Position numbers and translations under genes: made by a program
Notes under the pieces: generated by a model
The model's database searches: none
Seen by the model: the letters and a program-made list of their open reading frames with translations, nothing else
What the model was told of the DNA's origin: nothing
Shown: positions 1-64,000 of the stretch, piece after piece
How positions within the stretch are numbered: the stretch's first letter is position 1
How the letters are laid out: each line of letters opens with the position of its first letter
Assembly (NCBI GenBank): GCA_030682405.1
Contig: JAUXOF010000047.1
Location: 18,877 to 82,876, forward strand
Reading direction: 5' to 3'
DNA length: 64,000 nt
Source of the DNA: Thermodesulfovibrionales bacterium
Lineage (GTDB): Bacteria; Nitrospirota; Thermodesulfovibrionia; Thermodesulfovibrionales; JdFR-86

Positions 1-1
1 G

Positions 2-211
2 GTGCTTGCGGCCTTCAACCTCATACCCGTGCCCCCTCTTGACGGAGGCAGGGTGCTTGTTGGTTTTCTTCCCAGGAATCAGGCGCATGCCTTAAGCAGG
101 GTTGAGCCTTACGGCATGATGATAGTCATCATCCTTATCGCAACCGGCATGGCGGAGTTTTTCATAAACCCTCTGATAAACCTGTTTCTTGCCGTTCTGA
201 GCCTGTTTTAA
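2..211 (+). CDS. Peptidase M50 (site-2 protease) family membrane metalloprotease, C-terminal fragment; 5' end lies outside the window
   Basis: ORF is open to the window edge. FNLIPVPPLDGGRV matches the conserved NxxPxxxLDG motif of M50 proteases and is followed by hydrophobic helices. Confidence 0.8.
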   Translation: MLAAFNLIPVPPLDGGRVLVGFLPRNQAHALSRVEPYGMMIVIILIATGMAEFFINPLINLFLAVLSLF

Positions 212-319
212 ACCGGAATTTCTTTTTAGGCAAGAGGGATTCAACTATAGCCCTATTGGGGATTTTGGCATATTCAAATACATCCCCTCCCTGTCCTCAT
301 TTGACCGAACCGGTTCGGG

Positions 320-349
320 TTGACCAGTTCCTTAAGGCCATAATATATT
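320..349 (+). promoter_or_regulatory. Putative sigma-70 promoter (TTGACC-N18-TATATT) firing into the tandem repeat array
   Basis: -35 TTGACC at 320-325 and -10 TATATT at 344-349 with an 18-bp spacer. Motif match by eye only. Confidence 0.3.
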
Positions 350-368
350 AACTGCATGAGGACACGGA

Positions 369-546
369 GGAACTACCTCCCCTCGCCCCTCCTTGTCAAG
401 GAGGGGATTTAATCCTCCCCTTAATAAGGAACTACCTCCCCTCGCCCCTCCTTGTCAAGGAGGGGATTTAATCCTCCCCTTAATAAGGAACTACCTCCCC
501 CATGCCCCTCCTTGTCAAGGAGGGGATTTAATCCTCCCCTTAATAA
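369..546. repeat. Three head-to-tail copies (59, 59, 60 bp) of one unit, each with a perfect 9-bp-stem palindrome CCCCTCCTT-GTC-AAGGAGGGG
   Basis: Units at 369-427, 428-486 and 487-546. Copies 1 and 2 are identical; copy 3 differs only at CCCCTCGCCCC -> CCCCCATGCCCC. No spacers between copies. Confidence 0.95.
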
Positions 547-726
547 GGGGAGGTTGGAGGGGTAAGGTAGATAAAGAGGGATTTCGGTCAAGCCGGAGAA
601 TGACGAAAGAGAAAATCTCAGGGTTAAAAAAGGGAATGCAAACGGTTTTTAAAGGACTGGAAATTTTCCGGTTAAATTCCCAAGGCATGCTGTGTTATAA
701 TTCTGCACTCCCCCTGGTTTGTGATT

Positions 727-2019
727 ATGGAAAAAGAGCTTCTCATAATAGACGGCGACGAGACCGTTGCACTCGGCATTAAAGGAATAAAAATGTCCGA
801 GGGCTGGAAGGTAAGCGCAAAAAAAAGGCTTTCCTCCGGGCTGAAGGCGGTAAGCGGCGGCTCGCAGATAGTGCTCCTCGCAAGCGCGCTTCCTGACGGA
901 GACGGGATAGACGGCCTGAGGCAGATAAAGGCGTATTATCCCGATGCCATGGTGATAGTGATGGTTCCGGAGGCAGGGGGCAAGGATGCTGTGGATGCGA
1001 TGAGGGCCGGGGCATATTCGGTTATCGGGAGGCCGGCATCTCAGGATATGCTTGAGGTGAGCCTTCAGAGGGCGGCGGAGTGCATTGTGTTTAAGGACGA
1101 GATCAGGAGGCTGAAGACGGAAAACATCCGGCCTCCGGCTGTTATCTGCAAAAGCCCGGAGATGCTGAAGGTTCTGAAACAGGTGGAGAAGTTTTCATCC
1201 AACGACGAGCCAGTGTTCATCTCAGGCGAAGAAGGCACGGGCAGGGAGCTTCTTGCGCGGCTAATCCATTTCCAGAGTTCAAAGAGGGCCGGGGCCTTCA
1301 TATCCGCAGATGCAGAAACGATATCAGAGGAAGGCGACCGCATATCTCAGGCAAAAAAAGGCACGCTTTTTATAAAAGGCATCGAAGGGCTTGCGCCGGC
1401 CCGTCAGGAAAAACTCCTCAGGCTTGTTGCTGAAAGCGAGTTCAGCCGGCCTCCGGGCAGCGAGGCGGGTGAGATTGATGTGCGCCTGATATTTTCGCTG
1501 AACAACAACAGCGGGTTTGACTGGGTGAACCTCAAGGTCCCGCCCCTGAGAAAAAGGAGAGAGGACATACCGCTTCTTGCAAGACATTTTCTGAAAGAGA
1601 CAGGGGAGGTTTTTAAGGCAGGCCCCCGGAGGCTTTCAAAGGAGGCAGAGAAGGCGCTATCGGATTATGAATGGCCGGGCAACGTCACGGAGCTTAAAAG
1701 CGCGGTCAGGAAGGCGTACATAATATCAAAAGACGGGGTGATTCGCAGGCAGGACCTGCTCTCAGAGGGGATAGGCTCTATAAGGGAGTTTCTTGAAAGC
1801 AAGCTGAGCCGGTATCTTAGGGACGCCGCAGGCAGGGGCAACTCCAACCTCTACAATACGGTCATATCCGAGGCCGAGAAGGCCCTGATAGAGATAGCGC
1901 TTAAGGAAACAGGGGGAAACCGGCTTAAGGCCGCAAGCATCCTCGGCATAAGCAGAAACACCCTCGGCGCAAAGGTTAAGGCCTACGGGATTAAGACGAA
2001 GGAGACTGAAGGCAGCTAA
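727..2019 (+). CDS. NtrC/sigma-54-activator-family regulator with degenerate receiver and AAA+ domains and an intact Fis-type HTH
   Basis: Receiver-like N-terminus. AAA+ core GEEGTGRELLARLIH...GTLFIKGIEG...IDVRLIF...WPGNVTELK. C-terminal HTH ALKETGGNRLKAASILGISRNTLGAKV. ATG at 727, alternative GTG at 721. Confidence 0.8.
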   Translation: MEKELLIIDGDETVALGIKGIKMSEGWKVSAKKRLSSGLKAVSGGSQIVLLASALPDGDGIDGLRQIKAYYPDAMVIVMVPEAGGKDAVDAMRAGAYSVIGRPASQDMLEVSLQRAAECIVFKDEIRRLKTENIRPPAVICKSPEMLKVLKQVEKFSSNDEPVFISGEEGTGRELLARLIHFQSSKRAGAFISADAETISEEGDRISQAKKGTLFIKGIEGLAPARQEKLLRLVAESEFSRPPGSEAGEIDVRLIFSLNNNSGFDWVNLKVPPLRKRREDIPLLARHFLKETGEVFKAGPRRLSKEAEKALSDYEWPGNVTELKSAVRKAYIISKDGVIRRQDLLSEGIGSIREFLESKLSRYLRDAAGRGNSNLYNTVISEAEKALIEIALKETGGNRLKAASILGISRNTLGAKVKAYGIKTKETEGS

Positions 2020-2804
2020 ACCCGTGCGTCCTTAAGCCCGTCTTTGCACAGGCATCCCCTCTCGGCAGGTATCAGGACGAAGGTCTCCCTTAGGAGGCTG
2101 TTTATCCTCAGGTTGGCCTCTTTCATCTTCTCGATGACATCTACCGCAGAAAGCTTTTTCCCGGCAATGCCTGCCGCATGGTTTGTCACAAGGCAGATGC
2201 CGGAGAAGCATATCTCAAGCTCCCGTGCAAGGCAGGCCTCGGGCATTCCGGTCATGCCCACGACATCGGCGCCCATAGCGGAGAAAAACTTTATCTCTGC
2301 CCTGCTCTCAAGCCGGGGGCCGTTTGTGCAGATATAGGCACCGGTTTGCACAGGCGCTATGCCGGTCTTTTTGCCTGCGGAAAGGACGCCCTGCCTGAGT
2401 TCAGGACAGTAAGGCTCTGTGAAGTCTATGTGCACGACCTCGTCGGCCTCGTAGAAGGTCGAGGCCCTTGCCCCCATAGTCATGTCTATTATCTGGTCAA
2501 GGAGGACTATGTCGCCGGGCTTAAGCGAGGGGTTGATGCCGCCTGTTGCGCTTACGGATATGAGCCTTTCCACGCCGAGGGATTTAAACCCCCAAAGGTT
2601 TGCCCTATAGTTTATCTTGTGGGGCGGGATGCTGTGGGGCTGACCGTGCCTCGGAAGGAATGCTATGGGGATGCCTTCTATCTCCCCAATCCTGTAAGGC
2701 GCCGAAGGTCTGCCATACGGGGTTTCGACCTCCCTGTCCTCCGTGATGCGGAGGCCGGAGATGTCGTAAAGCCCGCTTCCTCCTATGACGCCGATTTTAG
2801 ACAT
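2016..2804 (-). CDS. mtnP: S-methyl-5'-thioadenosine phosphorylase
   Basis: IGVIGGSGLY, AFLPRHG, INYRANLWGFKSLGV and GMTGMPEA motifs; length 262 aa is typical of MTAP. Confidence 0.9.
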   Translation of the reverse strand: MSKIGVIGGSGLYDISGLRITEDREVETPYGRPSAPYRIGEIEGIPIAFLPRHGQPHSIPPHKINYRANLWGFKSLGVERLISVSATGGINPSLKPGDIVLLDQIIDMTMGARASTFYEADEVVHIDFTEPYCPELRQGVLSAGKKTGIAPVQTGAYICTNGPRLESRAEIKFFSAMGADVVGMTGMPEACLARELEICFSGICLVTNHAAGIAGKKLSAVDVIEKMKEANLRINSLLRETFVLIPAERGCLCKDGLKDARV

Positions 2805-2849
2805 AACCCGTTAAATGCTATAATATTTCATTATATCCGGTCAACATCC

Positions 2850-4232
2850 ATGCTAAAACAGGAACTTTTATCCGAGGTCATAAGGAAAGCCCTTTCAAAC
2901 GGCGGCGAATATGCCGATGTATTCGTGGAATGGAGGCGTTCAACATTCATCCTGCTTGAGGACATGAAGATAGAGAAGGTGGTCTCAGGCATCGAGCAGG
3001 GGGCCGGCATAAGGCTGATTTTTGGCGGGAAGACCGCCTATGCCTTTACTAACGACCTGAGCGAAAAGGCACTCCTTGACATCGCCGGGATGCTAAGCTC
3101 ATCCGCTGCTCAGGGCAGGTTCGCCGGGGCGTTAGACTTGAGGACAAAGGCCCCGAATGTGAACTTTGTAATAAAGCAGCCGCCTGATGATGTCCCTATC
3201 TCAAGGAAAATCGGGATGGTAAAGGCCGCAAACGATACTGCAATGGCATTTGACAGCAGGATAAAACAGGCGAGCGTCCTTTACAGGGACTCCGCCCAGA
3301 ATGTCCAGATGGCCACATCCGAAGGCGAGGTCGCCTCTGATGAGCGCATACACACGGTCTCAATGGTAAACGTGGTGGCTGTAGAGGACGGCCTCATACA
3401 GACCGGATACGAAGCCGCAGGCGGGCTTATGGGGTTTGAGCTTTTTGATGAAAGCCCTTTGGAGGCCGTTGCGCTTAAGGCATCGAGGCGTGCGGCAATG
3501 ATGCTTGGCGCCCGGAGGGCGCCGGGCGGCCGGATGCCTGTGGTAATATCTTCAGAGGCCGGAGGCACCATGATACACGAGGCCATAGGCCACGGCCTTG
3601 AGGCCGACCTTTCCGGGCAGGGCCTTTCGGTGTTTTCCGGAAAGATGGGGCAAGAGGTGGCATCCCGGCTTGTGAGTGTCATTGACGACGCCACTTTACC
3701 CAACAAAAGGGGCTCTTTCAGATTTGACGACGAGGCAAACCCTTCCGAGAGGACAGTGCTTGTCAAGGACGGGGTGCTTGTCGGCTACATGTACGACAGG
3801 CTTTCCGCCATGCGCGAGGGCGCCAAGTCCACGGGAAACGGCCGGCGGGAATCTTACATGCACAGACCCATGCCGAGGATGTCCAACACCTTAATTGCGC
3901 CGGGCAATACCCCTCCTCGTGAGGTGCTTAAGGCAACCGAAAGGGGGCTGTTTGTCCGCAAGATGGGCGGAGGACAGGTTGATACCGTAACCGGAGACTT
4001 TGTATTCGATGTCCTTGAGGGCTATCTCATAGAGGGGGGCGCTGCAGCCGAGCCGGTAAGGGGGGCCACCCTTACGGGAAACGGCCCTGCCGTGCTTATG
4101 GCAATAGACATGGTCTCGTCCGACCTGGGCTTCTCTATAGGCACCTGCGGCAAGGACTCACAGGGCGTGCCTGTCTCAGACGCCATGCCGACAATCAGAA
4201 TACCGGAGATGGTCGTCGGCGGAGAGGTATGA
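2850..4232 (+). CDS. tldD: TldD-family metalloprotease
   Basis: HEAIGHGLEAD zinc motif and TldD/PmbA fold pattern. Start reassigned to the ATG at 2850 (MLKQELLSEV); the upstream part of the ORF is antisense to mtnP. Confidence 0.9.
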   Translation: MLKQELLSEVIRKALSNGGEYADVFVEWRRSTFILLEDMKIEKVVSGIEQGAGIRLIFGGKTAYAFTNDLSEKALLDIAGMLSSSAAQGRFAGALDLRTKAPNVNFVIKQPPDDVPISRKIGMVKAANDTAMAFDSRIKQASVLYRDSAQNVQMATSEGEVASDERIHTVSMVNVVAVEDGLIQTGYEAAGGLMGFELFDESPLEAVALKASRRAAMMLGARRAPGGRMPVVISSEAGGTMIHEAIGHGLEADLSGQGLSVFSGKMGQEVASRLVSVIDDATLPNKRGSFRFDDEANPSERTVLVKDGVLVGYMYDRLSAMREGAKSTGNGRRESYMHRPMPRMSNTLIAPGNTPPREVLKATERGLFVRKMGGGQVDTVTGDFVFDVLEGYLIEGGAAAEPVRGATLTGNGPAVLMAIDMVSSDLGFSIGTCGKDSQGVPVSDAMPTIRIPEMVVGGEV

Positions 4233-4340
4233 GGGCCATAGTCGCAATATTGCGATATATTGTGTCATAACCATACATCACTGAAGATAAATAGCATCAC
4301 AGGTTGAATAAATACCATTTGTTTATAAGCAGTTAGGCTT

Positions 4341-4356
4341 TGGCATCTTCTTTGCA
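4341..4356 (+). promoter_or_regulatory. Sigma-54-like -24/-12 element TGGCAT-N5-TTGCA directly upstream of lpxC
   Basis: GG and GC dinucleotides have the canonical spacing of TGGCAC-N5-TTGC. Only 12 nt separate it from the GTG start of lpxC, so its function is doubtful. Confidence 0.25.
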
Positions 4357-4368
4357 ACGAAATTACCC

Positions 4369-5295
4369 GTGCGTTTACAGAGAACACTTAAAGCTGAGTT
4401 GACAATCGAGGGCATTGGGCTTCACACAGGCGTCCACAGCATCGTCAGGCTCATACCCGCCCCCTCTAACAGCGGAATCGTCTTTTACAGGGAGGACAGG
4501 AACGTCTTCATAAGGGCGGATATCAATGCCGTAAACGATACGGCCTTTGCCACGACCCTCGGCTCCGGAGGCACGAGGGTCAAGACCGTGGAACACCTTC
4601 TTGCCGCACTTTCCGGGCTCGGCATAGACAACCTCGTTGTCCGGGTAAACGGCCCTGAGATACCGGTTATGGACGGAAGCTCGGCTGTGTTCGTAGACAT
4701 GATGCTTAAGGCCGGCATAGCGAAACAGGCCTCGGAAAGGCCGTTTATAAGAATACTTAAGCCCATATCCCTTAAAGAAGGCAATGCCGAGATTTACGCC
4801 CTGCCTTTTGAGGGCACGCTCATTACCTACCAGATACAGTACAAGCACCCCCTTTTGGGCGCCCAGAAAAAGAGCCTGAAGCTCGACGAGAAAACCTTCG
4901 TCAGGGAGCTTGCTCCGGCAAGAACTTTCGGGTTCCTCAAGGACGTCGAGCTAATGAGGGCAAACGGGCTTGCCAAGGGCGGCTCGCTCGAAAATGCGAT
5001 AATCCTAACCGATACGGCAGTGCTCAACGAGTCAGGGCTCAGGTTCCAAGACGAGTTCATAAGGCACAAAATGCTTGACCTTATAGGAGACCTCTCCCTT
5101 ATAGAATTCCCCCTTCTGGGGCACATCGTAGCCGTAAGGACGGGGCACGGCACAAACTGCAAGTTCGCAAAGACCCTGCTTTCGGCTCCGGAGTGCTGGG
5201 AGGTGACGCTTGAGGCACGGCCTGAGGAGGCCGTGCATGCGCATGAAAGGGAGATGCTCAAACTCGAGGCCATTCCTTCTTTTCTTACGTCTTGA
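4369..5295 (+). CDS. lpxC: UDP-3-O-acyl-N-acetylglucosamine deacetylase
   Basis: QRTLK...GIGLHTG N-terminus, VEHLLAALSGLGIDN, GFLKDVE, IRHKMLDLIGDL. GTG start. Confidence 0.92.
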   Translation: MRLQRTLKAELTIEGIGLHTGVHSIVRLIPAPSNSGIVFYREDRNVFIRADINAVNDTAFATTLGSGGTRVKTVEHLLAALSGLGIDNLVVRVNGPEIPVMDGSSAVFVDMMLKAGIAKQASERPFIRILKPISLKEGNAEIYALPFEGTLITYQIQYKHPLLGAQKKSLKLDEKTFVRELAPARTFGFLKDVELMRANGLAKGGSLENAIILTDTAVLNESGLRFQDEFIRHKMLDLIGDLSLIEFPLLGHIVAVRTGHGTNCKFAKTLLSAPECWEVTLEARPEEAVHAHEREMLKLEAIPSFLTS

Positions 5296-5376
5296 TTCTT
5301 AGTCCCCGTGGCGTATTAAAGCCTGATGCCGGTTAAGGGCATAATTACGCTTTCTTTTAATGAAGCCTGAATATAA

Positions 5377-5571
5377 TCAATCTTCCTTTATGGATATGGC
5401 GCGCTCCGGGCAGTTTTCCTCTGCAGCCTCGCAGCAACCCACGAATTCACAGGCCTCGGGGTCTATGACCTCGGCCTTCCCGATGGTCTCGTTTAAGTGG
5501 AATACGGCAGGGCATACCTCCTGACAGTTGCCGCAGCCTACGCAGAGGTCTTCGTCTATAACCGGTCTCAT
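5377..5571 (-). CDS. Small single-cluster [4Fe-4S]/[3Fe-4S] ferredoxin
   Basis: 64 aa with CVGCGNCQEVCP plus a distal C...CP. Confidence 0.8.
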   Translation of the reverse strand: MRPVIDEDLCVGCGNCQEVCPAVFHLNETIGKAEVIDPEACEFVGCCEAAEENCPERAISIKED

Positions 5572-5621
5572 ACTCAGGGATTATAACATCCCCTCATTTT
5601 ATTGGGCGCAAACCCCATACC

Positions 5622-6707
5622 TCAGGGGCTACAAACCCCCCTGAGGTATTTTTCATACTCCTCCGCTATTCTGTCCCATGTATAGTCCTGCACATAGCGT
5701 CTTCCGTTTTCTCCCATTTTCCTTCTGAGCTTTTCGTCTCCCAAAAGGGTATTTATCTTGTCTCTCAGGTCTTTTGCATCGCCTTTTTTAAAGGAAACCC
5801 CGAAGCCTCCTTCAAGCGCAAACGAAAGCTCCGGTATGTCGCTTACGATAACAGGAGTCCCGCAGTAAGCGGCCTCAATCACAACTATGCCCCAGCCCTC
5901 AAAACGCGAGGGAAGGACAAAAATCTCCGCCCCCTTCATAGCACCGAGCTTCCCGGCCTCATCCAAAAACCCCATGAATTCCACGTTTTTAAGAGAAGAG
6001 GCCATCCCTTTAAGCTTTGCCTCGTCCCTTCCCCGTCCGACGATAACGAGCTTCGTATCCACGCCTTTCATCGCCCCGATCAGGGTGTCAAGCCCCTTGT
6101 TTTTTATATGAAGCCTCCCGACATACGCTATATAAGGGGTCTTGGGCTTTTCAGTTTCGGGGATTTCTCCGGGGGGCAACGGCACGGGGGTTATGCCAGC
6201 CGGAATGACAACGGCATCCGGCCTTTTGAGCTTTTTCTTCGTGCCCTCCGAAAGGGCGGTGATGCGCTCAAAGGGCTTTGGATAAAACGCCTCTATAAGA
6301 AAAAACGGAATGCCGAGGACAAACCACCTTCTGATTATCCCAAAGCCTTCCCTGTGGTTTATGTGAAGCACTACGGGTTTTTTTGTAAGGAACCTTGAGA
6401 ACAGCGGGTTCCACGGCGCAAAGTCCTCGACCACAAGGTCAAACTCGTTGCCGTGCTTTTTAAGAAACCCCGCTGCCCTGATTGCATAAGAAAAAGTACT
6501 GAGGAGGTAGCTGCGTCCGCTCCCCACGAATTTATACTGAAGGCCGTCCTCTTTGTAGTCAACCGCTTCGGGGTACCTGCCGCTTACGACCGTTATCTCA
6601 TGTCCTCTTCCCGCAAGTCTCCGGCAGAGCTCATAAACCCGCACCGCGCCTCCTCCTCCGACCCACGGGTTATTCATATGGTCGTATATCAGGTGAAGTA
6701 TCTTCAC
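5622..6707 (-). CDS. Glycosyltransferase family 4 (GT-B, retaining)
   Basis: N-terminal GGGGAVRVYEL, C-terminal PSRFEGWGIVVIEAAYCGTPVIVSD (E-x7-E region). Confidence 0.85.
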   Translation of the reverse strand: MKILHLIYDHMNNPWVGGGGAVRVYELCRRLAGRGHEITVVSGRYPEAVDYKEDGLQYKFVGSGRSYLLSTFSYAIRAAGFLKKHGNEFDLVVEDFAPWNPLFSRFLTKKPVVLHINHREGFGIIRRWFVLGIPFFLIEAFYPKPFERITALSEGTKKKLKRPDAVVIPAGITPVPLPPGEIPETEKPKTPYIAYVGRLHIKNKGLDTLIGAMKGVDTKLVIVGRGRDEAKLKGMASSLKNVEFMGFLDEAGKLGAMKGAEIFVLPSRFEGWGIVVIEAAYCGTPVIVSDIPELSFALEGGFGVSFKKGDAKDLRDKINTLLGDEKLRRKMGENGRRYVQDYTWDRIAEEYEKYLRGVCSP

Positions 6708-6792
6708 TGAAGCGGGGCTCTCTTAGCGCCTGCCCCTTTTATGGCGGATGGGGCAGGCATGAATTGAGAAAAGTCATGGACAGCCGCTTGGG

Positions 6793-7818
6793 TCACAGTC
6801 CCTTTGATATGACATCTAAATCATGCTTTACCATTATGCCTATGAGTTCCCCAAACGAGGTCTTCGGAGACCACCTGAGCTCTTTCTTCGCCTTTGAGCA
6901 GTCCCCCTTAAGGATGTCAACCTCGGCGGGCCTGAAAAACTTCGGGTTAACGCTGACAAGCGTCTTCCCTGTTGCCTTATCAACGCCTTTTTCCTTGACC
7001 CCTTTACCTGACCACTTTATCCTTACCCCTATTTCCGCAAACGACTTCTCCACGAACTCCCTCACGCTGTGGGTCTCTCCTGTAGCGATTACGTAGTCAC
7101 GGGGGTTTTTCTGCTGGAGCATAAGCCAGATGGCCTCCACATACTCAGGGGCATAGCCCCAGTCGCGCCTTGCATCGAGGTTTCCCAAAGAGATGGACTT
7201 CTGAAGCCCGAGCTTTACCCTTGCCACGGACTGGGTTATCTTTTTCGTGACGAACTCAACCCCCCTCAGCGGGGACTCGTGGTTAAAGAGTATGCCTGAG
7301 CAGGCGTAAAGGCCGTAGGATTCCCTGTAATTTACAGTCATCCAGTGGGCAAAGAGCTTGGCTATGGCATAAGGGCTTCTCGGATAAAACGGGGTCTTTT
7401 CGTTCTGCGGGGTCTCCGCCGCCTTGCCGAACATCTCGGAGGAGGATGCCTGATAGAACCTAATCGCAGGGTTTACGTCCTTTATGGCCTCAAGCACCCT
7501 GAGGGGGCCGAGGCCGGTCACATCCGCGGTGAATACCGGCTGCTCAAAGGAAAGCGCAACGAAGCTCTGGGCGCCGAGATTGTATATCTCATCCGGCTCG
7601 TACTTCTCCACTGTGCGGTGGATGTTCGTAAACTCAAGCAGCTCTACGGGCACATACTCTATGTCATCCGCCACGCCCAAGAACTTAAGCCTGTTTATGT
7701 GGAGGTCCGAGGTCCTTCTGAATGCCCCGTAGACCTTGTACCCCTTCTCAAGAAGGAGCTTGCTCAGGTACGCCCCGTCCTGTCCTGTTATGCCTGTGAT
7801 AAGCGCTTTTTTTGACAT
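6793..7818 (-). CDS. gmd: GDP-mannose 4,6-dehydratase
   Basis: ALITGITGQDGAYLSKLLLEKGY, ASSSEMFG, GILFNHESPLRG. Confidence 0.93.
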   Translation of the reverse strand: MSKKALITGITGQDGAYLSKLLLEKGYKVYGAFRRTSDLHINRLKFLGVADDIEYVPVELLEFTNIHRTVEKYEPDEIYNLGAQSFVALSFEQPVFTADVTGLGPLRVLEAIKDVNPAIRFYQASSSEMFGKAAETPQNEKTPFYPRSPYAIAKLFAHWMTVNYRESYGLYACSGILFNHESPLRGVEFVTKKITQSVARVKLGLQKSISLGNLDARRDWGYAPEYVEAIWLMLQQKNPRDYVIATGETHSVREFVEKSFAEIGVRIKWSGKGVKEKGVDKATGKTLVSVNPKFFRPAEVDILKGDCSKAKKELRWSPKTSFGELIGIMVKHDLDVISKGL

Positions 7819-7896
7819 TATGACTCCTTTAAAGTTTATCTGATATAAGTCAGGGACTATATTTCGTAAACATCCCTGCCGTCCTGCCCCAAGACT

Positions 7897-8841
<945 letters not shown>

Positions 8842-9657
8842 TTAACCTCTCGGCCTTGCGTTTTTTGCCCATATCCTGTAAATCACGTCCCTGAAACCAA
8901 ATACGGTAAGCATTATCTTTATGAAGTTTTTAATCAGGGTCAGGAAATAATCCCAGTAGTATCCGTGCTCCCTAAGCGCCCTTGCCGCCTCGGCAAGCGT
9001 GGCCCTGTAATAGCTTCCGCTTCCGCCCATGTCCCTCATAATGGCAATCCTGTAGTCGAGGAAATAGGGCCTCGTGTATTTGACAACCCTTATGGCCCAT
9101 TCGTAATCAAGGGCAAGCGAGTACTCCTTCCTCAAGAGCCCTGCGTTATCGTAGACCTCTCTTTTGGCGAATACCGAGGGGTGCGGCATGTACATCCTTT
9201 TCCGTATCTCCCGCGGCTCTGCGTCCTTGCCCCATTTCATTATCACCCTTTCGGTATCCCGCTCGACAAAGTCCACAACCCCGTAGACGACCTTTGCCTC
9301 CGGATTTTGGCGGAAGGCCTCGACCACCCTCCTGACGGCGGTGCTGTCGGCGTAGTAGTCGTCGGAGTTTATCATCCCGATTATCTCGCCGGTAGAGAGC
9401 CTCACCCCTTTATTATACCCGTCGTACCTGCCGTCATCAGGCTCGGAGACGAATTTTGATATCCTGTCTTTGTATTTTTCTATTATCTTTAATGTGTTGT
9501 CCGTGGAGGCGGCGTCCACGACGACATATTCGATATCAGGGTAGTCCTGACTAAGCACGCTCTCTATGGTCTGCTCTATAAAGTCTTCGGAGTTATACGA
9601 GATGGTTATTACGGAAACCAACGGATTGTACCGGGATGCCTGTAGGGTCTCTTTCAT
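8842..9657 (-). CDS. Glycosyltransferase family 2
   Basis: VSVITISYNSEDFIEQTIESVLSQDY..VVDAASTDNT and INSDD (DxD). Confidence 0.85.
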   Translation of the reverse strand: MKETLQASRYNPLVSVITISYNSEDFIEQTIESVLSQDYPDIEYVVVDAASTDNTLKIIEKYKDRISKFVSEPDDGRYDGYNKGVRLSTGEIIGMINSDDYYADSTAVRRVVEAFRQNPEAKVVYGVVDFVERDTERVIMKWGKDAEPREIRKRMYMPHPSVFAKREVYDNAGLLRKEYSLALDYEWAIRVVKYTRPYFLDYRIAIMRDMGGSGSYYRATLAEAARALREHGYYWDYFLTLIKNFIKIMLTVFGFRDVIYRIWAKNARPRG

Positions 9658-9784
9658 TGTTTTTAATTAAAAATTAACGACTTATCACAATTTTTAAGTA
9701 TAAATTATTCCCCCAAATTTTGGCAAGCCGTTTTATCTATTGGGGTCTGCGTCGGATTTGCAGGGTTATCGGACGTAGACGCTA

Positions 9785-10018
9785 CTAAAGTTTTTTCAAA
9801 GAGTCAGCATATTCTTCAACATTCAGTTCTATGTCTTGTAAAATTTCCCTTATTAACGGTCGCGCCAAGGTTCTACCTTTATGATGCGGTACCGTGGTGG
9901 TTCGTCCGTCTGGATGACGATAAAATACATGGCTTCCTTTTTGACGGACGCTTTTAAATCCCATAAGGAACAAGAGCTTCTCCATTGTTTGAGCGTCGAT
10001 AAGGGACAACCTGCTCAA
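9785..10018 (-). CDS. hicA: HicA-family mRNA interferase toxin
   Basis: 77 aa with GFKSVRQKGSHVFYRHPDGRTTTVPHHKG, a typical HicA core. Confidence 0.85.
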   Translation of the reverse strand: MSRLSLIDAQTMEKLLFLMGFKSVRQKGSHVFYRHPDGRTTTVPHHKGRTLARPLIREILQDIELNVEEYADSLKKL

Positions 10019-10236
10019 ACAGCGACCTCGATTTGTTGAATTCCGATAAACTCAGGCAAATTTCGCTTGGACTCTTCGTCCATCTCCTCCAAGCATAATT
10101 CAACGACCTCTTTAAGATTTCTCTGAAGTTCGTCTAAGGTTTCAGCCTGAGTATGCGCGCCTGGGATGCCCGGCACAACGGCAACGTACAGTCCGGTTTC
10201 AGTATCTTTTTCGATATACCCGATGGTTCTATACAT
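10015..10236 (-). CDS. hicB: HicB-family antitoxin (UPF0150 type, no separate DNA-binding domain visible)
   Basis: YVAVVPGIPGAHTQAETLDELQRNLKEVVELCLE. 4-nt overlap with hicA. ATG at 10236 is preceded by GGGAGGA; the TTG at 10242 in the ORF track is less likely. Confidence 0.8.
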   Translation of the reverse strand: MYRTIGYIEKDTETGLYVAVVPGIPGAHTQAETLDELQRNLKEVVELCLEEMDEESKRNLPEFIGIQQIEVAV

Positions 10237-10267
10237 TTTCAATCCTCCCGCAAAATCGTCTTAATGA

Positions 10268-10276
10268 ATTATAACA
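10268..10276 (-). promoter_or_regulatory. Extended -10 element TGTTATAAT upstream of hicB
   Basis: The reverse complement of 10268-10276 reads TGTTATAAT, about 30 nt upstream of the hicB ATG. No good -35. Confidence 0.3.
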
Positions 10277-10344
10277 AAAAATCAGAAGCATAGTTATTAA
10301 ACATTAGTCGAAGCGGGAGAATACAGTTAAATATGACGCAGGCC

Positions 10345-11286
10345 CTATCCATTGCCCTTAGCTGCGGCCTCTACGGTTATCTTAAGCCCCTCATCAAGAG
10401 AAAACTCCGGCCTCCAGCCTAACTCTTTTTTCGCCTTGGAATTATTCAGGCAGAACCGTATCTGCTCGCCGGGCCTGTCTTTGTGATAAACGGGCATTGC
10501 CTTCCTGCCCAACAAATCCGAGGTCTTCTTATAGAGAGTGTTCAGGGTCGTCTCAACTCCGGAGCTGATGTTAAAGACAGGGTCGGGATTGTCGCTGCGG
10601 ACGGTTAAGGCAAGGAGGTTTGCCCTGACCACATCGGCGATGAACACGTAATCCCTTGTCTTTGTGCCGTCTCCCCAGATATCGGCCTGTTGGCCGGAGG
10701 AAAGCTTCCTTATGTAGTCCGCCATTGCGCCGGTTGCCTGTCCGGGGCCGTAGACCGTCGCATATCTGAGGACCACATACGGAAGCCCGTATGTCTTAGA
10801 GAAGAACCTGAGATAGTTCTCAGTCGCCTCCTTTGATATCGCATAGGGCGTGTCGTATGAGAAAGGCTCTTTCTCCTTAAGAGGGAGGTTGGGGTTGTTG
10901 CCGTATACGAACCCTGAGGAGCTGTAGAGCACCTTCTTTACATTCAGGTCTTTGGCCTTTCCGAGTATCCGCAGTGTGCCGGCAAGGCAGTCCATGTCAA
11001 GGAGGGGGTTTTGGACGGATTTCGGCACGAACACGAAATATGCGAAATGGCAGATTATCCCGGGCCTCTCCTTTTCCATGATTATCTCGATTTCCGGGTC
11101 GGCAATATTGACCTCGTAAAATGCCGCCTCAGGGTTGATGTTTTCCCTCCGGCCGCTTGAGAGGTTATCCACGACCACGACATTGGCGCCCTCACGAACG
11201 AGCGCATCCACGGTGTGCGAGCCTATAAAGCCGGCTCCGCCTGTAACCAGAACCTTTTTGCCTTTTAAACTCATTGAACGGGCCAT
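10345..11286 (-). CDS. NAD-dependent sugar-nucleotide epimerase/dehydratase (GalE-like extended SDR)
   Basis: [29 protein letters not shown] catalytic motif. Start moved to the ATG at 11286, which follows AAGGAAAGGA and lies after the upstream stop. Confidence 0.85.
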   Translation of the reverse strand: MARSMSLKGKKVLVTGGAGFIGSHTVDALVREGANVVVVDNLSSGRRENINPEAAFYEVNIADPEIEIIMEKERPGIICHFAYFVFVPKSVQNPLLDMDCLAGTLRILGKAKDLNVKKVLYSSSGFVYGNNPNLPLKEKEPFSYDTPYAISKEATENYLRFFSKTYGLPYVVLRYATVYGPGQATGAMADYIRKLSSGQQADIWGDGTKTRDYVFIADVVRANLLALTVRSDNPDPVFNISSGVETTLNTLYKKTSDLLGRKAMPVYHKDRPGEQIRFCLNNSKAKKELGWRPEFSLDEGLKITVEAAAKGNG

Positions 11287-11305
11287 GCGATAATTCCTTT
11301 CCTTT

Positions 11306-12988
11306 CTATTTGTATATCTCAAAGGAGTTGGTCATCTGAACCCTCCCGCTTTTGAAATAATCCAGTATGCGGTTAATCCCGTAGTCTTCGGAAACATGCC
11401 TTTCCCTGAGCAAGGAGGCGGCATCGGCGTAAGCCTTGTCCTCTGCCTCGGAGCCCCTTTGCATCGAAAACCCCTCCATTTCCGGTATTATGCCGGGCTG
11501 CACAAGGGTGTGTATGAAGTATACGAATGCAGCGACCTTCGCCATGCCGGCATCAACCGTTTGGGTATTGTCCTTTCTAAAAAGGGTTGAGAGCAGGCGG
11601 AAATACTCCTCCTTGGTCTCAGGGTCAAAGGTAAACCCCAGTCCCGAATAGACCGCATCTCCTGCAAGCAGGCACTTGATTCCAAGATATGCGGCCTCAA
11701 GCCCTATAGTGCCGCGGGCCGTAACCACCCCGTCTGCGGAGTCAAGCACGGACTTGGTGCTCACGTCATCCGGAAGAAAGACGATATGCCCGGGCAGGCT
11801 GTCTCCGTATATCTCCCTTACGATTGTATCCAGCCGCACCTTGCTGTGATAGAAGCTGTGCCTGTTTAGGGGGTGTTCCTTCAGTATCCAGTTTACATCC
11901 TTTATGCCGCCCATGCGTTTAATCGTCTCGCGGGACCAGTCGTAATGGTCATTAAACAGGTACCATCTCTGGTCATGCGGCGCATCCGGGAAGACATGGG
12001 CCATCATGTAGACAAACGGCTTGTTTATGTCTATTTTCATGAGCCCGGCAAGCCCTTCCCTGGTATAAAACCGTTTTCCGGTCTTAAATGCGATAGTGAC
12101 GTTTGGGTCTCTCGTTACGTTTCCCGACATCCTCGCCTCAAAGTACTCCTCTATGACCCTGCGCGCCGTATCGGGATTGTTCTTATAAACGTCGTCGAAC
12201 ATCTCCTTTATCACCTTCCTGTAATAAACAGGCTCATCCTCAGGCTTGAACTTTCTGATGGTAAAGTTACCGGGCGTCTTTCCGTCGCAGCCCGCGAAGT
12301 ACACTGTCAATCCGGCCTCTCTTGCCGCCCGTATCATCGTGCCGTATACGTTGTATACGGCGGCATGCCCGACGATTATATGTTTCACGCTATGTTTTTT
12401 TATGAGTTTCTCGTGGATGTCATAGAAGAACACGGCCTCAACAATCTTCCTGTATAGATAGGGGTCTTTCCTTGAGACTGTGCCGTTTCCAGTGTCCCTA
12501 AGATATGTATCGTATATCAGGTCTCCTATAACCGCGCCTTTATATTTCAATGCTAAAAGATTTTCAGCTCTTGTTGAGAGGAATATAAAGACGGATTTAA
12601 CAAGGCTCATCACGAATGCGAGGGGGAATCTTCGAACACTGAGCATCTCTATGCGGTCGGCGCAGTAGGAGCGCATCACATCAAGCGCCCCTTTCCCTGC
12701 ATATGGCCTTGTGACCCAGACTGTTTTCAGGCCGGTGAGCTTCTTAAGCGCGGCAGATGTAACGCCGATTTCCATCAGCCCGCCGGGATAGGTGTTGAGG
12801 CCGTCAACCAGCACGGAATGCCCTTTTCCCTCGCACCTTCCGCCTAAAAACTCCTGCCATACAGCCCTGTTTGCCTCGCAGAAGGAGGCTGTGCCCCCTC
12901 CTGATAGGGATGTGTCCCCGGCTGCTTCCGCCCCCTTGCTCGCAGGGGGTCGCACCCCATTCGCAGGGGGTCGCACCCCCCCTACCAA
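11306..12988 (-). CDS. Putative capsule-polysaccharide biosynthesis transferase (KpsS/KpsC Capsule_synth-like GT-B); start uncertain
   Basis: C-terminal half ILKEHPLNRH...VVTARGTIGLEAAYLGIKCL resembles the other two such proteins in the window. The N-terminal 20 codons are a 21-bp tandem duplication starting at a TTG. Confidence 0.5.
   Translation of the reverse strand: MVGGVRPPANGVRPPASKGAEAAGDTSLSGGGTASFCEANRAVWQEFLGGRCEGKGHSVLVDGLNTYPGGLMEIGVTSAALKKLTGLKTVWVTRPYAGKGALDVMRSYCADRIEMLSVRRFPLAFVMSLVKSVFIFLSTRAENLLALKYKGAVIGDLIYDTYLRDTGNGTVSRKDPYLYRKIVEAVFFYDIHEKLIKKHSVKHIIVGHAAVYNVYGTMIRAAREAGLTVYFAGCDGKTPGNFTIRKFKPEDEPVYYRKVIKEMFDDVYKNNPDTARRVIEEYFEARMSGNVTRDPNVTIAFKTGKRFYTREGLAGLMKIDINKPFVYMMAHVFPDAPHDQRWYLFNDHYDWSRETIKRMGGIKDVNWILKEHPLNRHSFYHSKVRLDTIVREIYGDSLPGHIVFLPDDVSTKSVLDSADGVVTARGTIGLEAAYLGIKCLLAGDAVYSGLGFTFDPETKEEYFRLLSTLFRKDNTQTVDAGMAKVAAFVYFIHTLVQPGIIPEMEGFSMQRGSEAEDKAYADAASLLRERHVSEDYGINRILDYFKSGRVQMTNSFEIYK
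12940..12981. repeat. 21-bp tandem duplication, each copy containing a GGGGT-CGC-ACCCC mini-hairpin
   Basis: TCGCAGGGGGTCGCACCCCAT / TCGCAGGGGGTCGCACCCCCC lie directly after the SDR stop codon (12982-12984). Confidence 0.9.
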
Positions 12989-13803
12989 CAGGTTCTTCCT
13001 CCGTCAACTATGAGGTTTGCCCCTGTCATGTACGAAGAGGCATCCGAGACCAAAAACAGCACTGCACCTTTGTACTCGTCCCTCCGGGCCATCCTCCCCA
13101 TGGGTATCCTTGAGGATATTCTTTTGAGGAACTCATCGGGCTGGCCTGTGTACACGCCTCCGGGGGAGAGCGCATTGCATCGGATGTTTTTATCGGCCCA
13201 GTATGTGGCTATGTATTTTGTAAGCCCAAGAAGGCCGTGTTTTATCACGGAATAGGTTACAGGCTTTACCGGCTGCTTGTCCGGGGGAAGCCCCTCTTTT
13301 ACATAAAGCCTCTGGTCAGGGGCGATGACACCGAGGTCCGAGGATATGTTCAGTATCACCCCCCCGCCCCTTTTTGCCATCTCAGAGCCTATGACCTGAG
13401 AGCACAAAAACGCGCCTGTAAGCCCTACTGAAATTTCCATGTCCCAGTTCTTGATGGGGAAGTTTTCAAACCTGCTCCACGACCGGTCGTCGCCGGCCTT
13501 GACCTTAGGGTCTATTGCCGCATTATTGATTAATATATCCACGCGTCCGAATTTCCTCAAAACCGTGCGGAGGAGTTTTTGCACGCTCCCCCTGTCCGTA
13601 ATATCCGCGCCTATGCCGAGGGCGTCCGCCTTGTATTTCCCGGATACGGCCTTTGCCGCCTTTTTGGCAGCCACTTCTTTTATATCGGCAAGCACAGGGG
13701 TTCCGCCCGCCTCTGCCACGGCCTCGGCATGCATCAGGCCCAAGAGTCCCGCCCCTCCGGTGATGACGGCAACTTTTGATTTCAGGCTGAAAGTCCCTTT
13801 CAT
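12982..13803 (-). CDS. Short-chain dehydrogenase/reductase, paralog of the PtmA-like SDR
   Basis: KVAVITGGAGLLG, YSVIKHG, SDASSYMTGANLIVDGGRT. Start set to the ATG at 13803, just after the upstream stop at 13805. Confidence 0.85.
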   Translation of the reverse strand: MKGTFSLKSKVAVITGGAGLLGLMHAEAVAEAGGTPVLADIKEVAAKKAAKAVSGKYKADALGIGADITDRGSVQKLLRTVLRKFGRVDILINNAAIDPKVKAGDDRSWSRFENFPIKNWDMEISVGLTGAFLCSQVIGSEMAKRGGGVILNISSDLGVIAPDQRLYVKEGLPPDKQPVKPVTYSVIKHGLLGLTKYIATYWADKNIRCNALSPGGVYTGQPDEFLKRISSRIPMGRMARRDEYKGAVLFLVSDASSYMTGANLIVDGGRTCW

Positions 13804-13804
13804 T

Positions 13805-14581
13805 TCAGAAACCCCTTGTCTGTCCGCCGTCAACAACAAGGCAGGAGCCTGTAATGAATGACGCCCTCTCCGAGGAAAGGAATAGCACGGCATCCGCCAC
13901 CTCTTCCGGCCTGCCGAGCCTCTTCATAGGGACCTCCGAATTTATATATTGCTTAACGCCTTCGGCGTCTTCGCCGAGCTTTCTCTCCCAGACCCCTCCG
14001 GGCGCAAGGATATTTCCGGGCGCCACGACATTAACCCTTATGTTTTCCGGGGCAAGAAGCCTTGATAGGTTTTTGCTTGCTGCTATCAGCCCTGCCTTTG
14101 CCGCTGAATACGGAATCGGCGCGGGCAGCGTCTCGATGCCTGCTATAGAGGAAATAAAGACTATGGAGCCTCCGCCCCTTTTAATCATGAGGGGGACGGC
14201 ATATTTGACTACAAGGCTTGCGCCGATTAAGTTAATGTCCAGCATGTTCATCCAGTCGTCCTTGTCCGGCTCAAGCCCGGACTTGAGCCTTCCGCTCCCG
14301 ATGTTTGCAACGAGGATGTCAATGCCTCCCCACTTTTGCTCAATCGCCTTCAGGCAGCCGGCTATCCCTTCGGCGTCCGTAAGGTCGCAGACGGCGGACA
14401 TCAGGGACCCTTGGCCCAGGCGGGATGCGAACTCCCCGTATGCCTTCTTGAGCGCATTATCGTCTCTACCTGTAAGGGCAACCTTAGCCCCTGCCTCAAG
14501 AAAACTCCCTGCTATGACCCGGCCTATGCCCCTGCTTGAGCCTGTCACCAGAACAACCTTATCCTTAAGTCCAAGTTCCAT
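13805..14581 (-). CDS. Short-chain dehydrogenase/reductase (FabG-like)
   Basis: KVVLVTGSSRGIG, YSAAKAG, SERASFITGSCLVVDGG. Confidence 0.85.
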   Translation of the reverse strand: MELGLKDKVVLVTGSSRGIGRVIAGSFLEAGAKVALTGRDDNALKKAYGEFASRLGQGSLMSAVCDLTDAEGIAGCLKAIEQKWGGIDILVANIGSGRLKSGLEPDKDDWMNMLDINLIGASLVVKYAVPLMIKRGGGSIVFISSIAGIETLPAPIPYSAAKAGLIAASKNLSRLLAPENIRVNVVAPGNILAPGGVWERKLGEDAEGVKQYINSEVPMKRLGRPEEVADAVLFLSSERASFITGSCLVVDGGQTRGF

Positions 14582-14592
14582 ACAGAGCGCTC

Positions 14593-15423
14593 CTATAGTC
14601 CGTATTCTTTTATATAGTTTCTGACCATGCCCAGATATTTCTTTGCAACGCCTGCATCATCCGCATCGCGGGCGGTCTGAAGAATAAAAGGCCCTTTATA
14701 GGAAATCCCCTTAAGCGCCTTAAAGACCGCGGGGAAATCCGCATTGCCCTCCCCAAGCGGAACTGTGCCGCCGTGAAGAATGCGGTCTTTTATGTGTATG
14801 TTTGCGATGAAAGGGCCGAGGGTCTTTATCTCAAACCCGGGCTCATACCCCATGGAGGCGCTGTTGCCAATATCGAAGTTCACGGCCATAAGGGGATGGT
14901 TGAACCTTTCTATAAGCTCCCTGAACTCAAGCGGCGGAAGCGAGGTCTCAAGCGAAATAGCCACGCCATGCTTTTCCGCCGCAGGCAGGGCAGAGGAGAC
15001 GTATTTTATAAGTTCCGCTTTGTCCTCTTCTGTCTTTATGGCCGACTGGTCAACGCATGGTATCTCTATCAGCCTGACCCCTGCCTGAGAGGACATGCTT
15101 ATCAGGCTGATGAGCACATCCGCACTCTCTTTTTTTGCTTCTTCAGGCACCCTGAAAAAAGGGTGTTCCATGAAATAATCAGCGCATATGGAAGAAACAG
15201 GAATGCCTGTTTTATCTATAAGCCCTCTGACCTTCTTTATTCCACCGGATGTATAGATGGGGTTTTCGTCCGACCTGTCCGCCTCGAAGATAAACTCTAT
15301 GGAGTCAAACCCGCATGCCTTTGCCGTCTCAAACTCCTCTTCCCACCTCTCCCATGGGAAGGCCTGAATCCTGTCTCCTATCCGGGGGACGAGCCGCCCC
15401 TGCATGACCCCGACGGGATTCAT
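14593..15423 (-). CDS. Xylose-isomerase-like TIM barrel, UlaE/SgbU-type ketose-phosphate 3-epimerase homolog
   Basis: GVMQGRLVP.., CGFDSIEFIF, NFDIGNSASMGY, NIHIKDR...VPLGEGNADFPAVFKALKGISYKGPFILQ parallel the UlaE layout. ATG at 15423 gives a 1-nt overlap with the upstream stop. Confidence 0.7.
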   Translation of the reverse strand: MNPVGVMQGRLVPRIGDRIQAFPWERWEEEFETAKACGFDSIEFIFEADRSDENPIYTSGGIKKVRGLIDKTGIPVSSICADYFMEHPFFRVPEEAKKESADVLISLISMSSQAGVRLIEIPCVDQSAIKTEEDKAELIKYVSSALPAAEKHGVAISLETSLPPLEFRELIERFNHPLMAVNFDIGNSASMGYEPGFEIKTLGPFIANIHIKDRILHGGTVPLGEGNADFPAVFKALKGISYKGPFILQTARDADDAGVAKKYLGMVRNYIKEYGL

Positions 15424-16463
15424 TATCCGAACATCTCCCTCTCTATGTACTCGCAAAGCATGTGGCCCACAAGTATGTGCCCTTCCTGTATCCTCGGCGT
15501 GCTTTTGGAAGGTATGCATATGCCGACGTCCGCGAGCTTCACAAGTTCGGTGTCCTTTCTTTGCCCTGTGAGCACGACGGTTTTCATGCCGATTTTCTTT
15601 GCGGCCTCCACTGCCTTCACCACGTTTTTAGATGTCCCGCTTGTGGAGATTCCGATAAGGACGTCGCCCTTTTTGCCCTCGGCCTCTACCTGCCTTGCGA
15701 ATACCAAGTCAAAGCCGTAGTCATTGCCTATGGCAGTCAAGGAGGAGGTGTTACATGAAAGGGACTCCGCCGCGAGGGCCTTTCTTTCCATTAGAAATCT
15801 GCTTACGAGTTCCGTGGCCAGATGCTGGGCGTCCGAAGCGCTTCCGCCGTTTCCGCAGAAAAGGAGTTTTCCGCCCTTCCTGTAACAGTCAAGGAGAAGC
15901 TCGCCTGCCTTTTTTATGTCTTCCATTGTTTCGGTCTTTAGCGCCTTTATTGCCTCTATGTGCCCGTCTATGCAGCCGGTCCAGAAGGCGTCTTTAGGGT
16001 CTTTGTCCTGCGCCTTTATATGCATAAGGACTTCTTTAATCACCCCTTCTCCGCGCCTTGCGCTGAGGACGATGTTTGCGCAGGCCTTCGCCTCAGGGCC
16101 TGAGTCAGAGGGCGCAAAGCTCCACCTGAGATGCTCAAGGAGTGCCGCATCTTTTTTGGAGTCGCCCACGAATGCTATTTTAGATTCATCCAGAGAGTTC
16201 TTCTTTACGAGGGACTTAAAGCCCTTGAGCTTGTCCTTTGAGCCGGAGATGAAAAAGTCAGGGGAAAACCTCTGCCTTATGAACTCCGTAAAGGGCGTCT
16301 CCTCGGCGGTTATAAAGCCGGTCTTTATGCCCATGCGCTTAAGCTCAAAATATGCGTCAATGTCGTCAAAGGCTATCACCTTTGACTCTTCCCCGGACTT
16401 GTCTATGGTAACCTTGCCGTCCGTCAGTACGCCGTCTACATCAAATAAAATTATCTCAATCAT
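15423..16463 (-). CDS. Fusion protein: KdsC-type HAD sugar-acid-phosphate phosphatase (N-terminal) + GmhA/DiaA-type SIS sugar-phosphate isomerase (C-terminal)
   Basis: N-terminal LFDVDGVLTDGKV...AFVGDSKKD...GGEGVIKEV (KdsC pattern). C-terminal LFCGNGGSASDAQHLATEL...GISTSGTSKNV (SIS). ATG at 16463 is preceded by GAGGAG. Confidence 0.8.
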   Translation of the reverse strand: MIEIILFDVDGVLTDGKVTIDKSGEESKVIAFDDIDAYFELKRMGIKTGFITAEETPFTEFIRQRFSPDFFISGSKDKLKGFKSLVKKNSLDESKIAFVGDSKKDAALLEHLRWSFAPSDSGPEAKACANIVLSARRGEGVIKEVLMHIKAQDKDPKDAFWTGCIDGHIEAIKALKTETMEDIKKAGELLLDCYRKGGKLLFCGNGGSASDAQHLATELVSRFLMERKALAAESLSCNTSSLTAIGNDYGFDLVFARQVEAEGKKGDVLIGISTSGTSKNVVKAVEAAKKIGMKTVVLTGQRKDTELVKLADVGICIPSKSTPRIQEGHILVGHMLCEYIEREMFG

Positions 16464-16506
16464 GGTGCGCTCCTCTTTATCGTTTTCAGGGCTTAGAGCC
16501 CCCATT

Positions 16507-17361
16507 TTAGCGAATCGTCCAGCCGCCGTCAACAATAATGCTCTGTCCGGTAATGTAGTCCGAGGAGTCCGCGGATAGGAAGACGAGAGCGCCCTTTAAA
16601 TCCTCCGGCCTTCCGAACCTTCCCAGCACGGTTTTGTCCCTGAGCCTCTTAAGAAAGCCCTCGTCTTTGGGGCTGTTGTAAGAGCTTCCCTCCAGATTGG
16701 GGAATGCGCCCGGCAGGATGGAGTTGCAGCGTATCCCGTGTTCTCCGTAAAAAGATGCAATGTACCTTGTAAGGGCCGCGATTCCCGCCTTTGATACGCT
16801 GTAGGCCGGAGGGTTGAACATCTCGGTCCCTTTGTAAATCCCGGGGTCCGGCGAGACAAGGGCGTACATAGAGCTTATGTTTATTATCGAGCCGCTCTTT
16901 TGCCCCTTCATCTTCTCGCCTATGACCTGTATCGCAAGCGCGCTCCAGTAGACCCCTGACTCAAGGCTCTTCATCCACTGGGACTTGGACATCTTTTCCG
17001 CTTTGCCTGAGGGGTCGTTGAAACCGGTATCTTTGCTGAAGTCAAACGCATTGTTTACGAGTATATCAATGGACTTGTTCTTGCGTGCCGCATCTATAAG
17101 TGCCTTCCTGTAATCGTTCTCACTGTAGAAATCCGCCTTGTATTGCGTTACCTTCGCCTTTTTGTGAGTTGCCTTTAACGATTTGGCGAGTTTTTCAAGT
17201 TTCCCTGCGCTTCTTCCAAAAAGTATAACGTCTGCCCCTGCGGAAAGGAGGCACTCTGAAAACGCAGCGCCGAAATATCCGGTTGCGCCGGTTACCACGG
17301 CTGTCTTGCCTTTGAGGGAAAAAAGAGACCCTATTGAGCTGAATCTTGGTCTATCCGGCAT
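16507..17361 (-). CDS. Short-chain dehydrogenase/reductase, PtmA-like paralog
   Basis: KTAVVTGATGYFG, YSVSKAG, SADSSDYITGQSIIVDGGWT. Confidence 0.85.
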   Translation of the reverse strand: MPDRPRFSSIGSLFSLKGKTAVVTGATGYFGAAFSECLLSAGADVILFGRSAGKLEKLAKSLKATHKKAKVTQYKADFYSENDYRKALIDAARKNKSIDILVNNAFDFSKDTGFNDPSGKAEKMSKSQWMKSLESGVYWSALAIQVIGEKMKGQKSGSIINISSMYALVSPDPGIYKGTEMFNPPAYSVSKAGIAALTRYIASFYGEHGIRCNSILPGAFPNLEGSSYNSPKDEGFLKRLRDKTVLGRFGRPEDLKGALVFLSADSSDYITGQSIIVDGGWTIR

Positions 17362-18061
17362 GGGAGACGCCCGCCCTTTGCCGCTTAAGTATCCATTCGC
17401 ACACCTCTATATCCTCCGGGGAATCTATCTGGAAGGAGCTTAGAAAGTCCATCTCATAGACTTCAATCTTGCCGCCCAGCCGGTTGTTGAGTTCCACAAG
17501 GACATTCGGCTTGAATACGTAAATCGAGCCGTTTTCCATGAACTGCTCGGGAAAATCCTGCTCCCTCCACCGGTTTTTGTAGTCGTAGTTTACGGACTCC
17601 ACCTTATCGCCTTTCCTGCGCCAGATGAACTTGTTCCACCTGCATACCGAGAAAAGGGAATCTGCACCGGATTCGATGAAGAGCCTGACGGCGTTATCTA
17701 TGTCGTCAGGCTCTCTTACAGGTGAGGTGCACTGAAGAAATACGATAATGTCGGGCTGATACCCCTCTTGTTTCTGAAGGAGGCCAAGGACGTGCTGTAT
17801 TGCGGACTCGGACGTAGCCGTGGCAACGGCAAGCTCAGGCGGGCGCATTATGACCTCTGCGCCGTATTGCCTCGATATTTCCGCTATCTCCCCGTCGTCC
17901 GTTGAGACGAGCACGCGGCTTACCGAGCGGGAGCTTTTTGCGTGCTCTATGGAATGGGCTATGAGGGGCTTGCCTGACAGCGGCAGGAGGTTCTTCCTCG
18001 GTATGCGCTGGGAGCCTCCCCGCGCCGGGATAACGGCAATGACATTGGCCTGATGCGCCAT
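17351..18061 (-). CDS. Acylneuraminate (CMP-ulosonic acid) cytidylyltransferase family protein
   Basis: VIAVIPARGGSQRIPRKNLLPLSGKPLI signature; 236 aa. Confidence 0.88.
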   Translation of the reverse strand: MAHQANVIAVIPARGGSQRIPRKNLLPLSGKPLIAHSIEHAKSSRSVSRVLVSTDDGEIAEISRQYGAEVIMRPPELAVATATSESAIQHVLGLLQKQEGYQPDIIVFLQCTSPVREPDDIDNAVRLFIESGADSLFSVCRWNKFIWRRKGDKVESVNYDYKNRWREQDFPEQFMENGSIYVFKPNVLVELNNRLGGKIEVYEMDFLSSFQIDSPEDIEVCEWILKRQRAGVSHAG

Positions 18062-18933
18062 CAGTAAATTCGTCTTAGCTTTGAAATAATCGGCTTTTCG
18101 CTGTCATAAATCTTTATAACGCCGTTTCCGAGCGCTGCCTCTATGGTTCGAATGTCCCTTACGAGCCTCTTTAGGCCCTGAGGCTCTACAGAGGCGGCAT
18201 GGTCGCTGCCCCACATGCTCCTGTCAAGGGTGATGTGCCGCTCAATAACGCATGCGCCGAGAACCGCTGCCGCAACAGAAGTGGAAAGTCCCACCTCGTG
18301 CCCTGAATAACCGATGGGGATGCCGAAGCGCTCACTGAGGGTCTGAATGCCCCTGAGGTTAAGCTCCTCCGGCTTGGACGGATATGTGCTTGTGCAGTGA
18401 AGTATTATCAGGTCTCGTTTGCCTAACACCCCGACCGCATGCTCGATGAGCTTTAAGTCGCTCATGCCTGTGGAGAGTATTATAGGTTTTCCGTACTTCC
18501 TGTGGTGCTTAAGAAGGTTGTCGTCCGTAAGGGATGCGGAGGCTATCTTGTAAAACGGCAGGTTGAACTTCTCCATGAAGTCCGCCGCACCCTCGTCCCA
18601 GCACGATGCAGTCCATGCGATGCCCTTTTGCCTGCAGTATTTGTCTATCTCTGAATATTGCTTCTGACCGAACTCAAGGCCGCGCTTTAAGTCCCCGTTT
18701 GTCAGGCCGAAGGGGTTTTCTCTGGGTTTTGCCAGTTCCTCGGCAGAGTAGACGACCTCTACGGTCCTCTTCTGGAATTTGACCGCATCGCATCCGCAGT
18801 CTATGGCAACATCAATAAGCTGCTTTGCTATGTCTACGGAACCGTTGTGGTTTATGCCTATTTCGGCAATGATGTATGCAGGCTGCCCTTCCCCTACGGT
18901 TTTATCGCCTAATTTTACGGTCTTGAACTTCAT
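18061..18933 (-). CDS. NeuB-family PEP-condensing ulosonic acid synthase, short form lacking the C-terminal SAF domain
   Basis: YIIAEIGINHNGS..AVKFQKRT, KIASASLTD, STGMS. At 290 aa it ends where PseI and LegI continue into SAF. Confidence 0.85.
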   Translation of the reverse strand: MKFKTVKLGDKTVGEGQPAYIIAEIGINHNGSVDIAKQLIDVAIDCGCDAVKFQKRTVEVVYSAEELAKPRENPFGLTNGDLKRGLEFGQKQYSEIDKYCRQKGIAWTASCWDEGAADFMEKFNLPFYKIASASLTDDNLLKHHRKYGKPIILSTGMSDLKLIEHAVGVLGKRDLIILHCTSTYPSKPEELNLRGIQTLSERFGIPIGYSGHEVGLSTSVAAAVLGACVIERHITLDRSMWGSDHAASVEPQGLKRLVRDIRTIEAALGNGVIKIYDSEKPIISKLRRIY

Positions 18934-19128
18934 AATCTCCCTCCTTAAAGCCTTCTTCAGAAAGCATTTTATAATAACAGAATAATAACAGATATGATAA
19001 CAAAAATGCCCGGATTTTTGGTTGTCCGATTTTTTGGCGAACGCCGTCTCAAGCCCTGTTTTTTTTTGTAACCGGACACCGCCACCGGAGCCGGGAGTTG
19101 TGCTAAAATAACTTATAAATGATAGTAA

Positions 19129-21268
<2,140 letters not shown>

Positions 21269-21272
<4 letters not shown>

Positions 21273-22633
21273 AGGTGTTGCTTCTTAACCCCCCTATCAG
21301 GGAATGGGCCAAGCCCAATGTCTTTCCGCTGGGCCTTGCATACCTTGCCTCTGTGCTCAAGGAGGGGGGCCACAAGGTTGAAGTCCTCGATATAAACGCC
21401 TTCAGATGGACGCGCGAGACTGTCGAGAGAAAAATCAAAGAGGCCGAGTTCGACCTGCTCGGCATCGGCGCCATTGTTACGGTTTACGGATACGTCAAGT
21501 GGCTCGTTGGGATTTCCAAAAAGCATCACCCGGATAGAAAGGTTGTCGTGGGCGGGAGCGTGGGCACTTCAATTCCGCATATCGTCCTTGAGAAGACGGA
21601 GACAGATATTGTCTGCATAGGCGAAGGAGAAAGGACCATTGTCGACATGGTAAAGGCATTGGAGAGAGGTGAAGACCTCTCCGGAGTCAACGGCATATGG
21701 TTCAGGGGGCAAGACGGCAGGATAATAAAGACCGGGGCGAGAGCCCCGATAGCGGACCTCGATGCAATCCCCCTGCCTGCATGGGATATCTTCCCCATGG
21801 ACATATACCTCAAAAACCCGGTCGGCGCGCCCAACAGGAACAAGTGGATAGACGGCGGCTCTTCGGAAAACGCAGCCCCGTCCATGAACCTCAGCGCCAC
21901 GAGGGGGTGCCCGTACAAGTGCATCTACTGCTACCACGACTTCATGGGCCAGAAGTACAGGCACAGGTCCCCGGGGAACATCATCCGCGAGATGAGGGCC
22001 CTCTACGACGTGTACGGGGTCAGGTATTTCCATTTCATAGACGACGAGTTCTGCCTCAAAAAGAGTTTCGTCTTTGACTTCTCGAAGGCCGTGAGGGAGG
22101 AGTTCGGAGGAGACGTGACATGGGGGTGCTCGGGCAGGGTCAACCTGATGACCGAGGAGATGATTGCCGCGATGGCAGAGGCCGGATGCGTCCTCATAGG
22201 CTACGGCATTGAGTCCGGAAGCCAGAGGATGCTCGACGTGATGAAAAAGGGGGTCACTGTGGAGCAGGCCAAAAATGCCGTCCGCATGACGATGAAGCGC
22301 CTGGGCTGGGCGGACTGCTCATTCATGATAGGCACTCCGGGAGAGAACATAGAGACCGTCCGGGAGACTATAGATTTCTGCAAGGAGATGGACCTTACCC
22401 CTGAGGTAATTTTCTTTGCCACGCCTTATCCCGGCACCGAGCTTTACGATATGGCCCTCGCTCTGGGGAAGATAAAGGACGAGGAGCAATACGTGCTCGG
22501 CCTCGGCGAGCAGGGCGAAAAGGTAAGGGTCAACTTCACCGAGCTCTCTGACGAAGAGCTTATGCGCACTCAGGAGGACATGATACGGGAGCTTGGCGCA
22601 TGGAACAAGCTCAGGCACCCGGAGAGCAGATAG
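21269..22633 (+). CDS. B12-binding-domain radical SAM enzyme (class B)
   Basis: N-terminal Rossmann PLGLAYLASVLKEGGHKVEVLD, cluster motif ATRGCPYKCIYCYH. ATGA overlap with pseC. Confidence 0.85.
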
Positions 22634-22634
22634 A

Positions 22635-23375
22635 ATGAACATACTATGCGTAATACCGGCGAGGGGGGGCAGCAAGAGGACCCCTGGCAAAAACATAAAG
22701 CCCCTCATGGGGAAGCCACTGATATCGTACACCATAGAGAAGGCCCTTGAAAGCAGGCTCGTAACGAGGGTCGTCGTCTCCACCGACAGCCCTGACATCG
22801 CCCGTGTGGCCCGGGACTTTGGGGCCGAGGTGGTCGAGAGGCCAGCGAATATCTCCGAGGACACCTCTGCAATAGACGACTCCCTCCGCCACGCGGTCAG
22901 GCATCTTGAGGCCGGAGAAGGCTTCAGGCCGGACGTGGTCGTGCTCCTTCAGGCGAACGTGCCGGTCAGGAAAGAAGGCGAGATAGACGAGGTCATAAGG
23001 GCGCTGCTTGAAAACCCCGAGGCGGAATCCGTAGCCACCGTCTACGAGGTAGACCAGCGGATAGAGTGGATGAAAAGGGTTGACGCAAGCGGAAAGGTCA
23101 CTCCCTTCATGGGGCAGACCGCCTCCTACAGGAAGCAGGACCTGCCGGAGCTTTACCTCATTGACGGGGCGATAGAGGCCGTCAGGACCGATACCCTCAT
23201 GAGGACAGAGGGCAATAGGATGGCCCACGCATATTTCGGCGAGCGCCTCTACGCCTTCATCCACGAAAAGAAATACGCTATAGAGGTGGACGTAGCGGAA
23301 GACCTTGAGATGGCGGAGTATTTCCTCGGCAGGGAGCATGTCCCCCTGCGGAGAGGCAAGAAGACCTCTGCCTGA
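22635..23375 (+). CDS. pseF: Pseudaminic acid cytidylyltransferase
   Basis: ILCVIPARGGSKRTPGKNIKPLMGKPLI. The ATG is 1 nt after the radical SAM stop. Confidence 0.88.
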   Translation: MNILCVIPARGGSKRTPGKNIKPLMGKPLISYTIEKALESRLVTRVVVSTDSPDIARVARDFGAEVVERPANISEDTSAIDDSLRHAVRHLEAGEGFRPDVVVLLQANVPVRKEGEIDEVIRALLENPEAESVATVYEVDQRIEWMKRVDASGKVTPFMGQTASYRKQDLPELYLIDGAIEAVRTDTLMRTEGNRMAHAYFGERLYAFIHEKKYAIEVDVAEDLEMAEYFLGREHVPLRRGKKTSA

Positions 23376-23403
23376 TAAACATGGGCATCCGGCAGAAGGG
23401 GTT

Positions 23404-24966
23404 ATGAGCGCAGAGAAGGTTCTAATCAGGGTGGACGCCTCAGCCGCCATAGGCATGGGACACGTGATGAGGTGCATAGCCTTTGCTCAGGGCATAAGCG
23501 GGATGGGCTTTGAGCCGGTCTTTGCGACCCGCACGGAAAACAACAGTCTACTTGAGAAGATAAAAAAAGAGGGGTTCAGGGCTTACCCCCTGAAAAACGG
23601 GGGGGGAGATAGGGGGAACCCCGACGAGCTTAAGGGGATAATCGGCAAAGAGAAGCCTTTGTGGGTCGTGCTTGACGGGTATCATTTCGGGACTGATTAT
23701 CAGAAGGCGATTAAGGATATGGGGCATCGTCTTCTGGTTATAGACGACATGGCGCACCTTACTCGCTATCACGCGGACATAATCCTCAACCAGAACTATG
23801 GGGCAGAAAGGCTTATTTATAAGGCGTTGCCTGAGACGCGGTTTCTCTTCGGCCCGAAATACGCCCTCTTAAGAAAAGAGTTCCTGCATTATGGTGATTT
23901 TAAAAGAGAAATCCCCCAAAAGGCCGAAAAGCTCCTTGTTACGATGGGAGGGGCCGACGCTGACAACTGCACAGGGAAAGTTCTCCGGTCATTAAAACTC
24001 ATAGACCTCCCGCTTCATGTGAAAGTCGTTGTAGGGGCAAGCAACCCCCACTACGAATCCCTAAAGTCCGCCGCCCCGGACAGCCGTCACAGGATTGAGT
24101 TTGTAAGAAACGTAGAGGATATGTCCCCTCTAATGGCATGGGCGGACATTGCAGTCTCGGCAGGCGGGACCACCACTTGGGAGCTTGCCTTCATGGGGCT
24201 TCCGACAGCACTCTGCATAATTGCAGACAATCAAGAGCCTGCGGTAAGAGCGCTTGAGAAGGACGGTTTTTTCGCCTCAGCCGGGCGGATCGGGGACAAA
24301 ACCGAAAAAGAGCTTTCATCGATAATTCAGGGGATAATAGACAATAGCGCGGCGACCCTTAGCGAAAAAGGCAAAAGGCTTGTCGACGGATACGGGGCAT
24401 TGAGAGCCGGGATAGAACTCATCGGGGGCGGGGAAGTCGCCCTAAGGAGGGACTTCGATTTCGGGCCGGTAAGGTTCGTGAACTTTATAAACCTCACACC
24501 CGAAGAAAAAGAGGCGGTACTCGGCTGGCGGAACTCAGATGAGATAAGAAAATGGATGTTTACAAGCCATATAATCTCAAAAAAAGAGCATCTGCGTTTT
24601 ATAGAGGGTCTCAGGGAAGATGGCAGGAATTTTTACTGGATGGCAAAGGTGGGGGGCAAGGCATCAGGGGTCGGCAGCTTTCAGAAGGTTGATGCCGAGA
24701 CAAGAAGCGGGCATCTCGGCATATATTCCGTGGAAAGGGGCGCAGGCAGGACAATTATGCAGCGCCTTTTATGCCTCTGGTTTGATATTCTGAAGATGCG
24801 TGTATTAAAATCCGAACTCATAGAGGGCAATGAACGGGCTCACAATTTTTATGAGGATTTCCAGTTTAAAGCCGAGGGCGTTGCACGCTCAATCGAAGAA
24901 AACGGCGTAACCAAAAAAGTTATAACAATGACAAAAACTAAAGAGAGCATTTCCAATGCGAATTAG
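23404..24966 (+). CDS. pseG: Fusion: UDP-2,4-diacetamido-2,4,6-trideoxy-beta-L-altropyranose hydrolase (PseG) + GNAT N-acetyltransferase (PseH-like)
   Basis: N-terminal IRVDASAAIGMGHVMRCIAFA and GGTTTWELAFMGLP (PseG, GT28-like). The C-terminal ~170 aa is GNAT-like (WRNSDEIRKWM..., NERAHNFYEDFQF). Confidence 0.8.
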   Translation: MSAEKVLIRVDASAAIGMGHVMRCIAFAQGISGMGFEPVFATRTENNSLLEKIKKEGFRAYPLKNGGGDRGNPDELKGIIGKEKPLWVVLDGYHFGTDYQKAIKDMGHRLLVIDDMAHLTRYHADIILNQNYGAERLIYKALPETRFLFGPKYALLRKEFLHYGDFKREIPQKAEKLLVTMGGADADNCTGKVLRSLKLIDLPLHVKVVVGASNPHYESLKSAAPDSRHRIEFVRNVEDMSPLMAWADIAVSAGGTTTWELAFMGLPTALCIIADNQEPAVRALEKDGFFASAGRIGDKTEKELSSIIQGIIDNSAATLSEKGKRLVDGYGALRAGIELIGGGEVALRRDFDFGPVRFVNFINLTPEEKEAVLGWRNSDEIRKWMFTSHIISKKEHLRFIEGLREDGRNFYWMAKVGGKASGVGSFQKVDAETRSGHLGIYSVERGAGRTIMQRLLCLWFDILKMRVLKSELIEGNERAHNFYEDFQFKAEGVARSIEENGVTKKVITMTKTKESISNAN

Positions 24967-25993
24967 CGGAAGAAGAATCGGCCCCGGGTATCCGGTATTC
25001 GTCATAGCCGAGATGTCCGGCAACCACAATCAGGACTTTGACGAGGCGGTTAGAATCATACAAGCGGCAAAGGGAGCCGGGGCTGATGCGATAAAGCTTC
25101 AGACATACACCGCAGACACCCTCACGATAGATTCTGACAGCGAATATTTCAGGATTAAGGGCACTCTATGGGAGGGACAAACCCTCTACAGCCTCTATAA
25201 AAAAGCATACACGCCGTGGGAGTGGCACCCGAAACTAAAAGAGGCGGCACAGGAAGCGGGGATAATACTTTTCTCCACCCCGTTTGACAAAACCGCAGTA
25301 GATTATCTCGAAAAGATGGAAGTCCCGGCCTATAAGATAGCCTCTTTCGAGCTTGTGGACATCCCGCTAATAGAATACGCCGCCTCAAAGGGCAAGCCCA
25401 TGATAATGTCAACCGGCATGGCCACCCTCGATGAGATAAAAGAGGCGGTTGATGCGGCAAGGGGAGCGGGAGCAAAAGACATTGCCCTTCTTAAATGCAC
25501 AAGCGCATACCCCGCGCCTCCGGAGGAGATGAACCTGAGGACCATAGCCGACCTATCTGAAAGGTTCGGAGTCGTATCAGGGCTTTCCGACCACTCAATG
25601 GGCATAGCCGTGCCTGCTGCCTCTGTTGCCTTGGGCGCATCCATAATAGAGAAGCACCTCACTTTATCCCGCGCAAAGGGCGGCCCTGATTCGGCTTTCT
25701 CTCTTGAGCCTTCCGAGTTTGCGGCTATGGTTGAAACCGTCAGGGTTGCAGAGAAGGCCGTCGGCGCGGTGCATTACGGGCTTACAGAGAAAGAGGAGAA
25801 AAGCAAGGTATTCAGGAGGTCCCTTTTTGTGGTAAAGGACGTGAAAGCAGGCGATATCTTTACGGAGGATAATGTGCGCTCTATAAGGCCCGGACACGGG
25901 CTTAAACCCAAGCACATAAAGGATGTTTTGGGGAAAAAGGCATCTAAAGACATTAAAAAAGGCACCCCCCTTGACCAGTCTATGCTCCGGTGA
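24956..25993 (+). CDS. pseI: Pseudaminic acid synthase
   Basis: VIAEMSGNHNQD..AIKLQTYTADTLT, YKIASFELVD, STGMATL, C-terminal SAF VKDVKAGDIFTEDNVRSIRPG. Confidence 0.9.
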   Translation: MRISGRRIGPGYPVFVIAEMSGNHNQDFDEAVRIIQAAKGAGADAIKLQTYTADTLTIDSDSEYFRIKGTLWEGQTLYSLYKKAYTPWEWHPKLKEAAQEAGIILFSTPFDKTAVDYLEKMEVPAYKIASFELVDIPLIEYAASKGKPMIMSTGMATLDEIKEAVDAARGAGAKDIALLKCTSAYPAPPEEMNLRTIADLSERFGVVSGLSDHSMGIAVPAASVALGASIIEKHLTLSRAKGGPDSAFSLEPSEFAAMVETVRVAEKAVGAVHYGLTEKEEKSKVFRRSLFVVKDVKAGDIFTEDNVRSIRPGHGLKPKHIKDVLGKKASKDIKKGTPLDQSMLR

Positions 25994-26045
25994 CAAACCC
26001 CCCATCGTTTGATTAATCGCCGCGGATTCGGTTATCATATTGTTT

Positions 26046-27482
26046 ATGAATAGCGGCAAGACTAACAATAAAACCGGGAATCCCATGAACATATTATGGG
26101 TCTCCGGCGCGGCATTGGAAGGCCTCTGGGGGGCGGAAATATCGAAAAGGCTCGCAGGGAGCGGCTTTAATGTCGTTTTTCTGACCAACATGAAGCAGAC
26201 ATACGCTAAACTGAAGGAGGCGGGCTGCGACTGCCACCTTTTGTCGGACATTGCAATACCTCATAAAAAGGCGTTTACAGGCGCGGAACTCCAAGAGATT
26301 GAACGGAAATACGAGTACCCTGGGTTCAATAACCTGAGGAGTGCGGACGAGACCATAAGCGGCCTGCCTATGGACGAGGCGAACTCCATAGTCGCGTCTT
26401 ATTATCTGGCCGTTGAAGGGCTTTTTGAAAAGTACGGTTTCGGGAATTTGATAATGTTTCCTACCTCTGCCATTCAGGGCCGTGTGCCGTATTCCGTAGC
26501 AAAGGGCCGGGGGGCGCGGACCCTCATCCCGTACTGGGGCCCGGTGCACAACGATATGTTTGTGATTCTGGACGTATCCGAGGAATGGATATGGTCCGAG
26601 CTTTTTTCGGGTTCCCTCGCCGGGCCGGGCGAGGCTGAGATAAAAAGTGTCATAAGTGAAATCGAAAAGAAGCTCCTGTCGGCAAGGCAGCCAAGCTCAC
26701 AGAGCAGGATACAACAGGCAATCCGAATATCTCTAAATTGCCTTAGATATTTGCGCAGTTATAAAAGGGATTACGATTTCGCCGTGCGCGCACGGCTCGC
26801 TGAGATGAAAAAGGACATAAGGAGCTTCAGTGGGTTCTTTAGGAAATACCTTTTCAGGCATGACGAGTTCATCCCCGAGGGCAAATACGTATTTTTCCCG
26901 CTGCACTGCCATTTCGATGCCGCCCTACAGGCTGCCAATCCTATGTTCACCGACCAGTGCGCCCTTGTTAAAAACACAGCCAAGAGTCTTCCGGTAGGCT
27001 ACACCCTCTACGTGAAAGAGCATCCTTACGACGAGGGATATCTTAAAATCAGCCAGCTAAAAGAATTAAGGAGGATGGGCAACGTCAAAATCCTTCACCC
27101 TGCCGTAAGAAGCATACACATACTAAAAAATGCCTCGGCAGTGGTTACCATATCGAGTTCCGCCGGGTGGGAGGCCTTTCTTTTCAAAAAACCGGTTGTC
27201 GCCTTCGGCAGCTCCTTTTACGCGGAGTGCGACCTTATTTACAAGGTGAACGCTATGAAAGGACTCAAAGATATACTTTGGGAGGCGTTAAAAAAGGGCG
27301 AGTCCATTTATTCGGAGAGGGACGGCGAATATATGTCTTTCATTGGAAAGATAATCGCTGACTGCAGGCCCGGCAATGCCTGCGGCTATAAGTCTTCATT
27401 CGGCTGGGGATTCGACAGCAAAAAGGACGCGGAGCTTATAGCCGCGGGGCTTCTCTCAAAACTTCAGGCCGAAGCCGAATAG
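26046..27482 (+). CDS. Capsule-polysaccharide biosynthesis protein, KpsS/KpsC (Capsule_synth)-like putative CMP-sugar-acid transferase
   Basis: YVFFPLHCHFDAALQ..., LYVKEHPYDEG, VVTISSSAGWEAFLFKKPVVAFG. Start is ambiguous (26040 TTG, 26046 ATG or 26085 ATG). Confidence 0.55.
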   Translation: MNSGKTNNKTGNPMNILWVSGAALEGLWGAEISKRLAGSGFNVVFLTNMKQTYAKLKEAGCDCHLLSDIAIPHKKAFTGAELQEIERKYEYPGFNNLRSADETISGLPMDEANSIVASYYLAVEGLFEKYGFGNLIMFPTSAIQGRVPYSVAKGRGARTLIPYWGPVHNDMFVILDVSEEWIWSELFSGSLAGPGEAEIKSVISEIEKKLLSARQPSSQSRIQQAIRISLNCLRYLRSYKRDYDFAVRARLAEMKKDIRSFSGFFRKYLFRHDEFIPEGKYVFFPLHCHFDAALQAANPMFTDQCALVKNTAKSLPVGYTLYVKEHPYDEGYLKISQLKELRRMGNVKILHPAVRSIHILKNASAVVTISSSAGWEAFLFKKPVVAFGSSFYAECDLIYKVNAMKGLKDILWEALKKGESIYSERDGEYMSFIGKIIADCRPGNACGYKSSFGWGFDSKKDAELIAAGLLSKLQAEAE

Positions 27483-27489
27483 ACCGCTT

Positions 27490-29007
27490 ATGCCCTCAGG
27501 GAGACTCTTTAAGAACATCTCCTACAGCTATGCCGCAGTTTTCGTAAACCTTGTAGGCGGCATAGCCGTATTTCCAATTCTCCTTCGCGCAATCGGCAAG
27601 GAAAAATACGGGCTGTTCGTGCTTTTTCTCACATATTCCGCTACCGGCATATACTCTTTCTTGGATTTGGGCCTGAGGAACTCGGCTGTAAAGTACATAG
27701 CGGAAGACAACGCGCTCGGCAATACCGAGGGAGTGCTAAAGATAATAAACACCGTTTTTTCATTTCTTCTTCTGGCTACCGCCGCGTCGGTTGTCGTCAA
27801 CGTCTTCATATACTTTTTCTTTCTCGACGGCTGGCTCGCTTCCCTTTCGCACGAGGTGGTGAAGTATAAATACCTCTTTTATGTGTTCACCTGCTTCAAC
27901 GTCGTTTTCTTTATCCGTACGGCCCTCGATTCCTTTCTGGACGGCTTTCAGAGGATTGACGACTCAAGCAAGGCCATGATGGCCCAAGGGATACTCTTAA
28001 TGGCAGGCACTTGTGTAATCGCAGTCTACTTTACGGCAAGGGCCTTTGAACTCTACGTATACTTCGTATTGCTTCTTGAGGCGCTGACGGTCTTATATCT
28101 CGCTATCGCATGCAAAAGGGTCTTCCCCCAGTTCAGGTTCTCCGCCTCGATGGCCAGCCGCGAAACATTCAGGAGAATCCGGGGGCTTGGTATGAATTTC
28201 TTCGTAAACCGGCTTAACGGAGTTGCATTCTCACAAGCCCCGAAGATAATACTCGGGGCGTATAGCATAAGCACCCTCGCCGAATTCGACATAGTTTTTA
28301 AGTTTTCCAATCTCATGAAGCTTTCCATGGGCTCGATTAACAGGGCCATCTTCCCGCTGACCTCCGGCCACCACGCTGAGAGAAATTACGATAAGATAAA
28401 AACGACGTTTGTGCTTAGCACCCTTTTCAGCACCGCCTTTGCCTCGGCAATCGCTGTATTCATAATGGTCTTCCCGGACAAACTGCTTTACTTCTGGCTT
28501 AAAGACCCCTCCTACCAGAATCTCGCAGGGGTCCTCGCATATTCCGTGATATGGGCCTTCCCCGTGTCGTTCATCAACGCCGGGAGCGTGATGCTCGGCG
28601 CGGTGAACGAGATACGGAGGGCTGTGGCCTGGACCGCCGCCGGCACCGTCCTCTCGGTCGCCTCAGCGGTATGGCTCGTGGACGTCTGGGGGCTCTACGG
28701 GATGTTCACTGCGCTGTTTATAGCCTCCCTTTTTCCGGTCCCGATATATTTCATACTTATCAAGGAAAAACTGCAAATCCCTTACAAAACCATCGGTAGC
28801 AGTGTGCTTCTAAGGTCCTTTATAATAATAGCCTCCCTGACAGCGATATGCCTTACGGGCAGGTATGTTTTTGTTATGGACTCTCTTGGGAAAATGCTCG
28901 CAACTGGCATGATAGTCCTCCTCGCTTCCGGCCTCATGTCAATTCTCCTTCTTAGCAAGGGCGAGCGGGCCCTTGTGTCCGGTGTGGCATTCGGAAAAAA
29001 ATGGTAA
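27490..29007 (+). CDS. wzx: Polysaccharide flippase (Wzx / MOP superfamily)
   Basis: 505 aa, hydrophobic throughout with about 12-14 helices; typical position in a glycan locus. Confidence 0.75.
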   Translation: MPSGRLFKNISYSYAAVFVNLVGGIAVFPILLRAIGKEKYGLFVLFLTYSATGIYSFLDLGLRNSAVKYIAEDNALGNTEGVLKIINTVFSFLLLATAASVVVNVFIYFFFLDGWLASLSHEVVKYKYLFYVFTCFNVVFFIRTALDSFLDGFQRIDDSSKAMMAQGILLMAGTCVIAVYFTARAFELYVYFVLLLEALTVLYLAIACKRVFPQFRFSASMASRETFRRIRGLGMNFFVNRLNGVAFSQAPKIILGAYSISTLAEFDIVFKFSNLMKLSMGSINRAIFPLTSGHHAERNYDKIKTTFVLSTLFSTAFASAIAVFIMVFPDKLLYFWLKDPSYQNLAGVLAYSVIWAFPVSFINAGSVMLGAVNEIRRAVAWTAAGTVLSVASAVWLVDVWGLYGMFTALFIASLFPVPIYFILIKEKLQIPYKTIGSSVLLRSFIIIASLTAICLTGRYVFVMDSLGKMLATGMIVLLASGLMSILLLSKGERALVSGVAFGKKW

Positions 29008-29015
29008 AATAATTT

Positions 29016-30401
29016 GTGATATTCAGGGGCGGCACAGACGTAGTTTTAGCCGTTGACCACAAGTGGAGGGATCTTCCGGGGCTTGCGGCCATTTCGGTGT
29101 GGCTTCAGGAGGGCTTTGGGCTAAAGACCGAGCTTGTCCCCAACGGCCTTTGGCACGAAAGCCTGATAAGGCTCAGGCCGAAGGTGTTCGTCGTCCCGAT
29201 TTTATTCGGCGACTACAGCAGGAAGTTAGTTTCCATCGCCCGCGAGATGGGCACGAAGATAGCCGTCGTTATGACCGAGGGGAGGCCCAACAACCTCCAG
29301 GGCCTCGACTACATGGTGGGTAGGCACTCGGGCTCAGGCGACGCGGACCTCTGGCTCACGTGGAGCGACACGGTGAGGGACTACATGATAGAGAAAGAAG
29401 TGCTTCCCCCCGAAAAAATTATAACCGTGGGCGCCCACCGCTTCGACATATACAGGGAGCCGTTAAGCAGCCTCATAATGCCCCGCGACCGATTCCTAAA
29501 AAAATACGGCCTTGACTGCAACCGCCCCATCGTGAGTTGGGCCACCAATTTCACGCATGCGAAGTTCCACTTCTCAAACATTGAGTTCCTTAAGGAGAAC
29601 TGGCGGAGCCTTGGCCTTCTGAAATACCCGGCATACAAAGACCCTGCAGAGGTCTCCCGTAAAGACCACGAGGCGCGGGTCATGAGCGCGGAGGCCATTA
29701 GAAAGCTCCTTAAGGCAAGGCCTGAGATACAGCTTGCCGTAAAGCCCCATCCCTCCGAGGAGCACGACTACTACGAAGGGTTCGTGAGGGAGTGCAGGGC
29801 GGAGTTCGGCCCGCGCGTCGTGTTCATCGGCTCCGAATACATCTGGGACCTCCTCGCCGCCGCGGACGTCCACATAGACAGGCTCTGCACAACAGGGGTC
29901 GAGGCTTGGTTTCTGGACACCCCGTCCATAGACCTGCACCTCATGGACTATATGCCGTGGTCCGTTCATCTTGAGGGCTCGGCCTCCGAGGCATTGAGGG
30001 GGAACGACCTCGTGGACGATGCGGACTCTCTCATTGAGAAGGTTGACTACTACCTGAAGGGCGGAAGGCCTACGGAGGAGATGATGAGGGCGAGGCAGGA
30101 GTATATCCTGAGATGGCTTTACAGGGTTGACGGCAACCGGTGCCTTGAGGCCGCGCGCGCGCTTGCCGGGCTTCTTGACGGCGCGGGCGTGAGTCTCCCG
30201 GGCTTCAAGTGGGAGCATGTTGACGCGCTTTTCTCCGGGGTGAAGACCAGACTTTGGCTCAGATTAACCCACCGGGTGGATACGATACGGCAGGTGGACA
30301 AGGTGATATCTTCAGGGGACGCCAAGAAGTGGCTTCGGGCCGTGCGCGGGGCGCTTCTGCCCGCGATATCGGAGCTTAAGGCGAAGGGCTCTTTAAAATA
30401 A
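29016..30401 (+). CDS. Putative GT-B-fold polysaccharide biosynthesis transferase (KpsS/KpsC- or TagF-like), function unknown
   Basis: LAVKPHPSEEHDYY...VVFIGSEYIWDLLAAADVHIDRLCTTGVEAWF parallels the donor-binding half of the two other Capsule_synth-like ORFs. GTG start. Confidence 0.4.
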   Translation: MIFRGGTDVVLAVDHKWRDLPGLAAISVWLQEGFGLKTELVPNGLWHESLIRLRPKVFVVPILFGDYSRKLVSIAREMGTKIAVVMTEGRPNNLQGLDYMVGRHSGSGDADLWLTWSDTVRDYMIEKEVLPPEKIITVGAHRFDIYREPLSSLIMPRDRFLKKYGLDCNRPIVSWATNFTHAKFHFSNIEFLKENWRSLGLLKYPAYKDPAEVSRKDHEARVMSAEAIRKLLKARPEIQLAVKPHPSEEHDYYEGFVRECRAEFGPRVVFIGSEYIWDLLAAADVHIDRLCTTGVEAWFLDTPSIDLHLMDYMPWSVHLEGSASEALRGNDLVDDADSLIEKVDYYLKGGRPTEEMMRARQEYILRWLYRVDGNRCLEAARALAGLLDGAGVSLPGFKWEHVDALFSGVKTRLWLRLTHRVDTIRQVDKVISSGDAKKWLRAVRGALLPAISELKAKGSLK

Positions 30402-30433
30402 CCGCCGGCCCGCGAGATGTGGGAGGTAAAAAC

Positions 30434-31375
30434 ATGAGCGTGCAATGCCCGGTGTGCTCCTCAGGGAACTCGATACTCAAGGAAACATACGGAAAATACG
30501 GAATCCGCCTCTGCGGGGACTGCGACCTCGTATTCTCAGACCCGATGAGGACGGACATGGGGTTTTACGAGACCTCCGAGGACTACGCCGACAGGGACGG
30601 CATCATGTTCGATTCGATGAAGTGGCACGAGCGCTGGGACGTAATGGAGTTTCTGAAGACCCCGCCGGTTAAGGCCGGAAGCCTCCTCGACATAGGCTGC
30701 GGAACCGGGTTTTTCGTCAAAAGGGCTGTGGACATGGGGCTTAAAGGATACGGGATAGACTTCAACGAGCGCTCGATAGAGAGCGGGCGCAGGCGCTTCG
30801 GGCTGGATACCCTCTATGCGACCGACATCAAGGGCTTCATCTCGGCCAACCCCGGCCTTGGGTTTGATGCTGTGACGCTTTTTCACATACTTGAGCACGT
30901 GGAGGACCCAAATCGGCTCATGGACGAGATACAGGGCGTGCTCAAGGACAACGGGGTTCTGGTCATAGCCGTGCCCCTTAGGGACAGGTGGCCGGATTTC
31001 GTCAGGAAGGAGATAGACAGCCCCCCTCACCACCTCACAAGGTGGTCCATAAGGGCGCTTGAAAAATTCCTCGGAAGAAACGGCTTCCGGGTGACAAGGC
31101 GCAGGGTGCAGGGCTTCCCGATGGATGTCGTGACAGGTCTCATCTATAAGTTCGTCCTCAAGGTCGCCCCCTCGCTGACCCTTAGGGGACAGAAGGTCTC
31201 TGAAAGAAGCGGGCAGGGAGAGCTTGGCGAGCGGGAGATTGAGGCCATCATGAAAAAGCGCAGGCTCAAGATAATGGCGGCGGGCGTTTTGGGGTTCCCG
31301 TTCTGGCTCGCCCTTAAGCTCATTGGGGCAAAAGGCCCGCTTGTCTATATAGAGGCAAGGCGTGGGGGCATTTAA
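30434..31375 (+). CDS. Class I SAM-dependent methyltransferase with N-terminal Zn-ribbon and C-terminal hydrophobic tail
   Basis: CPVCSS...CGDCDLVF, motif I LLDIGCGTGFF. ATG at 30434 follows GGGAGG. Confidence 0.8.
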   Translation: MSVQCPVCSSGNSILKETYGKYGIRLCGDCDLVFSDPMRTDMGFYETSEDYADRDGIMFDSMKWHERWDVMEFLKTPPVKAGSLLDIGCGTGFFVKRAVDMGLKGYGIDFNERSIESGRRRFGLDTLYATDIKGFISANPGLGFDAVTLFHILEHVEDPNRLMDEIQGVLKDNGVLVIAVPLRDRWPDFVRKEIDSPPHHLTRWSIRALEKFLGRNGFRVTRRRVQGFPMDVVTGLIYKFVLKVAPSLTLRGQKVSERSGQGELGEREIEAIMKKRRLKIMAAGVLGFPFWLALKLIGAKGPLVYIEARRGGI

Positions 31376-31377
31376 AA

Positions 31378-32766
31378 TCAGCTCTGCCTGAAGCCGCGGA
31401 AGCTTGCGTCTTTCCCCAGATAAAGCTTCTCTGCCTGCTTAACTACGGAAACCGATTTTTTCTCGAAGTAGTTTTTGATAAGAACTGCGTTTGCCTCAAA
31501 AAGCGCTTCGTGGAACCGGTCGTCGCTAAGCTCGGTAAAGTTTATGGAAAGCAGGTCTGAGTTTGTGTGCTTGTTCTCGTAGAAGTCCTCGCAGTCCTTA
31601 AGCAGCCCCCTGTCCATTGCCTCATAATAAAGGGGTGAGCCCGGATAAGGCGTGACAGGCCTTATGTGGCGCAACTGTGCGCCGTCGTCGTATTTAAGAA
31701 GAAACTCCACGCCCTTCCTCAGGGTCTCTGTGTTGTCGCCTATGTTGCCGAAGATGATGTTGAACCCGGGGCTTATGCCCGCCGAAAGCGTGGCCTCTAT
31801 GCCCTTTATTATCTGCCCCGTCGTAAGGGCCTTTTTCATGTTCTTAAGGACGATATCGTCCATCGCCTCTATGCCGTAGTTTATGAAAACGCACCCGGCC
31901 TCCTTCATCACCTTGAGCATTCCGGGTTTTGCGTAATTGAGCCTGCCGTTACAGTCCCATTTAATGTTCAACTTCGCCTTTATAAAATCCTCGCAGAGGC
32001 TTTCCGTTCTTTGCACGGAAGACATGAGAAGCTCGTCCGAGAACGCTATGAACGTAATCCCGTAATCGCGCTTCAGCAGCTTTATCTCCTCGATTATCGC
32101 CTCGTTGCTCCTCGGCCTGAACCCCTTGTCCATGCGGTAGCAGAAGGTGCACCTGAAGGTGCAGCCCCTCCCCGAAAGCATGGGCATGACGAAATCGGAA
32201 TTCCTTGTGTGGGGCATACGAAGAAGCCTGTATAAGTCTATAGGGAAGAGATCGAACGCAGGGAAGGGTATGGTGTCTATGTCCTTTATCAGGGGCCTTC
32301 TTTCGTTCACTGCGGTCTTTCCGCCGTCGTTGTACGCTATCCCTTTTACAGAGGAAAACGGCCTTTTCCCGGATACTGCATCGAGGAGCTCAAGGACGGT
32401 TATCTCCCCTTCGCCTATCACTATAGCGTCTGCCCCGGTCTTCCTCATGAAGAACTCGGGATCGGGAGAAGGGCCGTGTCCCCCTATTATATAAAACGGC
32501 CTCTGTTTGGATCCGTTTATCGCGCCTGATATGCCGAGCAGCTTTCTGTACTGGTAGTAGCCTGCGATAACGCTTACGCCCACTATGTCGAAGCGGTTCT
32601 TGTCAAGGTATTCCTTCAGATGGTCGTCGGAGTAGTGGTGCTTGTCTTGATTATAGACTGTCACGTCAATGCCGTTTTTCCTTAAAACGGCGGCTATGTA
32701 GGCAAGCCCCTGAGGGAACCAGTGGATGTAGGAGTCGTTGTCGTAAACTATAAGGAGGACCCTCAT
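31378..32766 (-). CDS. B12-binding-domain radical SAM enzyme (class B), second copy
   Basis: PQGLAYIAAVLRKNGIDVTVYN, SGRGCTFRCTFCYR. The ATG at 32766 forms an ATGA overlap with the upstream ORF. Confidence 0.85.
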   Translation of the reverse strand: MRVLLIVYDNDSYIHWFPQGLAYIAAVLRKNGIDVTVYNQDKHHYSDDHLKEYLDKNRFDIVGVSVIAGYYQYRKLLGISGAINGSKQRPFYIIGGHGPSPDPEFFMRKTGADAIVIGEGEITVLELLDAVSGKRPFSSVKGIAYNDGGKTAVNERRPLIKDIDTIPFPAFDLFPIDLYRLLRMPHTRNSDFVMPMLSGRGCTFRCTFCYRMDKGFRPRSNEAIIEEIKLLKRDYGITFIAFSDELLMSSVQRTESLCEDFIKAKLNIKWDCNGRLNYAKPGMLKVMKEAGCVFINYGIEAMDDIVLKNMKKALTTGQIIKGIEATLSAGISPGFNIIFGNIGDNTETLRKGVEFLLKYDDGAQLRHIRPVTPYPGSPLYYEAMDRGLLKDCEDFYENKHTNSDLLSINFTELSDDRFHEALFEANAVLIKNYFEKKSVSVVKQAEKLYLGKDASFRGFRQS

Positions 32767-33047
32767 CTTAAGCCCTTTTCTTCCTCGATGAGCCTCTCGA
32801 ACCTGTAGCGGCACCTCACGTGGCCTTCAAGCGAAGGCAGATGCGCGCCGCCCGCGATGTCGGTTGAATTGCAGTTGGGGCAGGCCTCCTCGTGGCACAG
32901 GCAGACCTCCCCGCATTTGCGGCATACCCTGTAGAGATTGCCTTTTGTCGCGGGGGAATTTATGAGAATCTTAATCCGTATCCTTCTTTCTCTTTCTATC
33001 CATGCCGGATATTCAGCATCAAGGTTGGGGTCAGGGTCAAGCTTCAT
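32763..33047 (-). CDS. Small Zn-ribbon protein of unknown function
   Basis: 94 aa with CRKCGEVCLCHEEACPNC. Translationally coupled on both sides (1-nt and 4-nt overlaps). Confidence 0.55.
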   Translation of the reverse strand: MKLDPDPNLDAEYPAWIERERRIRIKILINSPATKGNLYRVCRKCGEVCLCHEEACPNCNSTDIAGGAHLPSLEGHVRCRYRFERLIEEEKGLR

Positions 33048-34270
33048 CACGAAACCCTGTGTTTGAGCCTCCACTGTCCGTTTACCTTTTCCCACAGGTG
33101 GGGGGGCCTGAACTTGTCGCTGTTGACAAGCTCAAGGAAATGCTCCTCGGTCATGTCTACATAGTTCAGTATCTCGGTGAAGTACTTTTTCGGGAACTCC
33201 CCGTCAAAGCGGTGCACGAGGGCAACGCCCTCTTCCCTCGTCAGATGCTTGTTTCTAATCTCCTGAGAGGCGTCGTAGGTGGCCCTTCCGAGGCCGAATT
33301 TTATATAGGTCGTGTAGTAGTGGAAGCCGTCTATCCTGTCGTCAATGCTGTTGTATTTTGAATAAGTGCCCTCCGACCTTTCCGGGTTGGCCTCAAACCC
33401 GGTGTGCTCCACAGCGTAGTAATAAGCCTCCTGAGGGGTCCACCTGAGGTAATACCCAAGGTAGCGTATGTCCACCTCAGCCTTTAGAAGCTCGGCAGGG
33501 TCCGCGGGGAAATAGGCCTCAAGGTCGTTCCATGTGAGGTTATGTTTCTCAATTAGGTCTTTAGCCGCAACACCGCCGAGATATATCTTCTGGAGGTCGT
33601 TTTTGCCAAGGCTGTAGTACTTCGTCTCCCTCTTGGGGACAAGCCCCTCGGCAATGGGGTTTCCGTACTCGGCCTCGCTTTCGCCGTAGAAGACCAACTT
33701 TATGCCGAACTTCAGGGCAAGCGTTGGAGCAAGGTTTTTCTGGCCGATTATGAAGGGCTGAAAAGGATGAAGGAGGTTTTCCGTAGCAAGCTTCGTAAGC
33801 AGCCTGTGCACCCTTCCGTTGGGCCAGAAAGAGACGTTGTCGAACCCCCCCACTCCTATCCAGTCCTGAAAGTTCTTCCACCCGATGTCCGTATAAATGT
33901 GGGGAGGCCATGTGCAGGTCAAGGGGTGCATCCCATATTTATATTTAAGCACATGGGCGGCAAAGGCAGAGTCCTTGCCGCCGCTTCCGGGCACAAGTAC
34001 GTCATAGTGGCCGTCGTCCCTTCTGTACCTGTCGAGGAGCTTTATGAGTTCTTTTTCCCGAGCCTGCCAGTCGGTCTTCTCCTTAAGCTCTGCAAGCCTG
34101 CATGCGTCGCAGACGCCGTCTTCGCCTATGGCAAGGGTGGGTTTTTTCTGCTCGATTGTGTGCAGGTGCTCGGGCACGGAGCCCGGCCTCTGGTTGGACA
34201 TGACGCACCTTCTGCAGAATTTGACTTCCGCGGGAAGGCCGTACATTGTGGCAGGTTTCTCAGGGCTCAT
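33047..34270 (-). CDS. N-acetyl-sugar amidotransferase (PP-loop ATPase; WbuX/PseA-like acetamidino-forming enzyme)
   Basis: N-terminal FCRRCV...GVCDAC, PP-loop VLVPGSGGKDSAF; 407 aa. Confidence 0.8.
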   Translation of the reverse strand: MSPEKPATMYGLPAEVKFCRRCVMSNQRPGSVPEHLHTIEQKKPTLAIGEDGVCDACRLAELKEKTDWQAREKELIKLLDRYRRDDGHYDVLVPGSGGKDSAFAAHVLKYKYGMHPLTCTWPPHIYTDIGWKNFQDWIGVGGFDNVSFWPNGRVHRLLTKLATENLLHPFQPFIIGQKNLAPTLALKFGIKLVFYGESEAEYGNPIAEGLVPKRETKYYSLGKNDLQKIYLGGVAAKDLIEKHNLTWNDLEAYFPADPAELLKAEVDIRYLGYYLRWTPQEAYYYAVEHTGFEANPERSEGTYSKYNSIDDRIDGFHYYTTYIKFGLGRATYDASQEIRNKHLTREEGVALVHRFDGEFPKKYFTEILNYVDMTEEHFLELVNSDKFRPPHLWEKVNGQWRLKHRVS

Positions 34271-34914
34271 AATTTTAAAAAGTTCCTATAGATATCAAGC
34301 CCAAGGGCGCCGCTTTTTTCCGGGTGGAACTGACATCCGCATATATTATTTTCGTTAATCGCAGAGCAAAAAGTCAACCCGCCGTATGCGGTCTCGGCAA
34401 GAATATGGGAGGGGTCATCGGGCGCCACGACATAGGAATGGACGAAGTACATGGAGTCTCCTTCCTTAAGCCCCTCAAGTATCGTAGAGTCCCAGTTCTT
34501 GCGGTGTCCGGGCATGTAAATCCCGTTCCATCCGATATGGGGTATCTTGTAATGCGGGCCTTTGTCCGCAGGCGCGGGAAACCGCACCACCTTGCCTGAG
34601 ATAAGGTCAAGCCCCTTGTGCGTTCCCATCTCCTCGCCTACGGTCATCAGGAGCTGCATCCCAAGGCAGATGCCTAAGACCGGCCTGCCGGAGGAGGCAA
34701 CGGACTTTATGGGTTCTACGAGCCCCCTGCCTTTCAGATTGGATATGCCTTGTCCGAATGCGCCAACGCCCGGCACTATCAGGTAATCCGAACTTGAAAT
34801 CACTCCCGGCTCCGAGGAGATTACCGCATCGGCCCCTGCGTATCTTACGGCCCTCTCCACGCTGAATAGGTTTCCGAGGCCGTAGTCCACGATATTGACG
34901 GTCTTTTTGCTCAT
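34267..34914 (-). CDS. HisH-like glutamine amidotransferase subunit (WbuY-like)
   Basis: GVGAFG, PVLGICLGMQLL (nucleophile elbow), GCQFHPEKSG. Confidence 0.88.
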   Translation of the reverse strand: MSKKTVNIVDYGLGNLFSVERAVRYAGADAVISSEPGVISSSDYLIVPGVGAFGQGISNLKGRGLVEPIKSVASSGRPVLGICLGMQLLMTVGEEMGTHKGLDLISGKVVRFPAPADKGPHYKIPHIGWNGIYMPGHRKNWDSTILEGLKEGDSMYFVHSYVVAPDDPSHILAETAYGGLTFCSAINENNICGCQFHPEKSGALGLDIYRNFLKL

Positions 34915-35780
34915 CCCTTATTTTCTCTCAGCATCCTTATGCCTATCCCGAACCCTGAGAGATACTTTTTTAGATAAGGTATGGATACGGGCTTTATGAG
35001 CTTTCGCGTATGCCCCCCGCTTCTTAGGAAAGATATGTTGCCCTCCTCTTTATACTCCCCCCTCGTTACCATATAGTCAAGCATCCCGTAGTGAAATATA
35101 GAGGCCGCGCATACGGCATCCGCATGCCCTTCCTGAATTACCTCCCTTACGTGGTCCGCATCCCCTGCCCCGCCGCACGCTATCACCGGAATGTCCACCA
35201 TATCCGAGACAGTCCTCGTAAGCTCGACATCGTAGCCTTTCCCTGTGCCCTCGCGGTCTATGGATGTGATGAGGATTTCCCCTGCGCCGAGGTCGGCAGC
35301 TCTTTTGACCCATTCAAAAACGTCCACGCCGGTTTTTTCCCTTCCGTTGTCCGTGAGGCACTCGTATTTTCCCGGCCCCCTGTGCTTGGCCTCTATGGAT
35401 ACCACTATGCACTGCGAGCCGAAAGCCCTTGCCCCCTCGGTTACGAGATTGGGGTTGTTTATCGCTGCGGTGTTTATCGCCACCTTGTCCGCACCCGCCC
35501 TCAGGAGACTCCGTATGTCCTCAACAGACCTGATGCCCCCGCCGACGGTAAGAGGGATATAGAGGTTTTCAGCCGCCCGGCTGACTATATCCGCAAGGTT
35601 ATTCCTCCCGTAAAGGCTGGCCACGGTGTCCATGTACAAAAGCTCGTCCGCGCCATCTTCATAGTACTTGGGCGCGAACAGCTCCGGCCTTCCTAAGACG
35701 CGCAGGCCCTCAAGGTGAATACCCTTGACCACGTTCGGGCCTTTGATGTCGAGCCTCGCGATTATCCTAACCGACTTCAT
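34911..35780 (-). CDS. HisF-like cyclase/synthase subunit (WbuZ-like)
   Basis: RIIARLDIKG..VVKG, GADKVAINTAA, GAGEILITSIDREGTGKGYD. Confidence 0.88.
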   Translation of the reverse strand: MKSVRIIARLDIKGPNVVKGIHLEGLRVLGRPELFAPKYYEDGADELLYMDTVASLYGRNNLADIVSRAAENLYIPLTVGGGIRSVEDIRSLLRAGADKVAINTAAINNPNLVTEGARAFGSQCIVVSIEAKHRGPGKYECLTDNGREKTGVDVFEWVKRAADLGAGEILITSIDREGTGKGYDVELTRTVSDMVDIPVIACGGAGDADHVREVIQEGHADAVCAASIFHYGMLDYMVTRGEYKEEGNISFLRSGGHTRKLIKPVSIPYLKKYLSGFGIGIRMLRENKG

Positions 35781-35805
35781 CTGATTATTTTACCCTAAGG
35801 GGCTG

Positions 35806-36600
35806 CTAAACAGCAGTCCAGCCCCCGTCAACCATGAAGGCCGTGCCCGTTATGTAGGAGGATGCGTCCGAGGCAAGGAAAAGGGCGGCTGAGGCCACTT
35901 CGTCGGGCCTCCCCATCCTCTTTAAAGGCGTTCTTTTGGAATAGTTTTTCACGAAGCCCGGGTTCTGTTTGTCGAATATGCCTCCCGGACAGAGGATATT
36001 GAAGCGTATCCCGTCGCCTCCGTAATAAGATGCCATGTATCTGGTAAGACCGGTTATCCCCGCCTTTATGGCGGAGTAGGCAGCGGGTGAGGTCATCTTT
36101 GTGCCCTCGTACACGGTAAAGTCGTTTCCCACGATGCCGTAAATAGACCCGATATTTATTATCGAGCCCTTGACCCTGTTTTCCTTCATAAGCTCGGCCA
36201 TGGCCCTTGAGACGGCGAATGCGGAGTTTAACTGCATATCCACATTCTTCCGCCATGACTGAAGAGGGACATCCCCGCATTTTGCCCCCCAGTCGGCAGT
36301 CCTTGGGTATGAAGAATTGACAACAATGTCTATGGGGGAAAAATCCTTCCAGAGCCTTTTAAGCCCTGCCTCAATCCCCTTTAATTTTGAAACGTCAAAG
36401 GCTGTAAACCCGACGTCAAGCCCCCGGCCCTTTAGCTCGGAAGCCGTTTCCTTCCCGCGTGAGCTTTTGACATCAAGGATAAGCGTCTTTGCGCCTGCCT
36501 GAGCCAGCGCAGAGGTTATCTCCCTGCCTATAAGCCCGGCCCCTCCGAAGACGACTGATGTTTTGCCTTTAAGAGAAAATTTTTTCATGTAGTCAATCAT
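35806..36600 (-). CDS. ptmA: Short-chain dehydrogenase/reductase, PtmA-like
   Basis: KTSVVFGGAGLIG, YSAIKAG, SDASSYITGTAFMVDGGWT; ATGA overlap with legF. Confidence 0.7.
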   Translation of the reverse strand: MIDYMKKFSLKGKTSVVFGGAGLIGREITSALAQAGAKTLILDVKSSRGKETASELKGRGLDVGFTAFDVSKLKGIEAGLKRLWKDFSPIDIVVNSSYPRTADWGAKCGDVPLQSWRKNVDMQLNSAFAVSRAMAELMKENRVKGSIINIGSIYGIVGNDFTVYEGTKMTSPAAYSAIKAGITGLTRYMASYYGGDGIRFNILCPGGIFDKQNPGFVKNYSKRTPLKRMGRPDEVASAALFLASDASSYITGTAFMVDGGWTAV

Positions 36601-37307
36601 AGTTTCACCTTCCCTTTTTCCACGAGAAACTCTATGAACTCGAAATCTATCTCCCTGTCTATGTCGTGGGAGGATATGTCGTCCATCACATAGATTGCCG
36701 TACGGTCGGTCATAATGGATGTCTTGCTCTCATCGAGGATGAAGTCCCTGCCGTAAAAATATATGGATGCGTTTAAGGAATAGACCCTTGGCGCATCCTG
36801 CCGCCTTTCCACGCCACCGGGAAGCATCTTAGAGAGGGTCACAAAGCCGTCGGGCTTCTCCTCGACCATGTTGAAATAGGGGTTCCTTTCAGCGTTGACC
36901 ACGCTGAAAAGGACATCGGGCTTCACGGCGAGGAATTTTTCGAGGCAGCCGTCGAGGTCTTCCATAGTGCGCACAGGGGCGGTGGCGTCGAGGTCAACGA
37001 GGATGTCGTATCTTTCGCCGAATATCCTTTCGCACTCCAAAAAGGCGTGCCTGTCCACCGGGAGCTTCGGAGCGGTATCCGTGGCAAGCTCCGCAGGCCT
37101 CATGAAGGGCACGAGAGCGCCCGCCTCTTTTGCCGCCGCTGCAATTTCATTTGAGTCCGTGGAGACGACCACCTTCGATGCCCTGCCCCATGCAAGGGCC
37201 TGCCCTATCGTACAGGCTATCAGGGGCCTGCCGGCAAGGGGCCTGATGTTTTTGTTCCTGACCCCCTTTGAACCCCCGCGCGCGCCTATGACCACAAGGA
37301 TATTCAT
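36597..37307 (-). CDS. legF: CMP-legionaminic acid synthetase (acylneuraminate cytidylyltransferase family)
   Basis: ILVVIGARGGSKGVRNKNIRPLAGRPLI; sits within the leg/ptm block. Confidence 0.8.
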   Translation of the reverse strand: MNILVVIGARGGSKGVRNKNIRPLAGRPLIACTIGQALAWGRASKVVVSTDSNEIAAAAKEAGALVPFMRPAELATDTAPKLPVDRHAFLECERIFGERYDILVDLDATAPVRTMEDLDGCLEKFLAVKPDVLFSVVNAERNPYFNMVEEKPDGFVTLSKMLPGGVERRQDAPRVYSLNASIYFYGRDFILDESKTSIMTDRTAIYVMDDISSHDIDREIDFEFIEFLVEKGKVKL

Positions 37308-38245
37308 CTTACGGCGCTTTCCCTGAATCCTATTATCTTTCTGAAAAGGTGCGAGGCCTCCTCAAGGTTATTCATCAGAGACGGGTTCTGAATGTTTCCA
37401 AAGAAATACCTCATCTGCTCGACAAACATACCATCCCTCTCCGCAGGCAGGCGCAGGGTTTCCCTGCCCCCTCCGTCCGAGCGCTCAAGCGTGCAGGCTA
37501 TGAGGTCGGCCCTGAAAAACCCCGCCTCCGTATCCACCTCTATATGCCTTTGGCTTTGCCTGCTGAAAAAATTCAGGTGCAGGTTCGTAAAATGCCCTCC
37601 CTCGTGCCTTATAAGGGCGTCCGTCCAATCCTCGGCGTCAACCGTCACATCAGAGCGCCTGCCTGCATGCCCGGTGATATTATGAATCCTTCCCAGCAAA
37701 TATTCAATGTAATCGAACTCGTGCGAAAGCTCAAGCATGACGCCTCCGCCCTGCTCCTTGTAGGCGGAGTAGCCTTCAAGATGGTTCTGCCCCGGCCTCC
37801 ACTCAGGCAGGTATGAGGTGCACCGCACATTGGCGTGCCGGATGTAAACGCCTTCAAGCCTCTTTTTGAGTTCCTTAATTACAGGATGAAACCTCAGGCA
37901 GTAGGCCGCATAGGCCGTAAGCCCCTTCTGTTTTAGGAGTCCGATGAGGTCGTCGAGTCCGCCTGTGTCCGAACCGACAGGCTTCTCTATAAATAAGTGC
38001 ATGCCGTGTCCCGCGCACCTTGTGGCAACCTCTATGTGCTTAAAAGTCGGGTTTGTTATAAAGGCGCAGTCAGGCTTTATCTCATCGACCTCTTCCCAAT
38101 GGTGGATTTCCCTGATTCCGAACTCATTGGGAGCGCATGCCTTTTCAGACCTGAAGGCGAAAAGCCCATGCTCAGGGAATTCGCTTAGAAGCAGCCGGGC
38201 GTATCTTTTCCCTATGGAGCCGAGTCCAAAAAGGATTATCTTCAT
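37304..38245 (-). CDS. ptmF: Gfo/Idh/MocA-family oxidoreductase, PtmF-like
   Basis: MKIILFGLGSIGKRY Rossmann N-terminus, HLFIEKPVG. Confidence 0.7.
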   Translation of the reverse strand: MKIILFGLGSIGKRYARLLLSEFPEHGLFAFRSEKACAPNEFGIREIHHWEEVDEIKPDCAFITNPTFKHIEVATRCAGHGMHLFIEKPVGSDTGGLDDLIGLLKQKGLTAYAAYCLRFHPVIKELKKRLEGVYIRHANVRCTSYLPEWRPGQNHLEGYSAYKEQGGGVMLELSHEFDYIEYLLGRIHNITGHAGRRSDVTVDAEDWTDALIRHEGGHFTNLHLNFFSRQSQRHIEVDTEAGFFRADLIACTLERSDGGGRETLRLPAERDGMFVEQMRYFFGNIQNPSLMNNLEEASHLFRKIIGFRESAVR

Positions 38246-38300
38246 GGCAGAACAGTCCCCCTGTTATAGGCAGGGGAAACCGTGTCTTTCCCTGCCGCTC

Positions 38301-39359
38301 CTACTCGGTTATGAGCCTGTCTATGTTTTTCTTGTACTCTTCCCACTGCCCGATATCCACATATGACTTTTCGCTAACCGGGTAAACGCCTATCTTCTTT
38401 TTCTTTTTCAAAAGGGCGCTTATCAGGTCCGTCATGTGGAAGGCCTTGCCCTTGCTGATGTGCTCAAGCGCCTCCTTCTCGAGCACATAAAGGCCGGTGT
38501 TTATGAGCATGTCGTACTCCGGCTTTTCGTTAATGGCCTTTAGCCCCCCGCCCTCCTTATACTCGATTATGCCGTAGGGGATTTTATAGTGCTGGATGGA
38601 GCCTACAATCGTAAGGCTGTGCCTGCCCTTTTTATGGAATTTTACGAGGTCCGCATAGTCCGCTTCCACTATTATGTCGCAGTTTGAGACTATGAACGTC
38701 CCGCCCACGCCGCCGGGCAAAAGCCGGAGGCTTCCGGCAGTGCCGAGGAAGTCTTTTTCCCGGATGTAGCGTATCTTGTATCCCGTCTCCACATTGTCGA
38801 AATAAGATTTAATCATCTCTGCCTTATAGTTTACGGTGAGATAGAAATCCGAGACCCCGTACTCATTGAATTTATCCATTATAAGCTCAACGATGGGCTT
38901 CTCTCCTATCGGTATCAGGGGCTTGGGCAGAATCTTGGTAAAGGGGTCAAGCCTTGTGCCCCGCCCGCCCGCCATGATTACAACAGGCAGGTCTATCTTT
39001 TCCTTCTCCTTCATCCCACCGCCGAATACCTGCGGCCATGTGATAAACCCGGTAAGCCCGCCCCCGCCGTCCGTAACAGGGATGATGTCTATCTGGTGCT
39101 TAACGAGCAGTTTCTTTGCAGCCCCGGGGTCGTAACCCTCCTTAAGATAAACCGGGTTTTTGTTGAAGCAGCCTTCTATGGTATCGTTGAGGTTCCCGTT
39201 TTTTAGGATGTGTCTTCTTATGTCGCCATCCGTGAGCACTCCTATGAGGCGCATCTCCTTGTCCGCTACAAAGAGTATCCCCTCCCCGCCTTTGTCTATC
39301 TGCTTTAATGCGGCCTTTACCGTCTTATCCGGGGTTATGATTAGCTTGTTTAGTTCCAT
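38301..39359 (-). CDS. ptmE: CBS-pair + sugar-1-phosphate nucleotidylyltransferase (PtmE-like GlcN-1-P guanylyltransferase)
   Basis: N-terminal CBS pair (GVLTDGDIRR, IIPVTD), then VVIMAGGRGTRLDPFTKILPKPLIPI. Confidence 0.8.
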   Translation of the reverse strand: MELNKLIITPDKTVKAALKQIDKGGEGILFVADKEMRLIGVLTDGDIRRHILKNGNLNDTIEGCFNKNPVYLKEGYDPGAAKKLLVKHQIDIIPVTDGGGGLTGFITWPQVFGGGMKEKEKIDLPVVIMAGGRGTRLDPFTKILPKPLIPIGEKPIVELIMDKFNEYGVSDFYLTVNYKAEMIKSYFDNVETGYKIRYIREKDFLGTAGSLRLLPGGVGGTFIVSNCDIIVEADYADLVKFHKKGRHSLTIVGSIQHYKIPYGIIEYKEGGGLKAINEKPEYDMLINTGLYVLEKEALEHISKGKAFHMTDLISALLKKKKKIGVYPVSEKSYVDIGQWEEYKKNIDRLITE

Positions 39360-39360
39360 G

Positions 39361-40530
39361 TCAATTCTTTATATTGTAAAACCTTTTCATGATTAATTTC
39401 TCACCCAGCTTCACCCTCCTAAGGATGCCGGCTATTTTTTTTGCCGTGGTCCCGCCTCCATAGGGGTTTTTCATCCGGGCTGCAAGCTCCCTCATACCGC
39501 CGGAAAACGCCTTTTTAATCGCCAAGGCAATAGCCTCGGCCTCGGGTTTGCAGTCCATCACCGACTCCGCCCTGACCCTCCCCCTTTGCCTTTCCCCGAT
39601 ATTCACGGTCGGCACCCCGAGCGAAGGGGCCTCTATTATCCCGCTTGAGGAGTTGCCGACCACGGCATCCGCGTGCTTTACCGCGCTCAAATAAAGGAGC
39701 CGTCCGAGGCTCGTATAAGCAGCAGCCTTATCAGAATGCCTCTCTGCATACCGGTCCATCATTCCGATAATGACCCTGCCGTATGTATCTGCATTTGGTT
39801 TTGTGAATATGACGCCTGTGTCCTTAAGTCCGTCTACTGCCCTGAGGAGTTCCCCGAACTGTTTTCCGGCCGTGTTCCTCTCAAGCGTGACCGGGTGGTA
39901 GGTGACGAGGATATTGCGCTTTTTGAACTCAAATCCGAGTCTTTTTTCAAGCTCTTTTTTCGTAAGCAGCCTTGTGTTTTTTATATTGTCAAGCCCGAGC
40001 GCTCCCACGTTAAAGACCCTTTTGGGGTTCTCTCCGAGCTGTATGACCCTCCTTCTGTACTCTTCCGTGGAGGTGAAATGTATATGGCTCATCTTTGTTA
40101 TTGAATGCCTCATGGCCTCGTCGATTGCGCCCTCTGTGGACTCTCCGCCGTGCAGGTGGGCTATGGGTATCTTGGCAATTGTGGCTGCGGTTGCCGCAGA
40201 AAAGGTCTCAAACCTGTCACCGAGGAGGACTATAATGTCCGGCCTAAGCCTCCCTATGCTGTCGGCAAGCCCTATTATCCCCAAGCCCGTGGATTTGGCA
40301 ATCCCGGCCTCAGAGTCGCTCGAAAGGAGCATCTCCACTTTATCGTCTATTCGGAACCCGTCTTTTTCTATCTCCTTGTACGTAAGCCCGAACTCAGGGG
40401 AAAGATGCATCCCCGTGGCTATTATCTGGATTTGGAAGTCCTTGACGCCTTTTATCTCTTTAAGCAGTGGATAAAAAAGGCCGTAATCCGCCCTCGTTCC
40501 GGTGACTATGCATATTTTCTTTCTTCTCAA
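39361..40530 (-). CDS. legG: NDP-sugar-hydrolysing 2-epimerase (NeuC/LegG type)
   Basis: KICIVTGTRADYG, LLGDRFE, IAHLHGGE, typical of hydrolysing UDP/GDP-GlcNAc 2-epimerases. Confidence 0.85.
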   Translation of the reverse strand: MRRKKICIVTGTRADYGLFYPLLKEIKGVKDFQIQIIATGMHLSPEFGLTYKEIEKDGFRIDDKVEMLLSSDSEAGIAKSTGLGIIGLADSIGRLRPDIIVLLGDRFETFSAATAATIAKIPIAHLHGGESTEGAIDEAMRHSITKMSHIHFTSTEEYRRRVIQLGENPKRVFNVGALGLDNIKNTRLLTKKELEKRLGFEFKKRNILVTYHPVTLERNTAGKQFGELLRAVDGLKDTGVIFTKPNADTYGRVIIGMMDRYAERHSDKAAAYTSLGRLLYLSAVKHADAVVGNSSSGIIEAPSLGVPTVNIGERQRGRVRAESVMDCKPEAEAIALAIKKAFSGGMRELAARMKNPYGGGTTAKKIAGILRRVKLGEKLIMKRFYNIKN

Positions 40531-41531
40531 ATCTCTATCGCCTCGTCTTTCCTGAAATCGCGCTTAGCCTTTTTCCCAATCACCCTATCCCATCTCATAG
40601 GGCTTATTCCCGTGCCCGGCCTTTTTGCAGTAAGGTTTTCTTCTGTGAATACATCGCCTTTTTTTATGTCCCTTGCCGCAACTATGCTTTTCCTCGCAAT
40701 GGGCCTGTTCTTTATCTCAGAAGGGCTGGGCCTCTTTATGCCGTCTCCGAGGGCCTTATCTATGTTCCTTACGGCCTTTACCATCGCCTTAAGCTCGTTG
40801 GGCTCAAGGCTTGCCTTGTGGTCCGGGCCTTCCATGTCCCTGTCCAATGTAAAATGCTTCTCAATAACCGTTGCGCCCAAAGCGGCGGCGGCTATCGGAA
40901 TTTCTATTCCCAGAGTGTGGTCAGAGTACCCGACTTTTACCATAAGCCTTTCCTTTATCGTAAGCATCGCCCTGAGATTGACATCCTCTGCCGGCGTTGG
41001 GTATTCCGTGTTTGCGTGAAGAACGGTTATATCCTTCTTCTTGGTTCCCGCCTTTATAAGAATTTCCAAGGCGTCTTTTATCTCTGCCATATTGCACATG
41101 CCGGTTGAGATAATGACATTCTTTTTAAGCGCGCCTATCTTCCTCAGATACGGCAGGTTTGTCACCTCCCCTGAGGGTATCTTGAATATCTTAAGCCCGA
41201 ATGAATTCAGTAAATCAACGCCCTTTTCATCAAACGGGGTTGAGAGGAACATTATCCCCTTTTCCCTGCACCGGCTTATCAGCTGCCTGTGCGCCGCAGG
41301 GCTTAGCTCGAGCCTTTTCAGCATCTCATGCTGCGTCTCATTCCTTCCGGTCGTCTTTTTCTGATACTCTGCCTTCGGCGCTGACCTGCTTACAAGATGC
41401 TCCGCCTTAAACGTCTGGAACTTCACGGCATCCGCGCCTGCCTCTGCCGCAACGTCTATCATCTTTTCTGCGATTCTTATGTTTCCGTTGTGGTTTACGC
41501 CTGCCTCTGCGATGACGAATGTCCTCCTCAC
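40527..41531 (-). CDS. legI: Legionaminic acid synthase (NeuB family, with SAF domain)
   Basis: VIAEAGVNHNGN..AVKFQTF, KIPSGEVTN, STGMCN, C-terminal ARDIKKGDVFTEENLTAKRPG. Confidence 0.85.
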   Translation of the reverse strand: MRRTFVIAEAGVNHNGNIRIAEKMIDVAAEAGADAVKFQTFKAEHLVSRSAPKAEYQKKTTGRNETQHEMLKRLELSPAAHRQLISRCREKGIMFLSTPFDEKGVDLLNSFGLKIFKIPSGEVTNLPYLRKIGALKKNVIISTGMCNMAEIKDALEILIKAGTKKKDITVLHANTEYPTPAEDVNLRAMLTIKERLMVKVGYSDHTLGIEIPIAAAALGATVIEKHFTLDRDMEGPDHKASLEPNELKAMVKAVRNIDKALGDGIKRPSPSEIKNRPIARKSIVAARDIKKGDVFTEENLTAKRPGTGISPMRWDRVIGKKAKRDFRKDEAIEI

Positions 41532-42151
41532 CGGGCCGGCACTCCCATAACGGTTTTAGAATCAGGCACATCGCTTATGACGACAGCCCCGGCGGCCACG
41601 GTCACGTTCCTGCCTATCTTGACTCCTTGCAAGACCCTCGCCCCAAGCCCGATATGGCTGCACTCTCCCACCTCGACATTGCCGCCGAGCACCGCGCCCG
41701 GAGATATATGGCAGTGCGCCCCTATCTTGCAGTCGTGCTCTATCACGGCTGACGTGTTTACTATCACATCTTCACCGATAAACGCAGCCGCCTGAATTAC
41801 GGCGCCTGCCATCACCTGCGCGCCATTTCTTATATCCGAGCTTTTGGCTGCATAAGCCTCCCTGTGGACAAATGACGGGAATTGAAACCCTTTTCCCGTG
41901 TGCTTTTCAAAGATATTCTTTCTCACGTCCGAGGCCTTTACCGTCCCGACACCCAAGGCAAGTGCGAATCCTTTGGCATCAGGCCCCTCAAGGAACTCGT
42001 CCCCGCCAAGAACCGGAATGTCCAAAAGACTGCTTCCCGCCTCACGCCGTGGGTCAAGGATGCCTTTAATCCGAAACTCTCCTGTGGAAAGTATGCAGTC
42101 TATCAGGACCTTTGCATGCCCTCCCCCTCCTAAGATTATAACCTCATCCAT
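41528..42151 (-). CDS. legH: Hexapeptide-repeat N-acetyltransferase (NeuD/PglD/LegH type)
   Basis: IILGGGGHAKVLID N-terminal Rossmann-like domain plus left-handed beta-helix repeats. The ATG at 42151 lies after the upstream stop. Confidence 0.8.
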   Translation of the reverse strand: MDEVIILGGGGHAKVLIDCILSTGEFRIKGILDPRREAGSSLLDIPVLGGDEFLEGPDAKGFALALGVGTVKASDVRKNIFEKHTGKGFQFPSFVHREAYAAKSSDIRNGAQVMAGAVIQAAAFIGEDVIVNTSAVIEHDCKIGAHCHISPGAVLGGNVEVGECSHIGLGARVLQGVKIGRNVTVAAGAVVISDVPDSKTVMGVPAR

Positions 42152-42156
42152 TGCCT

Positions 42157-43302
42157 TCAACCCTTGAAATACTCCTTTATCTTTCCCGCCACGTAAACGA
42201 TTTCTTCTTCTTTCAGGCTCACGCTCGCAGGGATATTTATGCATGTCTCGTAAGCCTCAACCGCTTTTTCTATGCGGTAAGCGAGGCAATCCTGATACAT
42301 CCTAAGGGTATGTATCAGCTTCCATACGGGCCTCACCTCTATGCCCTCCCTTATCAGCCGCTGCATCAGTGGGGCTTTGTGCCCTGCAGGGACTTTAAGA
42401 GTATAAAACCACCTGTTGCCCTTTGCCCATTCCTTCTCCCCTAAGAATTCCGCCTCGTCAAGCCCTGACAGCAGTCGGGAGTAAAGTGCGGCATTTTTCC
42501 GTTTTATGGAGACGAACTCGTCTAACACCTCCATCTGGGCCACACCCATTGCGGCCTGTATGTTAGTAAGCCTGTAGTTATAGCCGATTTCGTCATGGTC
42601 GTATTCAAAGGGGTCGCTCTTTGCCTGAGTGGTAAGATGCCTTACCCTTTTTGCGAGCTTCTCATCGCCGGTGACTATCATGCCGCCGCCGCCGGTTGTG
42701 ATTATCTTATTGCCGTTGAAGCTGAAGCATCCGAGTTTTCCGAAGGAACCGGTCTGCCTGCCCTTGTATGTTGAGCCGAGGCTTTCAGTAGCATCCTCTA
42801 TTACATCTATATTGTATTTTCTTGAAACATCCAAAAGCCCGTCCATGTCAGAGGGATGCCCGAACACGTGAACAGGCACAAGGGCCTTAATCCTTCTACC
42901 TGTTTTTTTGTTGTATGTAAAGCCGTCGTCTTTTACCTCCCCGAACTCCGACAAAAACTCCGCGGCTTTCTTTGGGTCTATGCAAAGGGTGTCGTCCGAG
43001 TCCATGAAAACAGGTTCGGCGTTACAGTACTTAACCGCATTCACAGGCGCAATAAACGTGAGCGCGGGCACGATTACCTCGTCGCCGGGCGCAACCCCGC
43101 TTACTATGAGCGCTACATGAAGGCTGGCCGTGCCGTTTACGGCTGCAACCGCAAACCCCGTTCCGACATAATCTTTAAGGGCATTCTCGAACCTGTCCAC
43201 ATAGCTTCCCACGGATGAGACCCATCCGGTGTCAAGGCAGTCTTTTATGTATTTCCATTCGTTGCCCTTTACGTGCGGAACGGACAGGGGGATTTTGCTC
43301 AT
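42157..43302 (-). CDS. legC: DegT-family aminotransferase (LegC type)
   Basis: IPLSVPHVKGNEWKYIKDCLDTGWVSSVG, SFNGNKIITTGGGG. Confidence 0.85.
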   Translation of the reverse strand: MSKIPLSVPHVKGNEWKYIKDCLDTGWVSSVGSYVDRFENALKDYVGTGFAVAAVNGTASLHVALIVSGVAPGDEVIVPALTFIAPVNAVKYCNAEPVFMDSDDTLCIDPKKAAEFLSEFGEVKDDGFTYNKKTGRRIKALVPVHVFGHPSDMDGLLDVSRKYNIDVIEDATESLGSTYKGRQTGSFGKLGCFSFNGNKIITTGGGGMIVTGDEKLAKRVRHLTTQAKSDPFEYDHDEIGYNYRLTNIQAAMGVAQMEVLDEFVSIKRKNAALYSRLLSGLDEAEFLGEKEWAKGNRWFYTLKVPAGHKAPLMQRLIREGIEVRPVWKLIHTLRMYQDCLAYRIEKAVEAYETCINIPASVSLKEEEIVYVAGKIKEYFKG

Positions 43303-44291
43303 ACGTTATAGATTTCCGGCTTGTAGAGTTTCATGTTCTCTTCATCTTTGAACCACTGTACTGTCTTTGAAAGCCCCTCCCTAAGGGAATGGCCGGGCTT
43401 CCAGCCTGTAAGCGAGCTTATAAGCGTGTTGTCCCCCATGAGCCTTTCCACCTCGCTGCCAACGGGCCTCAGCCTTGCCTCCTCGGTAACGAATTTGCAG
43501 TCGGCCCCGGTAAGGTCTTTTATCAGGCCTGCAAGGTCTCCGACTGATATTTCGGCCATGCTCGATATATTGACCGCTTTGCCCACTGCCCCGTCGCATT
43601 CGGCCAGCCTCAGAAACCCATCGGCCACGTCCGAAACGAAGTTCAGGTCGCGCGTGGGGCGCATGGCGCCGAGCCTGATTTCTTTGGAGCCTGACAGTAT
43701 CTGCGTGATTATCGTCGGTATCACGGCCCTTGCCGACTGCCTCGGGCCGTAGGTGTTAAACGGCCTTGCTATCACAAGCGGAAGGCCAAAAGACAGGTGG
43801 TAGCTCATGGCCGTGTTGTCTGCGGATATCTTTGAGGCCGAATACGGGGACTGCGGCTGAAGCGGATGGTCTTCCTTTATCGGCACATGCCTTGCCGTGC
43901 CGTAGACCTCGCTCGTTGATGTGCATACGACCCTCTTTGCGCCTAACTGTCTTGATGCCTCAAGCACATTGTAAGTGCCTTCTATGTTCGTCCTTATGTA
44001 TGCAAGCGGCGAGACATACGAATATGGTATCCCGATGAGTGCGGCAAGATGGAAAACGGCATCAACCCCTTTCATCGCGCCAATGACGCTGTCAAAGTCC
44101 CTGATGTCCCCGGAGCAGACCTCTATATCCTTTTTAAGTGGGCTTTGTTCAAGCCAGCCCCAGAAATTCCGTGAGTTATACCTTAAGAATGCCCTTACTC
44201 GGCAGCCCTCGGCCACAAGCCTTTCGGCAAGATGCGAGCCGATAAAACCGCCAGCCCCTGTGACCAAAACCGTCTTGCCTTTAAGTTTCAT
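43299..44291 (-). CDS. legB: NAD-dependent NDP-GlcNAc 4,6-dehydratase (LegB type extended SDR)
   Basis: KTVLVTGAGGFIGSH, YSASK, 330 aa; heads the leg block. Confidence 0.8.
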   Translation of the reverse strand: MKLKGKTVLVTGAGGFIGSHLAERLVAEGCRVRAFLRYNSRNFWGWLEQSPLKKDIEVCSGDIRDFDSVIGAMKGVDAVFHLAALIGIPYSYVSPLAYIRTNIEGTYNVLEASRQLGAKRVVCTSTSEVYGTARHVPIKEDHPLQPQSPYSASKISADNTAMSYHLSFGLPLVIARPFNTYGPRQSARAVIPTIITQILSGSKEIRLGAMRPTRDLNFVSDVADGFLRLAECDGAVGKAVNISSMAEISVGDLAGLIKDLTGADCKFVTEEARLRPVGSEVERLMGDNTLISSLTGWKPGHSLREGLSKTVQWFKDEENMKLYKPEIYNV

Positions 44292-44354
44292 TTACTAAAT
44301 ATCCTTTTTATGCCTGTTTTTCAAAGCTATTGTAACAAAAAAAGCGGTTAATTT

Positions 44355-46991
44355 TCAGGGAGACACTGTCTCCTTGACGGAAGACACGGTCTTTTTTATC
44401 TCCTCTATCCGTTTTCTTAAGATATCCGCAAAATGCTGGTGTTCGTCCACCCCGCCGGGCATCTTTGAGAAATCCAGTTCAGAGGCCCTGAGGGCCCTGC
44501 CGAAAGTCAGCCTGATTTTCCCTGCTCTGAACCACCTTGCCCCCCTCGGCAGGATTTCATAAGTGCCCTCTATCTTTACAGGCACGACCGGCACATCGAG
44601 CTTCACGGCGAGCATGCCGATGCCCTTTTTAAAAGGCATGATGCTTCCGTCAAAAGACCTCCCTCCCTCCGGGAATATCGCAAGGCTTTTGCCCTCTCTT
44701 ACGGCATGTGCCGAAAGCTGGAGGGCCTTGCCCAGATACGCATCAGGGTCTATCAGTATCACATGGGCAAGCCTCGCAAAAAGGGACGTAAACCTGCCCC
44801 TGAAGTACCGCTGAAAGCCCTGAAAATAAAGAGACCTGAATACCCGGTAAGGCATGCCTGAGGCCAATGCGAACCCGTCGAGATAGCTTGAGTGGTTTGC
44901 GGCTATTATGAAGGGGTGCGAAGGAAGATTCTCAGCCCCTTTCACCTCAAGACTGAAAAATAACTTAAAAAATATCCTGAGCAACGACCTGAAAAAAAAC
45001 CTTAGAGGTCCTTCGAGGGCAAAGGGCTTGATGCCTGACATCTCTTTTCCCTTTGGCGGAAGAACCGCCTCTTCTTTAAAAGAAAGGGCCTCTTTAATTT
45101 TTTGGACAAGCTCCCCTACGGTCTGGACTTCCGAGACGAGGCTTTCGGGAAGCTTGACTGAAAACTCCTTTTCAAGCGCAACGATAAGCTCGATTCTCTT
45201 TAGGGAATCAAGCCCTATGTCAAGCTCAAGGTTGTCTTTGGATTGAATCATCCGCGGCTCATCCATAAGCGGACTAAGACACTTTATGACCCTTCCGCCT
45301 GTTTCATCCCCTGTAAGCGCCATGTCCTCCTTCTCAGGCAGCGGGGGACTTGCCTCGGCAAGGTCTTTGATGAGAAACCTCCTGAGTTTCCCAATGGGTG
45401 TCTTCGGAAGGGGCTCAGGATGAATCGCATATCCCATAAGCCGCATGTGGGGAGAAAGCCTCTGGGAGACCGCATTAATCTCCCAGCGAAGGGCCTCTGC
45501 CACATTGCCTATCCTCTCTCTCTTCAGATATTCCATATCAGGCACTATGACAGCCTCGAGCCTGTCCCGCCGGGCCATTACGCATATCTCTTTTATAAGC
45601 GGGATGCGGCCGTACTCCCTTTCCACGTCCTCAGGATATATGTTCTTGCCCGAGGAGAGCACTATCACATCCTTTGCCCTGCCTGTGAGGAAGAGATAGC
45701 CTTCGGAATCGAGACGGCCCAAATCCCCGCTTAAAAACCATCCGTCTTTTAGAACATCGCGTGTTGCCTCCGGGTTTCTGTAATAGCCTTTCATAACCAT
45801 GGGGCCTTTTATCGCCACCTCGCCTTGTCCTTCCTGAGAGGGGTTTAAAATCCTAATCTCCACGCCCTTAAGCGGCCTTCCTGCGGAGCCGGGTTTTCTC
45901 CTTTCCGGGGGGCTGAACGTCACAACAGGGGAGGTCTCGGTAAGGCCGTAGCCCTCAAGCACTGTAAAGCCGAGCGCCTCCATGTCGTTCATTATCTCAG
46001 GCTCAAGCCTTGCCCCGCCCGATGTTATGAACCTCAACTGCCTTCCGAACGCCTTATGGACGGATGAGAATATCACCCTCCCGGCGTTGATGTCCCACCT
46101 TCTTCTAAGGGATGCCGAAACTCCCACGGCCTTAAGCATGGCCTGTCCCAGAGGAAAGGGCAGGCCGCCTATCTTTTTAATGAGGGAGTTTCTTACGGAC
46201 TCTATTATCCGGGGCACCCCGATTAGTATGGTGACCCCTTTATCTTTTATCGCCTTTATGAGTTCAGGGCCTTTGAGCGTCGGAGGATAGGTTATCCTGC
46301 CGCCTGCAAAAAGCGGGGCTAAAAAAGTGCACATCAGGGCGTATGTGTGATGAAGGGGGAGCATGGAAAGGACATTGTCCTCGATAGTCATTATCCCGGC
46401 GGCGATGACCGCCTCCATGTCCGAGACAAGGTTTTTGTGAGTAAGCATTACAGCCTTGGGCCTTCCTGTCGTGCCTGATGTATAGACCAGAGAGGCCGTA
46501 TCATCTTCACCCGGAGAGGGCAATCCTGTTTTTTTACCTGCCTTTAATATCTCTTTTATCTCTTTGAATTCCGGAGAGTCGAAGTTTACGAGCCGGATGT
46601 CGAGGCCGGCCGATGCCTCTTTGACGGCATTCAGGGTTGAGGAGCTTGCAAATGCCGCCTTTGATTCGGAATCGGAAAATATGTTTTTTATCTCGTCTAT
46701 GCCGCAGTTTGCATCAACCGGCACTGTGACGCCGCCTGCGGCAAGCACTGAAAGATAAGCCGCGCACCATTCATATCTGTTTTCTGATACTATGGCGGCC
46801 CTGTCGCCTTTTCTCAGCCCGGCCTCAATAAGGTGCGACGTGAGAGACTCTACGGTTTTAAGGAATTCCGCATAGGTGACGTCCCTCCACCTGTCCGTGT
46901 AATAGTTAAACCCGGCGTGGGCAGGCCTCCCTTGGGAAAGGGCGGCGGCCTTCTCCAGTATAATCACGGCTGCGTTACAGTCGGCCTTCAA
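44355..46991 (-). CDS. Tri-domain fusion: acyl-AMP/CoA ligase + acyl carrier protein + 1-acyl-sn-glycerol-3-phosphate acyltransferase (PlsC family)
   Basis: LVYTSGTTGRPKAVMLTHKNL (AMP-binding), GLDSLKRIELI (phosphopantetheine site), AANHSSYLDG (HX4D) and IFPEGGRS. Confidence 0.88.
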   Translation of the reverse strand: MKADCNAAVIILEKAAALSQGRPAHAGFNYYTDRWRDVTYAEFLKTVESLTSHLIEAGLRKGDRAAIVSENRYEWCAAYLSVLAAGGVTVPVDANCGIDEIKNIFSDSESKAAFASSSTLNAVKEASAGLDIRLVNFDSPEFKEIKEILKAGKKTGLPSPGEDDTASLVYTSGTTGRPKAVMLTHKNLVSDMEAVIAAGIMTIEDNVLSMLPLHHTYALMCTFLAPLFAGGRITYPPTLKGPELIKAIKDKGVTILIGVPRIIESVRNSLIKKIGGLPFPLGQAMLKAVGVSASLRRRWDINAGRVIFSSVHKAFGRQLRFITSGGARLEPEIMNDMEALGFTVLEGYGLTETSPVVTFSPPERRKPGSAGRPLKGVEIRILNPSQEGQGEVAIKGPMVMKGYYRNPEATRDVLKDGWFLSGDLGRLDSEGYLFLTGRAKDVIVLSSGKNIYPEDVEREYGRIPLIKEICVMARRDRLEAVIVPDMEYLKRERIGNVAEALRWEINAVSQRLSPHMRLMGYAIHPEPLPKTPIGKLRRFLIKDLAEASPPLPEKEDMALTGDETGGRVIKCLSPLMDEPRMIQSKDNLELDIGLDSLKRIELIVALEKEFSVKLPESLVSEVQTVGELVQKIKEALSFKEEAVLPPKGKEMSGIKPFALEGPLRFFFRSLLRIFFKLFFSLEVKGAENLPSHPFIIAANHSSYLDGFALASGMPYRVFRSLYFQGFQRYFRGRFTSLFARLAHVILIDPDAYLGKALQLSAHAVREGKSLAIFPEGGRSFDGSIMPFKKGIGMLAVKLDVPVVPVKIEGTYEILPRGARWFRAGKIRLTFGRALRASELDFSKMPGGVDEHQHFADILRKRIEEIKKTVSSVKETVSP

Positions 46992-47766
46992 GGAGCTTTA
47001 ATGCCTTTCCGTGGAGGGCCTCGTTTGCCGAGGCAAGTATTGCGGATACCCTTTTAATGCCGAGTTCTATTTCCTCCACCCCCTTGCCTTCCATGTCCGT
47101 GAACACGCCCCCTGATTCCCTGACAAGAAGCCATCCCGCGCCGAAGTCAAAGCTCCTTGAAAGGGCAGGCGTGACAAATACGCTTACGGCCCCTGAGGAA
47201 AGATACGCAAGGTCGAGCGCGGTTGCCCCAAGGCAGCGGGTTCTCCGGGACTTAGAAAGAAGGGGCATGATTGCCGGTATGTCCCTTGAAGGTATCTGCG
47301 CCTCATATGCGATGAGGCGCAGCTCGTCGTCCTTCTGCGGCGCGGCGGGGGCGCCGTTACGATAAGCCCCCCCGCCTTTTTTAGCCCAGAACTCATCTCC
47401 GTTTACAAGGTTTATCACATAGGCAAGCACTATGTCCTTAATCCTGTCTCCGTCTGCAATTGCTATGGATGTGCAGTAAAAGGGTATGCCCGTGGCTGCG
47501 TTCTTGCTTCCGTCCACAGGGTCTATGAGGACTTTTTTCCCTCCGCCTTTTAACTCCACAAGCCCTGCCTCCTCGGATATGATGCTCAGAGGCTCGCCCG
47601 ACAGCCTGAGCGCTTCAAAGATTATCTCTTCAGCCTTTTTGTCTACAGGATATGTCCTGTCCCCTGCGGCACCCTTTGGGCGCATGTCCCCCTCTTCAAA
47701 TGCGGGCACGGCAGGTATCTTTTTTAAAAGAACCTTGCCTATCTCCCTGAGTGTCTTTAGTTCCAT
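46975..47766 (-). CDS. Inositol monophosphatase / FBPase-family phosphatase
   Basis: EEAG, VLIDPVDGSKN, FDFGAGWLLVRESGG; 17-nt overlap with the downstream fusion gene. Confidence 0.8.
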   Translation of the reverse strand: MELKTLREIGKVLLKKIPAVPAFEEGDMRPKGAAGDRTYPVDKKAEEIIFEALRLSGEPLSIISEEAGLVELKGGGKKVLIDPVDGSKNAATGIPFYCTSIAIADGDRIKDIVLAYVINLVNGDEFWAKKGGGAYRNGAPAAPQKDDELRLIAYEAQIPSRDIPAIMPLLSKSRRTRCLGATALDLAYLSSGAVSVFVTPALSRSFDFGAGWLLVRESGGVFTDMEGKGVEEIELGIKRVSAILASANEALHGKALKLLEGRL

Positions 47767-47836
47767 GCGGATATTTTACGGTAAGATGCAACCGGAGGCA
47801 AGACGAAAAAAGGAAGGTGTCAAGCCAAAACCTGAA

Positions 47837-47865
47837 TTGACATCCCCGGCGGGTTAGTGTAAATT
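47837..47865 (+). promoter_or_regulatory. Near-consensus sigma-70 promoter TTGACA-N17-TAAATT placed for a leaderless transcript
   Basis: -35 at 47837-47842 and -10 at 47860-47865. The ATG at 47872 is 6 nt after the -10 and has no Shine-Dalgarno. Confidence 0.45.
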
Positions 47866-47871
47866 TGTTAC

Positions 47872-49170
47872 ATGCCCGAAAGCCTGACAAAACAAACCGC
47901 AACGGCGGAGATTAAAAACAAACTCCGGCTTCTTAACCTGCTCGTCTCTTTCGTAATATTTCTCTTCCTGTTCATAATATTCAGATACCTCAGGGGACCG
48001 ATGAGCGAGGTTCTGGACTTCCTGCCCGATGCCTCCATGGCCGTTATAATAGGCATCGTCGTGGTGCTCGGAGGAGTAGGGATATATCTTTCAAGGCTGC
48101 TTTCAACGCAGGTCGTCCACAAAATAGAGGACTACAGCGACAGGCTCGACAGCCTGCTGAATATCACAAGGGACATCCGGGGCGAGATATACGGAGACAT
48201 ACTCCTTGAGAGGATAATGGACTGCTCGCTTTCCATCACGCGCTCGGACGCAGGCTCCATCCTTCTTACAGAGGATGACGGCCTCGTATTTAAAGTGGTC
48301 AAAGGCGTAAAGGCGCGGGAACTCACGGGCAAGACCCTCCCCAAAGATAAAGGTATCGCAGGGTGGGTGCTTGAGCACGGCAAGCCGTTGCTGCTTGAGA
48401 ATGCACGGGAAGACCCCAGATACGATTCCAGTCTGGATGAGTCCACAGGGTACCGGACAAGCTCCATGCTCGCAGTGCCGCTTAAGACAAAGTCCTCGAC
48501 CATCGGCGTCATCGAGCTGCTAAACAAAAAACAGGGTGTCTATGATGAAAGGGACCTCGACTTCATAAGCTATCTTGCCGACCAGGCCGCCATATCCATT
48601 GAGAGGGCAAGGTTCTACGATGACCATACGAACTATGAAATACATCTTACCGACATACTGCTTGACACCATAGACCGATTCCTGCCGGAAAAACAGGGAC
48701 ACTCAAAAAGGGTGGCGGCATACGCCAACATCATAGCAAAGGCCGTGGACATGCCGGAACACAAAAGGAGGAGGCTTTACTTCGCCAGCCTTCTTCACGA
48801 CATAGGCTTCATGAAAATACCGCAGGACAGGAGCTTTGAAAAAGATGTCTTCACAGCCCACCCCTCGGTGGGATATGAGATGCTCCAGCCCATAACCTTC
48901 TATAAAGACATCGCCTCCTATGTGCTTTACCACCATGAAAGATATGACGGATACGGCTACCCGGAGAAACTGAAGGGCGCGGACATACCTCTTGAATCAA
49001 GGATAATCGCCATAGCGGAGGCATACGACTCAATGGTAAGCAAGCTGTCTTACAGGATAGCGCTGAGCCATGAGGCCGCAGTGGAAGAACTCCTCAGGAA
49101 CAGGGGCGGGCAGTTTGACGCCGAACTCGTTGACCTCTTTGTCAGGGAAGTAAAAGGGCCTCTGGACTGA
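47872..49170 (+). CDS. Membrane-anchored GAF + HD-GYP domain protein (putative c-di-GMP phosphodiesterase)
   Basis: Two N-terminal TM helices, a GAF region, then HSKRVA...LLHDIGFMKIP...HHERYDGYGYPEKL. Confidence 0.88.
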   Translation: MPESLTKQTATAEIKNKLRLLNLLVSFVIFLFLFIIFRYLRGPMSEVLDFLPDASMAVIIGIVVVLGGVGIYLSRLLSTQVVHKIEDYSDRLDSLLNITRDIRGEIYGDILLERIMDCSLSITRSDAGSILLTEDDGLVFKVVKGVKARELTGKTLPKDKGIAGWVLEHGKPLLLENAREDPRYDSSLDESTGYRTSSMLAVPLKTKSSTIGVIELLNKKQGVYDERDLDFISYLADQAAISIERARFYDDHTNYEIHLTDILLDTIDRFLPEKQGHSKRVAAYANIIAKAVDMPEHKRRRLYFASLLHDIGFMKIPQDRSFEKDVFTAHPSVGYEMLQPITFYKDIASYVLYHHERYDGYGYPEKLKGADIPLESRIIAIAEAYDSMVSKLSYRIALSHEAAVEELLRNRGGQFDAELVDLFVREVKGPLD

Positions 49171-49172
49171 CC

Positions 49173-50045
49173 TTATTTGGAGATATAGTTCAGAAGGGTG
49201 AACAGGAACACCGTGATGCTTATGTACCCGTTCATGTTGAAAAACGCCTTGTTGAGCCTGCTCAGGTCATCGGCCTTTATGATGGCGTGCTCGTAGATAA
49301 AAAGCGCTGCGGCCACTATCAGCCCGGCCCAGTAATAAAAGCCGAGACCGAAGATTATCCCTGTAAAAACAAGAAAATCCCATGAAAGCAAATGCAGGAA
49401 GCGGGACAGGAAGATGGAGTTCCTGATGCCGAGCTTGGCGGGGATGGAATGAAGGCCGCGGGACTTATCAAACTCCATGTCCTGAAGCGCATAGAGGATA
49501 TCGAACCCCGCAATCCAGAAAAGCACCGCGAGCGCGGGGAAAAACGCCCCGGCCACAAACTTGCCGCCAACCGCCAGCCACGCCCCAAGCGGCGCAGCCG
49601 AGAGTGCGAGGCCGAGCACAAAGTGCGATGCCCATGTGAACCTCTTTGTGTAAGAGTAAAGGACAACAACGGCTATCGCCACGGGGGTGAGCTTAAAGCA
49701 GAGTGGGTTCAGCCTGTAAGCGGCAAGGGCTAAAACGGCAAAAGAGATTATTGAAAGCGTCAGGGCGGCCCTGAAGCTTATCCTGCCTGCAGGCAGTTCC
49801 CTTTCCTCGGTCCTCGGGTTCAGGGCGTCTATATCCCTGTCTATAATTCTGTTAAACCCCATCGCCCCTGTCCTTGCTCCGACCATGGCCACGGTAATCC
49901 AAAATACCTGCCTGAGCGCAGGGACTCCGTCTGCGGCTATCAAGGCTGATGTGAAGGCAAATGGGAGGGCAAAAACGGAATGGGAGAATTTTATCATCCT
50001 CAGATAAAGAACTATATCCTTAAACACTGATAACCCGCACCTCAT
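49173..50045 (-). CDS. UbiA-family aromatic prenyltransferase (UbiA/MqnP-like)
   Basis: FALPFAF, ARTGAMGFNRIIDRDIDALNPRT (NxxxDxxxD); polytopic membrane protein. Confidence 0.85.
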   Translation of the reverse strand: MRCGLSVFKDIVLYLRMIKFSHSVFALPFAFTSALIAADGVPALRQVFWITVAMVGARTGAMGFNRIIDRDIDALNPRTEERELPAGRISFRAALTLSIISFAVLALAAYRLNPLCFKLTPVAIAVVVLYSYTKRFTWASHFVLGLALSAAPLGAWLAVGGKFVAGAFFPALAVLFWIAGFDILYALQDMEFDKSRGLHSIPAKLGIRNSIFLSRFLHLLSWDFLVFTGIIFGLGFYYWAGLIVAAALFIYEHAIIKADDLSRLNKAFFNMNGYISITVFLFTLLNYISK

Positions 50046-50132
50046 ATCCCCTGTTGCCGGCTTAAATTATTTTTATATTAATTCAGACATAAACCTTTTC
50101 AGAAAACCGGACATTGTTAAATGTGCGCCTTG

Positions 50133-50798
50133 TTAAATATACGCCACTTTCTGCCTTTTTTCAACATCAAGCAGGGACCTGATAAAAAAAGAGGCAACCG
50201 TCAGACTGAGGGCGCACCCAAGCCTTATAACCCCTATATCTATGCCCCAAACCGCGCTGCCGGAGAAAATGCCCTCGAAAATCGAATAGAGTATGAACCC
50301 CGCGCCGGAAAGCAGCAGGCCGGAGGTCTTCCGTCCTGTGATGTAGTAGAGGTTGAACATGGCTATGCCGGTCAAAAGGGCGCTGTTGTATCCGAAGCCG
50401 AGCCTGCTTATCCTGTCAAGCTCAGGGACCTCTATTATGCCGGATATGCGGAGCAGGAGATAGCCCGAAAAAATCAGGACAGGCACCACCCTGAACCTGA
50501 CCTTGGTAGGCAGCTTGTAAAGGAGAAAATCCAGCGCGGCCTGAAAAAGAAACACATTGGCCATCACGGAAAACATCCCGGACAAACTTGCCGCAGTCTC
50601 GGAAAGCCACGCCTGCCCCGTCAGCAGGCCCGTAAGCCTCAAATCAACCAAAGCGGCAGTGCCCTTGCATAATGAAAAAGCCGTGAGCATGTAGAAGGCG
50701 TCCTCAAATACGGAAGTCTTAACCGCCCTGACCGCCCTGAACAGCACAAGCGACATTGCCAAAAAGCTCAGGCTGTAGCCTAAGGACACCAATTGCAT
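50133..50798 (-). CDS. Polytopic membrane protein, unknown function
   Basis: 221 aa with about 6-7 hydrophobic helices; no recognisable motif. Confidence 0.55.
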   Translation of the reverse strand: MQLVSLGYSLSFLAMSLVLFRAVRAVKTSVFEDAFYMLTAFSLCKGTAALVDLRLTGLLTGQAWLSETAASLSGMFSVMANVFLFQAALDFLLYKLPTKVRFRVVPVLIFSGYLLLRISGIIEVPELDRISRLGFGYNSALLTGIAMFNLYYITGRKTSGLLLSGAGFILYSIFEGIFSGSAVWGIDIGVIRLGCALSLTVASFFIRSLLDVEKRQKVAYI

Positions 50799-50807
50799 AA
50801 TAAAACT

Positions 50808-51125
50808 CTACAGGAATAGGGACTTTAATACAACTTCAATGTCCGCCTCGCCAGCACCCTCTATCTCGACAACCTTGTTTTTGGAAGAAAGGCCCTTAAG
50901 TATCCTTATTGCGCTTTTTTTTACGCCAAAGGCCTCGGAAAGCACCTCTATCAACTGCTCGTTTGCAGCGCCTCCGACAGGCGGGGCAGTGAGCTTGACC
51001 TTAAGTTGGCGTCCCTCTCCTGGGGAGCCGGATGAAATCCCTGCGATACCCCTTTTGGAGGACCTCGGCTCCACCCTGACTGAGATTATTATCCCGTTTT
51101 TCGATTTCTTATACGGTATTGCCAA
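50808..51125 (-). CDS. DUF167 / YggU-family protein
   Basis: VRVEPRSSKRGIAGI...LKVKLTAPPVGGAANEQLIEVLSEAFGV. Confidence 0.8.
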   Translation of the reverse strand: MAIPYKKSKNGIIISVRVEPRSSKRGIAGISSGSPGEGRQLKVKLTAPPVGGAANEQLIEVLSEAFGVKKSAIRILKGLSSKNKVVEIEGAGEADIEVVLKSLFL

Positions 51126-51197
51126 TTCCCTATGAGGCCCCCTCTATAAGGGCCATCCCTGAAATGGATTTCTCCCTCAGTAAGAAAATTACAACAT

Positions 51198-53153
51198 TCA
51201 GCCCCTGAAAAACTCCCTTATATCATTTAGCGATGAAGTCCTCCTGCACTCAGGCAGGGCCTTCAAAAACCTCATGCCGTATCCCTTTGTCTTAACCCTC
51301 GAATCCAGTATCGCAACAACCCCCCTGTCCTTTTTTGTCCTTATGAGCCTTCCGAAGCCCTGCCTGAGGAGGATTACGGCCTGAGGCACCTGATAGCCTG
51401 AAAAAGGCTCCCCGCCCCCGGCACTGAGCGCCTCCATCCTCGCCTCTATAAGCGGCTCATCCGGCACTGCAAAAGGCAGTTTGGTGATTACCACGCACTC
51501 AAGGGCGTCTCCCGGCATGTCCACGCCCTGCCAGAAGGTGTATGTGCCGAAAATCGCCGAGCGCCTGTCCGCCATAAACTCCTCGCAGAGGCTGTAGCTG
51601 TCCCTTTCCCCCTGCCTCATGATGTTGACCCCTTCTATTTCAATCGCATCCGCAGCCCGCTCAAGCAGCCTGTAGTTGGTAAAAAGCACGAGAGTCCTGC
51701 CCCTTGTTATGGAAAGTATCTCTTCTATCCTCCTGATGAGTTTTTCTTCGGGGCCGTCTTTCTTCGGCCCTGTCTGCGGGGCTTCAAGGTCGTCGGCTGT
51801 ATAAAGGAGCGTCCGGCTTTTATAATCAAACGGCGACTCAAGGAGAAGTTCATCCGCCTCGTTCAACCCCAACCGGCCTTTTATGTATCTAAAGTTCCCG
51901 TCCGTTGAAAGGGTTGCCGATGTGAGCACTGAGGAGGCGAGGTTGTCAAAGACATGCGTCCTTAAAAGCCCTGCCGCATTAACCGGCGTGGCCGCAAGCC
52001 TAAGCCTTTTTCCCTCCCTGCCAAGCCAGTAGACATGGCCTTGAAGCCCCTGAATCAAAACCGTTCCGAGCGATTCCGAAAACGCCCTGCACCTTTGGGC
52101 AAGGGCGCCGAGTTCTTTTTTCTCGTCCTCATCCCCTGAGGCGTCTGAAAGCATGGAAAGCCCGTCTGAAAGCGCCTCCATGGGGCCGGATACGGTATCC
52201 TCGAAAAACCCGGGATTGCGGATTCTCATGGTATGGGATTCCCCTATCGCCTTTTGAAGTTCCGAAAAAAACCCATCGCCGCCCTGCCTTGCCGCATTTA
52301 AGAGCAAGGTTATGTCCTGAAATACCCCTGATGAAAGCCACTTGAGCCTTAAAAGAAGCCCCTTGCCCTGCGGGCTTAATATCGAATCCAAAAGGCGTTT
52401 AAGCCCGAAGTTTGAAACCTCAAGCCCGAGGTAGTCGCACGCTACGTCCTCAAGCATATGCGCCTCGTCAAACACCGCATGCTCAAAAAGGGGCAGGGTC
52501 TTAAACCCGGACGCTGCATTGGCGAAATAAAGGTGGTGGTTGACTACGATTATATCGCTCCTTCTCTCTACGGCCTTTGCCCTCTGATAAAAACAGGGGG
52601 TGTTCCCCCCTCGGGCGGGAGACTGCGAAAACTGGCAGCCCCTGCCCCGGCAGAGGTCCGCCTCCCTCCTTACTTTCTGCCAAAGCCCTGCGCTGATATT
52701 TATTTCCTGCCTGATGCCGGTCTCAGTGGAGGCCGCCCACACAAGAAGCTCGCTGGCCTCATCCATCTCGTCTATGTCGAAAAGCCCGATGCTCTTTGAC
52801 TGCTTGAGCCTCCTTAGGCAGAGATAATTTTCAGCCCCCAGAGAAAGGGCAAACCTCAGTCCGGGAAAGATGTTTTCCCTGATGAAAGGCAGTTCCTTCT
52901 CAACAAGCTGTCTTTGAAGCGCCTTTGTGTAAGTGGAAACCACGGCCTTTTCTCCCTGCTCAAGCACGAACCCTGCAAGCGGGATGAGATAGGCAAGGCT
53001 CTTTCCCACCCCTGTGCCCGCCTCTGCTATGAGATGCCTTCCCCGGCTTAGGGCGTCATACACGGCGCGGGCCATGTCCTCCTGCTCCGGGCGGCGCTCG
53101 TAACCGGGAAGATGACTGCTTAAGAGGGAGTTAAAGCAGATGCGGCTCGTCAA
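51198..53153 (-). CDS. dinG: ATP-dependent DNA helicase, DinG/XPD (Rad3) family
   Basis: AEAGTGVGKSLAYLIP (Walker A), VFDEAHML (DEAH), Cys cluster between them, C-terminal RLIRTKKDRGVVAILD. Confidence 0.88.
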   Translation of the reverse strand: MTSRICFNSLLSSHLPGYERRPEQEDMARAVYDALSRGRHLIAEAGTGVGKSLAYLIPLAGFVLEQGEKAVVSTYTKALQRQLVEKELPFIRENIFPGLRFALSLGAENYLCLRRLKQSKSIGLFDIDEMDEASELLVWAASTETGIRQEINISAGLWQKVRREADLCRGRGCQFSQSPARGGNTPCFYQRAKAVERRSDIIVVNHHLYFANAASGFKTLPLFEHAVFDEAHMLEDVACDYLGLEVSNFGLKRLLDSILSPQGKGLLLRLKWLSSGVFQDITLLLNAARQGGDGFFSELQKAIGESHTMRIRNPGFFEDTVSGPMEALSDGLSMLSDASGDEDEKKELGALAQRCRAFSESLGTVLIQGLQGHVYWLGREGKRLRLAATPVNAAGLLRTHVFDNLASSVLTSATLSTDGNFRYIKGRLGLNEADELLLESPFDYKSRTLLYTADDLEAPQTGPKKDGPEEKLIRRIEEILSITRGRTLVLFTNYRLLERAADAIEIEGVNIMRQGERDSYSLCEEFMADRRSAIFGTYTFWQGVDMPGDALECVVITKLPFAVPDEPLIEARMEALSAGGGEPFSGYQVPQAVILLRQGFGRLIRTKKDRGVVAILDSRVKTKGYGMRFLKALPECRRTSSLNDIREFFRG

Positions 53154-54405
53154 GATTCATCTCTGCGTCAAGGGCAATGGCTTTCTGCTTGCCTAATTCC
53201 TCTATCTTTTTTAATTGCTTTTCGAGCATGTTGCCTCTTGTAGTAAGAAGGGCGTCATATTCATTTTTTGCGTCATCAAGCCTTTTGCCCATGGCTTCAA
53301 ATTTTTCTTTGTATAATTTCCACTGCTTTGAAAATTCCACAAGCAGCTTGAGTATCTCCGAGGCCGTTTTTTCAAGCTTGAAATTTTCAACGGCCTGCCT
53401 TATGACGGCGAGCACAGCGTAAAGCGTAATCGGGGAGCAGAGTATCACCTTCTGCTTAAGGGCCTCGTCCATTATCGTAAGGTCGGATTCGTTTATGAAG
53501 CTGTAGACCTGCTCGTTTGGGACAAAGAGCATCACGTAATCAACCGTGTTATCCTCAGGGTTTATGTAGTCGCGGTTCGTCACCTGCTTAATCATCGTCT
53601 TTGTATTTTTAAGAAGCTCGTCCTTGTACCGCTTTCTTTCGTGCTCTGTCTGAGCGTCGAGATAGTGCTGGTAGTTGTCCAGAGGAAACTTGACGTCCAT
53701 GTTTACTTTTAACCCGTTGGGCAGAAGAAATGTGTAATCCGGCCTGCTTGACGCTCCCTCCACGGTTTTTTGCTTGCTATAGTTTATGCCCTCCGCCATC
53801 CCGATAAGCCTTATGATGTCCTCCGCCATGCGCTCGCCCCACTCCCCCCGCTTCTTGGGGCTTGCAAAGGCATGTCTCAGGTGCTCCGTGGTGTCCTTGA
53901 GTTTTGTCGTAATCTCAGTGTGGGTCTTTACAAGCGTGGAGACCTCAACGCTTCCCTTCTCCACATCAACAATCTTTTTCTGCACCTCGGAAAGCGTCTT
54001 GGCTATCGCGTCAAGGTTCTGGTCTATAAGCCCCTTTTTGCCTTCGAGCTTTTCGTTTAACTGTTCGGAGTTTCTCGCAAGCGCGTCCGACGCAAGAGAC
54101 CCGAAGGCATCCCTGAGCCTCTGCTCCGTATCTTCGAGGAATTTCTTCTGCTCGCTTAAGTTCCTTTGCGATTCCTCCGAAGCCGCCCTCAATGCCTTCT
54201 CGGAGCCGAGTTCGGATCTGACCCTCTCAAGTTCAGCCTCTTTATTGGCTATCTGCCGCTCCCGGTCCGAGGCGAGGGCCTCCGCACCCCTTGCCCTGCC
54301 CTCAAGCCGCGCCTTTACAAAGAGCCATGCCACGACCCAACCGATTACCCCGCCGATTAGTCCTGCTATGAGATATGCTGCATCAGGCATTCTGTATCTT
54401 CCCAT
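53131..54405 (-). CDS. rmuC: DNA recombination protein RmuC
   Basis: N-terminal TM helix, long coiled coil, RPDYTFLLPNG and DYVMLFVPNEQVY. Alternative start at 54390. Confidence 0.88.
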   Translation of the reverse strand: MGRYRMPDAAYLIAGLIGGVIGWVVAWLFVKARLEGRARGAEALASDRERQIANKEAELERVRSELGSEKALRAASEESQRNLSEQKKFLEDTEQRLRDAFGSLASDALARNSEQLNEKLEGKKGLIDQNLDAIAKTLSEVQKKIVDVEKGSVEVSTLVKTHTEITTKLKDTTEHLRHAFASPKKRGEWGERMAEDIIRLIGMAEGINYSKQKTVEGASSRPDYTFLLPNGLKVNMDVKFPLDNYQHYLDAQTEHERKRYKDELLKNTKTMIKQVTNRDYINPEDNTVDYVMLFVPNEQVYSFINESDLTIMDEALKQKVILCSPITLYAVLAVIRQAVENFKLEKTASEILKLLVEFSKQWKLYKEKFEAMGKRLDDAKNEYDALLTTRGNMLEKQLKKIEELGKQKAIALDAEMNLDEPHLL

Positions 54406-54471
54406 AAGAGGCGGGAATCTTTCAAGACATACACCTTAGAAGAAGATGAAGCGGCTCTCCGGTTCCGTGTT

Positions 54472-55233
54472 CTATTTTGTGCTTATGAGCTTCCAGCGGT
54501 AATCCGTGGAAGCGCCGTTACTGACCTGCGCCCAATGGTAGAGGTCCACCTTGCCCCTTCTGTTTACGTTTATGGCATGATGGTATGATGTCTCATCGTC
54601 CTTCTTAAGATAGATGTAAAGGCTGCCGCTGGAGGGGACACCTGAAAAACTCCCGCTTACGCTCCCGTTTCTCCTGAAGACCGCCCTCGCCGGGGCTGTC
54701 CCTTGAAGGCTCATGCCGCCTGACGGGATGTCCGTGGCGCTCGGCTCAAGGTAGTAAATCCCCTCTGCGTTCCTTTGGGGCGCGCCTCCCATGAGTGTCT
54801 TTGTTGCGATGTGGGACGGATTTCCCCCTTGGCTGAAAGTGCCGAAGGCTGCGTCGTATTTCAGCTTCACGCCCTTTACCGTTTCGCCGGAATCGTTCGT
54901 GCCGCTGTCAGGCTTGGAAAGCGTAAGGGTCTGCTCGGACGCGGTGCAGTCGTTGTTCTTGCTGTTGTCTATGCAGGCATAATAGAAGCCCTCTGTAGGG
55001 TTGAAGGCCGTGATTACCGCATTTGCCGCCCCTATGGAGGCTATGCGGGAGTAGTTCAGGTAGAGCCTGATGTCCTCTGCGTTGGATTTGGCCTTTAACG
55101 AGGTGGTAAGGCCGCCCCCGCTTAACACCATGACTCCCAAGCCCGCAAGAACGGCTATGATTGATATGACGACAATAAGCTCGACGAGGGTTACGCCCCT
55201 GTTTCCGATGGGTTTTATTAGTTTAACCCTCAC
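54472..55233 (-). CDS. Type IV minor pilin / pseudopilin, FimT/FimU (GspH-domain)-like
   Basis: Prepilin leader GNRG|VTLVELIVVISIIAVLAGL. GTG start right after the upstream stop. Confidence 0.7.
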   Translation of the reverse strand: MRVKLIKPIGNRGVTLVELIVVISIIAVLAGLGVMVLSGGGLTTSLKAKSNAEDIRLYLNYSRIASIGAANAVITAFNPTEGFYYACIDNSKNNDCTASEQTLTLSKPDSGTNDSGETVKGVKLKYDAAFGTFSQGGNPSHIATKTLMGGAPQRNAEGIYYLEPSATDIPSGGMSLQGTAPARAVFRRNGSVSGSFSGVPSSGSLYIYLKKDDETSYHHAINVNRRGKVDLYHWAQVSNGASTDYRWKLISTK

Positions 55234-55234
55234 C

Positions 55235-56818
55235 CTACATTATCTCCCGCCACATGCCCTTGCCCGACTTAGGCAGGCTCCGCCTGCCGTCCTCAAGTTC
55301 AATGTCATACCAGACCTGAGGGTTTCCGCTGCTTGAAAGCCCGGTCTCTGCGACAAGCCCGCCGAATATCTTCGGGCTGCCGTTCCCTGAAAAGCTCCCT
55401 GTCATATATAAAACGCCCTTGAAATTTATGTCGTTCAATGTCCGGGGGGTTCCGCCGGGGTCGGTTACACTGATTGTCGTGCCCGAGCCTCCGCCCGAAA
55501 CACTCACGGAACCGTCTATATAAATGTCGCCCTCCCTGTAAAACGAGCCTGTTATGCCCAGGTTTATCGGTGCTCCGGGCGCATCAAGGTATAAAAAAGG
55601 GTCCTGATTGTTCTTAAGCCACGTGGTGTTGAATGCCTGCACCGGGCCGAGCACGGCGCCGTCGCTGTTGCTCTTATACACCTGATTTGTAGCGGTATCA
55701 ACCCTGTAATACGACCCGAAGGTCTCGGCGTAATCCTGCATATCCGCCTTCTCCCATTTATCAAGAGTAACACCCGGCTGGTTCTGGTAAACGGCAAGGT
55801 CCTGGTACGGCCTATCGTTTGAAACCCCGTTGATGCCCGCGCACCCGATGCAGTCTGGAGTGCCGGGGCACAGGTTATCGGGGACCGCAGGGCCTCCGGC
55901 GTTACAGCCGCCAGGGCCCATAAAACAACCTCCGATGGTCGCTTTAAACCACGGGTCCGCGCCTGCCCCGCACCTCACCGGCAAACTGCCCCTGTTAAGC
56001 GCCACGTCCCCCAATGCCTTGATTTGTCCCCAGTTTATGGTGCCGTTTCCGTTCCACTGCCCTGCGCCGCCTGTCTGTGCGCCTGCGTCTATTGTCAGGA
56101 ACACGGACTCGTGTATCTCGGACTCCACGGTCTTTATAATGCCGCCTGAGGTTTCCACCATAACCCTCACCGTGCATATCGCCCTCGGCCTCTCTACGTT
56201 ACGCCCGGACTGCGGGTTTGACATCGGGGGATAAATCTTTATTGATATCACCCTGCCCGCAGGGGAGAAATCGCTGAAAAGGGAATTGAGATAGCCCTGA
56301 TTCTCAATCGTAAGCGCCGGGATGTCCGCGGCGCCCGTATCCGTGGAGTTAAAAACGTCCTGAGTGCCGTTGCCGTTAGTGTCCACGAACTGGCTCCAAG
56401 TGGCGCCGACCGCGTTGCTTATGTACTCCCTTTTGCCTGTGTCTATGTCTATATACCTTCTCCTGAAGAAATTCTGCTCCGTGGCCGCGCTGAGCGCGAC
56501 ATTGGGACAGGCCGCTGTTGAGCCGACGTCGATGTTCTGACCCGCACAGTCTTTGAAAGCGTTGTTCAAGACGCTTACCCCTGTGGTAAATCCGCCGGCT
56601 ATCGGCGTGAACCTCTCAGGCCACTGGAACCACTCCCTCACCTGAGTTACGCCGACCTCCGCAAGAAAGACCGACTGGGTGTTCTCCTTCTCAATGCCGG
56701 AAATCCGGGACTCAAGCGTGGCAGTGCTTATCATCACTATGCCCATGACCGTAAGGGCCATGAGTATGACGAGGGCCGCCACCATCACAAAGCCTTTCCT
56801 ACTGCCTCTTCCGAGCAT
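55235..56818 (-). CDS. PilX-like type IV pilus minor component (large)
   Basis: KGFVMVAALVILMALTVMGIVMISTATLESR matches the PilX N-terminal pattern. The ATG at 56818 follows AAGGAG (ORF-track start is 56851). Confidence 0.65.
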   Translation of the reverse strand: MLGRGSRKGFVMVAALVILMALTVMGIVMISTATLESRISGIEKENTQSVFLAEVGVTQVREWFQWPERFTPIAGGFTTGVSVLNNAFKDCAGQNIDVGSTAACPNVALSAATEQNFFRRRYIDIDTGKREYISNAVGATWSQFVDTNGNGTQDVFNSTDTGAADIPALTIENQGYLNSLFSDFSPAGRVISIKIYPPMSNPQSGRNVERPRAICTVRVMVETSGGIIKTVESEIHESVFLTIDAGAQTGGAGQWNGNGTINWGQIKALGDVALNRGSLPVRCGAGADPWFKATIGGCFMGPGGCNAGGPAVPDNLCPGTPDCIGCAGINGVSNDRPYQDLAVYQNQPGVTLDKWEKADMQDYAETFGSYYRVDTATNQVYKSNSDGAVLGPVQAFNTTWLKNNQDPFLYLDAPGAPINLGITGSFYREGDIYIDGSVSVSGGGSGTTISVTDPGGTPRTLNDINFKGVLYMTGSFSGNGSPKIFGGLVAETGLSSSGNPQVWYDIELEDGRRSLPKSGKGMWREIM

Positions 56819-56843
56819 GCCGGCATCTCCTTGTCCATGTCTC

Positions 56844-64000: not shown

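Follow-up and report, generated by a model that had tools for sequence, protein, structure and literature searches.

An amplified solo module of the BoxC/PIT triplex-motif class in a Thermodesulfovibrionales genome and the association of such repeats with DUF559 genes

An array of short repeats in DNA from a Thermodesulfovibrionales bacterium (GCA_030682405.1 JAUXOF010000047.1:18877-82876) is an amplified solo module of the triplex-motif repeat class. The whole stretch analysed, 64,000 nucleotides in length, is here called the window. The explanation that fits best, and which we consider probable, is that positions 368-570 hold a gene-less, “solo” copy of the BoxC/PIT/intrastrand-triplex-motif class, which is partly amplified in tandem and belongs to a class that brackets DUF559 genes. 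Across phyla, the repeat class brackets a gene for a DUF559 (YcjD-type) protein of ~120 residues in the layout [module]-gene-[module], and it is tightly and generally coupled to DUF559 genes, the association being a statistical one. The array alone is ordinary, being a further copy of a class of repeat that was already known in E. coli in 1992, and the interest rests in the association between nuclease and repeat rather than in the array. The triplex-motif class may not have been described before in this Nitrospirota lineage.

The array was identified by Tandem Repeats Finder at 368-548, with a period of 59, 3.1 copies, 97% matches and no indels, which confirms the three near-identical tandem units of ~59 bp in the original prediction. 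A repeat search placed two copies that are 100% identical at 368-426 and 427-485 and a further copy at 487-545. In the third unit, one base is added and the loop reads CATG instead of TCG; it is otherwise the same as the first two. The perfect 21-bp palindrome that had been noted in each unit, CCCCTCCTTGTCAAGGAGGGG, was found exactly three times, at 386-406, 445-465 and 505-525. No further site was present in the 64 kb at three or fewer mismatches, and there were no matches in 100 shuffles; the element occupies a single locus in the window.

The array had been taken to end at 546, whereas the structure runs on past this position to ~570. The segment 547-565 (GGGGAGGTTGGAGGGGTAA) completes a second, different hairpin at 533-553 (CCTCCCCTTAATAAGGGGAGG), which is followed by TT and then by GGAGGGGTAA, and thereby adds a third stem, and the flanks CTACCT (491-496) and AGGTAG (565-570) pair together. 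A block of 8-10 nt, CTACCTCCCC, which was absent from the earlier description, lies ahead of every palindrome and is the mirror image of the palindrome’s purine arm. The second imperfect inverted repeat described earlier (GGAGGGGAT/ATCCTCCCC) is more aptly interpreted as the linker together with the left arm of hairpin B, the true partner of which is kept only after the third unit. The orphan left arms of hairpin B (414-429 and 473-488) are joined to AACTACC, and AGGAACTACC is present also at the left edge of the array (368-377). The DNA fold of 487-570 has an energy of -24.5 kcal/mol (z -4.2). The features of the array are as follows.

368-426, no strand: tandem unit 1 of 59 bp, consisting of third stem, loop, palindrome A, linker ATTTAAT and left arm of hairpin B
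427-485, no strand: tandem unit 2, 100% identical to unit 1
373-406, minus strand: triplex motif 1, type A, with the minus-strand reading CCCCTCCTTG / loop / CAAGGAGGGG / CGA / GGGGAGGTAG
432-465, minus strand: triplex motif 2, type A, from the triplex-motif finder
491-525, minus strand: triplex motif 3, type A, with a second loop of 4 nt (CATG), from the triplex-motif finder
533-565, plus strand: triplex motif 4, type B, reading CCTCCCCTTA / loop / TAAGGGGAGG / TT / GGAGGGGTAA, from the triplex-motif finder
491-570, no strand: complete inverted A+B module, in the order third stem, hairpin A, ATTTAAT, hairpin B, third stem, closed by CTACCT/AGGTAG
414-429 in unit 1 and 473-488 in unit 2, plus strand: orphan left arm of hairpin B (CCTCCCCTTAATAAGG), by direct reading, with the duplication junction after AAGG

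Pairings between a third stem and the arm of the other hairpin (for example ACCTCCCC with GGGGAGGT) are real in the window but lost in the relatives L031 and L040, and because they are not kept there, they are not taken to be functional.

The triplex-motif finder was written here and applies the published ITxF base rules with looser loop limits and a mismatch rule of its own. According to the ITxF rules, a pyrimidine stem is combined with a Watson-Crick purine stem and with a third stem that is antiparallel to the purine stem (G.G, A.A, T.A), with stems of 6-15 nt, loops of 1-6 nt and at most one mismatch (PMC4666352). The finder returned exactly four motifs in the 64 kb, all within 373-565, with a stem of 10 and at most one mismatch, and none in 20 shuffles. 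The second loops measure 3, 3, 4 and 2 nt, whereas the finder sets the first loop at 1 nt; in a real hairpin, the loop would be 3 nt and the stem 9 bp. The type A motif at 491-525 on the minus strand forms an inverted pair with the type B motif at 533-565 on the plus strand. Across the relatives, the third stem alternates between A and T in a manner that fits the allowed A.A-T and T.A-T triplets. A G-quadruplex or i-motif reading of the G4/C4 tracts was set aside and is not favoured, as the triplex rules are matched exactly by the mirror-repeat rule and by the A/T alternation of the third stem.

Repeats of this kind have been described as BoxC, PIT or “TMECO” elements (Bergler 1992; Hoyne et al. 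2000; Holder et al. 2015, PMC4666352). The genome of E. coli MG1655 contains 23 copies, which are always intergenic and show no strand bias, including five inverted pairs that each combine a type A and a type B motif (PMC4666352). The TMECO loci of E. coli K-12 number 18. The class is characterized by three blocks, a second loop of ~3 nt and an association with rearranged loci, and the E. coli motifs have no mobility genes nearby and no functional pattern among their neighbours (PMC4666352). These motifs form triplexes in vitro and have no promoter or terminator activity; a triplex has been demonstrated by CD, NMR and DMS footprinting for TMECO only (PMC4666352). Blockage of the polymerase and instability have also been reported at these motifs. 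The E. coli TMECO consensus, CCCTCNCCC-N3-6-GGGNGAGGG-N3-GGGNGAGGG, is not matched by the stems in the window, CCCCTCCTTG and CCTCCCCTTA, and the element therefore belongs to the class but falls outside the TMECO sequence family.

That the units number three follows from metagenome DNA assembled from short reads, and a second, independent assembly of this locus is interrupted ~25 nt downstream of the array. The tandem triplication could thus be an artefact of the assembly, with a single A+B module as the true locus, and the identity of units 1 and 2 would be in line with this. We consider it unlikely, given that unit 3 carries a specific change (CATG for TCG, plus one base) and the copies are therefore not a simple loop, and that tandem arrays of the same family are present in the independent assemblies of the loci L084, L091, L080 and L152. 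Such an artefact would bear on the copy number only and not on the identity of the element as a solo triplex-motif module.

To survey how widely the repeat is dispersed, the pattern CCCTCCTTGNCAAGGAGGG was scanned in one genome per species and gave at least 119 stretches, against a chance expectation, by our own estimate, of ~10-20 in sequence of that size. The matches listed come from Nitrospirota, Armatimonadota, Planctomycetota, Bacteroidota, Acidobacteriota, Patescibacteria, cyanobacteria and several proteobacterial classes. Among the matches listed, CC[A/T]CCCC or GGGG[A/T]GG is found at 121 of 140 sites, on opposite sides and mostly 2-5 nt from the palindrome; this block was not part of the query pattern and was looked for up to 44 nt away. 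A crude ORF call placed 102 of the 140 sites listed in intergenic DNA. The two orientations relative to the flanking genes are equally common, giving no bias among the 140 sites listed, and 17 convergent versus 6 divergent gene pairs were counted among the listed matches.

Several other genomes carrying the same motif have copies on many contigs, and tandem or paired arrays recur, as in L084 (period 68), L091 and L080. The usual form in Nitrospirota equals the last module of the window, with a third stem, hairpin A, a linker of ~10 nt, hairpin B and a third stem. This architecture is also seen in L030, L053, L098, L104 and L106 and in the loci that flank DUF559 genes, and many loci in Nitrospirota show the A+B pairing. 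In one lineage, the units lie within an element of ~260 nt with its own terminal inverted repeats and unrelated flanks, of which there are 11 dispersed copies, and a relative of the Armatimonadota type has clear terminal repeats, GGCTCTTGCAAAACC. A BLAST search with the consensus module against plasmids gave no match, possibly as a result of low-complexity filtering, and a search of full-text literature with the sequence strings returned unrelated primer matches only.

A wide dispersal of short, palindromic and intergenic repeats, with inverted pairs and with tandem clusters that resemble BIMEs, would also be expected of a classical REP/RAYT element or of the MITE of a DDE transposon, in which a palindrome is moved by a Y1 or DDE transposase encoded elsewhere in the genome. 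The ~260-nt element with terminal inverted repeats in one lineage points in the same direction. Against this, no transposase family recurs in the loci listed (at least 119) and none is present among the top ORF clusters, the larger of which consist of long proteins; adjacency to the element was checked for the small families. The GTAG head that is conserved in REP elements is absent, and the conserved flank is instead CC[A/T]CCCC, a mirror repeat of the stem, which is a signature of a triplex rather than the guide sequence of a transposase. The top ORF clusters likewise contain no repeat-flanked Y1 transposase. Of the features of a MITE, the window shows the complementary flanks CTACCT/AGGTAG; a target-site duplication is not visible and could not be defined, and no parent IS was found. 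An origin of this kind is thus quite improbable. Of the four interpretations put forward in the original prediction, the one that proposed a REP/MITE-like element was nevertheless right in kind, and the element is more precisely assigned to the BoxC/PIT/intrastrand-triplex-motif class, while the other three are not supported.

The readings as an operator, a leader or a small RNA are not supported because the palindrome is found in at least 119 unrelated loci, because no motif was seen at the orthologous regulator loci L121 and L122 or in the part of L124 that was read, and because the likely promoter of the regulator lies downstream of the array. The element is intergenic and placed between gene ends at 211 and 727, with the following surroundings.

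2-211, plus strand: 3' end of the upstream gene, peptidase M50 family (ORF list; Pfam PF02163, E 5e-7), the left edge of the intergenic region
320-349, plus strand: sigma-70-like promoter match TTGACC-N18-TATATT directed into the array, 10 of 12 positions, probably outside the element
692-702, plus strand: extended -10 box TGTGTTATAAT, unchanged between the window, L123 and L124 and probably the promoter of the regulator, outside the element
727-2019, plus strand: NtrC-family response regulator with a degenerate AAA+ domain (exact protein on record; Pfam)

The form of the regulator on record has its ATG start at 727. In the window and in two orthologues, the -10 box TGTGTTATAAT is located 25-40 nt ahead of the ATG and downstream of the array. 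This places the likely promoter of the regulator beyond the array and speaks against a leader or attenuator. The syntenic orthologues L121 and L122 (46% identity, with synteny of the regulator, MTA phosphorylase, TldD and LpxC) have no spacer at all, as gatB ends immediately before the start of the regulator. According to the list of called genes, the orthologue in L124 has a spacer of 313 nt upstream of the regulator, and no such motif was seen by eye in its last 200 nt (581-780). The array is thus not conserved with the regulator, and it is not a specific control site for this gene, which is a neighbour and not a functional partner. The open reading frame at 393-782 mentioned in the original prediction was listed here as well and runs through the repeat.

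The array could alternatively be part of a transcribed RNA element that starts from 320-349 and acts either as a leader with hairpin attenuators or as a small RNA that titrates CsrA-type proteins or ribosomes via GGA/CCUCC. The promoter-like site at 320-349, which was predicted earlier and is indeed present, points into the array, so that transcription of the array is possible, and the RNA fold of 350-730 is steadier than that of shuffled sequences (z -4.9). Sigma-70-like promoter matches in the region number 2, compared with 0.7 expected. A candidate promoter inside the module, formed by TTGCCA/TTGACA in the hairpin loop together with a -10 box, was rejected by eye, as it has a spacing of 12-13 nt or a poor -10 box. 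Besides the position of the regulator’s conserved -10 box, several findings stand against a transcribed element. No terminator-like sites were found in 150-800, and the stem is followed by ATTTAAT and not by the T run of an intrinsic terminator. At gathering scores, Rfam matched neither the window nor any of 18 related loci, and with relaxed thresholds at 200-800 it gave only sub-threshold microRNA or miscellaneous families, the best bacterial one being Whalefall-1 at 17.5 bits versus a cut-off of 37; a scan for tRNA and tmRNA found none. The GGA motifs are placed in stems and not in loops, and the combination of exposed GGA motifs, own promoter and terminator, and Rfam match that marks small RNAs of the CsrB and RsmY/Z types was not observed. 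Furthermore, the family lacks an orientation bias relative to the neighbouring genes, the E. coli PIT elements were without promoter or terminator activity in published tests (PMC4666352), and the A/T alternation of the third stem agrees with the purine-motif triplets of DNA, which are impossible in RNA according to PMC4666352. Both the attenuator and the sponge that had been suggested are hence very unlikely.

It is extremely unlikely that the array serves as an operator or UAS, in which the Fis-type helix-turn-helix of the regulator would bind the three palindromes at their 59-bp spacing for autoregulation or for activation of a divergent or downstream promoter, as originally proposed, since the position 180 bp upstream of the regulator gene and the regular spacing of perfectly palindromic sites are outweighed by the finding that the identical motif, third stem included, occurs next to unrelated genes in many phyla, by the lack of the conservation upstream of orthologous regulators that is typical of an NtrC-type UAS (neither in L121 and L122 nor in the part of L124 that was read), by an asymmetric third stem that has no role in a model of dimer binding, and by the 100% identity of units 1 and 2, which indicates a recent duplication rather than conserved phasing.

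The assignment of the array to a repeat class that brackets DUF559 genes is based on the genes next to the repeats in other genomes. An all-against-all comparison of the ORFs in the at least 119 loci showed that DUF559 is the only small family that recurs next to the element. The protein is ~120 residues long and matches PF04480 (E 1.7e-30), and it was found in four loci from different phyla, each time with motifs on both sides; these are only 4 of the 119 loci among the DNA-pattern matches listed. No DUF559 gene is present in the 64-kb window. The association was also viewed from the side of the protein, in 80 metagenomic loci selected by DUF559 homology alone. A triplex motif is located within 150 nt of the DUF559 gene in 64 of these 80 loci, upstream in 59 and downstream in 55, and the same count by clusters at 90% identity gives 45 of 58. 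Near the DUF559 gene there are 6.6 motifs per kb, 36 times the 0.18 per kb counted in the remaining flanks of these loci. The upstream motifs are mostly on the plus strand, and half of them end within 21 nt of the ATG, while those downstream lie for the most part on the minus strand and have their start at the stop or just past it. The stop codon is often placed in the loop that separates the third stem and the hairpin, as is the TGA in the DUF559 genes of Nitrospirota.

A MAG from Thermodesulfovibrionia contains the full arrangement [A+B module]-DUF559-[A+B module]; the protein P0158 was used in place of P0179 (a Thermodesulfovibrionales DUF559 protein, not on record). DUF559 genes flanked by similar motifs on one or both sides are also found in Picosynechococcus PCC 7002 (plasmid pAQ6), Pseudanabaena, Deinococcus proteolyticus, Photobacterium, Azospirillum and Neisseria gonorrhoeae, and in E. 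coli, where the gene is ycjD. The stems are specific to each lineage, and both arms vary together with the third stem. An alignment shows that the residues of the Vsr-like PD-(D/E)XK active-site type are invariant from E. coli to Nitrospirota; the invariant D and E residues are D53, E64 and D66 when numbered by the first sequence aligned. The nearest homologue with a solved structure, and the only one, is 3HRL, deposited as an endonuclease-like protein, and a published classification groups DUF559 with Vsr and a homing endonuclease. The literature searched, which did not include subscription journals, yielded no paper that links DUF559 or ycjD to these repeats, nor any known function or means of spreading for the BoxC/PIT/triplex motifs or any known role for DUF559/YcjD.

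The only DUF559 gene in E. coli is ycjD, and it adjoins fabI (formerly envM); the paper on the fabI (envM) sequence is reportedly where BoxC was first noted. TMECO number 9 lies 168 nt downstream of ycjD in MG1655, and in strain 042 a motif overlaps the stop codon of ycjD. The gene is present in 3378 of 5426 complete E. coli genomes. The interval between sapF and fabI has two alternative occupants, ycjD or the eefRABCD efflux operon (PMC12817139). In the two eef-carrying strains that were examined, no motif was found in the sapF-fabI interval, and ycjD and its motifs therefore come and go as one block. Motif places were counted in an evenly spread sample of E. coli genomes.

Genomes with ycjD (n = 37): 9-22 motif places, median 15; none with 4 or fewer
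Genomes without ycjD (n = 22): 1-16 motif places, median 3; 14 with 4 or fewer

The difference is significant in a one-sided Mann-Whitney test (p = 1e-8) that is confounded by phylogroup, and because the number of motifs follows phylogroup, the difference is not independent evidence. Strain O157:H7 has no ycjD, yet it contains ~12 motifs.

The proximity in 64 of the 80 loci, the 36-fold density and the recurrence of the same pattern in E. coli, cyanobacteria, Deinococcus and Thermodesulfovibrionia suggest that DUF559 may therefore be the partner enzyme of the repeats. We tentatively propose, from comparisons of sequence, that DUF559 endonucleases could be the cognate enzymes of the BoxC/PIT/triplex repeats, the two forming co-evolving, lineage-specific pairs in most bacterial phyla; we rate this as slightly less likely than not. 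The folded structure of hairpin and third strand would be recognised or cut by the nuclease, whose action would serve either to spread the repeats or to make solo modules into sites where its own cassette integrates or recombines, similar to the manner in which RAYT acts with REP. The arrangement module-gene-module could be the product of a circle with one module that integrates into a chromosomal module, and a solo module would remain once the two flanking modules had recombined.

The basic unit of the array is built from a pyrimidine stem, the purine stem that is its Watson-Crick partner and, 2-4 nt further on, a G-rich mirror third stem. Since the third stem mirrors the purine stem, a single-strand hairpin can capture it as a purine-motif triple helix, for which the predicted triplets are G.G-C, A.A-T and T.A-T. 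The ancestral solo element was probably the inverted pair at 491-570, in which the minus strand carries the type A motif and the plus strand the type B motif. From it, a piece of 59 bp, composed of unit A and the left arm of hairpin B, may then have been duplicated twice, which would make units 1 and 2 partial duplications of the module. The likely cause would be a stalled polymerase that switched template at the microhomology AGG, with unequal exchange thereafter. The orphan arms and the repeated AGGAACTACC seem to fit replication slippage or template switching at a short microhomology, and the tandem amplification appears consistent with the polymerase blockage and instability reported at these motifs. 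The element is selfish or structural DNA, and the known effect of the class in E. coli is a local instability of the genome, as published.

Neither a regulatory site nor a gene should be annotated at the array. The same gene-bracketing layout is seen in E. coli, cyanobacteria, Deinococcus, Bacteroidota and Nitrospirota, and the questions about the function of the repeats and the role of DUF559 merge into one, namely whether YcjD binds or cuts the folded motif and drives rearrangements. If the proposed account is true, the source genome should contain many copies of the repeat and a DUF559 gene flanked by CCCCTCCTT / CCTCCCCTT modules. The array in the window would then be a non-autonomous, amplified relic of a nuclease-repeat system, and a cognate nuclease would explain the genome instability at these loci. 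It would also mean that there is a second partnership of nuclease and repeat beside REP/RAYT, with a different enzyme fold and with triple-helical DNA as the target.

The proposed system has features in common with several known ones. Integron cassettes and attC sites likewise have a small ORF between folded imperfect palindromes, in a [site]-ORF-[site] arrangement as would result from integration of a circle. However, there is no integrase, no cassette array and no R and L boxes here, so the likeness is one of layout. The free-standing genes for homing endonucleases of the Vsr-like EDxHD family (I-Bth0305I) also encode small Vsr-related nucleases in selfish cassettes that are present or absent as a block, a situation paralleled by ycjD and its motifs versus the eef operon at one site in E. 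coli. Unlike these, the DUF559 genes have no intron or intein context, the structured repeats greatly outnumber the gene, and cleavage by the protein is presumed.

The REP/REPIN repeats and their RAYT proteins come closer in that short palindromes occur in many copies, in inverted pairs and clusters, and in that each genome has one or a few repeat-flanked protein genes, with a repeat sequence that is specific to the lineage of the protein. They differ in that the protein here is a DUF559 (Vsr-like PD-(D/E)XK) nuclease and not a Y1 transposase, and in that the repeats have a mirror-repeat flank in place of the GTAG head; mobilisation of the repeats by the nuclease is suggested by analogy. Compared with the BoxC/PIT/TMECO elements, the element in the window has other stems (CCCCTCCTTG and CCTCCCCTTA versus CCCTCNCCC in E. 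coli), its host belongs to the Nitrospirota (Thermodesulfovibrionales) rather than the Proteobacteria, this copy is amplified head to tail, and its triplex is predicted from sequence alone. It nevertheless shares with them the pyrimidine stem, the purine stem and the mirror third stem after ~3 nt, in the G/C-rich purine-motif type, as well as the intergenic location, the dispersal, which for this motif is seen in other genomes, the absence of a strand bias, the inverted A+B pairs and the link to local rearrangements.

The NtrC-family regulator encoded beside the array of tandem 59-bp triplex-motif units (window 727-2019) looks like a protein with a dead ATPase, as judged by eye on its translation. 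In the same reading, the Walker A motif is GEEGTGRE, the Walker B region is GTLFIKGIEGL and lacks the usual DE pair, and the stretch of the GAFTGA loop is apparently absent. For the sigma-54 interaction domain, the best Pfam stretch is limited to positions 2-63 of the 168-position profile. The closest relatives of the regulator are 406-438 residues long, and those in the next group are about 463 residues long. Upstream of the gene, and of its orthologs in L123 and L124, lies an extended -10 promoter box, TGTGTTATAAT, which is invariant in all three loci, while the protein identity of the three regulators is only about 50%:

Window 692-702, extended -10 box upstream of the regulator gene
L123 11-21, the same box upstream of the orthologous gene
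L124 749-759, the same box upstream of the orthologous gene

The same locus in an independent assembly, L001 (Logan contig SRR13727541_39561), starts 134 nt 5' of the regulator gene, at window position ~593 and about 25 nt past the end of the array. Many of the homologues of DUF559, the YcjD-type endonuclease family whose genes are bracketed by triplex motifs, are carried on very short contigs. The triplex-motif repeats appear to break short-read assemblies.

Other repeats were also identified in the window:

12940-12979, perfect tandem repeat of 1.9 copies with the 21-nt unit TCGCAGGGGGTCGCACCCCAT
25252-25446 and 41071-41265, inverted repeats in two neighboring pairs of 53 and 44 nt, with arms 74-75% complementary

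The arms of the inverted-repeat pairs are separated by about 15.6-15.9 kb, and they probably represent a pair of homologous genes that have diverged and are oppositely oriented.

Triplex motifs were also observed within a MITE-like element of ~260 nt in Armatimonadota-like MAGs (L036, L038, L045, L050, L056, L057, L068, L089, and L093). The element is present in at least 11 dispersed copies, has the terminal inverted repeats GGCTCTTGCAAAACC and contains two triplex motifs, one of which has its second loop interrupted by the hairpin GACCTTCGGCC.

The ycjD gene, the DUF559 member in E. coli, is carried by 62% of the genomes of this species (n=5426). In a spread sample of E. coli genomes, the copy number of TMECO, the E. 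coli version of the motif, was 9-22 in those with ycjD and often only 1-4 in those without it, a comparison that is confounded by phylogroup. The interval between sapF and fabI (L213, L215, L216, and L217) contains either ycjD with its triplex motifs, a block of about 0.75 kb with two or three motifs, or the eefRABCD efflux operon, and the two are mutually exclusive. At the DUF559 locus on pDEIPR03 in Deinococcus proteolyticus (L207, gene at 592-933), the orientation of the motifs is reversed, with the upstream motif on the minus strand and the downstream motif on the plus strand, and the gene seems to be located within a single A+B pair (an inverted pair of the two motif types) rather than between two such pairs.

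What the first reader, a model, noticed from the sequence alone, without database searches (positions are those of the whole stretch)
11306..18933. Third, unassigned ulosonic-acid module built on a phosphosugar route (SAF-less NeuB + KdsC::SIS fusion + UlaE-like 3-epimerase + three SDRs, no aminotransferase)
Seen in sequence: co-directional genes whose junctions overlap by 1-11 nt or are separated by at most ~45 bp. (a) 18061-18933 is a NeuB-family TIM barrel (IIAEIGINHNG..KFQ) of only 290 aa. It stops where PseI (345 aa) and LegI (334 aa) in this same window continue into the SAF domain (VKAGDIFTEDN / IKKGDVFTEEN). (b) 17351-18061 is a cytidylyltransferase. (c) 15423-16463 fuses a KdsC-type HAD phosphatase to a GmhA-type SIS isomerase. 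(d) 14593-15423 parallels UlaE/SgbU ketose-phosphate 3-epimerases along its whole length. (e) There are three SDRs, two of them paralogs of the ptmA-like gene. No aminotransferase, N-acetyltransferase or NeuC-type epimerase lies in this block. Established knowledge: the Kdo route (KdsD-KdsA-KdsC-KdsB) and the KDN/Neu5Ac-9-P routes condense PEP with a sugar phosphate and then need a KdsC-family phosphatase. The Pse, Leg and bacterial Neu5Ac routes do not. Inference: ketose-P -> 3-epimerisation/isomerisation -> PEP condensation -> dephosphorylation -> CMP activation, with SDR tailoring. The product would be an ulosonic acid that is not Pse, Leg or Neu5Ac. I cannot map this gene set onto any pathway I know.
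Basis: partly seen in the sequence, partly recalled or inferred. Interest (0 to 1): 0.85.

Follow-up and report, generated by a model that had tools for sequence, protein, structure and literature searches.

The report
Conserved operon for unassigned Kdn-like sugar
This is a real operon, found in many environmental bacteria, that builds an activated acidic surface sugar related to the sialic acid Kdn from a phosphorylated sugar, possibly a ten-carbon version for which no pathway has been described.

Summary
Window 11306-18933 (minus strand) holds eight tightly packed genes, with junctions from -11 to +43 nt. They encode a 290-aa NeuB without a SAF domain, a CMP-transferase, three SDRs, a KdsC-type HAD fused to a GmhA-type SIS, a UlaE-fold TIM barrel and a 549-560-aa putative transferase.

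The gene set NeuB-CMPt-SDR-TIM-SDR-SDR recurs in the same order in unrelated metagenome contigs at 51-71% identity. The HAD is fused to the SIS, the CMP-transferase, the TIM barrel or NeuB itself in different loci.

The core maps onto the known Kdn-type phosphosugar route:
- The CMP-transferase's best solved relative is a CMP-Kdn synthetase.
- It keeps the arginine that selects a 5-hydroxy sugar.

The SIS domain is by every sequence criterion a sedoheptulose-7-P isomerase. Stand-alone copies sit directly beside short NeuB genes in other contigs, including an archaeal one. I therefore favour heptose-7-P plus PEP giving a ten-carbon acid (about 45%). A Kdn derivative from mannose-6-P is the main rival.

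The "3-epimerase" call is weak, because UlaE's second catalytic Glu is an invariant Gln here.

This is a new variant of a known kind, and the product is unproven.

The parts
18061..18933 (-). Short (SAF-less) NeuB-family synthase, 290 aa. It is the proposed PEP + aldose-phosphate condensing enzyme.
   Evidence: PF03102 hit of 3e-82 over residues 39-271, with no SAF domain. It scores below the NeuB and PseI equivalog cut-offs. The NmNeuB residues E25, K53, Q55, K129, S132, S154, S213, H215, E234, H236, D247 and Y186 are kept; E134 is Ser and N184 is Ser. The family is 63-83% identical across phyla and ends in a conserved KLRR tail.
17351..18061 (-). CMP-ulosonic acid synthetase, 236 aa, of the Kdn type.
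   Evidence: PF02348. Its best solved relative is 9T4Z, the PpNeuA CMP-Kdn synthetase (1.6e-34); KdsB proteins are far weaker. The Kdn gatekeeper Arg196 of PpNeuA aligns with the Arg in NNRLGGK, whereas Neu5Ac enzymes have Leu or Phe there.
16507..17361 (-). SDR3, a PtmA/KduD/gluconate-5-dehydrogenase-like short-chain dehydrogenase, 284 aa.
   Evidence: adh_short and adh_short_C2. Best NCBIfam hits are gluconate 5-DH, PRK09186 and KduD. Orthologues at 52-58% identity hold the same position in L171 and L173. Type-A modules have Aminotran_4 in this place.
15984..16463 (-). N-terminal HAD phosphatase domain of the fusion protein (aa 1-160), of the KdsC / KDN-9-P phosphatase family.
   Evidence: TIGR01670 scores 86.7 bits (cut-off 106.95) and NF058599 KDN-9-P phosphatase 79.9. 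The best solved relative is 3E81 (BT1713), listed in the PDB as acylneuraminate cytidylyltransferase and from my memory the KDN-9-P phosphatase, at 1.4e-16 against 3e-12 or weaker for KdsC. The DxDGxxTDG and GDSxxD motifs can be read in the sequence.
15423..15968 (-). C-terminal SIS domain of the fusion protein (aa 166-346), of the GmhA (sedoheptulose-7-P isomerase) type.
   Evidence: TIGR00441 scores 198.8 bits (cut-off 209.45). It is 55% identical to C. jejuni GmhA 1TK9 over 161 aa. The motifs GNGGSA.DAQH..ELVSRF, IGNDYGF, GISTSGTS and RIQEGH....H are all kept.
14593..15423 (-). Xylose-isomerase-like TIM barrel with a UlaE fold, 276 aa. It is probably a metal-dependent enolising enzyme (epimerase, isomerase or dehydratase) acting next to a carbonyl.
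   Evidence: PF01261 hit of 2.4e-30. The AF2 model has pLDDT 95 and its best fold match is UlaE at TM 0.85 and 20% identity. E159, D184 and H210 are kept, but the UlaE Glu251 position is Gln249, invariant in 16 homologues and present in 19 of 27 neighbouring-locus TIM genes.
13805..14581 (-). SDR2, a FabG/glucose-1-dehydrogenase-like SDR, 258 aa.
   Evidence: adh_short_C2 hit of 2e-59. Orthologues at 48-57% identity occur in L001, L086, L088, L171 and L173.
12982..13803 (-). SDR1, a PtmA-like SDR, 273 aa. It is the most conserved tailoring gene and almost always accompanies the TIM barrel.
   Evidence: PRK09186 scores 174 bits. It is 58-64% identical in L001, L072, L086, L088, L171 and L173. 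It lies within 8 kb of the short NeuB in 15 of 40 loci.
11306..12988 (-). Putative CMP-ulosonic-acid glycosyltransferase with a GT-B fold, distantly KpsC/KpsS/WbbB-like. It is 560 aa from the TTG start, or 549 aa from the GTG at 12955 as called at NCBI.
   Evidence: PF05159 Capsule_synth scores 30.1 bits (cut-off 20). The AF2 model has pLDDT 82. Its top fold matches are the beta-Kdo transferases WbbB and KpsC (E 2e-6 to 9e-6, TM 0.43-0.53 normalised to the target). HP and GxE residues are invariant. The family is rare, and homologues sit directly after PseI-type synthases.
10345..11286 (-). NAD-dependent epimerase/dehydratase (GalE/RmlB-like), co-directional and 19 nt downstream. Its membership of the module is uncertain.
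   Evidence: PF01370 hit of 7e-53. It is not part of the conserved set in the related loci.
18971..19000 (-). Promoter-like site in the 207-bp divergent spacer between the short NeuB gene and pseB. This is tentative.
   Evidence: 9 of 12 consensus matches with an extended -10 TG. It is a consensus match only.

Best explanation
The block is one operon that makes and transfers a CMP-activated, non-aminated (5-hydroxy, Kdn-type) higher ulosonic acid by a sugar-phosphate route.

Proposed steps:
1. The GmhA-type SIS domain converts sedoheptulose-7-P to D-glycero-D-manno-heptose-7-P.
2. The SAF-less NeuB condenses this manno-configured aldose phosphate with PEP. The product is a 3-deoxy-dec-2-ulosonate 10-phosphate, the C10 homologue of Kdn-9-P.
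3. The KdsC/KDN9PP-type HAD domain removes the terminal phosphate.
4. The TIM barrel and the three SDRs remodel the polyol side chain. An SDR oxidises a hydroxyl, and the metal-dependent TIM enzyme enolises next to the new carbonyl, giving epimerisation or beta-elimination. SDRs then reduce the product. In sister operons a class-IV aminotransferase aminates instead of SDR3 reducing.
5. The Kdn-type CMP-transferase activates the acid.
6. The KpsC/WbbB-like 549-560-aa protein transfers it to a surface glycan.

What is shown by sequence, fusions and synteny: the operon, the domain identities, the phosphosugar logic (HAD fusions) and the 5-OH-type CMP-transferase.

What is inferred: the identity of the aldose phosphate (heptose-7-P rather than mannose-6-P), the place and chemistry of the TIM/SDR steps, and the acceptor.
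For: Operon and conservation:
- Junctions run from -11 to +43 nt.
- The same order NeuB-CMPt(-HAD)-SDR3-TIM-SDR2-SDR1-large protein occurs in L171/L172, whose TIM protein is seen in at least 105 sample blocks. It also occurs in L173. Identities are 51-71%.
- Among 40 non-redundant loci with at least 5 kb of flank, these genes lie within 8 kb of the short NeuB: CMPt 20, TIM 17, HAD 16, SIS 15, SDR1 15, SDR2 11, SDR3 7.

Phosphosugar route:
- HAD fusions occur with SIS (window, L001, L086), with CMPt (L087, L171), with TIM (P0197) and with NeuB (P0272 as CMPt::HAD::NeuB, P0279, P0300).
- Four of five NeuB-HAD fusions lack SAF.
- CMPt::HAD fusions place the phosphatase step directly before activation.

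Kdn-type product:
- The best solved relative of the CMPt is the CMP-Kdn synthetase 9T4Z.
- The gatekeeper Arg196 (PMC12934254) is conserved.
- The HAD is nearest to 3E81 (BT1713), which from my memory is the KDN-9-P phosphatase.

Heptose feed:
- The SIS domain is 55% identical to authentic GmhA, with the conserved GmhA motifs that contain its catalytic, zinc-binding and phosphate-binding residues kept.
- Stand-alone GmhA-like genes lie 35-85 bp upstream of short NeuB genes in L139, L152, L101/L106 and L113.
- One overlaps the short NeuB gene by 4 nt in an archaeal contig and is 60% identical to the window's SIS.
- A Gram-positive (Peptococcaceae) operon also carries the SIS::HAD fusion.

Transferase: the fold is nearest to CMP-Kdo-dependent WbbB and KpsC, and homologues follow NulO synthases.

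Mass-spectrometric surveys report unassigned 'higher-carbon' ulosonic acids in environmental microbes (PMC8157484; bioRxiv 10.64898/2026.04.20.719630).
Against: - No enzyme here has been assayed, and no C10 3-deoxy-ulosonic acid without amino groups has been described. A full-text search for such names found nothing.
- Many operons with 70-78% identical short NeuB genes have no SIS gene (L087, L090, L129, L171, L173). The common substrate must then come from housekeeping metabolism, which fits mannose-6-P at least as well as heptose-7-P.
- The characterised enzymes of this logic (B. thetaiotaomicron, P. parvum) use Man-6-P and give Kdn.
- The SIS domain narrowly misses the curated GmhA cut-off (198.8 against 209.45).
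- The HAD cannot be told apart from KdsC with confidence.
- The C10 CMP-sugars seen in Magnetospirillum carry two N-acetyl groups, so they are not this product.
- The roles of the TIM barrel and the SDRs are assigned by analogy only.
Confidence: 0.45

Rival explanations
1. A nine-carbon product. The operon makes CMP-Kdn, or a side-chain-modified Kdn (an epimer or a deoxy form), from mannose-6-P exactly as in B. thetaiotaomicron and Prymnesium. The GmhA-like domain either supplies Man-6-P from fructose-6-P or serves a separate heptose need of the same polysaccharide.
For: - Characterised Kdn-9-P synthases use Man-6-P and need a KdsC-family phosphatase.
- The CMPt is nearest to a CMP-Kdn synthetase and has its Arg gatekeeper.
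- Many closely related operons have no SIS gene.
- L172 carries a ManC/PMI gene at the edge of the locus.
- Serratia marcescens KL1/KL2, with a NeuB fused to a COG1082 TIM domain, makes authentic Kdn.
Against: - The SIS domain keeps every GmhA motif at 55% identity. That argues against a substrate one carbon shorter.
- Man-6-P is generally available, yet GmhA-like genes are repeatedly placed directly beside, or fused into, this pathway, including in an archaeon and a Gram-positive.
- No heptose kinase or nucleotidyltransferase genes were seen next to them in the window.
- The Serratia-type fused TIM domain belongs to a different subfamily from the window's.
Confidence: 0.3
2. The TIM barrel 3-epimerises a ketose phosphate, the SIS isomerises the product to a non-manno aldose phosphate, and NeuB condenses it. 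The result is a new stereoisomer, with the SDRs tailoring afterwards.
For: - UlaE (L-xylulose-5-P 3-epimerase) is the best sequence and fold match over the whole length.
- A sister group of NeuB-adjacent TIM genes keeps the canonical E-D-H-E tetrad (L101, L106, L108, L140, L150, L159, L166).
- The trio SIS-NeuB-TIM is adjacent in L101 and L106.
Against: - In the window's orthologous group the second catalytic Glu of UlaE and the ketose 3-epimerases is an invariant Gln.
- The TIM barrel always travels with SDR1 rather than with the SIS.
- It is fused to the HAD in P0197. That places it near the dephosphorylation step and not before the isomerase.
- Type-B operons have no TIM gene at all yet carry the same NeuB.
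Confidence: 0.12
3. An eight-carbon Kdo-like acid. The SIS acts as an arabinose-5-P isomerase, and NeuB, HAD and CMPt replace KdsA, KdsC and KdsB.
For: - The HAD matches the KdsC family model.
- The transferase resembles beta-Kdo transferases.
- The pathway logic is identical to KdsD-KdsA-KdsC-KdsB.
Against: - The CMPt groups with the nine-carbon CMAS enzymes (1e-25 to 1e-34) and not with KdsB (1e-10 or weaker).
- The SIS is of the GmhA type, not the KdsD type.
- The window's own LpxC context implies that a normal Kdo pathway exists elsewhere in the genome.
Confidence: 0.04
4. An aminated, Neu-type product made without a classical aminotransferase. The PtmA-like SDRs would take part in an amidotransfer on a sugar phosphate, as has been proposed for PtmA/PtmF in the Campylobacter Leg pathway (from memory, not verified here).
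For: SDR1 and SDR3 are PtmA-like. Leptospira has a NeuB::phosphatase fusion that has been interpreted as an animal-like Neu5Ac-9-P route.
Against: - The CMPt has the Arg that disfavours a 5-N-acyl group.
- No N-acetyltransferase or glutaminase lies in the block.
- The sister operons that do aminate use a dedicated Aminotran_4.
Confidence: 0.03

Closest known systems
Kdn pathway of Bacteroides thetaiotaomicron (BT1713 KDN-9-P phosphatase, BT1714 KDN-9-P synthase, CMP-Kdn synthetase) and of Prymnesium parvum
   Same: A NeuB-family synthase condenses PEP with a sugar 6-phosphate. A C0-type KdsC-family HAD removes the terminal phosphate. A CMAS-type enzyme carrying a gatekeeper Arg activates a 5-hydroxy acid.
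   Different: The window adds a GmhA-type isomerase fused to the phosphatase, a UlaE-fold TIM barrel and three SDRs. The sugar phosphate may be a heptose rather than mannose.
Animal Neu5Ac-9-P route (NANS/NANP/CMAS) and the Leptospira NeuB::phosphatase fusion
   Same: Condensation with a phosphorylated aldose, followed by a dedicated phosphatase. The synthase and phosphatase are linked by fusion in Leptospira, as they are in P0272, P0279 and P0300 here.
   Different: No ManNAc-6-P supply, no N-acetyl group and no SAF/AFP domain. The Leptospira 290-aa NeuB with a solved structure (6NCS) is only a distant relative (1.7e-42).
Kdo pathway KdsD-KdsA-KdsC-KdsB with KpsC/KpsS/WbbB beta-Kdo transferases
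   Same: The same four-step logic of isomerase, PEP condensation, phosphatase and CMP activation. The transferase fold is nearest to GT99/GT107 beta-Kdo transferases.
   Different: The synthase is of the NeuB type rather than the KdsA type. The isomerase is of the GmhA type rather than the KdsD type. The CMP-transferase is of the CMAS type rather than the KdsB type.
Serratia marcescens KL1/KL2 capsule neuA-neuB (NeuB fused to a COG1082 sugar-phosphate isomerase/epimerase domain), which gives Kdn
   Same: A NeuB-family synthase is functionally tied to an AP_endonuc_2 TIM barrel, and the product is a non-aminated nonulosonic acid.
   Different: The available NeuB-TIM fusion proteins have a SAF domain. 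Their TIM domain belongs to another subfamily, with at most 33% identity over 88 aa, and keeps the terminal Glu. No SDRs or GmhA are reported there.
GmhA step of the ADP-/GDP-glycero-manno-heptose pathways
   Same: The SIS domain is a GmhA by sequence.
   Different: No heptose kinase, GmhB or nucleotidyltransferase accompanies it. It is fused to a KdsC-type phosphatase and embedded in a NeuB operon.

Membership tests
NeuB family (PF03102) PEP-condensing synthases | NeuB TIM-barrel domain with metal ligands and catalytic residues | tested here: met
   PF03102 hit of 3.1e-82. The equivalents of E25, K53, K129, H215, E234 and H236 are kept; E134 is Ser.
Bacterial Neu5Ac / Pse / Leg synthases (NeuB, PseI, LegI) | C-terminal SAF (antifreeze-like) domain that supplies Arg314 to the neighbouring active site | tested here: not met
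   The 290-aa protein has no PF08666 hit, whereas PseI and LegI of the same window do. A conserved KLRR tail ends the protein instead.
Bacterial Neu5Ac / Pse synthase equivalogs (TIGR03569, TIGR03586) | Score above the curated cut-off | tested here: not met
   270.7 against 399.65 and 211 against 340.25.
Kdn-9-P synthase (BT1714 / P. parvum type) | Same clade as the characterised enzymes | not testable with these tools
   The reference sequences could not be obtained. No NCBIfam model for this activity matched.
Kdn-9-P synthase (BT1714 / P. parvum type) | Partnership with a KdsC-family phosphatase and a Kdn-specific CMP-transferase | tested here: met
   HAD adjacency and fusions. The CMPt Arg gatekeeper is present.
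Kdn-9-P synthase (BT1714 / P. parvum type) | Man-6-P as substrate | not testable with these tools
   This needs an enzyme assay. The GmhA association argues for heptose-7-P instead.
KdsC / KDN-9-P phosphatase (C0-type HAD-IIIA) | HAD catalytic motifs, and a family model score above the cut-off | tested here: inconclusive
   The DxDGxxTDG and GDSxxD motifs are present. However, TIGR01670 scores 86.7 against 106.95, NF058599 scores 79.9 against 180 and NF007019 scores 63 against 208. The PDB order is 3E81 (BT1713), then KdsC.
GmhA sedoheptulose-7-P isomerase | Curated equivalog score | tested here: not met
   TIGR00441 scores 198.8 against 209.45, a narrow miss for a domain inside a fusion. NF010546 scores 203 against 276.
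GmhA sedoheptulose-7-P isomerase | Catalytic, zinc-binding and phosphate-binding residues (His/Glu of DAQH..E, Asp of GNDYGF, S-T-S-G-x-S, Gln and His of RIQExH....H) | tested here: met
   All of them align with solved GmhA proteins. Identity to 1TK9 is 55%. The roles of these residues are from memory of the GmhA structural papers.
UlaE / SgbU L-xylulose-5-P 3-epimerase | TIM-barrel fold alignable over the whole length | tested here: met
   Foldseek TM 0.85 and E 6e-18 to 3CQJ.
UlaE / SgbU L-xylulose-5-P 3-epimerase | E-D-H-E metal tetrad, with the two Glu as the acid/base pair | tested here: not met
   E159, D184 and H210 are kept, but the Glu251 position is Gln249, which is invariant. The NCBIfam score is 75.6 against 200. 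The roles of the residues are from memory of the UlaE and ketose 3-epimerase literature.
CMP-sialic/ulosonic acid synthetases (CTP_transf_3, CMAS type) | Domain present, and closer to CMAS than to KdsB | tested here: met
   PF02348 hit of 2.3e-28. CMAS structures score 1e-25 to 1e-34 and KdsB 1e-10 or weaker. The PseF equivalog is not met (136 against 205.7).
Kdn-specific CMAS | Arg at the position of PpNeuA Arg196 | tested here: met
   NNRLGGK aligns with KCRLGEK. The mouse, Neisseria and Vibrio enzymes have Leu or Phe there.
Beta-Kdo-transferase-like GT-B (PF05159; GT99/GT107) | Family model hit, GT-B fold and HP motif | tested here: inconclusive
   PF05159 scores 30.1 against a cut-off of 20. 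The top fold hits are WbbB and KpsC, but TM is only 0.33-0.53. HP and GxE are invariant. The catalytic Asp was not mapped.
Classical SDR | TGxxxGxG and YxxxK motifs | tested here: met
   All three proteins hit adh_short and adh_short_C2. The motifs can be read in the translations.

The most novel reading that the evidence does not exclude
The operon, together with its many relatives in Nitrospirota, Acidobacteriota, Firmicutes and archaea, is the first biosynthetic route to a ten-carbon ulosonic acid. GmhA turns sedoheptulose-7-P into glycero-manno-heptose-7-P. A SAF-less NeuB adds PEP to give a 3-deoxy-dec-2-ulosonate 10-phosphate. This is dephosphorylated, its side chain is remodelled by a keto-intermediate cassette (SDR, TIM, SDR, SDR or a class-IV aminotransferase), and it is activated with CMP. 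If so, it would give a genetic basis to the unassigned 'higher-carbon ulosonic acids' seen in mass-spectrometric surveys.
Probability: 0.4. Interest if true: 0.85.

Novelty: new variant of a known kind. Interest (0 to 1): 0.66.

Why it matters
Nonulosonic and related acids cap bacterial surfaces. They shape recognition by phages, immune systems and lectins.

[quoted passage not shown] Surveys of environmental microbes report additional 'higher-carbon' species for which no genes are known.

This operon is widespread. One orthologue is seen in more than 100 sequencing samples, and its synthase is 63-83% identical across phyla. No paper I could find assigns it a product.

It offers a small, directly testable gene set. 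Expression of six or seven genes and a DMB-LC-MS read-out would show whether a C10 Kdn homologue or a new Kdn derivative exists. It would also define the substrate range of SAF-less NeuB enzymes. So far these have only been noted as 'environmental NeuB without SAF'.

Tried and rejected
It returned mostly ordinary gmhA loci. Only L006, L014 and L072 carried parts of the module, so named cultured hosts could not be found.
2. The Wang et al. 2008 paper on BT1714 could not be read by PubMed or PMC id. The P. parvum supplement holds no sequences. Placing the short NeuB in a tree with characterised Kdn-9-P synthases was therefore impossible.
3. The Serratia lead (a NeuB::COG1082 fusion that makes Kdn) was followed up. 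The available NeuB-SAF-TIM fusions carry a different TIM subfamily, so it is an analogy and not an orthologue.
4. The HAD domain of the Bacteroidota-type HAD::NeuB fusion P0279 matches KdsC and BT1713 equally well. It cannot be used to assign eight or nine carbons.
5. My recollection that PtmF is a SIS protein was wrong. It is a GFO/IDH/MocA-type oxidoreductase, so the Leg-pathway analogy for the SIS was dropped.
6. A full-text search for dec-2-ulosonic or ten-carbon ulosonic acid names found nothing relevant.
7. The LIC12162 family (PF27859) was considered as the transferase. The window protein does not match the L004 LIC12162 protein and instead resembles Capsule_synth.
8. The terminator scan showed no enrichment over shuffles.

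Full report
**Source and context**

The 290-aa protein is identical to an NCBI entry from a Thermodesulfovibrionales MAG. The window is a surface-polysaccharide region next to lpxC. It contains:
- GDP-mannose dehydratase and glycosyltransferase genes.
- A Pse cluster at 19141-27482, plus a Wzx flippase.
- A complete Leg cluster at 33047-44291.

The finding lies on the minus strand. It is divergent from pseB across a 207-bp spacer.

**Checking the observation**

- Gene junctions run from -11 to +43 nt, with Shine-Dalgarno-like sequences before most starts.
- The synthase at 18061-18933 has only the NeuB domain. PseI and LegI in the same window continue into a SAF domain.
- The HAD::SIS fusion, the AP_endonuc_2 TIM barrel, the CTP_transf_3 enzyme and the three SDRs are confirmed. 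SDR1 and SDR3 are 35-36% identical to the window's PtmA-like gene.
- The gene at 11306-12988 belongs to the unit. It gives a weak PF05159 Capsule_synth hit. Its model's best fold matches are the CMP-Kdo-dependent transferases WbbB and KpsC. Its few homologues sit directly behind NulO synthases in other contigs. A second Capsule_synth protein follows PseI in this window.

**Is it a unit?**

Yes. The short NeuB belongs to a very large family that is 63-83% identical across Nitrospirota, Firmicutes, Acidobacteriota, candidate phyla and archaea. Its neighbourhoods fall into recurrent types.
- **Type D (the window):** NeuB-CMPt-SDR3-TIM-SDR2-SDR1-large protein. The same order is found in L171/L172, whose TIM protein is on record in at least 105 sample blocks, and in L173. 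Identities to the window are 51-71%. The same gene content occurs in L109, L134, L139, L142 and L165.
- **Type A:** NeuB-HAD(::SIS)-Aminotran_4-TIM-SDR2-SDR1-CMPt. Here a class-IV aminotransferase stands where the window has SDR3.
- **Type B:** only CMPt::HAD-NeuB-CMPt-putative transferase.

Among 40 non-redundant loci with at least 5 kb of flank, these genes lie within 8 kb of the short NeuB: CMPt 20, TIM 17, HAD 16, SIS 15, SDR1 15, SDR2 11, SDR3 7, Aminotran_4 3.

**The phosphosugar route**

The KdsC-type HAD is the most telling element. It is fused to:
- the SIS (window, L001, L086);
- the CMP-transferase (L087, L171);
- the TIM barrel (P0197 in L173);
- NeuB itself (P0272 as CMPt::HAD::NeuB, P0279, P0300).

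Four of five NeuB-HAD fusions lack SAF. Among the nearest cluster representatives, SAF is absent at 55% identity or more and rare at 50-55%.

Fusion of the phosphatase to the CMP-transferase puts dephosphorylation directly before activation. That is, the phosphatase acts on the ulosonate phosphate, as in the Kdo, Kdn and animal Neu5Ac routes.

**What kind of acid?**

The CMP-transferase is much closer to nine-carbon CMAS enzymes than to KdsB. Its best solved relative is 9T4Z, the Prymnesium CMP-Kdn synthetase. That enzyme's Arg196 was shown to be the gatekeeper for Kdn over Neu5Ac, and it is shared by other Kdn-specific enzymes (PMC12934254). The window enzyme has Arg at this position (NNRLGGK against KCRLGEK). 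The mouse, Neisseria and Vibrio enzymes have Leu or Phe. The HAD is slightly nearer to 3E81 (BT1713), from my memory the KDN-9-P phosphatase, than to KdsC, but this is not decisive.

So the core is a Kdn-type pathway and the product keeps a hydroxyl at C5. This agrees with the lack of aminotransferase and acetyltransferase genes.

**Which sugar phosphate?**

The SIS domain is a GmhA by every sequence criterion:
- It is 55% identical to C. jejuni GmhA.
- The histidine, glutamate, glutamine and histidine that bind zinc, the GNDYGF aspartate and the S-T-S-G-x-S phosphate loop all align with solved GmhA proteins. Their roles are from my memory of the GmhA structural literature.
- It only narrowly misses the curated score (198.8 against 209.45).

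Stand-alone GmhA-like genes lie 35-85 bp upstream of short NeuB genes in L139, L152, L101/L106 and L113. In an archaeal contig one overlaps the NeuB gene by 4 nt and is 60% identical to the window's domain. The Gram-positive Peptococcaceae operon has the SIS::HAD fusion. No heptose kinase or nucleotidyltransferase is nearby in the window.

GmhA's product, D-glycero-D-manno-heptose-7-P, is the one-carbon-longer homologue of Man-6-P, with the same manno configuration. The simplest reading is therefore that it is the NeuB substrate, giving a ten-carbon 3-deoxy-ulosonate 10-phosphate.

Against this, many operons with 70-78% identical NeuB genes lack a SIS gene. Their substrate must then come from housekeeping metabolism. 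The known enzymes of this logic use Man-6-P. I put the heptose (C10) reading at about 0.45 and the Man-6-P (C9) reading at about 0.3.

**Tailoring**

The TIM barrel models with high confidence (pLDDT 95) and superposes best on UlaE (TM 0.85). However, the residue aligned with UlaE Glu251 is Gln249. In ketose 3-epimerases that Glu is one of the two catalytic bases and a metal ligand (from memory). Gln249 is invariant in 16 homologues and present in 19 of 27 NeuB-linked TIM genes. A more distant NeuB-linked sister group keeps Glu. A classical two-base 3-epimerase is therefore doubtful for the window's enzyme.

The TIM barrel almost always travels with SDR1 and can be fused to the HAD. SDR1 and SDR3 resemble dehydrogenases of open-chain sugar acids, such as gluconate 5-dehydrogenase and KduD.

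My inference, which is not shown, has three steps:
1. An SDR oxidises a side-chain hydroxyl of the dephosphorylated acid.
2. The TIM enzyme enolises next to the carbonyl, giving epimerisation or IolE-like dehydration.
3. SDRs reduce the product. In type-A operons the class-IV aminotransferase aminates the keto intermediate instead.

**Comparison with what is known**

SAF-less NeuB genes in environmental bacteria have been noted without a function (PMC8208679). A Leptospira 290-aa NeuB structure exists (6NCS), but it is only a distant relative. Serratia marcescens makes Kdn with a NeuB fused to a COG1082 TIM domain, but that TIM subfamily differs from the window's. I found no paper that assigns this operon.

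It is therefore a new variant of the Kdn-type phosphosugar pathway, with a possibly new product.

**Verdict**

The operon is real, widespread and unassigned. The carbon number and the tailoring chemistry need the experiments listed under the next steps.

Noticed in passing
window 9785-10018 (-) and 10015-10242 (-): A small overlapping gene pair that reads like a HicA toxin (GSHVFYRHPDGR...) and a HicB antitoxin. It is wedged between the epimerase gene and the GT2 gene of the polysaccharide locus.
   Followed up: no
window 21269-22633 (+) and 31378-32814 (-): Two B12-binding radical SAM genes. One lies inside the Pse operon, between PseC and the PseF-like CMP-transferase. This suggests a C-methylated Pse derivative with a longer carbon chain, similar to the C10 di-N-acetyl CMP-ulosonic acids reported in Magnetospirillum.
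   Followed up: partly
window 26040-27482 (+), 27490-29007 (+): A second Capsule_synth (PF05159, 2.4e-14) protein directly follows PseI, and a Wzx-type flippase follows that. Each ulosonic-acid module seems to bring its own KpsC/KpsS-like transferase.
   Followed up: partly
window 33047-35780 (-): A HisH/HisF-like glutamine amidotransferase/cyclase pair and a 407-aa protein without a Pfam hit lie at the end of the Leg cluster. This arrangement is typical of acetamidino (Leg5Am-type) modification.
   Followed up: no
window 44355-46991 (-): An 878-aa AMP-binding + carrier-protein + acyltransferase fusion lies next to the Leg cluster, followed by an inositol-monophosphatase-family gene (46975-47766).
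   Followed up: no
window 54472-61356 (-): A run of proteins with type IV pilin-like N-terminal methylation motifs, one of them 1301 aa long.
   Followed up: no
window 16504-16532 (-): The best promoter-like match of the region (10 of 12) lies in the only sizeable gap of the operon, the 43 nt before the HAD::SIS gene. It is a possible internal promoter, but this is a consensus match only.
   Followed up: no
L086 8404-8949 and 18502-18894; L169 4114-5223; L171 1349-2467: APS kinase and sulfotransferase genes flank short-NeuB or related NulO modules in several contigs. This hints at sulfated glycans.
   Followed up: no
L004 10001-18390; L098/L099: Another context for a 71-74% identical short NeuB. 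It has a DegT aminotransferase (L004 only), a SPASM radical SAM, a CMP-transferase, two B12 radical SAM enzymes and a LIC12162-family protein (both L004 only; L098/L099 show one B12 radical SAM and add an SDR3 homologue), with no HAD or SIS in view.
   Followed up: partly
P0326, P0357, P0369, P0394 (protein representatives): NeuB-SAF-AP_endonuc_2 triple-domain proteins of 633-662 aa. They resemble the 746-aa Serratia marcescens 'NeuB' linked to Kdn capsules. Their TIM domain is a different subfamily from the window's.
   Followed up: partly
window 18061-18075 (C-terminus of the short NeuB): The SAF-less family ends in a KLRR motif conserved at 90% or more. It may replace the SAF-domain arginine and could bind the substrate phosphate.
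   Followed up: partly

Follow-up and report, generated by a model that had tools for sequence, protein, structure and literature searches.

The fusion gene and its operon

The window, a 64,000-nucleotide stretch of the Thermodesulfovibrionales contig JAUXOF010000047.1, contains an operon on the minus strand in which a gene for a two-domain phosphatase-isomerase lies downstream of a short NeuB-family synthase. Overlapping start and stop codons run from the NeuB gene through the putative transferase gene. The features are given below in the direction of transcription.

18061..18933, minus strand: SAF-less NeuB-family PEP-condensing synthase, 290 aa, the first gene of the operon (Pfam NeuB, 3e-82; SAF domain absent)
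17351..18061, minus strand: CTP_transf_3 cytidylyltransferase of the CMP-ulosonate synthetase type (Pfam, 2e-28; NCBIfam PseF, 136 bits, below cutoff)
16507..17361, minus strand: SDR 'A', 284 aa, specific to the cassette version of the window (adh_short_C2, 1e-38; 34 % identical to SDR C)
16470..16475, minus strand: Shine-Dalgarno sequence GAGGAG, read from the sequence
15423..16463, minus strand: fusion gene, 346 aa, KdsC/KDN9PP-like HAD phosphatase plus GmhA-type SIS isomerase (ORF, Pfam/NCBIfam, PDB matches, homologues)
16005..16463, minus strand: HAD (C0, KdsC-like) phosphatase domain, residues 1-153 (PDB match, conserved residues)
15426..16001, minus strand: GmhA-type SIS isomerase domain, residues 155-346 (PDB matches, invariant residues)
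14593..15423, minus strand: xylose-isomerase-like TIM barrel (AP_endonuc_2; Pfam, 1.7e-30), weakly similar to the L-ribulose-5-P 3-epimerase UlaE
13805..14581, minus strand: SDR 'B', 258 aa (adh_short_C2, 2e-59)
12982..13803, minus strand: SDR 'C', 273 aa, the best conserved of the accessory enzymes in the cassette (best NCBIfam match NF006619/PRK09186, 174.8 bits, below cutoff)
11306..12988, minus strand: putative ulosonate transferase with an uncertain start codon (weak Capsule_synth/KpsC-KpsS-like match, PF05159, 4e-07)
10345..11322, minus strand: NAD-dependent epimerase/dehydratase (Pfam Epimerase, 7e-53), which overlaps the upstream gene and is the last overlapping gene on this strand; its membership of the pathway is uncertain

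The fusion ORF extends from an ATG at 16463 to a stop codon at 15423-15425, encodes 346 aa and contains zero internal stops. The Shine-Dalgarno sequence is located 6 nt 5´ of this ATG and provides a strong ribosome-binding site. A TTG start, which would extend the ORF to 16535, was rejected because it overlaps the upstream SDR gene and the N-termini of homologues match the ATG. At the other end, the stop codon overlaps the ATG of the TIM-barrel gene (TAATG).

All of the motifs quoted in the sequence-only reading are present. The N-terminal half contains FDVDGVLTDG (residues 7-16), VGDSKKD (99-105) and RGEGVIKEV (137-145), and the C-terminal half contains GNGGSASDAQHLATEL (204-219) and GISTSGTSKNV (271-281); the first Gly of the quoted GGEG is an Arg in the fusion (RGEG). 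The domain assignments are far above chance in both Pfam and NCBIfam. Pfam detects SIS_2 (9e-30) together with HAD families, including a Hydrolase_3 match. In NCBIfam, residues 178-346 match two GmhA models (2.7e-60 and 4.7e-59), and residues 2-149 match the KdsC family (1.2e-24) and KDN-9-P phosphatase (1.8e-22), while the fusion scores below the cutoff of every curated family. The claim that a single polypeptide joins a HAD phosphatase to an SIS isomerase is borne out by one unbroken 346-aa ORF in which both domains are detected. The identical protein in NCBI is named 'SIS domain-containing protein [Thermodesulfovibrionales bacterium]'.

No spacer is present between the two halves. The HAD domain ends at about residue 153 and is followed by helices (156-195) that correspond to the usual N-terminal helices of GmhA. 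In the monomer AlphaFold model (pLDDT 87.5, pTM 0.58), the junction is formed by continuous helices, and the inter-domain orientation is of low confidence. The parent enzymes, GmhA and KdsC-type phosphatases, are both tetramers.

Distribution and gene context of the fusion

At least 120 full-length fusion clusters at the 90 % identity level, with 42-100 % identity, were observed in several phyla, and one of these clusters was seen on 52 contig blocks. At 50 % identity there are about 38 representatives. The sequences stem from independent assemblies and sources and have the same architecture and the same junction. The sequence-only reading had named a frameshift or an unrecognised stop codon between two separate genes as a possible artefact. 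Because the same architecture and junction recur in at least 120 clusters from independent assemblies of several phyla, and the helices at the junction are continuous in the model, the probability of such a merger is negligible.

The architecture is common in metagenomes, under generic automatic names alone; the JGI family name is 'D-sedoheptulose 7-phosphate isomerase'. No publication describing a HAD-SIS fusion was found in the literature on NeuB/nonulosonic acids with GmhA/KdsC. The caveat that this architecture might already be common and functionally assigned therefore holds by half: it is common, but it is named generically. In a full-length-fusion profile search of genome contigs, in which the search patterns lay in the SIS half, the matches listed were mostly standalone GmhA, with 4 fusions among them.

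A neighbour-joining tree of SIS halves placed 92 of 132 fusion SIS domains in one pure clade, with no single clean clade for all, and it favours neither a single nor a multiple origin of the fusion. Both domain orders were found, HAD-SIS and SIS-HAD, and the reverse-order fusions are better evidence than the tree for independent joining events.

The fusion loci span Nitrospirota, Firmicutes, Synergistota-like, Polyangiaceae and 'Proteobacteria' MAGs. A SAF-less NeuB of 259-290 aa adjoins the fusion in 10/10 distinct loci examined. CTP_transf_3 is present in 8/10 of these loci, the xylose-isomerase-like TIM barrel in 7/10, SDR C orthologues (56-64 % identity) in 7/10 and SDR B orthologues (39-52 % identity) in 6/10. 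Aminotransferases occur in the cassette versions of other lineages, in which they hold the slot that SDR A fills in the window, and the position of the putative transferase is taken by an LIC12162-family (PF27859) protein in loci L005 and L089. In gut Lachnospiraceae, syntrophs, anammox relatives and Nitrospirota, the cassette is part of loci for surface glycans and flagellin glycosylation, and its product is therefore likely a determinant on the cell surface that matters for phage and host recognition. Since the fusion always lies beside a short sialic-acid-type synthase in the examined loci, it probably helps to make an acidic surface sugar.

The two halves were also observed as separate genes. 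Loci L091, L093 and L094 encode a standalone HAD (53-58 % identity) beside the short NeuB, the CTP-transferase and SDR C, with no SIS, and L092 encodes a standalone SIS (60 %) beside the short NeuB, with no HAD on the contig. Neither a HAD nor an SIS gene lies near the close short NeuB (74 % identity) of L089. A HAD-half profile search of metagenome contigs returned mainly ordinary KdsC genes and added only L093 and L094 to the cassette loci.

The HAD half

The C0 HAD core of the fusion is complete, with the DxD nucleophile, the motif II Thr/Ser, the motif III Lys and the motif IV GDxxxD. In the fusion alignment, the catalytic residues D8, D10, K78, D101 and D105 are invariant and position 52 is Thr or Ser. 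The nearest solved relative is the KDN-9-P phosphatase of Bacteroides thetaiotaomicron (3e81, 66 bits), and the KdsC structures rank behind it. The identity to BT1713 is 30 %, measured with a copy that is 99 % identical to BT1713.

Glu56 and Lys67 are reportedly the specificity markers of the BT1713 KDN-9-P phosphatase, and Arg64 is said to be essential for its sugar binding. These position numbers were transferred to the fusion from the ungapped alignment with 3e81, and the KdsC comparison set consists of 77 environmental sequences from the HAD-half profile search of metagenome contigs. At the Glu56 position, 166/168 fusion HAD halves have Glu, whereas KdsC has Arg in 75/77. The Lys67 position is Arg or Lys in 157/168 fusion HAD halves and Gln, Glu or Asp in KdsC. 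Both markers are present in 4/4 standalone cassette HADs. The Arg64 position is hydrophobic (V/F/I/L) in all fusions, while it is Arg in BT1713 and in 77/77 KdsCs. Positions 56 and 64 of BT1713 presumably correspond to the sugar-binding Arg78 and Arg86 of E. coli KdsC; both arginines are thus absent from the fusions, replaced by Glu (166/168) and by V/F/I/L. Query residue R65, which is basic and one helical turn past the Arg64 position, may substitute for Arg64. Because the Arg64 equivalent is hydrophobic in all fusions, the substrate of the HAD half is perhaps no classical ulosonate phosphate.

With TIGR01670 / PRK09484 as the KdsC test models, the HAD half remains below the cutoffs (87 vs 106.95 bits for TIGR01670; 61.7 vs 208 for NF007019), and it scores 80.2 vs 180 bits on NF058599, the model of the BT1713-type KDN-9-P phosphatase.

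The SIS half

The SIS half is approximately 49-60 % identical to solved GmhAs, which are 43-57 % identical among themselves; it matches the C. jejuni enzyme (1tk9) with 175 bits and the N. gonorrhoeae enzyme (5i01) with 166 bits. Foldseek comparison with the solved GmhAs yields target-normalised TM scores of 0.85-0.93 and reveals an SIS_2 fold with the GmhA N-terminal helices. Across 132 fusion SIS halves, little or no variation occurs at H214, E218, Q326 and H334 or in the Ser/Thr phosphate loop S273-T274-S275-G276-x-S278. In N. gonorrhoeae GmhA, the Zn ligands and catalytic residues are H61, E65, H183 and Q175 of the neighbouring subunit (PMC5387315). Tested with TIGR00441 / PRK13936 as the GmhA models, the SIS half falls below both cutoffs (198.9 vs 209.45 bits for TIGR00441; 203.5 vs 276 for NF010546). 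A DiaA-like non-enzymatic role was rejected because the SIS half retains the whole GmhA catalytic set and scores 203 bits with the GmhA models vs 135 bits with DiaA.

Of the residues conserved in at least 90 % of housekeeping GmhAs, the fusion SIS lacks only the GG loop (304-305). This loop is present in 72/76 standalone GmhAs and is absent from the fusions and from the NeuB-linked standalone SIS of L092, which also shares a one-residue insertion with the fusion SIS. Given the loss of the housekeeping GG loop from this NeuB-linked subtype, the chain length of its substrate could differ.

The resemblance to GmhA at conserved residues outside the GG loop would also suit a bifunctional heptose enzyme of the GmhA/GmhB type, in which an isomerase is combined with a heptose-1,7-bisphosphate phosphatase and is a mere neighbour of the NeuB pathway. 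A true fusion of this kind exists in P0191, where a genuine GmhB-type HAD (Hydrolase_like, PNK3P) is joined to GmhA, and the JGI family name points in the same direction. However, the HAD half here is of the KdsC/KDN9PP type (Hydrolase_3) rather than that of P0191. No heptose kinase, GmhB or heptose nucleotidyltransferase was found in the cassette, either in the operon of the window or in the examined loci, and in L003 the cassette is adjoined by a full and distinct set of GDP-heptose genes that includes a GmhA and a HAD of its own. Together with the invariant linkage to the short NeuB, these features render a GmhA/GmhB-type enzyme improbable.

The sequence-only reading had further proposed a GlmS-like amination in which the SIS half might partner the neighbouring PtmA-like SDR. 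Such a reaction would act on fructose-6-P, as has been suggested for PtmF/PtmA of the legionaminic acid pathway of Campylobacter. The 'PtmA-like' label has a weak basis in that NF006619/PRK09186, the PtmA ('flagellin modification protein A') family, is the best or second-best match of SDR C and SDR A, with scores below the cutoff, and aminotransferases do occur in other cassette versions. Several points argue against the amination itself. PtmF, compared by description only, is tabulated as a 326-aa oxidoreductase and WeiH homologue, not as an SIS protein, whereas the fusion contains only HAD and SIS domains. Pfam and NCBIfam detect no aminotransferase or glutaminase in the operon of the window, the SIS half carries the full GmhA metal and catalytic set and not GlmS-type features, and the fused phosphatase would be left unexplained. 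We therefore regard this role as highly improbable.

The short NeuB and the proposed pathway

The 290-aa NeuB-family synthase named in the sequence-only reading was confirmed (Pfam NeuB, 3e-82) and is devoid of a SAF domain. Homologues with 72-82 % identity are found across many phyla. A conserved PRExP-(F/W)GxT...GLEF loop follows the KFQ strand and resembles that of BT1714-type KDN-9-P synthase; PseI-type enzymes do not have this loop. Most bacterial NeuB-family enzymes (NeuB, PseI, LegI) take unphosphorylated sugars. This usage has been contrasted with the KDN-9-P synthase type, of which the BT1714-type enzyme uses Man-6-P (PMC6200933). SAF-less NeuB proteins account for approximately 30 % of the NulO-synthase sequences in UniProt, mainly from environmental bacteria, with no product assigned (PMC8208679).

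It is established that the two domains form one protein, that each has intact catalytic residues and that the gene is linked to the others of the cassette. On this basis, we consider it somewhat better than an even chance that the fusion is bifunctional and specifically serves the SAF-less NeuB encoded two genes upstream, within a phosphorylated pathway in the style of Kdo, KDN and animal sialic acids. The order of steps and the substrates that we infer are as follows. The C-terminal GmhA-type SIS domain would turn a ketose phosphate into a manno-configured aldose phosphate. Its condensation with PEP by the short NeuB would form a phosphorylated 3-deoxy-2-ulosonic acid, from which the N-terminal KDN-9-P-phosphatase-like HAD domain would strip the terminal phosphate, and the CTP_transf_3 enzyme would then convert the free acid to its CMP derivative. 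The TIM-barrel/SDR set, with aminotransferases in other lineages, may tailor the acid, and the KpsC/S-like transferase may place the sugar on a surface glycan.

The earlier proposal that an isomerase and a phosphatase bracket the NeuB-like condensation fits the evidence best, owing to the invariant adjacency of the SAF-less NeuB, the KDN-9-P-phosphatase-type residues of the HAD half and the KDN-9-P-synthase-like loop of the short NeuB. This order is further supported by loci in which a NeuB of the same type has a HAD or an SIS beside it as a gene of its own. Several observations argue against it. The HAD half has lost the Arg64 equivalent and the NeuB-linked SIS subtype has lost the GG loop, either of which may indicate other substrates, and the scores lie below every curated cutoff. 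No HAD or SIS lies near NeuB in L089, and L092 has no HAD on the contig. In addition, a SAF domain is present in KDN-9-P synthases of the characterised type, and bacterial NeuBs mostly use free sugars.

This last property would be accommodated if the two halves catalysed consecutive steps, with the SIS domain making an aldose phosphate (e.g. D-glycero-D-manno-heptose-7-P), the HAD domain dephosphorylating it at once and NeuB condensing the free aldose with PEP. Fused enzymes usually join consecutive steps of a pathway, and the lost Arg64 equivalent is compatible with a substrate without the ulosonate carboxylate. However, the HAD half is closest to KDN-9-P phosphatase and retains its two marker residues, the short NeuB carries the KDN-9-P-synthase-like loop, and standalone HADs adjoin NeuB without any isomerase gene. 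Consecutive action is therefore the less probable arrangement, although it deserves more weight than the heptose or amination roles.

For the bracketing pathway, sedoheptulose-7-P appears to be the most likely ketose, at roughly even probability, and would lead to a ten-carbon homologue of Kdn. Fructose-6-P, which would be converted to Man-6-P and hence to Kdn, is the main alternative and is rated clearly lower. Tentatively, the product of the cassette may represent a new sugar class, a ten-carbon 3-deoxy-2-ulosonic acid that corresponds to Kdn plus one carbon. In that case, the SIS half would make D-glycero-D-manno-heptose-7-P from sedoheptulose-7-P, the SAF-less NeuB would add PEP, and the fused HAD would remove the 10-phosphate. 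CMP activation of the acid and its tailoring by the TIM-barrel and SDR (and aminotransferase) enzymes would follow. Nothing relevant on ten-carbon (dec-2-)ulosonic acids was found in the literature.

The fusion provides a Rosetta-stone link for the SAF-less NeuB clade, indicating that many SAF-less synthases may use a phosphorylated, nucleotide-sugar-independent route whose starting point is a ketose phosphate of central metabolism. Such a route would yield either Kdn-type acids, as the second pathway to them in bacteria, or, if the substrate is sedoheptulose-7-P, a new ten-carbon acid; the latter would place a large share of the clade outside nine-carbon nonulosonic acid synthesis.

Comparison with known systems

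The Kdo pathway (KdsD, KdsA, KdsC, KdsB) follows the same four-step logic of ketose-phosphate isomerisation, PEP condensation, dephosphorylation and CMP activation. KdsC and the HAD half are both members of the C0 subfamily, and KdsB and the cytidylyltransferase fall into one Pfam family. In contrast, KdsD comprises SIS and CBS domains rather than a GmhA-type SIS_2 domain, and KdsA is of the KdsA/DAHP-synthase type rather than the NeuB type. The HAD half also has Glu at the KdsC Arg78 equivalent and no Arg86 equivalent, and steps one and three are fused only in the cassette. GmhA, the sedoheptulose-7-P isomerase of the heptose pathways, agrees in fold, Zn ligands, catalytic Glu/His and phosphate loop with the SIS half, which differs in being fused to a KdsC-like phosphatase within a NeuB cassette, in the absence of the GG loop and in the one-residue insertion.

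The KDN pathway of Bacteroides thetaiotaomicron (BT1714, BT1713 and the CMP-KDN synthetase) likewise combines a NeuB-family synthase, a C0 HAD phosphatase and a CTP_transf_3 enzyme. Its synthase acts on an aldose phosphate, as is proposed for the short NeuB; the two share 37 % identity and the loop after the KFQ strand. BT1713 is closest to the fusion HAD and has the Glu56 and basic-67 markers in common with it. The Bacteroides locus encodes a standalone phosphatase (164 aa), a SAF-containing synthase (346 aa) and no isomerase, whereas the cassette has the phosphatase-isomerase fusion, a synthase without SAF, a lost Arg64 and an added TIM-barrel/SDR set.

A preprint on undescribed CMP-activated NulOs of the Kuenenia S-layer was considered and set aside, as nothing ties those NulOs to the fusion gene. 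The NulO synthase of Leptospira interrogans is divergent and has a C-terminal 'endonuclease-like' domain, and a phosphorylated substrate has been proposed for it (Ricaldi et al. 2012, PMC3438082). The resemblance to the cassette is that a divergent NeuB-family synthase is physically coupled to an extra domain; compared by description, this domain probably corresponds to the AP_endonuc_2 TIM barrel encoded 3´ of the fusion. The Leptospira TIM barrel forms one protein with NeuB and was read as the phosphatase by the authors (PMC3438082), whereas in the cassette it is a separate gene and a bona fide HAD phosphatase is present.

The fusion gene and its distribution

The gene at window 15423-16463 on the minus strand is an open reading frame of 346 codons without interruption. 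NCBIfam models place residues 2-149 in the KdsC family (1.2e-24) and in the KDN-9-P phosphatase model (1.8e-22), and residues 178-346 in GmhA models (2.7e-60 and 4.7e-59); in Pfam, SIS_2 covers residues 170-300 (9e-30) and HAD families are also matched. The single HAD-SIS polypeptide proposed in the sequence-only reading is thus borne out, and its quoted motifs are present, with RGEG where GGEG had been written. GAGGAG lies 6 nt ahead of the ATG, and the protein begun at this codon (MIEIILFDVDG) starts in register with all its homologues; a start at the TTG further upstream would run into the SDR gene before it. No linker separates the two halves: the HAD core extends to about residue 153, and helices 156-195 are the usual N-terminal helices of GmhA. 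No solved structure with both halves was found among the structure matches.

An identical protein has been deposited from a Thermodesulfovibrionales MAG. Clustering at 90 % identity yielded at least 120 homologue clusters, the best 120 of which are all full-length two-domain proteins (346-375 aa, 42-100 % identity) from Thermodesulfovibrionales, Syntrophomonadaceae, Anaerovoracaceae, Lachnospiraceae, Synergistaceae and Syntrophorhabdus MAGs. An exhaustive search gave about 38 distinct full-length fusions among 50 %-identity representatives. The fusion is real and widespread; the same two-domain form in so many full-length clusters from several taxa disposes of the frameshift or missed stop codon considered earlier, and the chance of an assembly artefact is negligible. 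In four homologues (P0153, P0178, P0185 and P0242) the order is reversed and the SIS domain precedes the KdsC-like HAD; one of these is 514 aa long, with an additional N-terminal region of about 130 residues. P0228 is a standalone HAD with 57 % identity. The homologues are named only 'SIS domain-containing protein', 'Phosphoheptose isomerase' or 'D-sedoheptulose 7-phosphate isomerase', and no description of a HAD-SIS fusion was found in the literature on NeuB or nonulosonic acids with GmhA or KdsC. Of the earlier caveat that the architecture might be common and already assigned, the first part therefore holds and the second does not.

Genomic context

The fusion is part of an operon of closely packed genes on the minus strand.

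Genes of the window operon around the fusion, in operon order
18933-18061, minus: SAF-less NeuB (first gene of the operon)
18061-17351, minus: CTP_transf_3
17361-16507, minus: SDR A, directly before the fusion
15423-14593, minus: xylose-isomerase-like TIM barrel, whose ATG overlaps the fusion stop as TAATG
downstream of the TIM barrel, minus: SDR B, then SDR C
after SDR C, minus: 560-aa protein, weakly KpsC/S-like
after the 560-aa protein, minus: epimerase/dehydratase

Ten distinct fusion loci were compared (the window, L001, L003, L005, L007, L009-L012 and L090). In all ten the fusion adjoins a SAF-less NeuB 259-290 aa long; CTP_transf_3 occurs in eight, the TIM barrel and SDR C in seven each (SDR C with a striking 56-64 % identity), and SDR B in six. 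Beyond the window, most cassettes also have methyltransferases and an aminotransferase, which is either of class IV or of class III with a glyoxalase-fold protein; in their place the window has a third SDR. In an Acetatifactor MAG (L009:5402-12819), a flagellin gene and a GT2 gene immediately precede the short NeuB and the fusion, and a 587-aa TPP-dependent enzyme follows; the cytidylyltransferase, TIM barrel and SDRs are missing. In this variant the 2-keto acid may undergo decarboxylation in place of CMP activation. Given this reduced locus and the constant adjacency, the NeuB-fusion pair is the invariant core.

The short NeuB is 72-82 % identical across Nitrospirota, Peptococcaceae/Firmicutes, Deltaproteobacteria, Scalinduaceae (anammox Planctomycetota) and one archaeon (proteins P0292-P0411; loci L089, L091 and L092), compared with 42-72 % for the partner fusion, a possible sign of strong constraint or of recent horizontal transfer. 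A Scalinduaceae contig pairs it with a standalone KdsC-like HAD (58 % to the fusion HAD half) and no SIS, an archaeal contig with a standalone SIS (60 %) and no HAD, and one contig with neither. In two marine contigs the HAD again stands alone, accompanied by NeuB, CTP-transferase or SDR C. Each half thus associates with NeuB independently, an argument for a role of both in the NeuB reaction and against either being a passenger.

Directly upstream of the Lachnospiraceae cassette lies a complete GDP-heptose-type set (L003:2274-5886; transaldolase/FSA, GHMP kinase, nucleotidyltransferase-HAD fusion and standalone GmhA), so that one glycan locus holds two GmhA-type genes. B12-binding radical SAM enzymes, often with a SPASM-type radical SAM, recur beside SAF-less NeuB genes in unrelated lineages and may C-methylate or otherwise tailor the same sugars.

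B12-binding radical SAM genes near SAF-less NeuB
window 21269-22633
L003:16012-17065
L089:12589-15558
L091:7248-10431

Divergent from the window cassette is a canonical pseudaminic-acid-type cluster (19141-31375, plus strand), so that two distinct pathways to ulosonic acids are encoded here.

Genes of the plus-strand cluster
PseB-like Polysacc_synt_2 dehydratase, DegT aminotransferase, B12-binding radical SAM, second CTP_transf_3
24956-25993, plus: full-length NeuB with SAF domain
553-aa GT28/PseG-like protein, second Capsule_synth-like protein, flippase, methyltransferase

The HAD half

The closest solved relative of the HAD half is the B. thetaiotaomicron KDN-9-P phosphatase BT1713, at 66 bits; no KdsC structure scores above 52 bits. 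The catalytic centre of the half (D8, D10, T/S52, K78, D101 and D105) is invariant. Lu et al. reportedly distinguished, in 2009, KDN-9-P phosphatases from those of Kdo-8-P by the markers Glu56 and Lys67, with Arg64 as a sugar-binding residue common to both. In an ungapped alignment to BT1713 of 168 fusion-family HADs and 77 ordinary KdsC genes, the Glu56 position is Glu in 166 of the former and Arg in 75 of the latter, and the Lys67 position is Arg/Lys in 157 of the fusion family and Gln/Glu/Asp in KdsC. The Arg64 position is Arg in BT1713 and all 77 KdsC, and hydrophobic in the fusion family. The half thus lacks both arginines of KdsC, lacks Arg64 of the KDN-9-P phosphatase, and scores below the curated cutoff of either family. 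With Glu56/Lys67-type residues kept and Arg64 lost, it is a distinct third subtype of the subfamily, nearer the KDN-9-P enzyme than KdsC but belonging to neither family.

The SIS half

The SIS half is 49-60 % identical to solved GmhAs, which are mutually 43-57 % identical (PMC5387315). The zinc ligands and catalytic residues of N. gonorrhoeae GmhA (H61, E65, H183 and Q175'; PMC5387315) correspond to H214, E218, H334 and Q326, all invariant, and the Ser/Thr phosphate loop is intact. Between 76 standalone GmhAs and 132 fusion SIS halves, a GG pair (query 304-305, nt 15549-15554) comprises the only positions conserved at 90 % or more in GmhA that are lost outright, a handful of others being merely relaxed; 72 of the 76 housekeeping GmhAs keep it. 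V220 and E233 are typical of fusion SIS halves, and in SIS domains linked to NeuB, whether fused or not, one residue is inserted at the lost GG loop. Because the archaeal NeuB-linked standalone SIS (L092:4887-5504) shares this signature, including the GG loss, and the GDP-heptose-operon GmhA (L003:5317-5886) retains GG, a NeuB-associated SIS subtype, fused or not, is apparent. Its preferred substrate chain length may have changed with the GG loss.

The half departs from GmhA in curated cutoff, genomic context and GG loop, and a role of the fusion in heptose-nucleotide synthesis is very improbable. Still more so is the PtmF/GlmS-like amination raised earlier for the SIS half, since the tabulated PtmF is an oxidoreductase of 326 aa resembling WeiH and not a SIS protein.

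The partner synthase and the proposed reaction order

The window short NeuB is 37 % identical to the BT1714-type KDN-9-P synthase and 36 % to the window's own PseI; a solved structure, 6ncs, is of a 290-aa short NeuB. All SAF-less NeuBs carry PRE(N/S)P-(F/W)G-x-T-x-x-x-x-K-x-GLEF directly after the KFQ strand. BT1714-type enzymes have a parallel, NPNSFG-x-TYGEHRA-x-LEL, without counterpart in PseI-type enzymes. A passage of PMC6200933 gives Man-6-P as the BT1714 substrate, and in the human enzyme phosphate recognition is credited to a loop in this region (PMC8208679). We infer that the SAF-less NeuB loop would be the same loop.

The main rival holds that isomerase and phosphatase act consecutively and supply NeuB with a free aldose, which is unlikely. 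The best-supported reading, and a moderately probable one, remains that first suggested from the sequence, with the isomerase before and the phosphatase after NeuB condensation; both halves are linked to NeuB and their catalytic residues are intact. An aldose phosphate of manno configuration would come from the SIS domain, the short NeuB would add PEP to it and the HAD domain would remove the terminal phosphate; the cytidylyltransferase would then activate the acid, and the TIM-barrel and SDR enzymes (with the aminotransferase) would tailor it.

Man-6-P is already made by almost every cell, and a dedicated isomerase for it would be superfluous. For this reason, and because the GmhA residue set is complete, sedoheptulose-7-P is tentatively favoured over fructose-6-P as the substrate; the product would then be a ten-carbon Kdn homologue, a possible but rather doubtful outcome. 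No literature was found on such a sugar class. Identifying the product of the fusion cassette would assign one to much of the SAF-less NeuB clade.

Comparison with known systems

A Leptospira NulO synthase is fused to an 'endonuclease-like' domain that Ricaldi et al. called a phosphatase (L. interrogans YP_002104 / NP_711794; the adjacent YP_002105 is absent from their table; PMC3438082). This C-terminal domain probably corresponds to the AP_endonuc_2 TIM barrel found in the present cassette, and the phosphatase label may be wrong; in that case the real phosphatase is to be looked for among genes of KdsC type. The working logic of the cassette is that of the routes to Kdo, KDN and animal sialic acids. 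A 99 %-identical BT1713 copy and a 76 % relative each adjoin a 346-aa NeuB with a SAF domain, and no isomerase gene was found in these two loci. The characterised KDN system therefore has a SAF-containing synthase and no isomerase gene, whereas in the window cassette the NeuB is SAF-less and the isomerase is fused to the phosphatase.

Follow-up and report, generated by a model that had tools for sequence, protein, structure and literature searches.

The locus described here raises the question of why a gene encoding a radical SAM protein with a B12-binding domain, which we refer to as rSAM1, is found among the genes for pseudaminic acid (Pse) biosynthesis, and what its product might contribute to that pathway. 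The locus lies in a 64,000-nucleotide stretch of a Thermodesulfovibrionales bacterium genome (hereafter the window), where the complete operon reads pseB-pseC-rSAM1-pseF-pseG/H-pseI (Table 1). The pse genes were identified using NCBIfam equivalog models. PseB, PseC, PseH, PseG and PseI all score above their TIGRFAM cut-offs and are encoded in the same orientation; in the fusion protein, the PseG part (residues 38-316) obtains 254.3 bits against a cut-off of 153.55 for TIGR03590, and the PseH part (residues 393-542) 124.2 bits against 93.1 for TIGR03585. The PseF-like protein, which begins MNILCVIPARGGSKR..., obtains 139.8 bits with TIGR03584 and does not reach the cut-off of 205.7. All six functions of the canonical pse operon of Campylobacter and Helicobacter are likewise found in the window, five of them passing equivalog cut-offs; what sets the window apart is the added B12-radical SAM gene, the fusion of PseG with PseH and the sub-cut-off score of the PseF-like protein. 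Since all six canonical enzymes are present, rSAM1 is expected to represent an added step and not a replacement.

Table 1. Features of the pse locus and its surroundings, in window coordinates.
Feature	Coordinates	Strand	Basis or remark
pseB, UDP-GlcNAc inverting 4,6-dehydratase	19141..20127	+	TIGR03589, 529.5 bits vs cut-off 407.75
pseC, UDP-4-amino-4,6-dideoxy-AltNAc aminotransferase	20124..21272	+	TIGR03588, 515.9 bits vs cut-off 423.5
rSAM1, B12-binding-domain radical SAM protein, 454 aa	21269..22633	+	Pfam PF02310 and PF04055
rSAM1 B12-binding (Rossmann-like) N-terminal domain, residues 17-125	21317..21643	+	PF02310, 63.6 bits vs cut-off 32.1
rSAM1 CxxxCxxC radical SAM [4Fe-4S] motif CPYKCIYC, C214/C218/C221	21908..21931	+	read from sequence
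pseF-like CMP-sugar cytidylyltransferase	22635..23375	+	PF02348; best match TIGR03584 PseF
pseG-pseH fusion	23305..24966 (mechanical ORF); likely true start ATG 23404	+	TIGR03590, TIGR03585
pseI, pseudaminic acid synthase	24956..25993	+	TIGR03586, 524.7 bits vs cut-off 340.25
KpsS/C-like Capsule_synth protein	26040-27482	+	co-oriented, downstream of pseI
Wzx-type flippase	27490-29007	+	co-oriented, downstream of pseI
BFO_1060-family glycosyltransferase	29016-30401	+	NF046086 BFO_1060_trans, 233.1 bits vs cut-off 200
class I methyltransferase	30419-31375	+	co-oriented, downstream of pseI
rSAM2, paralogous B12-binding radical SAM protein	31378..32814; likely start 32766	-	31% identity to rSAM1

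The genes of the operon abut or overlap. The overlap of pseB and pseC is 4 nt, and direct reading of the sequence places the rSAM1 start codon (ATG, 21269-21271) across the pseC stop codon (TGA, 21270-21272), forming an ATGA. The rSAM1 stop codon (TAG, 22631-22633) is followed by a single base (A, 22634) and then by the ATG of the pseF-like gene at 22635. No convincing plus-strand terminator was found inside 19141-25993. A protein with exactly the rSAM1 sequence is recorded at NCBI for a Thermodesulfovibrionales MAG.

The protein carries both the CxxxCxxC motif and the core of the radical SAM superfamily. The Radical_SAM model PF04055 covers residues 209-371 with 93 bits (cut-off 29.5), and C214, C218 and C221 are invariant in an alignment of 24 rSAM1-family sequences. 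The predicted B12-binding domain ahead of this core gives the protein the domain layout of a class B enzyme. In its AF2 model (pLDDT 82, pTM 0.85) the radical SAM core fold is recovered, and the top Foldseek matches in the PDB are all class B radical SAM structures. The original prediction, made from the sequence alone, holds on each of its structural claims: the ATGA overlap with pseC, the stop 1 nt ahead of the pseF ATG, integral membership in an operon that already has a full PseB/C/H/G/I/F set, the N-terminal cobalamin-binding Rossmann-like domain with CPYKCIYC, and a class B-type architecture. Four further cysteines (C116, C287, C307 and C371) are invariant in the same alignment. C307, in an 'AGC' motif, is common to rSAM1, the paralogous family rSAM2 and the 1,2-diol dehydratase AprD4, and C287 is common to rSAM1 and rSAM2; C371 is missing in rSAM2, and C116 is kept neither in rSAM2 nor in the methyltransferase MgmA.

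Searches of curated families (NCBIfam, Pfam) returned only superfamily-level matches for rSAM1, with every equivalog far under its cut-off. The original prediction had named, as evidence against itself, grouping with a family whose function is established and unrelated; this was not observed, as no curated family cut-off was reached. Among NCBIfam models the highest scores, in alignments spanning almost all of the protein, go to HpnJ (TIGR03471, 187.8 bits) and BchE (TIGR02026, 172.1 bits), both non-methylating class B enzymes, of which HpnJ acts on an amino-sugar moiety. The ranking of HpnJ, BchE and PhpK scores carries no functional information, because unrelated B12-radical SAM neighbors in the same islands score in the same generic range. 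We rejected four specific assignments. HpnJ would require 577.6 bits, and the context is one of pse and not hopanoid genes; BchE would require 481.35 bits in a bacteriochlorophyll context, which is lacking, and no photosynthesis genes were found in the window. MgmA/QCMT (TIGR04014) is matched with 136.2 bits against a cut-off of 360, and the host is a bacterium and not an MCR-bearing methanogen, while AprD4 (NF033070) is matched over the core only, with 90 bits against 500.

The PDB entry closest to rSAM1 is MgmA/QCMT, the MCR glutamine C-methyltransferase (PDB 9CCB), which leads in single-sequence (86.8 bits) and profile (100.3 bits) searches as well as by Foldseek E-value (2e-23). It is of similar length (~450 aa), but identity is just ~23%, its substrate is a protein, and its genomic context is unrelated. 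The highest TM-score, 0.73/0.73, belongs to the radical SAM 1,2-diol dehydratase AprD4 (PDB 6FD2), which is also the second-best PDB sequence match and acts on an amino-sugar; only residues 207-405, the radical SAM core, are alike in sequence. Class B enzymes that methylate (MgmA, TsrM, CysS, TokK) and those that do not (AprD4, OxsB) fit the fold equally, and neither NCBIfam scores nor Foldseek searches against the PDB yielded a signature that split methylases from non-methylases for rSAM1. The N-terminal domain aligns by sequence to the cobalamin domains of CysS, OxsB and TsrM and not to that of AprD4, which has a B12-type domain yet uses no cobalamin. In general terms, and not by sequence, rSAM1 can also be likened to GenK, GenD1, Fms7 and MoeK5, in which a B12 domain precedes the radical SAM core and which are encoded in sugar-tailoring clusters; their substrates are aminoglycoside or moenomycin intermediates of actinomycete secondary metabolism. 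They are the cobalamin-dependent class B enzymes whose action on sugars is established, and they are C-methyltransferases; the same kind of chemistry, at an unactivated sugar carbon, is presumed for rSAM1. To our knowledge, no member of this type has been described in a nonulosonic-acid pathway.

We identified rSAM1 orthologues with 58-94% identity at 20 independent loci, within pse-type clusters; the carriers belong to Nitrospirota, Omnitrophota, Planctomycetota, Cloacimonadota, Thermodesulfobacteriota, Margulisiibacteriota and Actinomycetota and include one Altiarchaeales archaeon, so that no fewer than seven bacterial phyla and a single archaeon are represented. In two of these (L013 and L014) rSAM1 was placed using tblastn, since long antisense ORFs had displaced the gene in the ORF calls. 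A CTP_transf_3 cytidylyltransferase gene lies at most two genes downstream of rSAM1 in every one of the 20 loci, and a PseC-type aminotransferase gene lies upstream in 17. The protein is the most conserved of any in the cluster, and its dN/dS of 0.19 indicates that selection on rSAM1 is purifying. We conclude that rSAM1 is not a chance insertion in the pse operon, and the synteny together with the selection strongly reinforces the earlier proposal that it is part of the Pse pathway. A more distant relative with 48% identity (P0122) also adjoins a cytidylyltransferase gene, beside flagellar genes. Every carrier found in homologue searches is an uncultured MAG, with no cultured carrier among them, and a tblastn search of 72,556 plasmids found no match exceeding 30% identity.

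The clusters fall into two architectures, type A (which includes the window) and type B; between them, identity is uniformly high only for PseB, PseC and rSAM1. Across loci, identity is 69±4% for rSAM1, 62±6% for PseB and 57±6% for PseC, compared with 41±14% for the cytidylyltransferase and 46±11% for the synthase, each of which splits into different families between the architectures; for type B synthases, the NeuB model gives higher scores than the PseI model. Type A clusters keep PseH, PseG and PseI. Type B clusters have additional functions around the radical SAM gene: PseC is fused to an RmlD-like reductase, and genes for a GFO/IDH/MocA oxidoreductase and a class III aminotransferase are present. 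Type A clusters are without such redox partners. As the synthase and cytidylyltransferase families differ, the final sugars of the two types probably differ as well, and despite this rSAM1 remains 63-74% identical between them. Mirror-tree correlations between rSAM1 and each partner are weak (Spearman 0.04-0.27), which is attributed to the narrow range of rSAM1 identities (just 63-74%), and we consequently used the means and spreads of identity alone, as descriptive values.

The reading we favor, tentatively and with confidence somewhat short of even, is that rSAM1 is a dedicated tailoring C-methylase of the PseB/PseC-initiated 5,7-diamino-nonulosonic-acid pathway that acts on an early UDP-sugar. 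In this mechanism, a [4Fe-4S] cluster held by C214, C218 and C221 would cleave SAM reductively to give a 5'-deoxyadenosyl radical, which would remove a hydrogen atom from a pathway intermediate at a carbon that is not activated, and methylcobalamin in the N-terminal domain would then provide the CH3 group to the substrate radical. This would yield a C-methylated pseudaminic acid (+14.016 Da). From it, the divergent PseF-like enzyme, whose gene starts 1 nt after rSAM1, would form a CMP-sugar destined for a surface glycan. An early substrate is favored because only PseB, PseC and rSAM1 are uniformly conserved across both architectures; it would most likely be UDP-4-amino-4,6-dideoxy-beta-L-AltNAc or its N-acetylated form, with CMP-Pse as the alternative. 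Candidate carbons for attack are the 6-methyl (leading to a backbone of 10 carbons), a carbinol carbon and the N-acetyl methyl. Taken together, the gene content and conservation suggest that carriers of rSAM1 make a chemically altered, probably carbon-methylated, pseudaminic acid; the original prediction had proposed that the sugar may be C-methylated or may bear a changed N-acyl group.

It is possible, although we consider it somewhat unlikely, that rSAM1 serves the same pathway by radical chemistry other than methylation. BchE-like anaerobic hydroxylation or oxidation could convert N-acetyl to N-glycolyl, or the 9-methyl to a 9-hydroxymethyl group; dehydration or deamination of the AprD4 or DesII kind with subsequent reduction, epimerization, and OxsB- or HpnJ-like skeletal rearrangement are further candidates. 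Such chemistry is consistent with HpnJ and BchE being the best-scoring curated models and with AprD4 ranking first by TM-score and second by PDB sequence match, while the redox partners of type B clusters resemble the logic of AprD4/AprD3 and DesI/DesII. The HpnJ and BchE scores, however, are within the range that any class B protein obtains, the N-terminal domain is like that of true cobalamin binders and unlike that of AprD4, and the type A clusters, the window included, do not have the redox partners. The retention of PseH, PseG and PseI (the last far above its equivalog cut-off) in type A also implies that the 4-amino group and the overall altro-hexose shape have to be left intact, and this speaks against deamination and rearrangement. 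PseH acetylates the 4-amine, and because it is retained we rejected DesII-like deamination for type A clusters.

We regard it as improbable that rSAM1 is a class B methyltransferase acting on finished CMP-pseudaminic acid, with CMP as a handle. The model for it is Fom3, a class B methylase of CMP-activated 2-hydroxyethylphosphonate (CMP-HEP). Its gene is paired with a cytidylyltransferase gene as rSAM1 is, which by analogy would make a CMP-linked substrate possible; Fom3 belongs to phosphonate and not sugar metabolism, and the likeness is drawn from general knowledge. The cytidylyltransferase is the only universal neighbor of rSAM1, and the pairing extends to the 48% relative. The PseF-like partners in four other type A loci obtain 102-128 bits with TIGR03584 and, like that of the window, stay under 205.7, so that these partners appear to form a distinct, though PseF-like, sub-threshold subfamily. 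In one locus (L001), rSAM1 and PseF are 94-95% identical to those of the window while PseB and PseC are just 60-65% identical, a pattern of apparent co-inheritance that fits coupling to the CMP step better than to the UDP-sugar step. Against a CMP-sugar substrate stands the conservation of rSAM1 across cluster types whose final sugars probably differ.

Finally, it is very improbable that rSAM1 is a passenger acting on an unrelated substrate (another glycan sugar, a lipid or a protein) and hitch-hiking in glycan islands rich in B12-radical SAM genes, since, even though several islands (L015, L016, L021, L027 and L028) contain many other unassigned genes of this kind and glycosyltransferases and acceptors vary between loci, rSAM1 keeps a fixed place between PseC and the cytidylyltransferase across phyla and in both architectures, has gene junctions of the translational-coupling type and is the most conserved cluster protein.

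The presence of a conserved radical enzyme in the core operon implies that an unactivated carbon of the sugar is modified, and this would add a new dimension to nonulosonic-acid diversity in anaerobes and archaea. The variants of these sugars known to us all involve N- or O-linked substituents, added by ordinary transferases. Nucleotide sugars would also join the substrates of cobalamin-dependent radical SAM enzymes. A literature search found no paper tying radical SAM enzymes to pseudaminic, legionaminic or related nonulosonic acids or to flagellin glycosylation, nor one tying cobalamin to nonulosonic or sialic acids. In Magnetospirillum gryphiswaldense and Methanococcus, CMP-ulosonic acids of the Pse/Leg type with 10 carbons were reported from mass spectrometry in 2020 and 2026, without a genetic explanation or an assigned gene (PMC8157484; bioRxiv 10.64898/2026.04.20.719630). 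Methylation by rSAM1 could account for these compounds, which we offer only as a lead, and rSAM1, together with rSAM2 for the legionaminic series, is a concrete candidate gene. That the two families C-methylate Pse and Leg skeletons to yield 10-carbon CMP-ulosonic acids that anaerobic bacteria and archaea widely carry on their flagella and surface glycans is a doubtful extension; if true, these acids would constitute a new class of sialic-acid-like sugars, and rSAM1 and rSAM2 would be the missing genes.

Both families are now defined here, whereas annotation pipelines return merely 'radical SAM protein' or the mislabels 'YgiQ' and 'BchE'. In the window, rSAM2 is located at the 3' end of a minus-strand operon of legionaminic type, and its likely start (Table 1) is based on the database product of 462 aa. 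Members of the rSAM2 family are 72-79% identical across phyla, and in two loci (L025 and L026) they are encoded inside leg clusters adjoining flagellin and Maf genes. Judging from this gene context, the rSAM2 family is tied to legionaminic-acid clusters much as rSAM1 is to pse clusters.

The raw sequence and Pfam matches confirmed every observation in the original prediction concerning rSAM1, a B12-binding radical SAM protein encoded within the pse operon of the window. Its ATG shares an ATGA with the upstream TGA stop of pseC, its TAG stop (22631-22633) is separated by one spacer base from the ATG of pseF, and the protein carries both a B12-binding domain (residues 17-125, 63.6 bits) and a Radical_SAM core (residues 209-371, 93 bits) with the motif CPYKCIYC (C214, C218, C221). 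Genes abut or overlap throughout 19141-25993, and no convincing internal terminator was found in this interval; NCBIfam scores of the neighboring proteins are listed in the table. The rSAM1 protein is identical to a database entry from a Thermodesulfovibrionales MAG, and sources name it only 'radical SAM protein', 'YgiQ' or 'BchE'.

We examined 20 independent rSAM1 loci (L001-L015, L017, L019, L021, L027 and L028; orthologues 58-94% identical) using tblastn, our own ORF labelling and precomputed Pfam matches. A CTP_transf_3 cytidylyltransferase lies at most two genes downstream of rSAM1 in all 20 loci and a PseC-type aminotransferase just upstream in 17, which strongly supports the predicted membership of rSAM1 in the Pse pathway. 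PseB is usually also found, and a NeuB-type synthase occurs within 10 kb at every locus with a long enough contig. The dN/dS between the window rSAM1 and its 94% identical orthologue is 0.19. Judged from these comparisons, the presence of rSAM1 in the pse operon is no chance insertion. The 120 best database clusters show 65-100% full-length identity and stem from Nitrospirota, Omnitrophota, Planctomycetota, Cloacimonadota and one Altiarchaeales archaeon, uncultured throughout; an alignment of 24 family sequences has a mean column identity of 75%. A search of a library clustered at 50% identity put the nearest non-members of the family at 44-48% identity and gave 9,501 representatives below E = 1e-30; the family is thus a tight orthologous group inside a very large radiation. 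A 48%-identity relative, P0122, adjoins a cytidylyltransferase, with flagellar genes alongside.

The clusters containing rSAM1 fall into two architectures. Type A, found in the window and at least nine loci, has the order PseB-PseC-(amidotransferase/HisH/HisF or methyltransferase)-rSAM1-PseF-like-PseG(-PseH)-PseI, and each type A partner tested matches the PseF model under its cut-off (102-140 bits). Type B (L002, L003, L006, L009, L010 and the archaeal Altiarchaeales loci L019/L020) begins with PseB, a fusion of an RmlD-like reductase with PseC (about 720 aa), then a class III aminotransferase and rSAM1, and continues with a GFO/IDH/MocA oxidoreductase, a cytidylyltransferase, an aminotransferase and, further on, a synthase. 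Type B synthases score higher with the NeuB model than with the PseI model, and type B cytidylyltransferases have no match at all to the PseF model. This suggests that type B clusters make an undescribed nonulosonic acid from the PseB/PseC precursor. Pairwise identity across loci (mean ± SD) is uniform for rSAM1 (69±4%, minimum 63), PseB (62±6%) and PseC (57±6%), and bimodal for the cytidylyltransferase (41±14%) and the synthase (46±11%); no other protein of the cluster is as conserved as rSAM1.

Since rSAM1 accompanies PseB and PseC across pathways with differing late steps, its substrate is more likely the early UDP-sugar that these pathways share than the completed nonulosonate. Coupling to the CMP-activation step instead is pointed to by the universal adjacency to a cytidylyltransferase, and by L001, the contig of the closest relative, in which rSAM1 and PseF are 94-95% identical to their window counterparts and PseB and PseC only 60-65%. 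Directly upstream of the L001 rSAM1 orthologue, a 106-aa ORF (9684-10004) matches the PseC C-terminus and is preceded by an inserted amidotransferase-HisH-HisF block, an arrangement that looks like a recombination scar parting an rSAM-PseF module from PseB-PseC.

With respect to enzyme family, rSAM1 attains none of the NCBIfam cut-offs: HpnJ scores 187.8 bits (cut-off 577.6), BchE 172.1 (481.35), ApyD 147.9 (750), PhpK 141.8 (600), MgmA 136.2 (360) and AprD4 90 (500), a ranking that is uninformative on its chemistry because unrelated B12-radical SAM proteins of the same islands show the same generic pattern. Among solved structures, the closest in sequence are MgmA/QCMT (9CCB; PMC12931638, PMC11796369), AprD4, TsrM, OxsB and CysS. 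An AlphaFold model (pLDDT 82, pTM 0.85) matches MgmA, TsrM, AprD4 (TM 0.73), OxsB, CysS and TokK at similar significance, placing modelled rSAM1 equally close to methylases and non-methylases. By sequence, the N-terminal domain aligns with the cobalamin domains of CysS, OxsB and TsrM; no such alignment is obtained with AprD4, which is cobalamin-free. This is a modest pointer to the kind of enzyme.

All six canonical Pse enzymes are encoded in the window, and its PseH, PseG and PseI are of canonical appearance; rSAM1 would therefore add a step that spares the 4-amino group and the altro-hexose shape. The best fit is a small substituent placed on a carbon that is not activated. Among cobalamin-dependent class B enzymes, those known to act on sugars (GenK, GenD1, Fms7 and MoeK5) are C-methyltransferases, and Fom3 puts a methyl group on a CMP-linked substrate. 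By this fit and precedent we tentatively favor C-methylation, to which we assign a little under an even chance. In this scheme the C214/C218/C221 cluster would cleave SAM reductively, a hydrogen would be abstracted from the substrate, and methylcobalamin would donate the methyl group. The candidate sites are the hexose 6-methyl, which would extend the chain to 10 carbons, a carbinol carbon, which would yield a branched sugar, and the methyl of the N-acetyl group, which would yield N-propionyl. Non-methylating chemistry, either anaerobic hydroxylation or dehydration coupled to the additional redox enzymes that type B clusters encode, is a serious if less likely alternative. DesII-like deamination or skeletal rearrangement is disfavored in type A, where canonical PseH, PseG and PseI are kept. 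The proposal of a modified pseudaminic acid is partly supported: strongly as to pathway membership, with the chemistry a prediction.

If C-methylation by rSAM1 is true, it would make exactly the kind of 'higher carbon' (possibly 10-carbon) ulosonic acids that Kleikamp et al. 2020 (PMC8157484) reported from Magnetospirillum gryphiswaldense and, less abundantly, from Methanococcus. These are CMP-activated, of Pse/Leg type, with a backbone marker ion shifted by +14 Da (m/z 311.10 vs 297.09; SugarBase preprint 2026, 10.64898/2026.04.20.719630), and are without an assigned gene (PMC8157484; 10.64898/2026.04.20.719630). We regard this link as a lead, not as evidence. In full texts available without subscription, we found no connection of radical SAM enzymes to pseudaminic, legionaminic, nonulosonic or sialic acids or to flagellin glycosylation. 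Enzyme class and operon are each already known; a class B radical SAM enzyme conserved within nonulosonic-acid operons appears to be undescribed.

Three ulosonic-acid clusters lie in the window, which forms a large surface-glycan island. The pse operon is followed on the plus strand by a KpsS/C-like protein, a Wzx flippase, a BFO_1060-family glycosyltransferase (a family named for a Tannerella forsythia protein) and a methyltransferase; the BFO_1060-family protein and two KpsS/KpsC-like proteins are candidate nonulosonic-acid transferases. Because no flagellin or Maf gene lies within the window, and the genes flanking the island are those for LpxC, GDP-mannose dehydratase and family 2 and family 4 glycosyltransferases, the acceptor is probably a polysaccharide or general O-glycan. 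Type IV pilin-like N-terminal methylation motifs occur in two proteins encoded at 56844-61356 (-), one of them 1301 aa long; two ORFs without Pfam match (54472-56851) lie alongside. The short-NeuB, cytidylyltransferase and SDR set of the third cluster recurs beside the pse-rSAM cluster of the Cloacimonadota contig L021 (2174-4490).

Features of the window and of comparison loci (scores in bits, NCBIfam cut-off in brackets)
Feature	Locus	Position	Strand	Remarks
KpsS/KpsC-like 'Capsule_synth'	window	11306-12988	-	
Third ulosonic-acid-like cluster	window	12982-18933	-	also includes SDRs
Xylose-isomerase-like (sugar-isomerase-like) TIM barrel	window	14593-15519	-	third cluster
HAD-SIS fusion	window	15423-16535	-	third cluster
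Cytidylyltransferase	window	17351-18061	-	third cluster
Short NeuB without SAF domain	window	18061-18933	-	third cluster
pse operon	window		+	first ulosonic-acid cluster
PseB	window			equivalog, 529.5 (407.75)
PseC	window			equivalog, 515.9 (423.5)
rSAM1	window	21269-22633	+	454 aa
PseF-like cytidylyltransferase	window	opens at 22635		139.8, under cut-off (205.7)
PseG, fused to PseH	window			equivalog, 254.3 (153.55)
PseH, fused to PseG	window			equivalog, 124.2 (93.1)
PseI	window			equivalog, 524.7 (340.25)
KpsS/KpsC-like 'Capsule_synth'	window	26040-27482	+	
BFO_1060-family glycosyltransferase	window	29016-30401	+	233 (200)
Legionaminic-type operon	window	31378-44291	-	complete; rSAM2 last
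rSAM2	window	31378-32814	-	31% identical to rSAM1; database product 462 aa
N-acetyl-sugar amidotransferase	window	33047-34270	-	leg operon
HisH	window	34267-34914	-	leg operon
HisF	window	34911-35780	-	leg operon
SDR	window	35806-36600	-	leg operon
Cytidylyltransferase	window	36597-37307	-	leg operon
GFO/IDH/MocA	window	37304-38245	-	leg operon
CBS+NTP-transferase	window	38301-39359	-	leg operon
UDP-GlcNAc 2-epimerase	window	39361-40530	-	leg operon
NeuB+SAF	window	40527-41531	-	leg operon
PglD/LegH	window	41528-42244	-	leg operon
LegC	window	42157-43302	-	leg operon
LegB-like	window	43299-44291	-	leg operon
rSAM2	L025	9001-10389		PtmE-LegF-rSAM2
rSAM2	L026	9001-10389		LegB-LegC-LegH-LegG-rSAM2-LegI-PtmE-LegF
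Additional B12-binding radical SAM	L015	3391-5085		
Additional B12-binding radical SAM	L016			five copies
Additional B12-binding radical SAM	L021	12075-13760		
Additional B12-binding radical SAM	L021	19327-20901		
Additional B12-binding radical SAM	L027	7858-9888		in usual PseC position
Additional B12-binding radical SAM	L028	7399-8844		

The paralogous B12-binding radical SAM protein of the window, rSAM2, belongs to a family as conserved as that of rSAM1 (72-79% identity across phyla), found in Nitrospirota, Syntrophorhabdus, Bacillota, Vulcanimicrobiota, Schekmanbacteria and Omnitrophota. In two distant genomes (L025, L026) it lies within legionaminic clusters adjoined by flagellins and Maf glycosyltransferases; it is a Leg-series counterpart of rSAM1. 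The window leg operon covers the roles LegB, LegC, LegH, LegI, LegG, PtmE-like, PtmF-like, LegF, SDR, HisF/HisH and amidotransferase, the last three proteins predicting an acetamidino derivative as its product. Directly upstream, an 878-aa fusion of AMP-binding adenylation, phosphopantetheine carrier and acyltransferase domains (44355-46991, -) may be the source of an unusual N-acyl group. Further B12-binding radical SAM genes, none attaining a curated family cut-off, occur in or beside the pse-type clusters of five loci (L015, L016, L021, L027 and L028). Together with the occurrence of rSAM2 in leg clusters, these genes make the tailoring of 5,7-diamino-nonulosonic acids by radical enzymes look like a trait of anaerobes in general.
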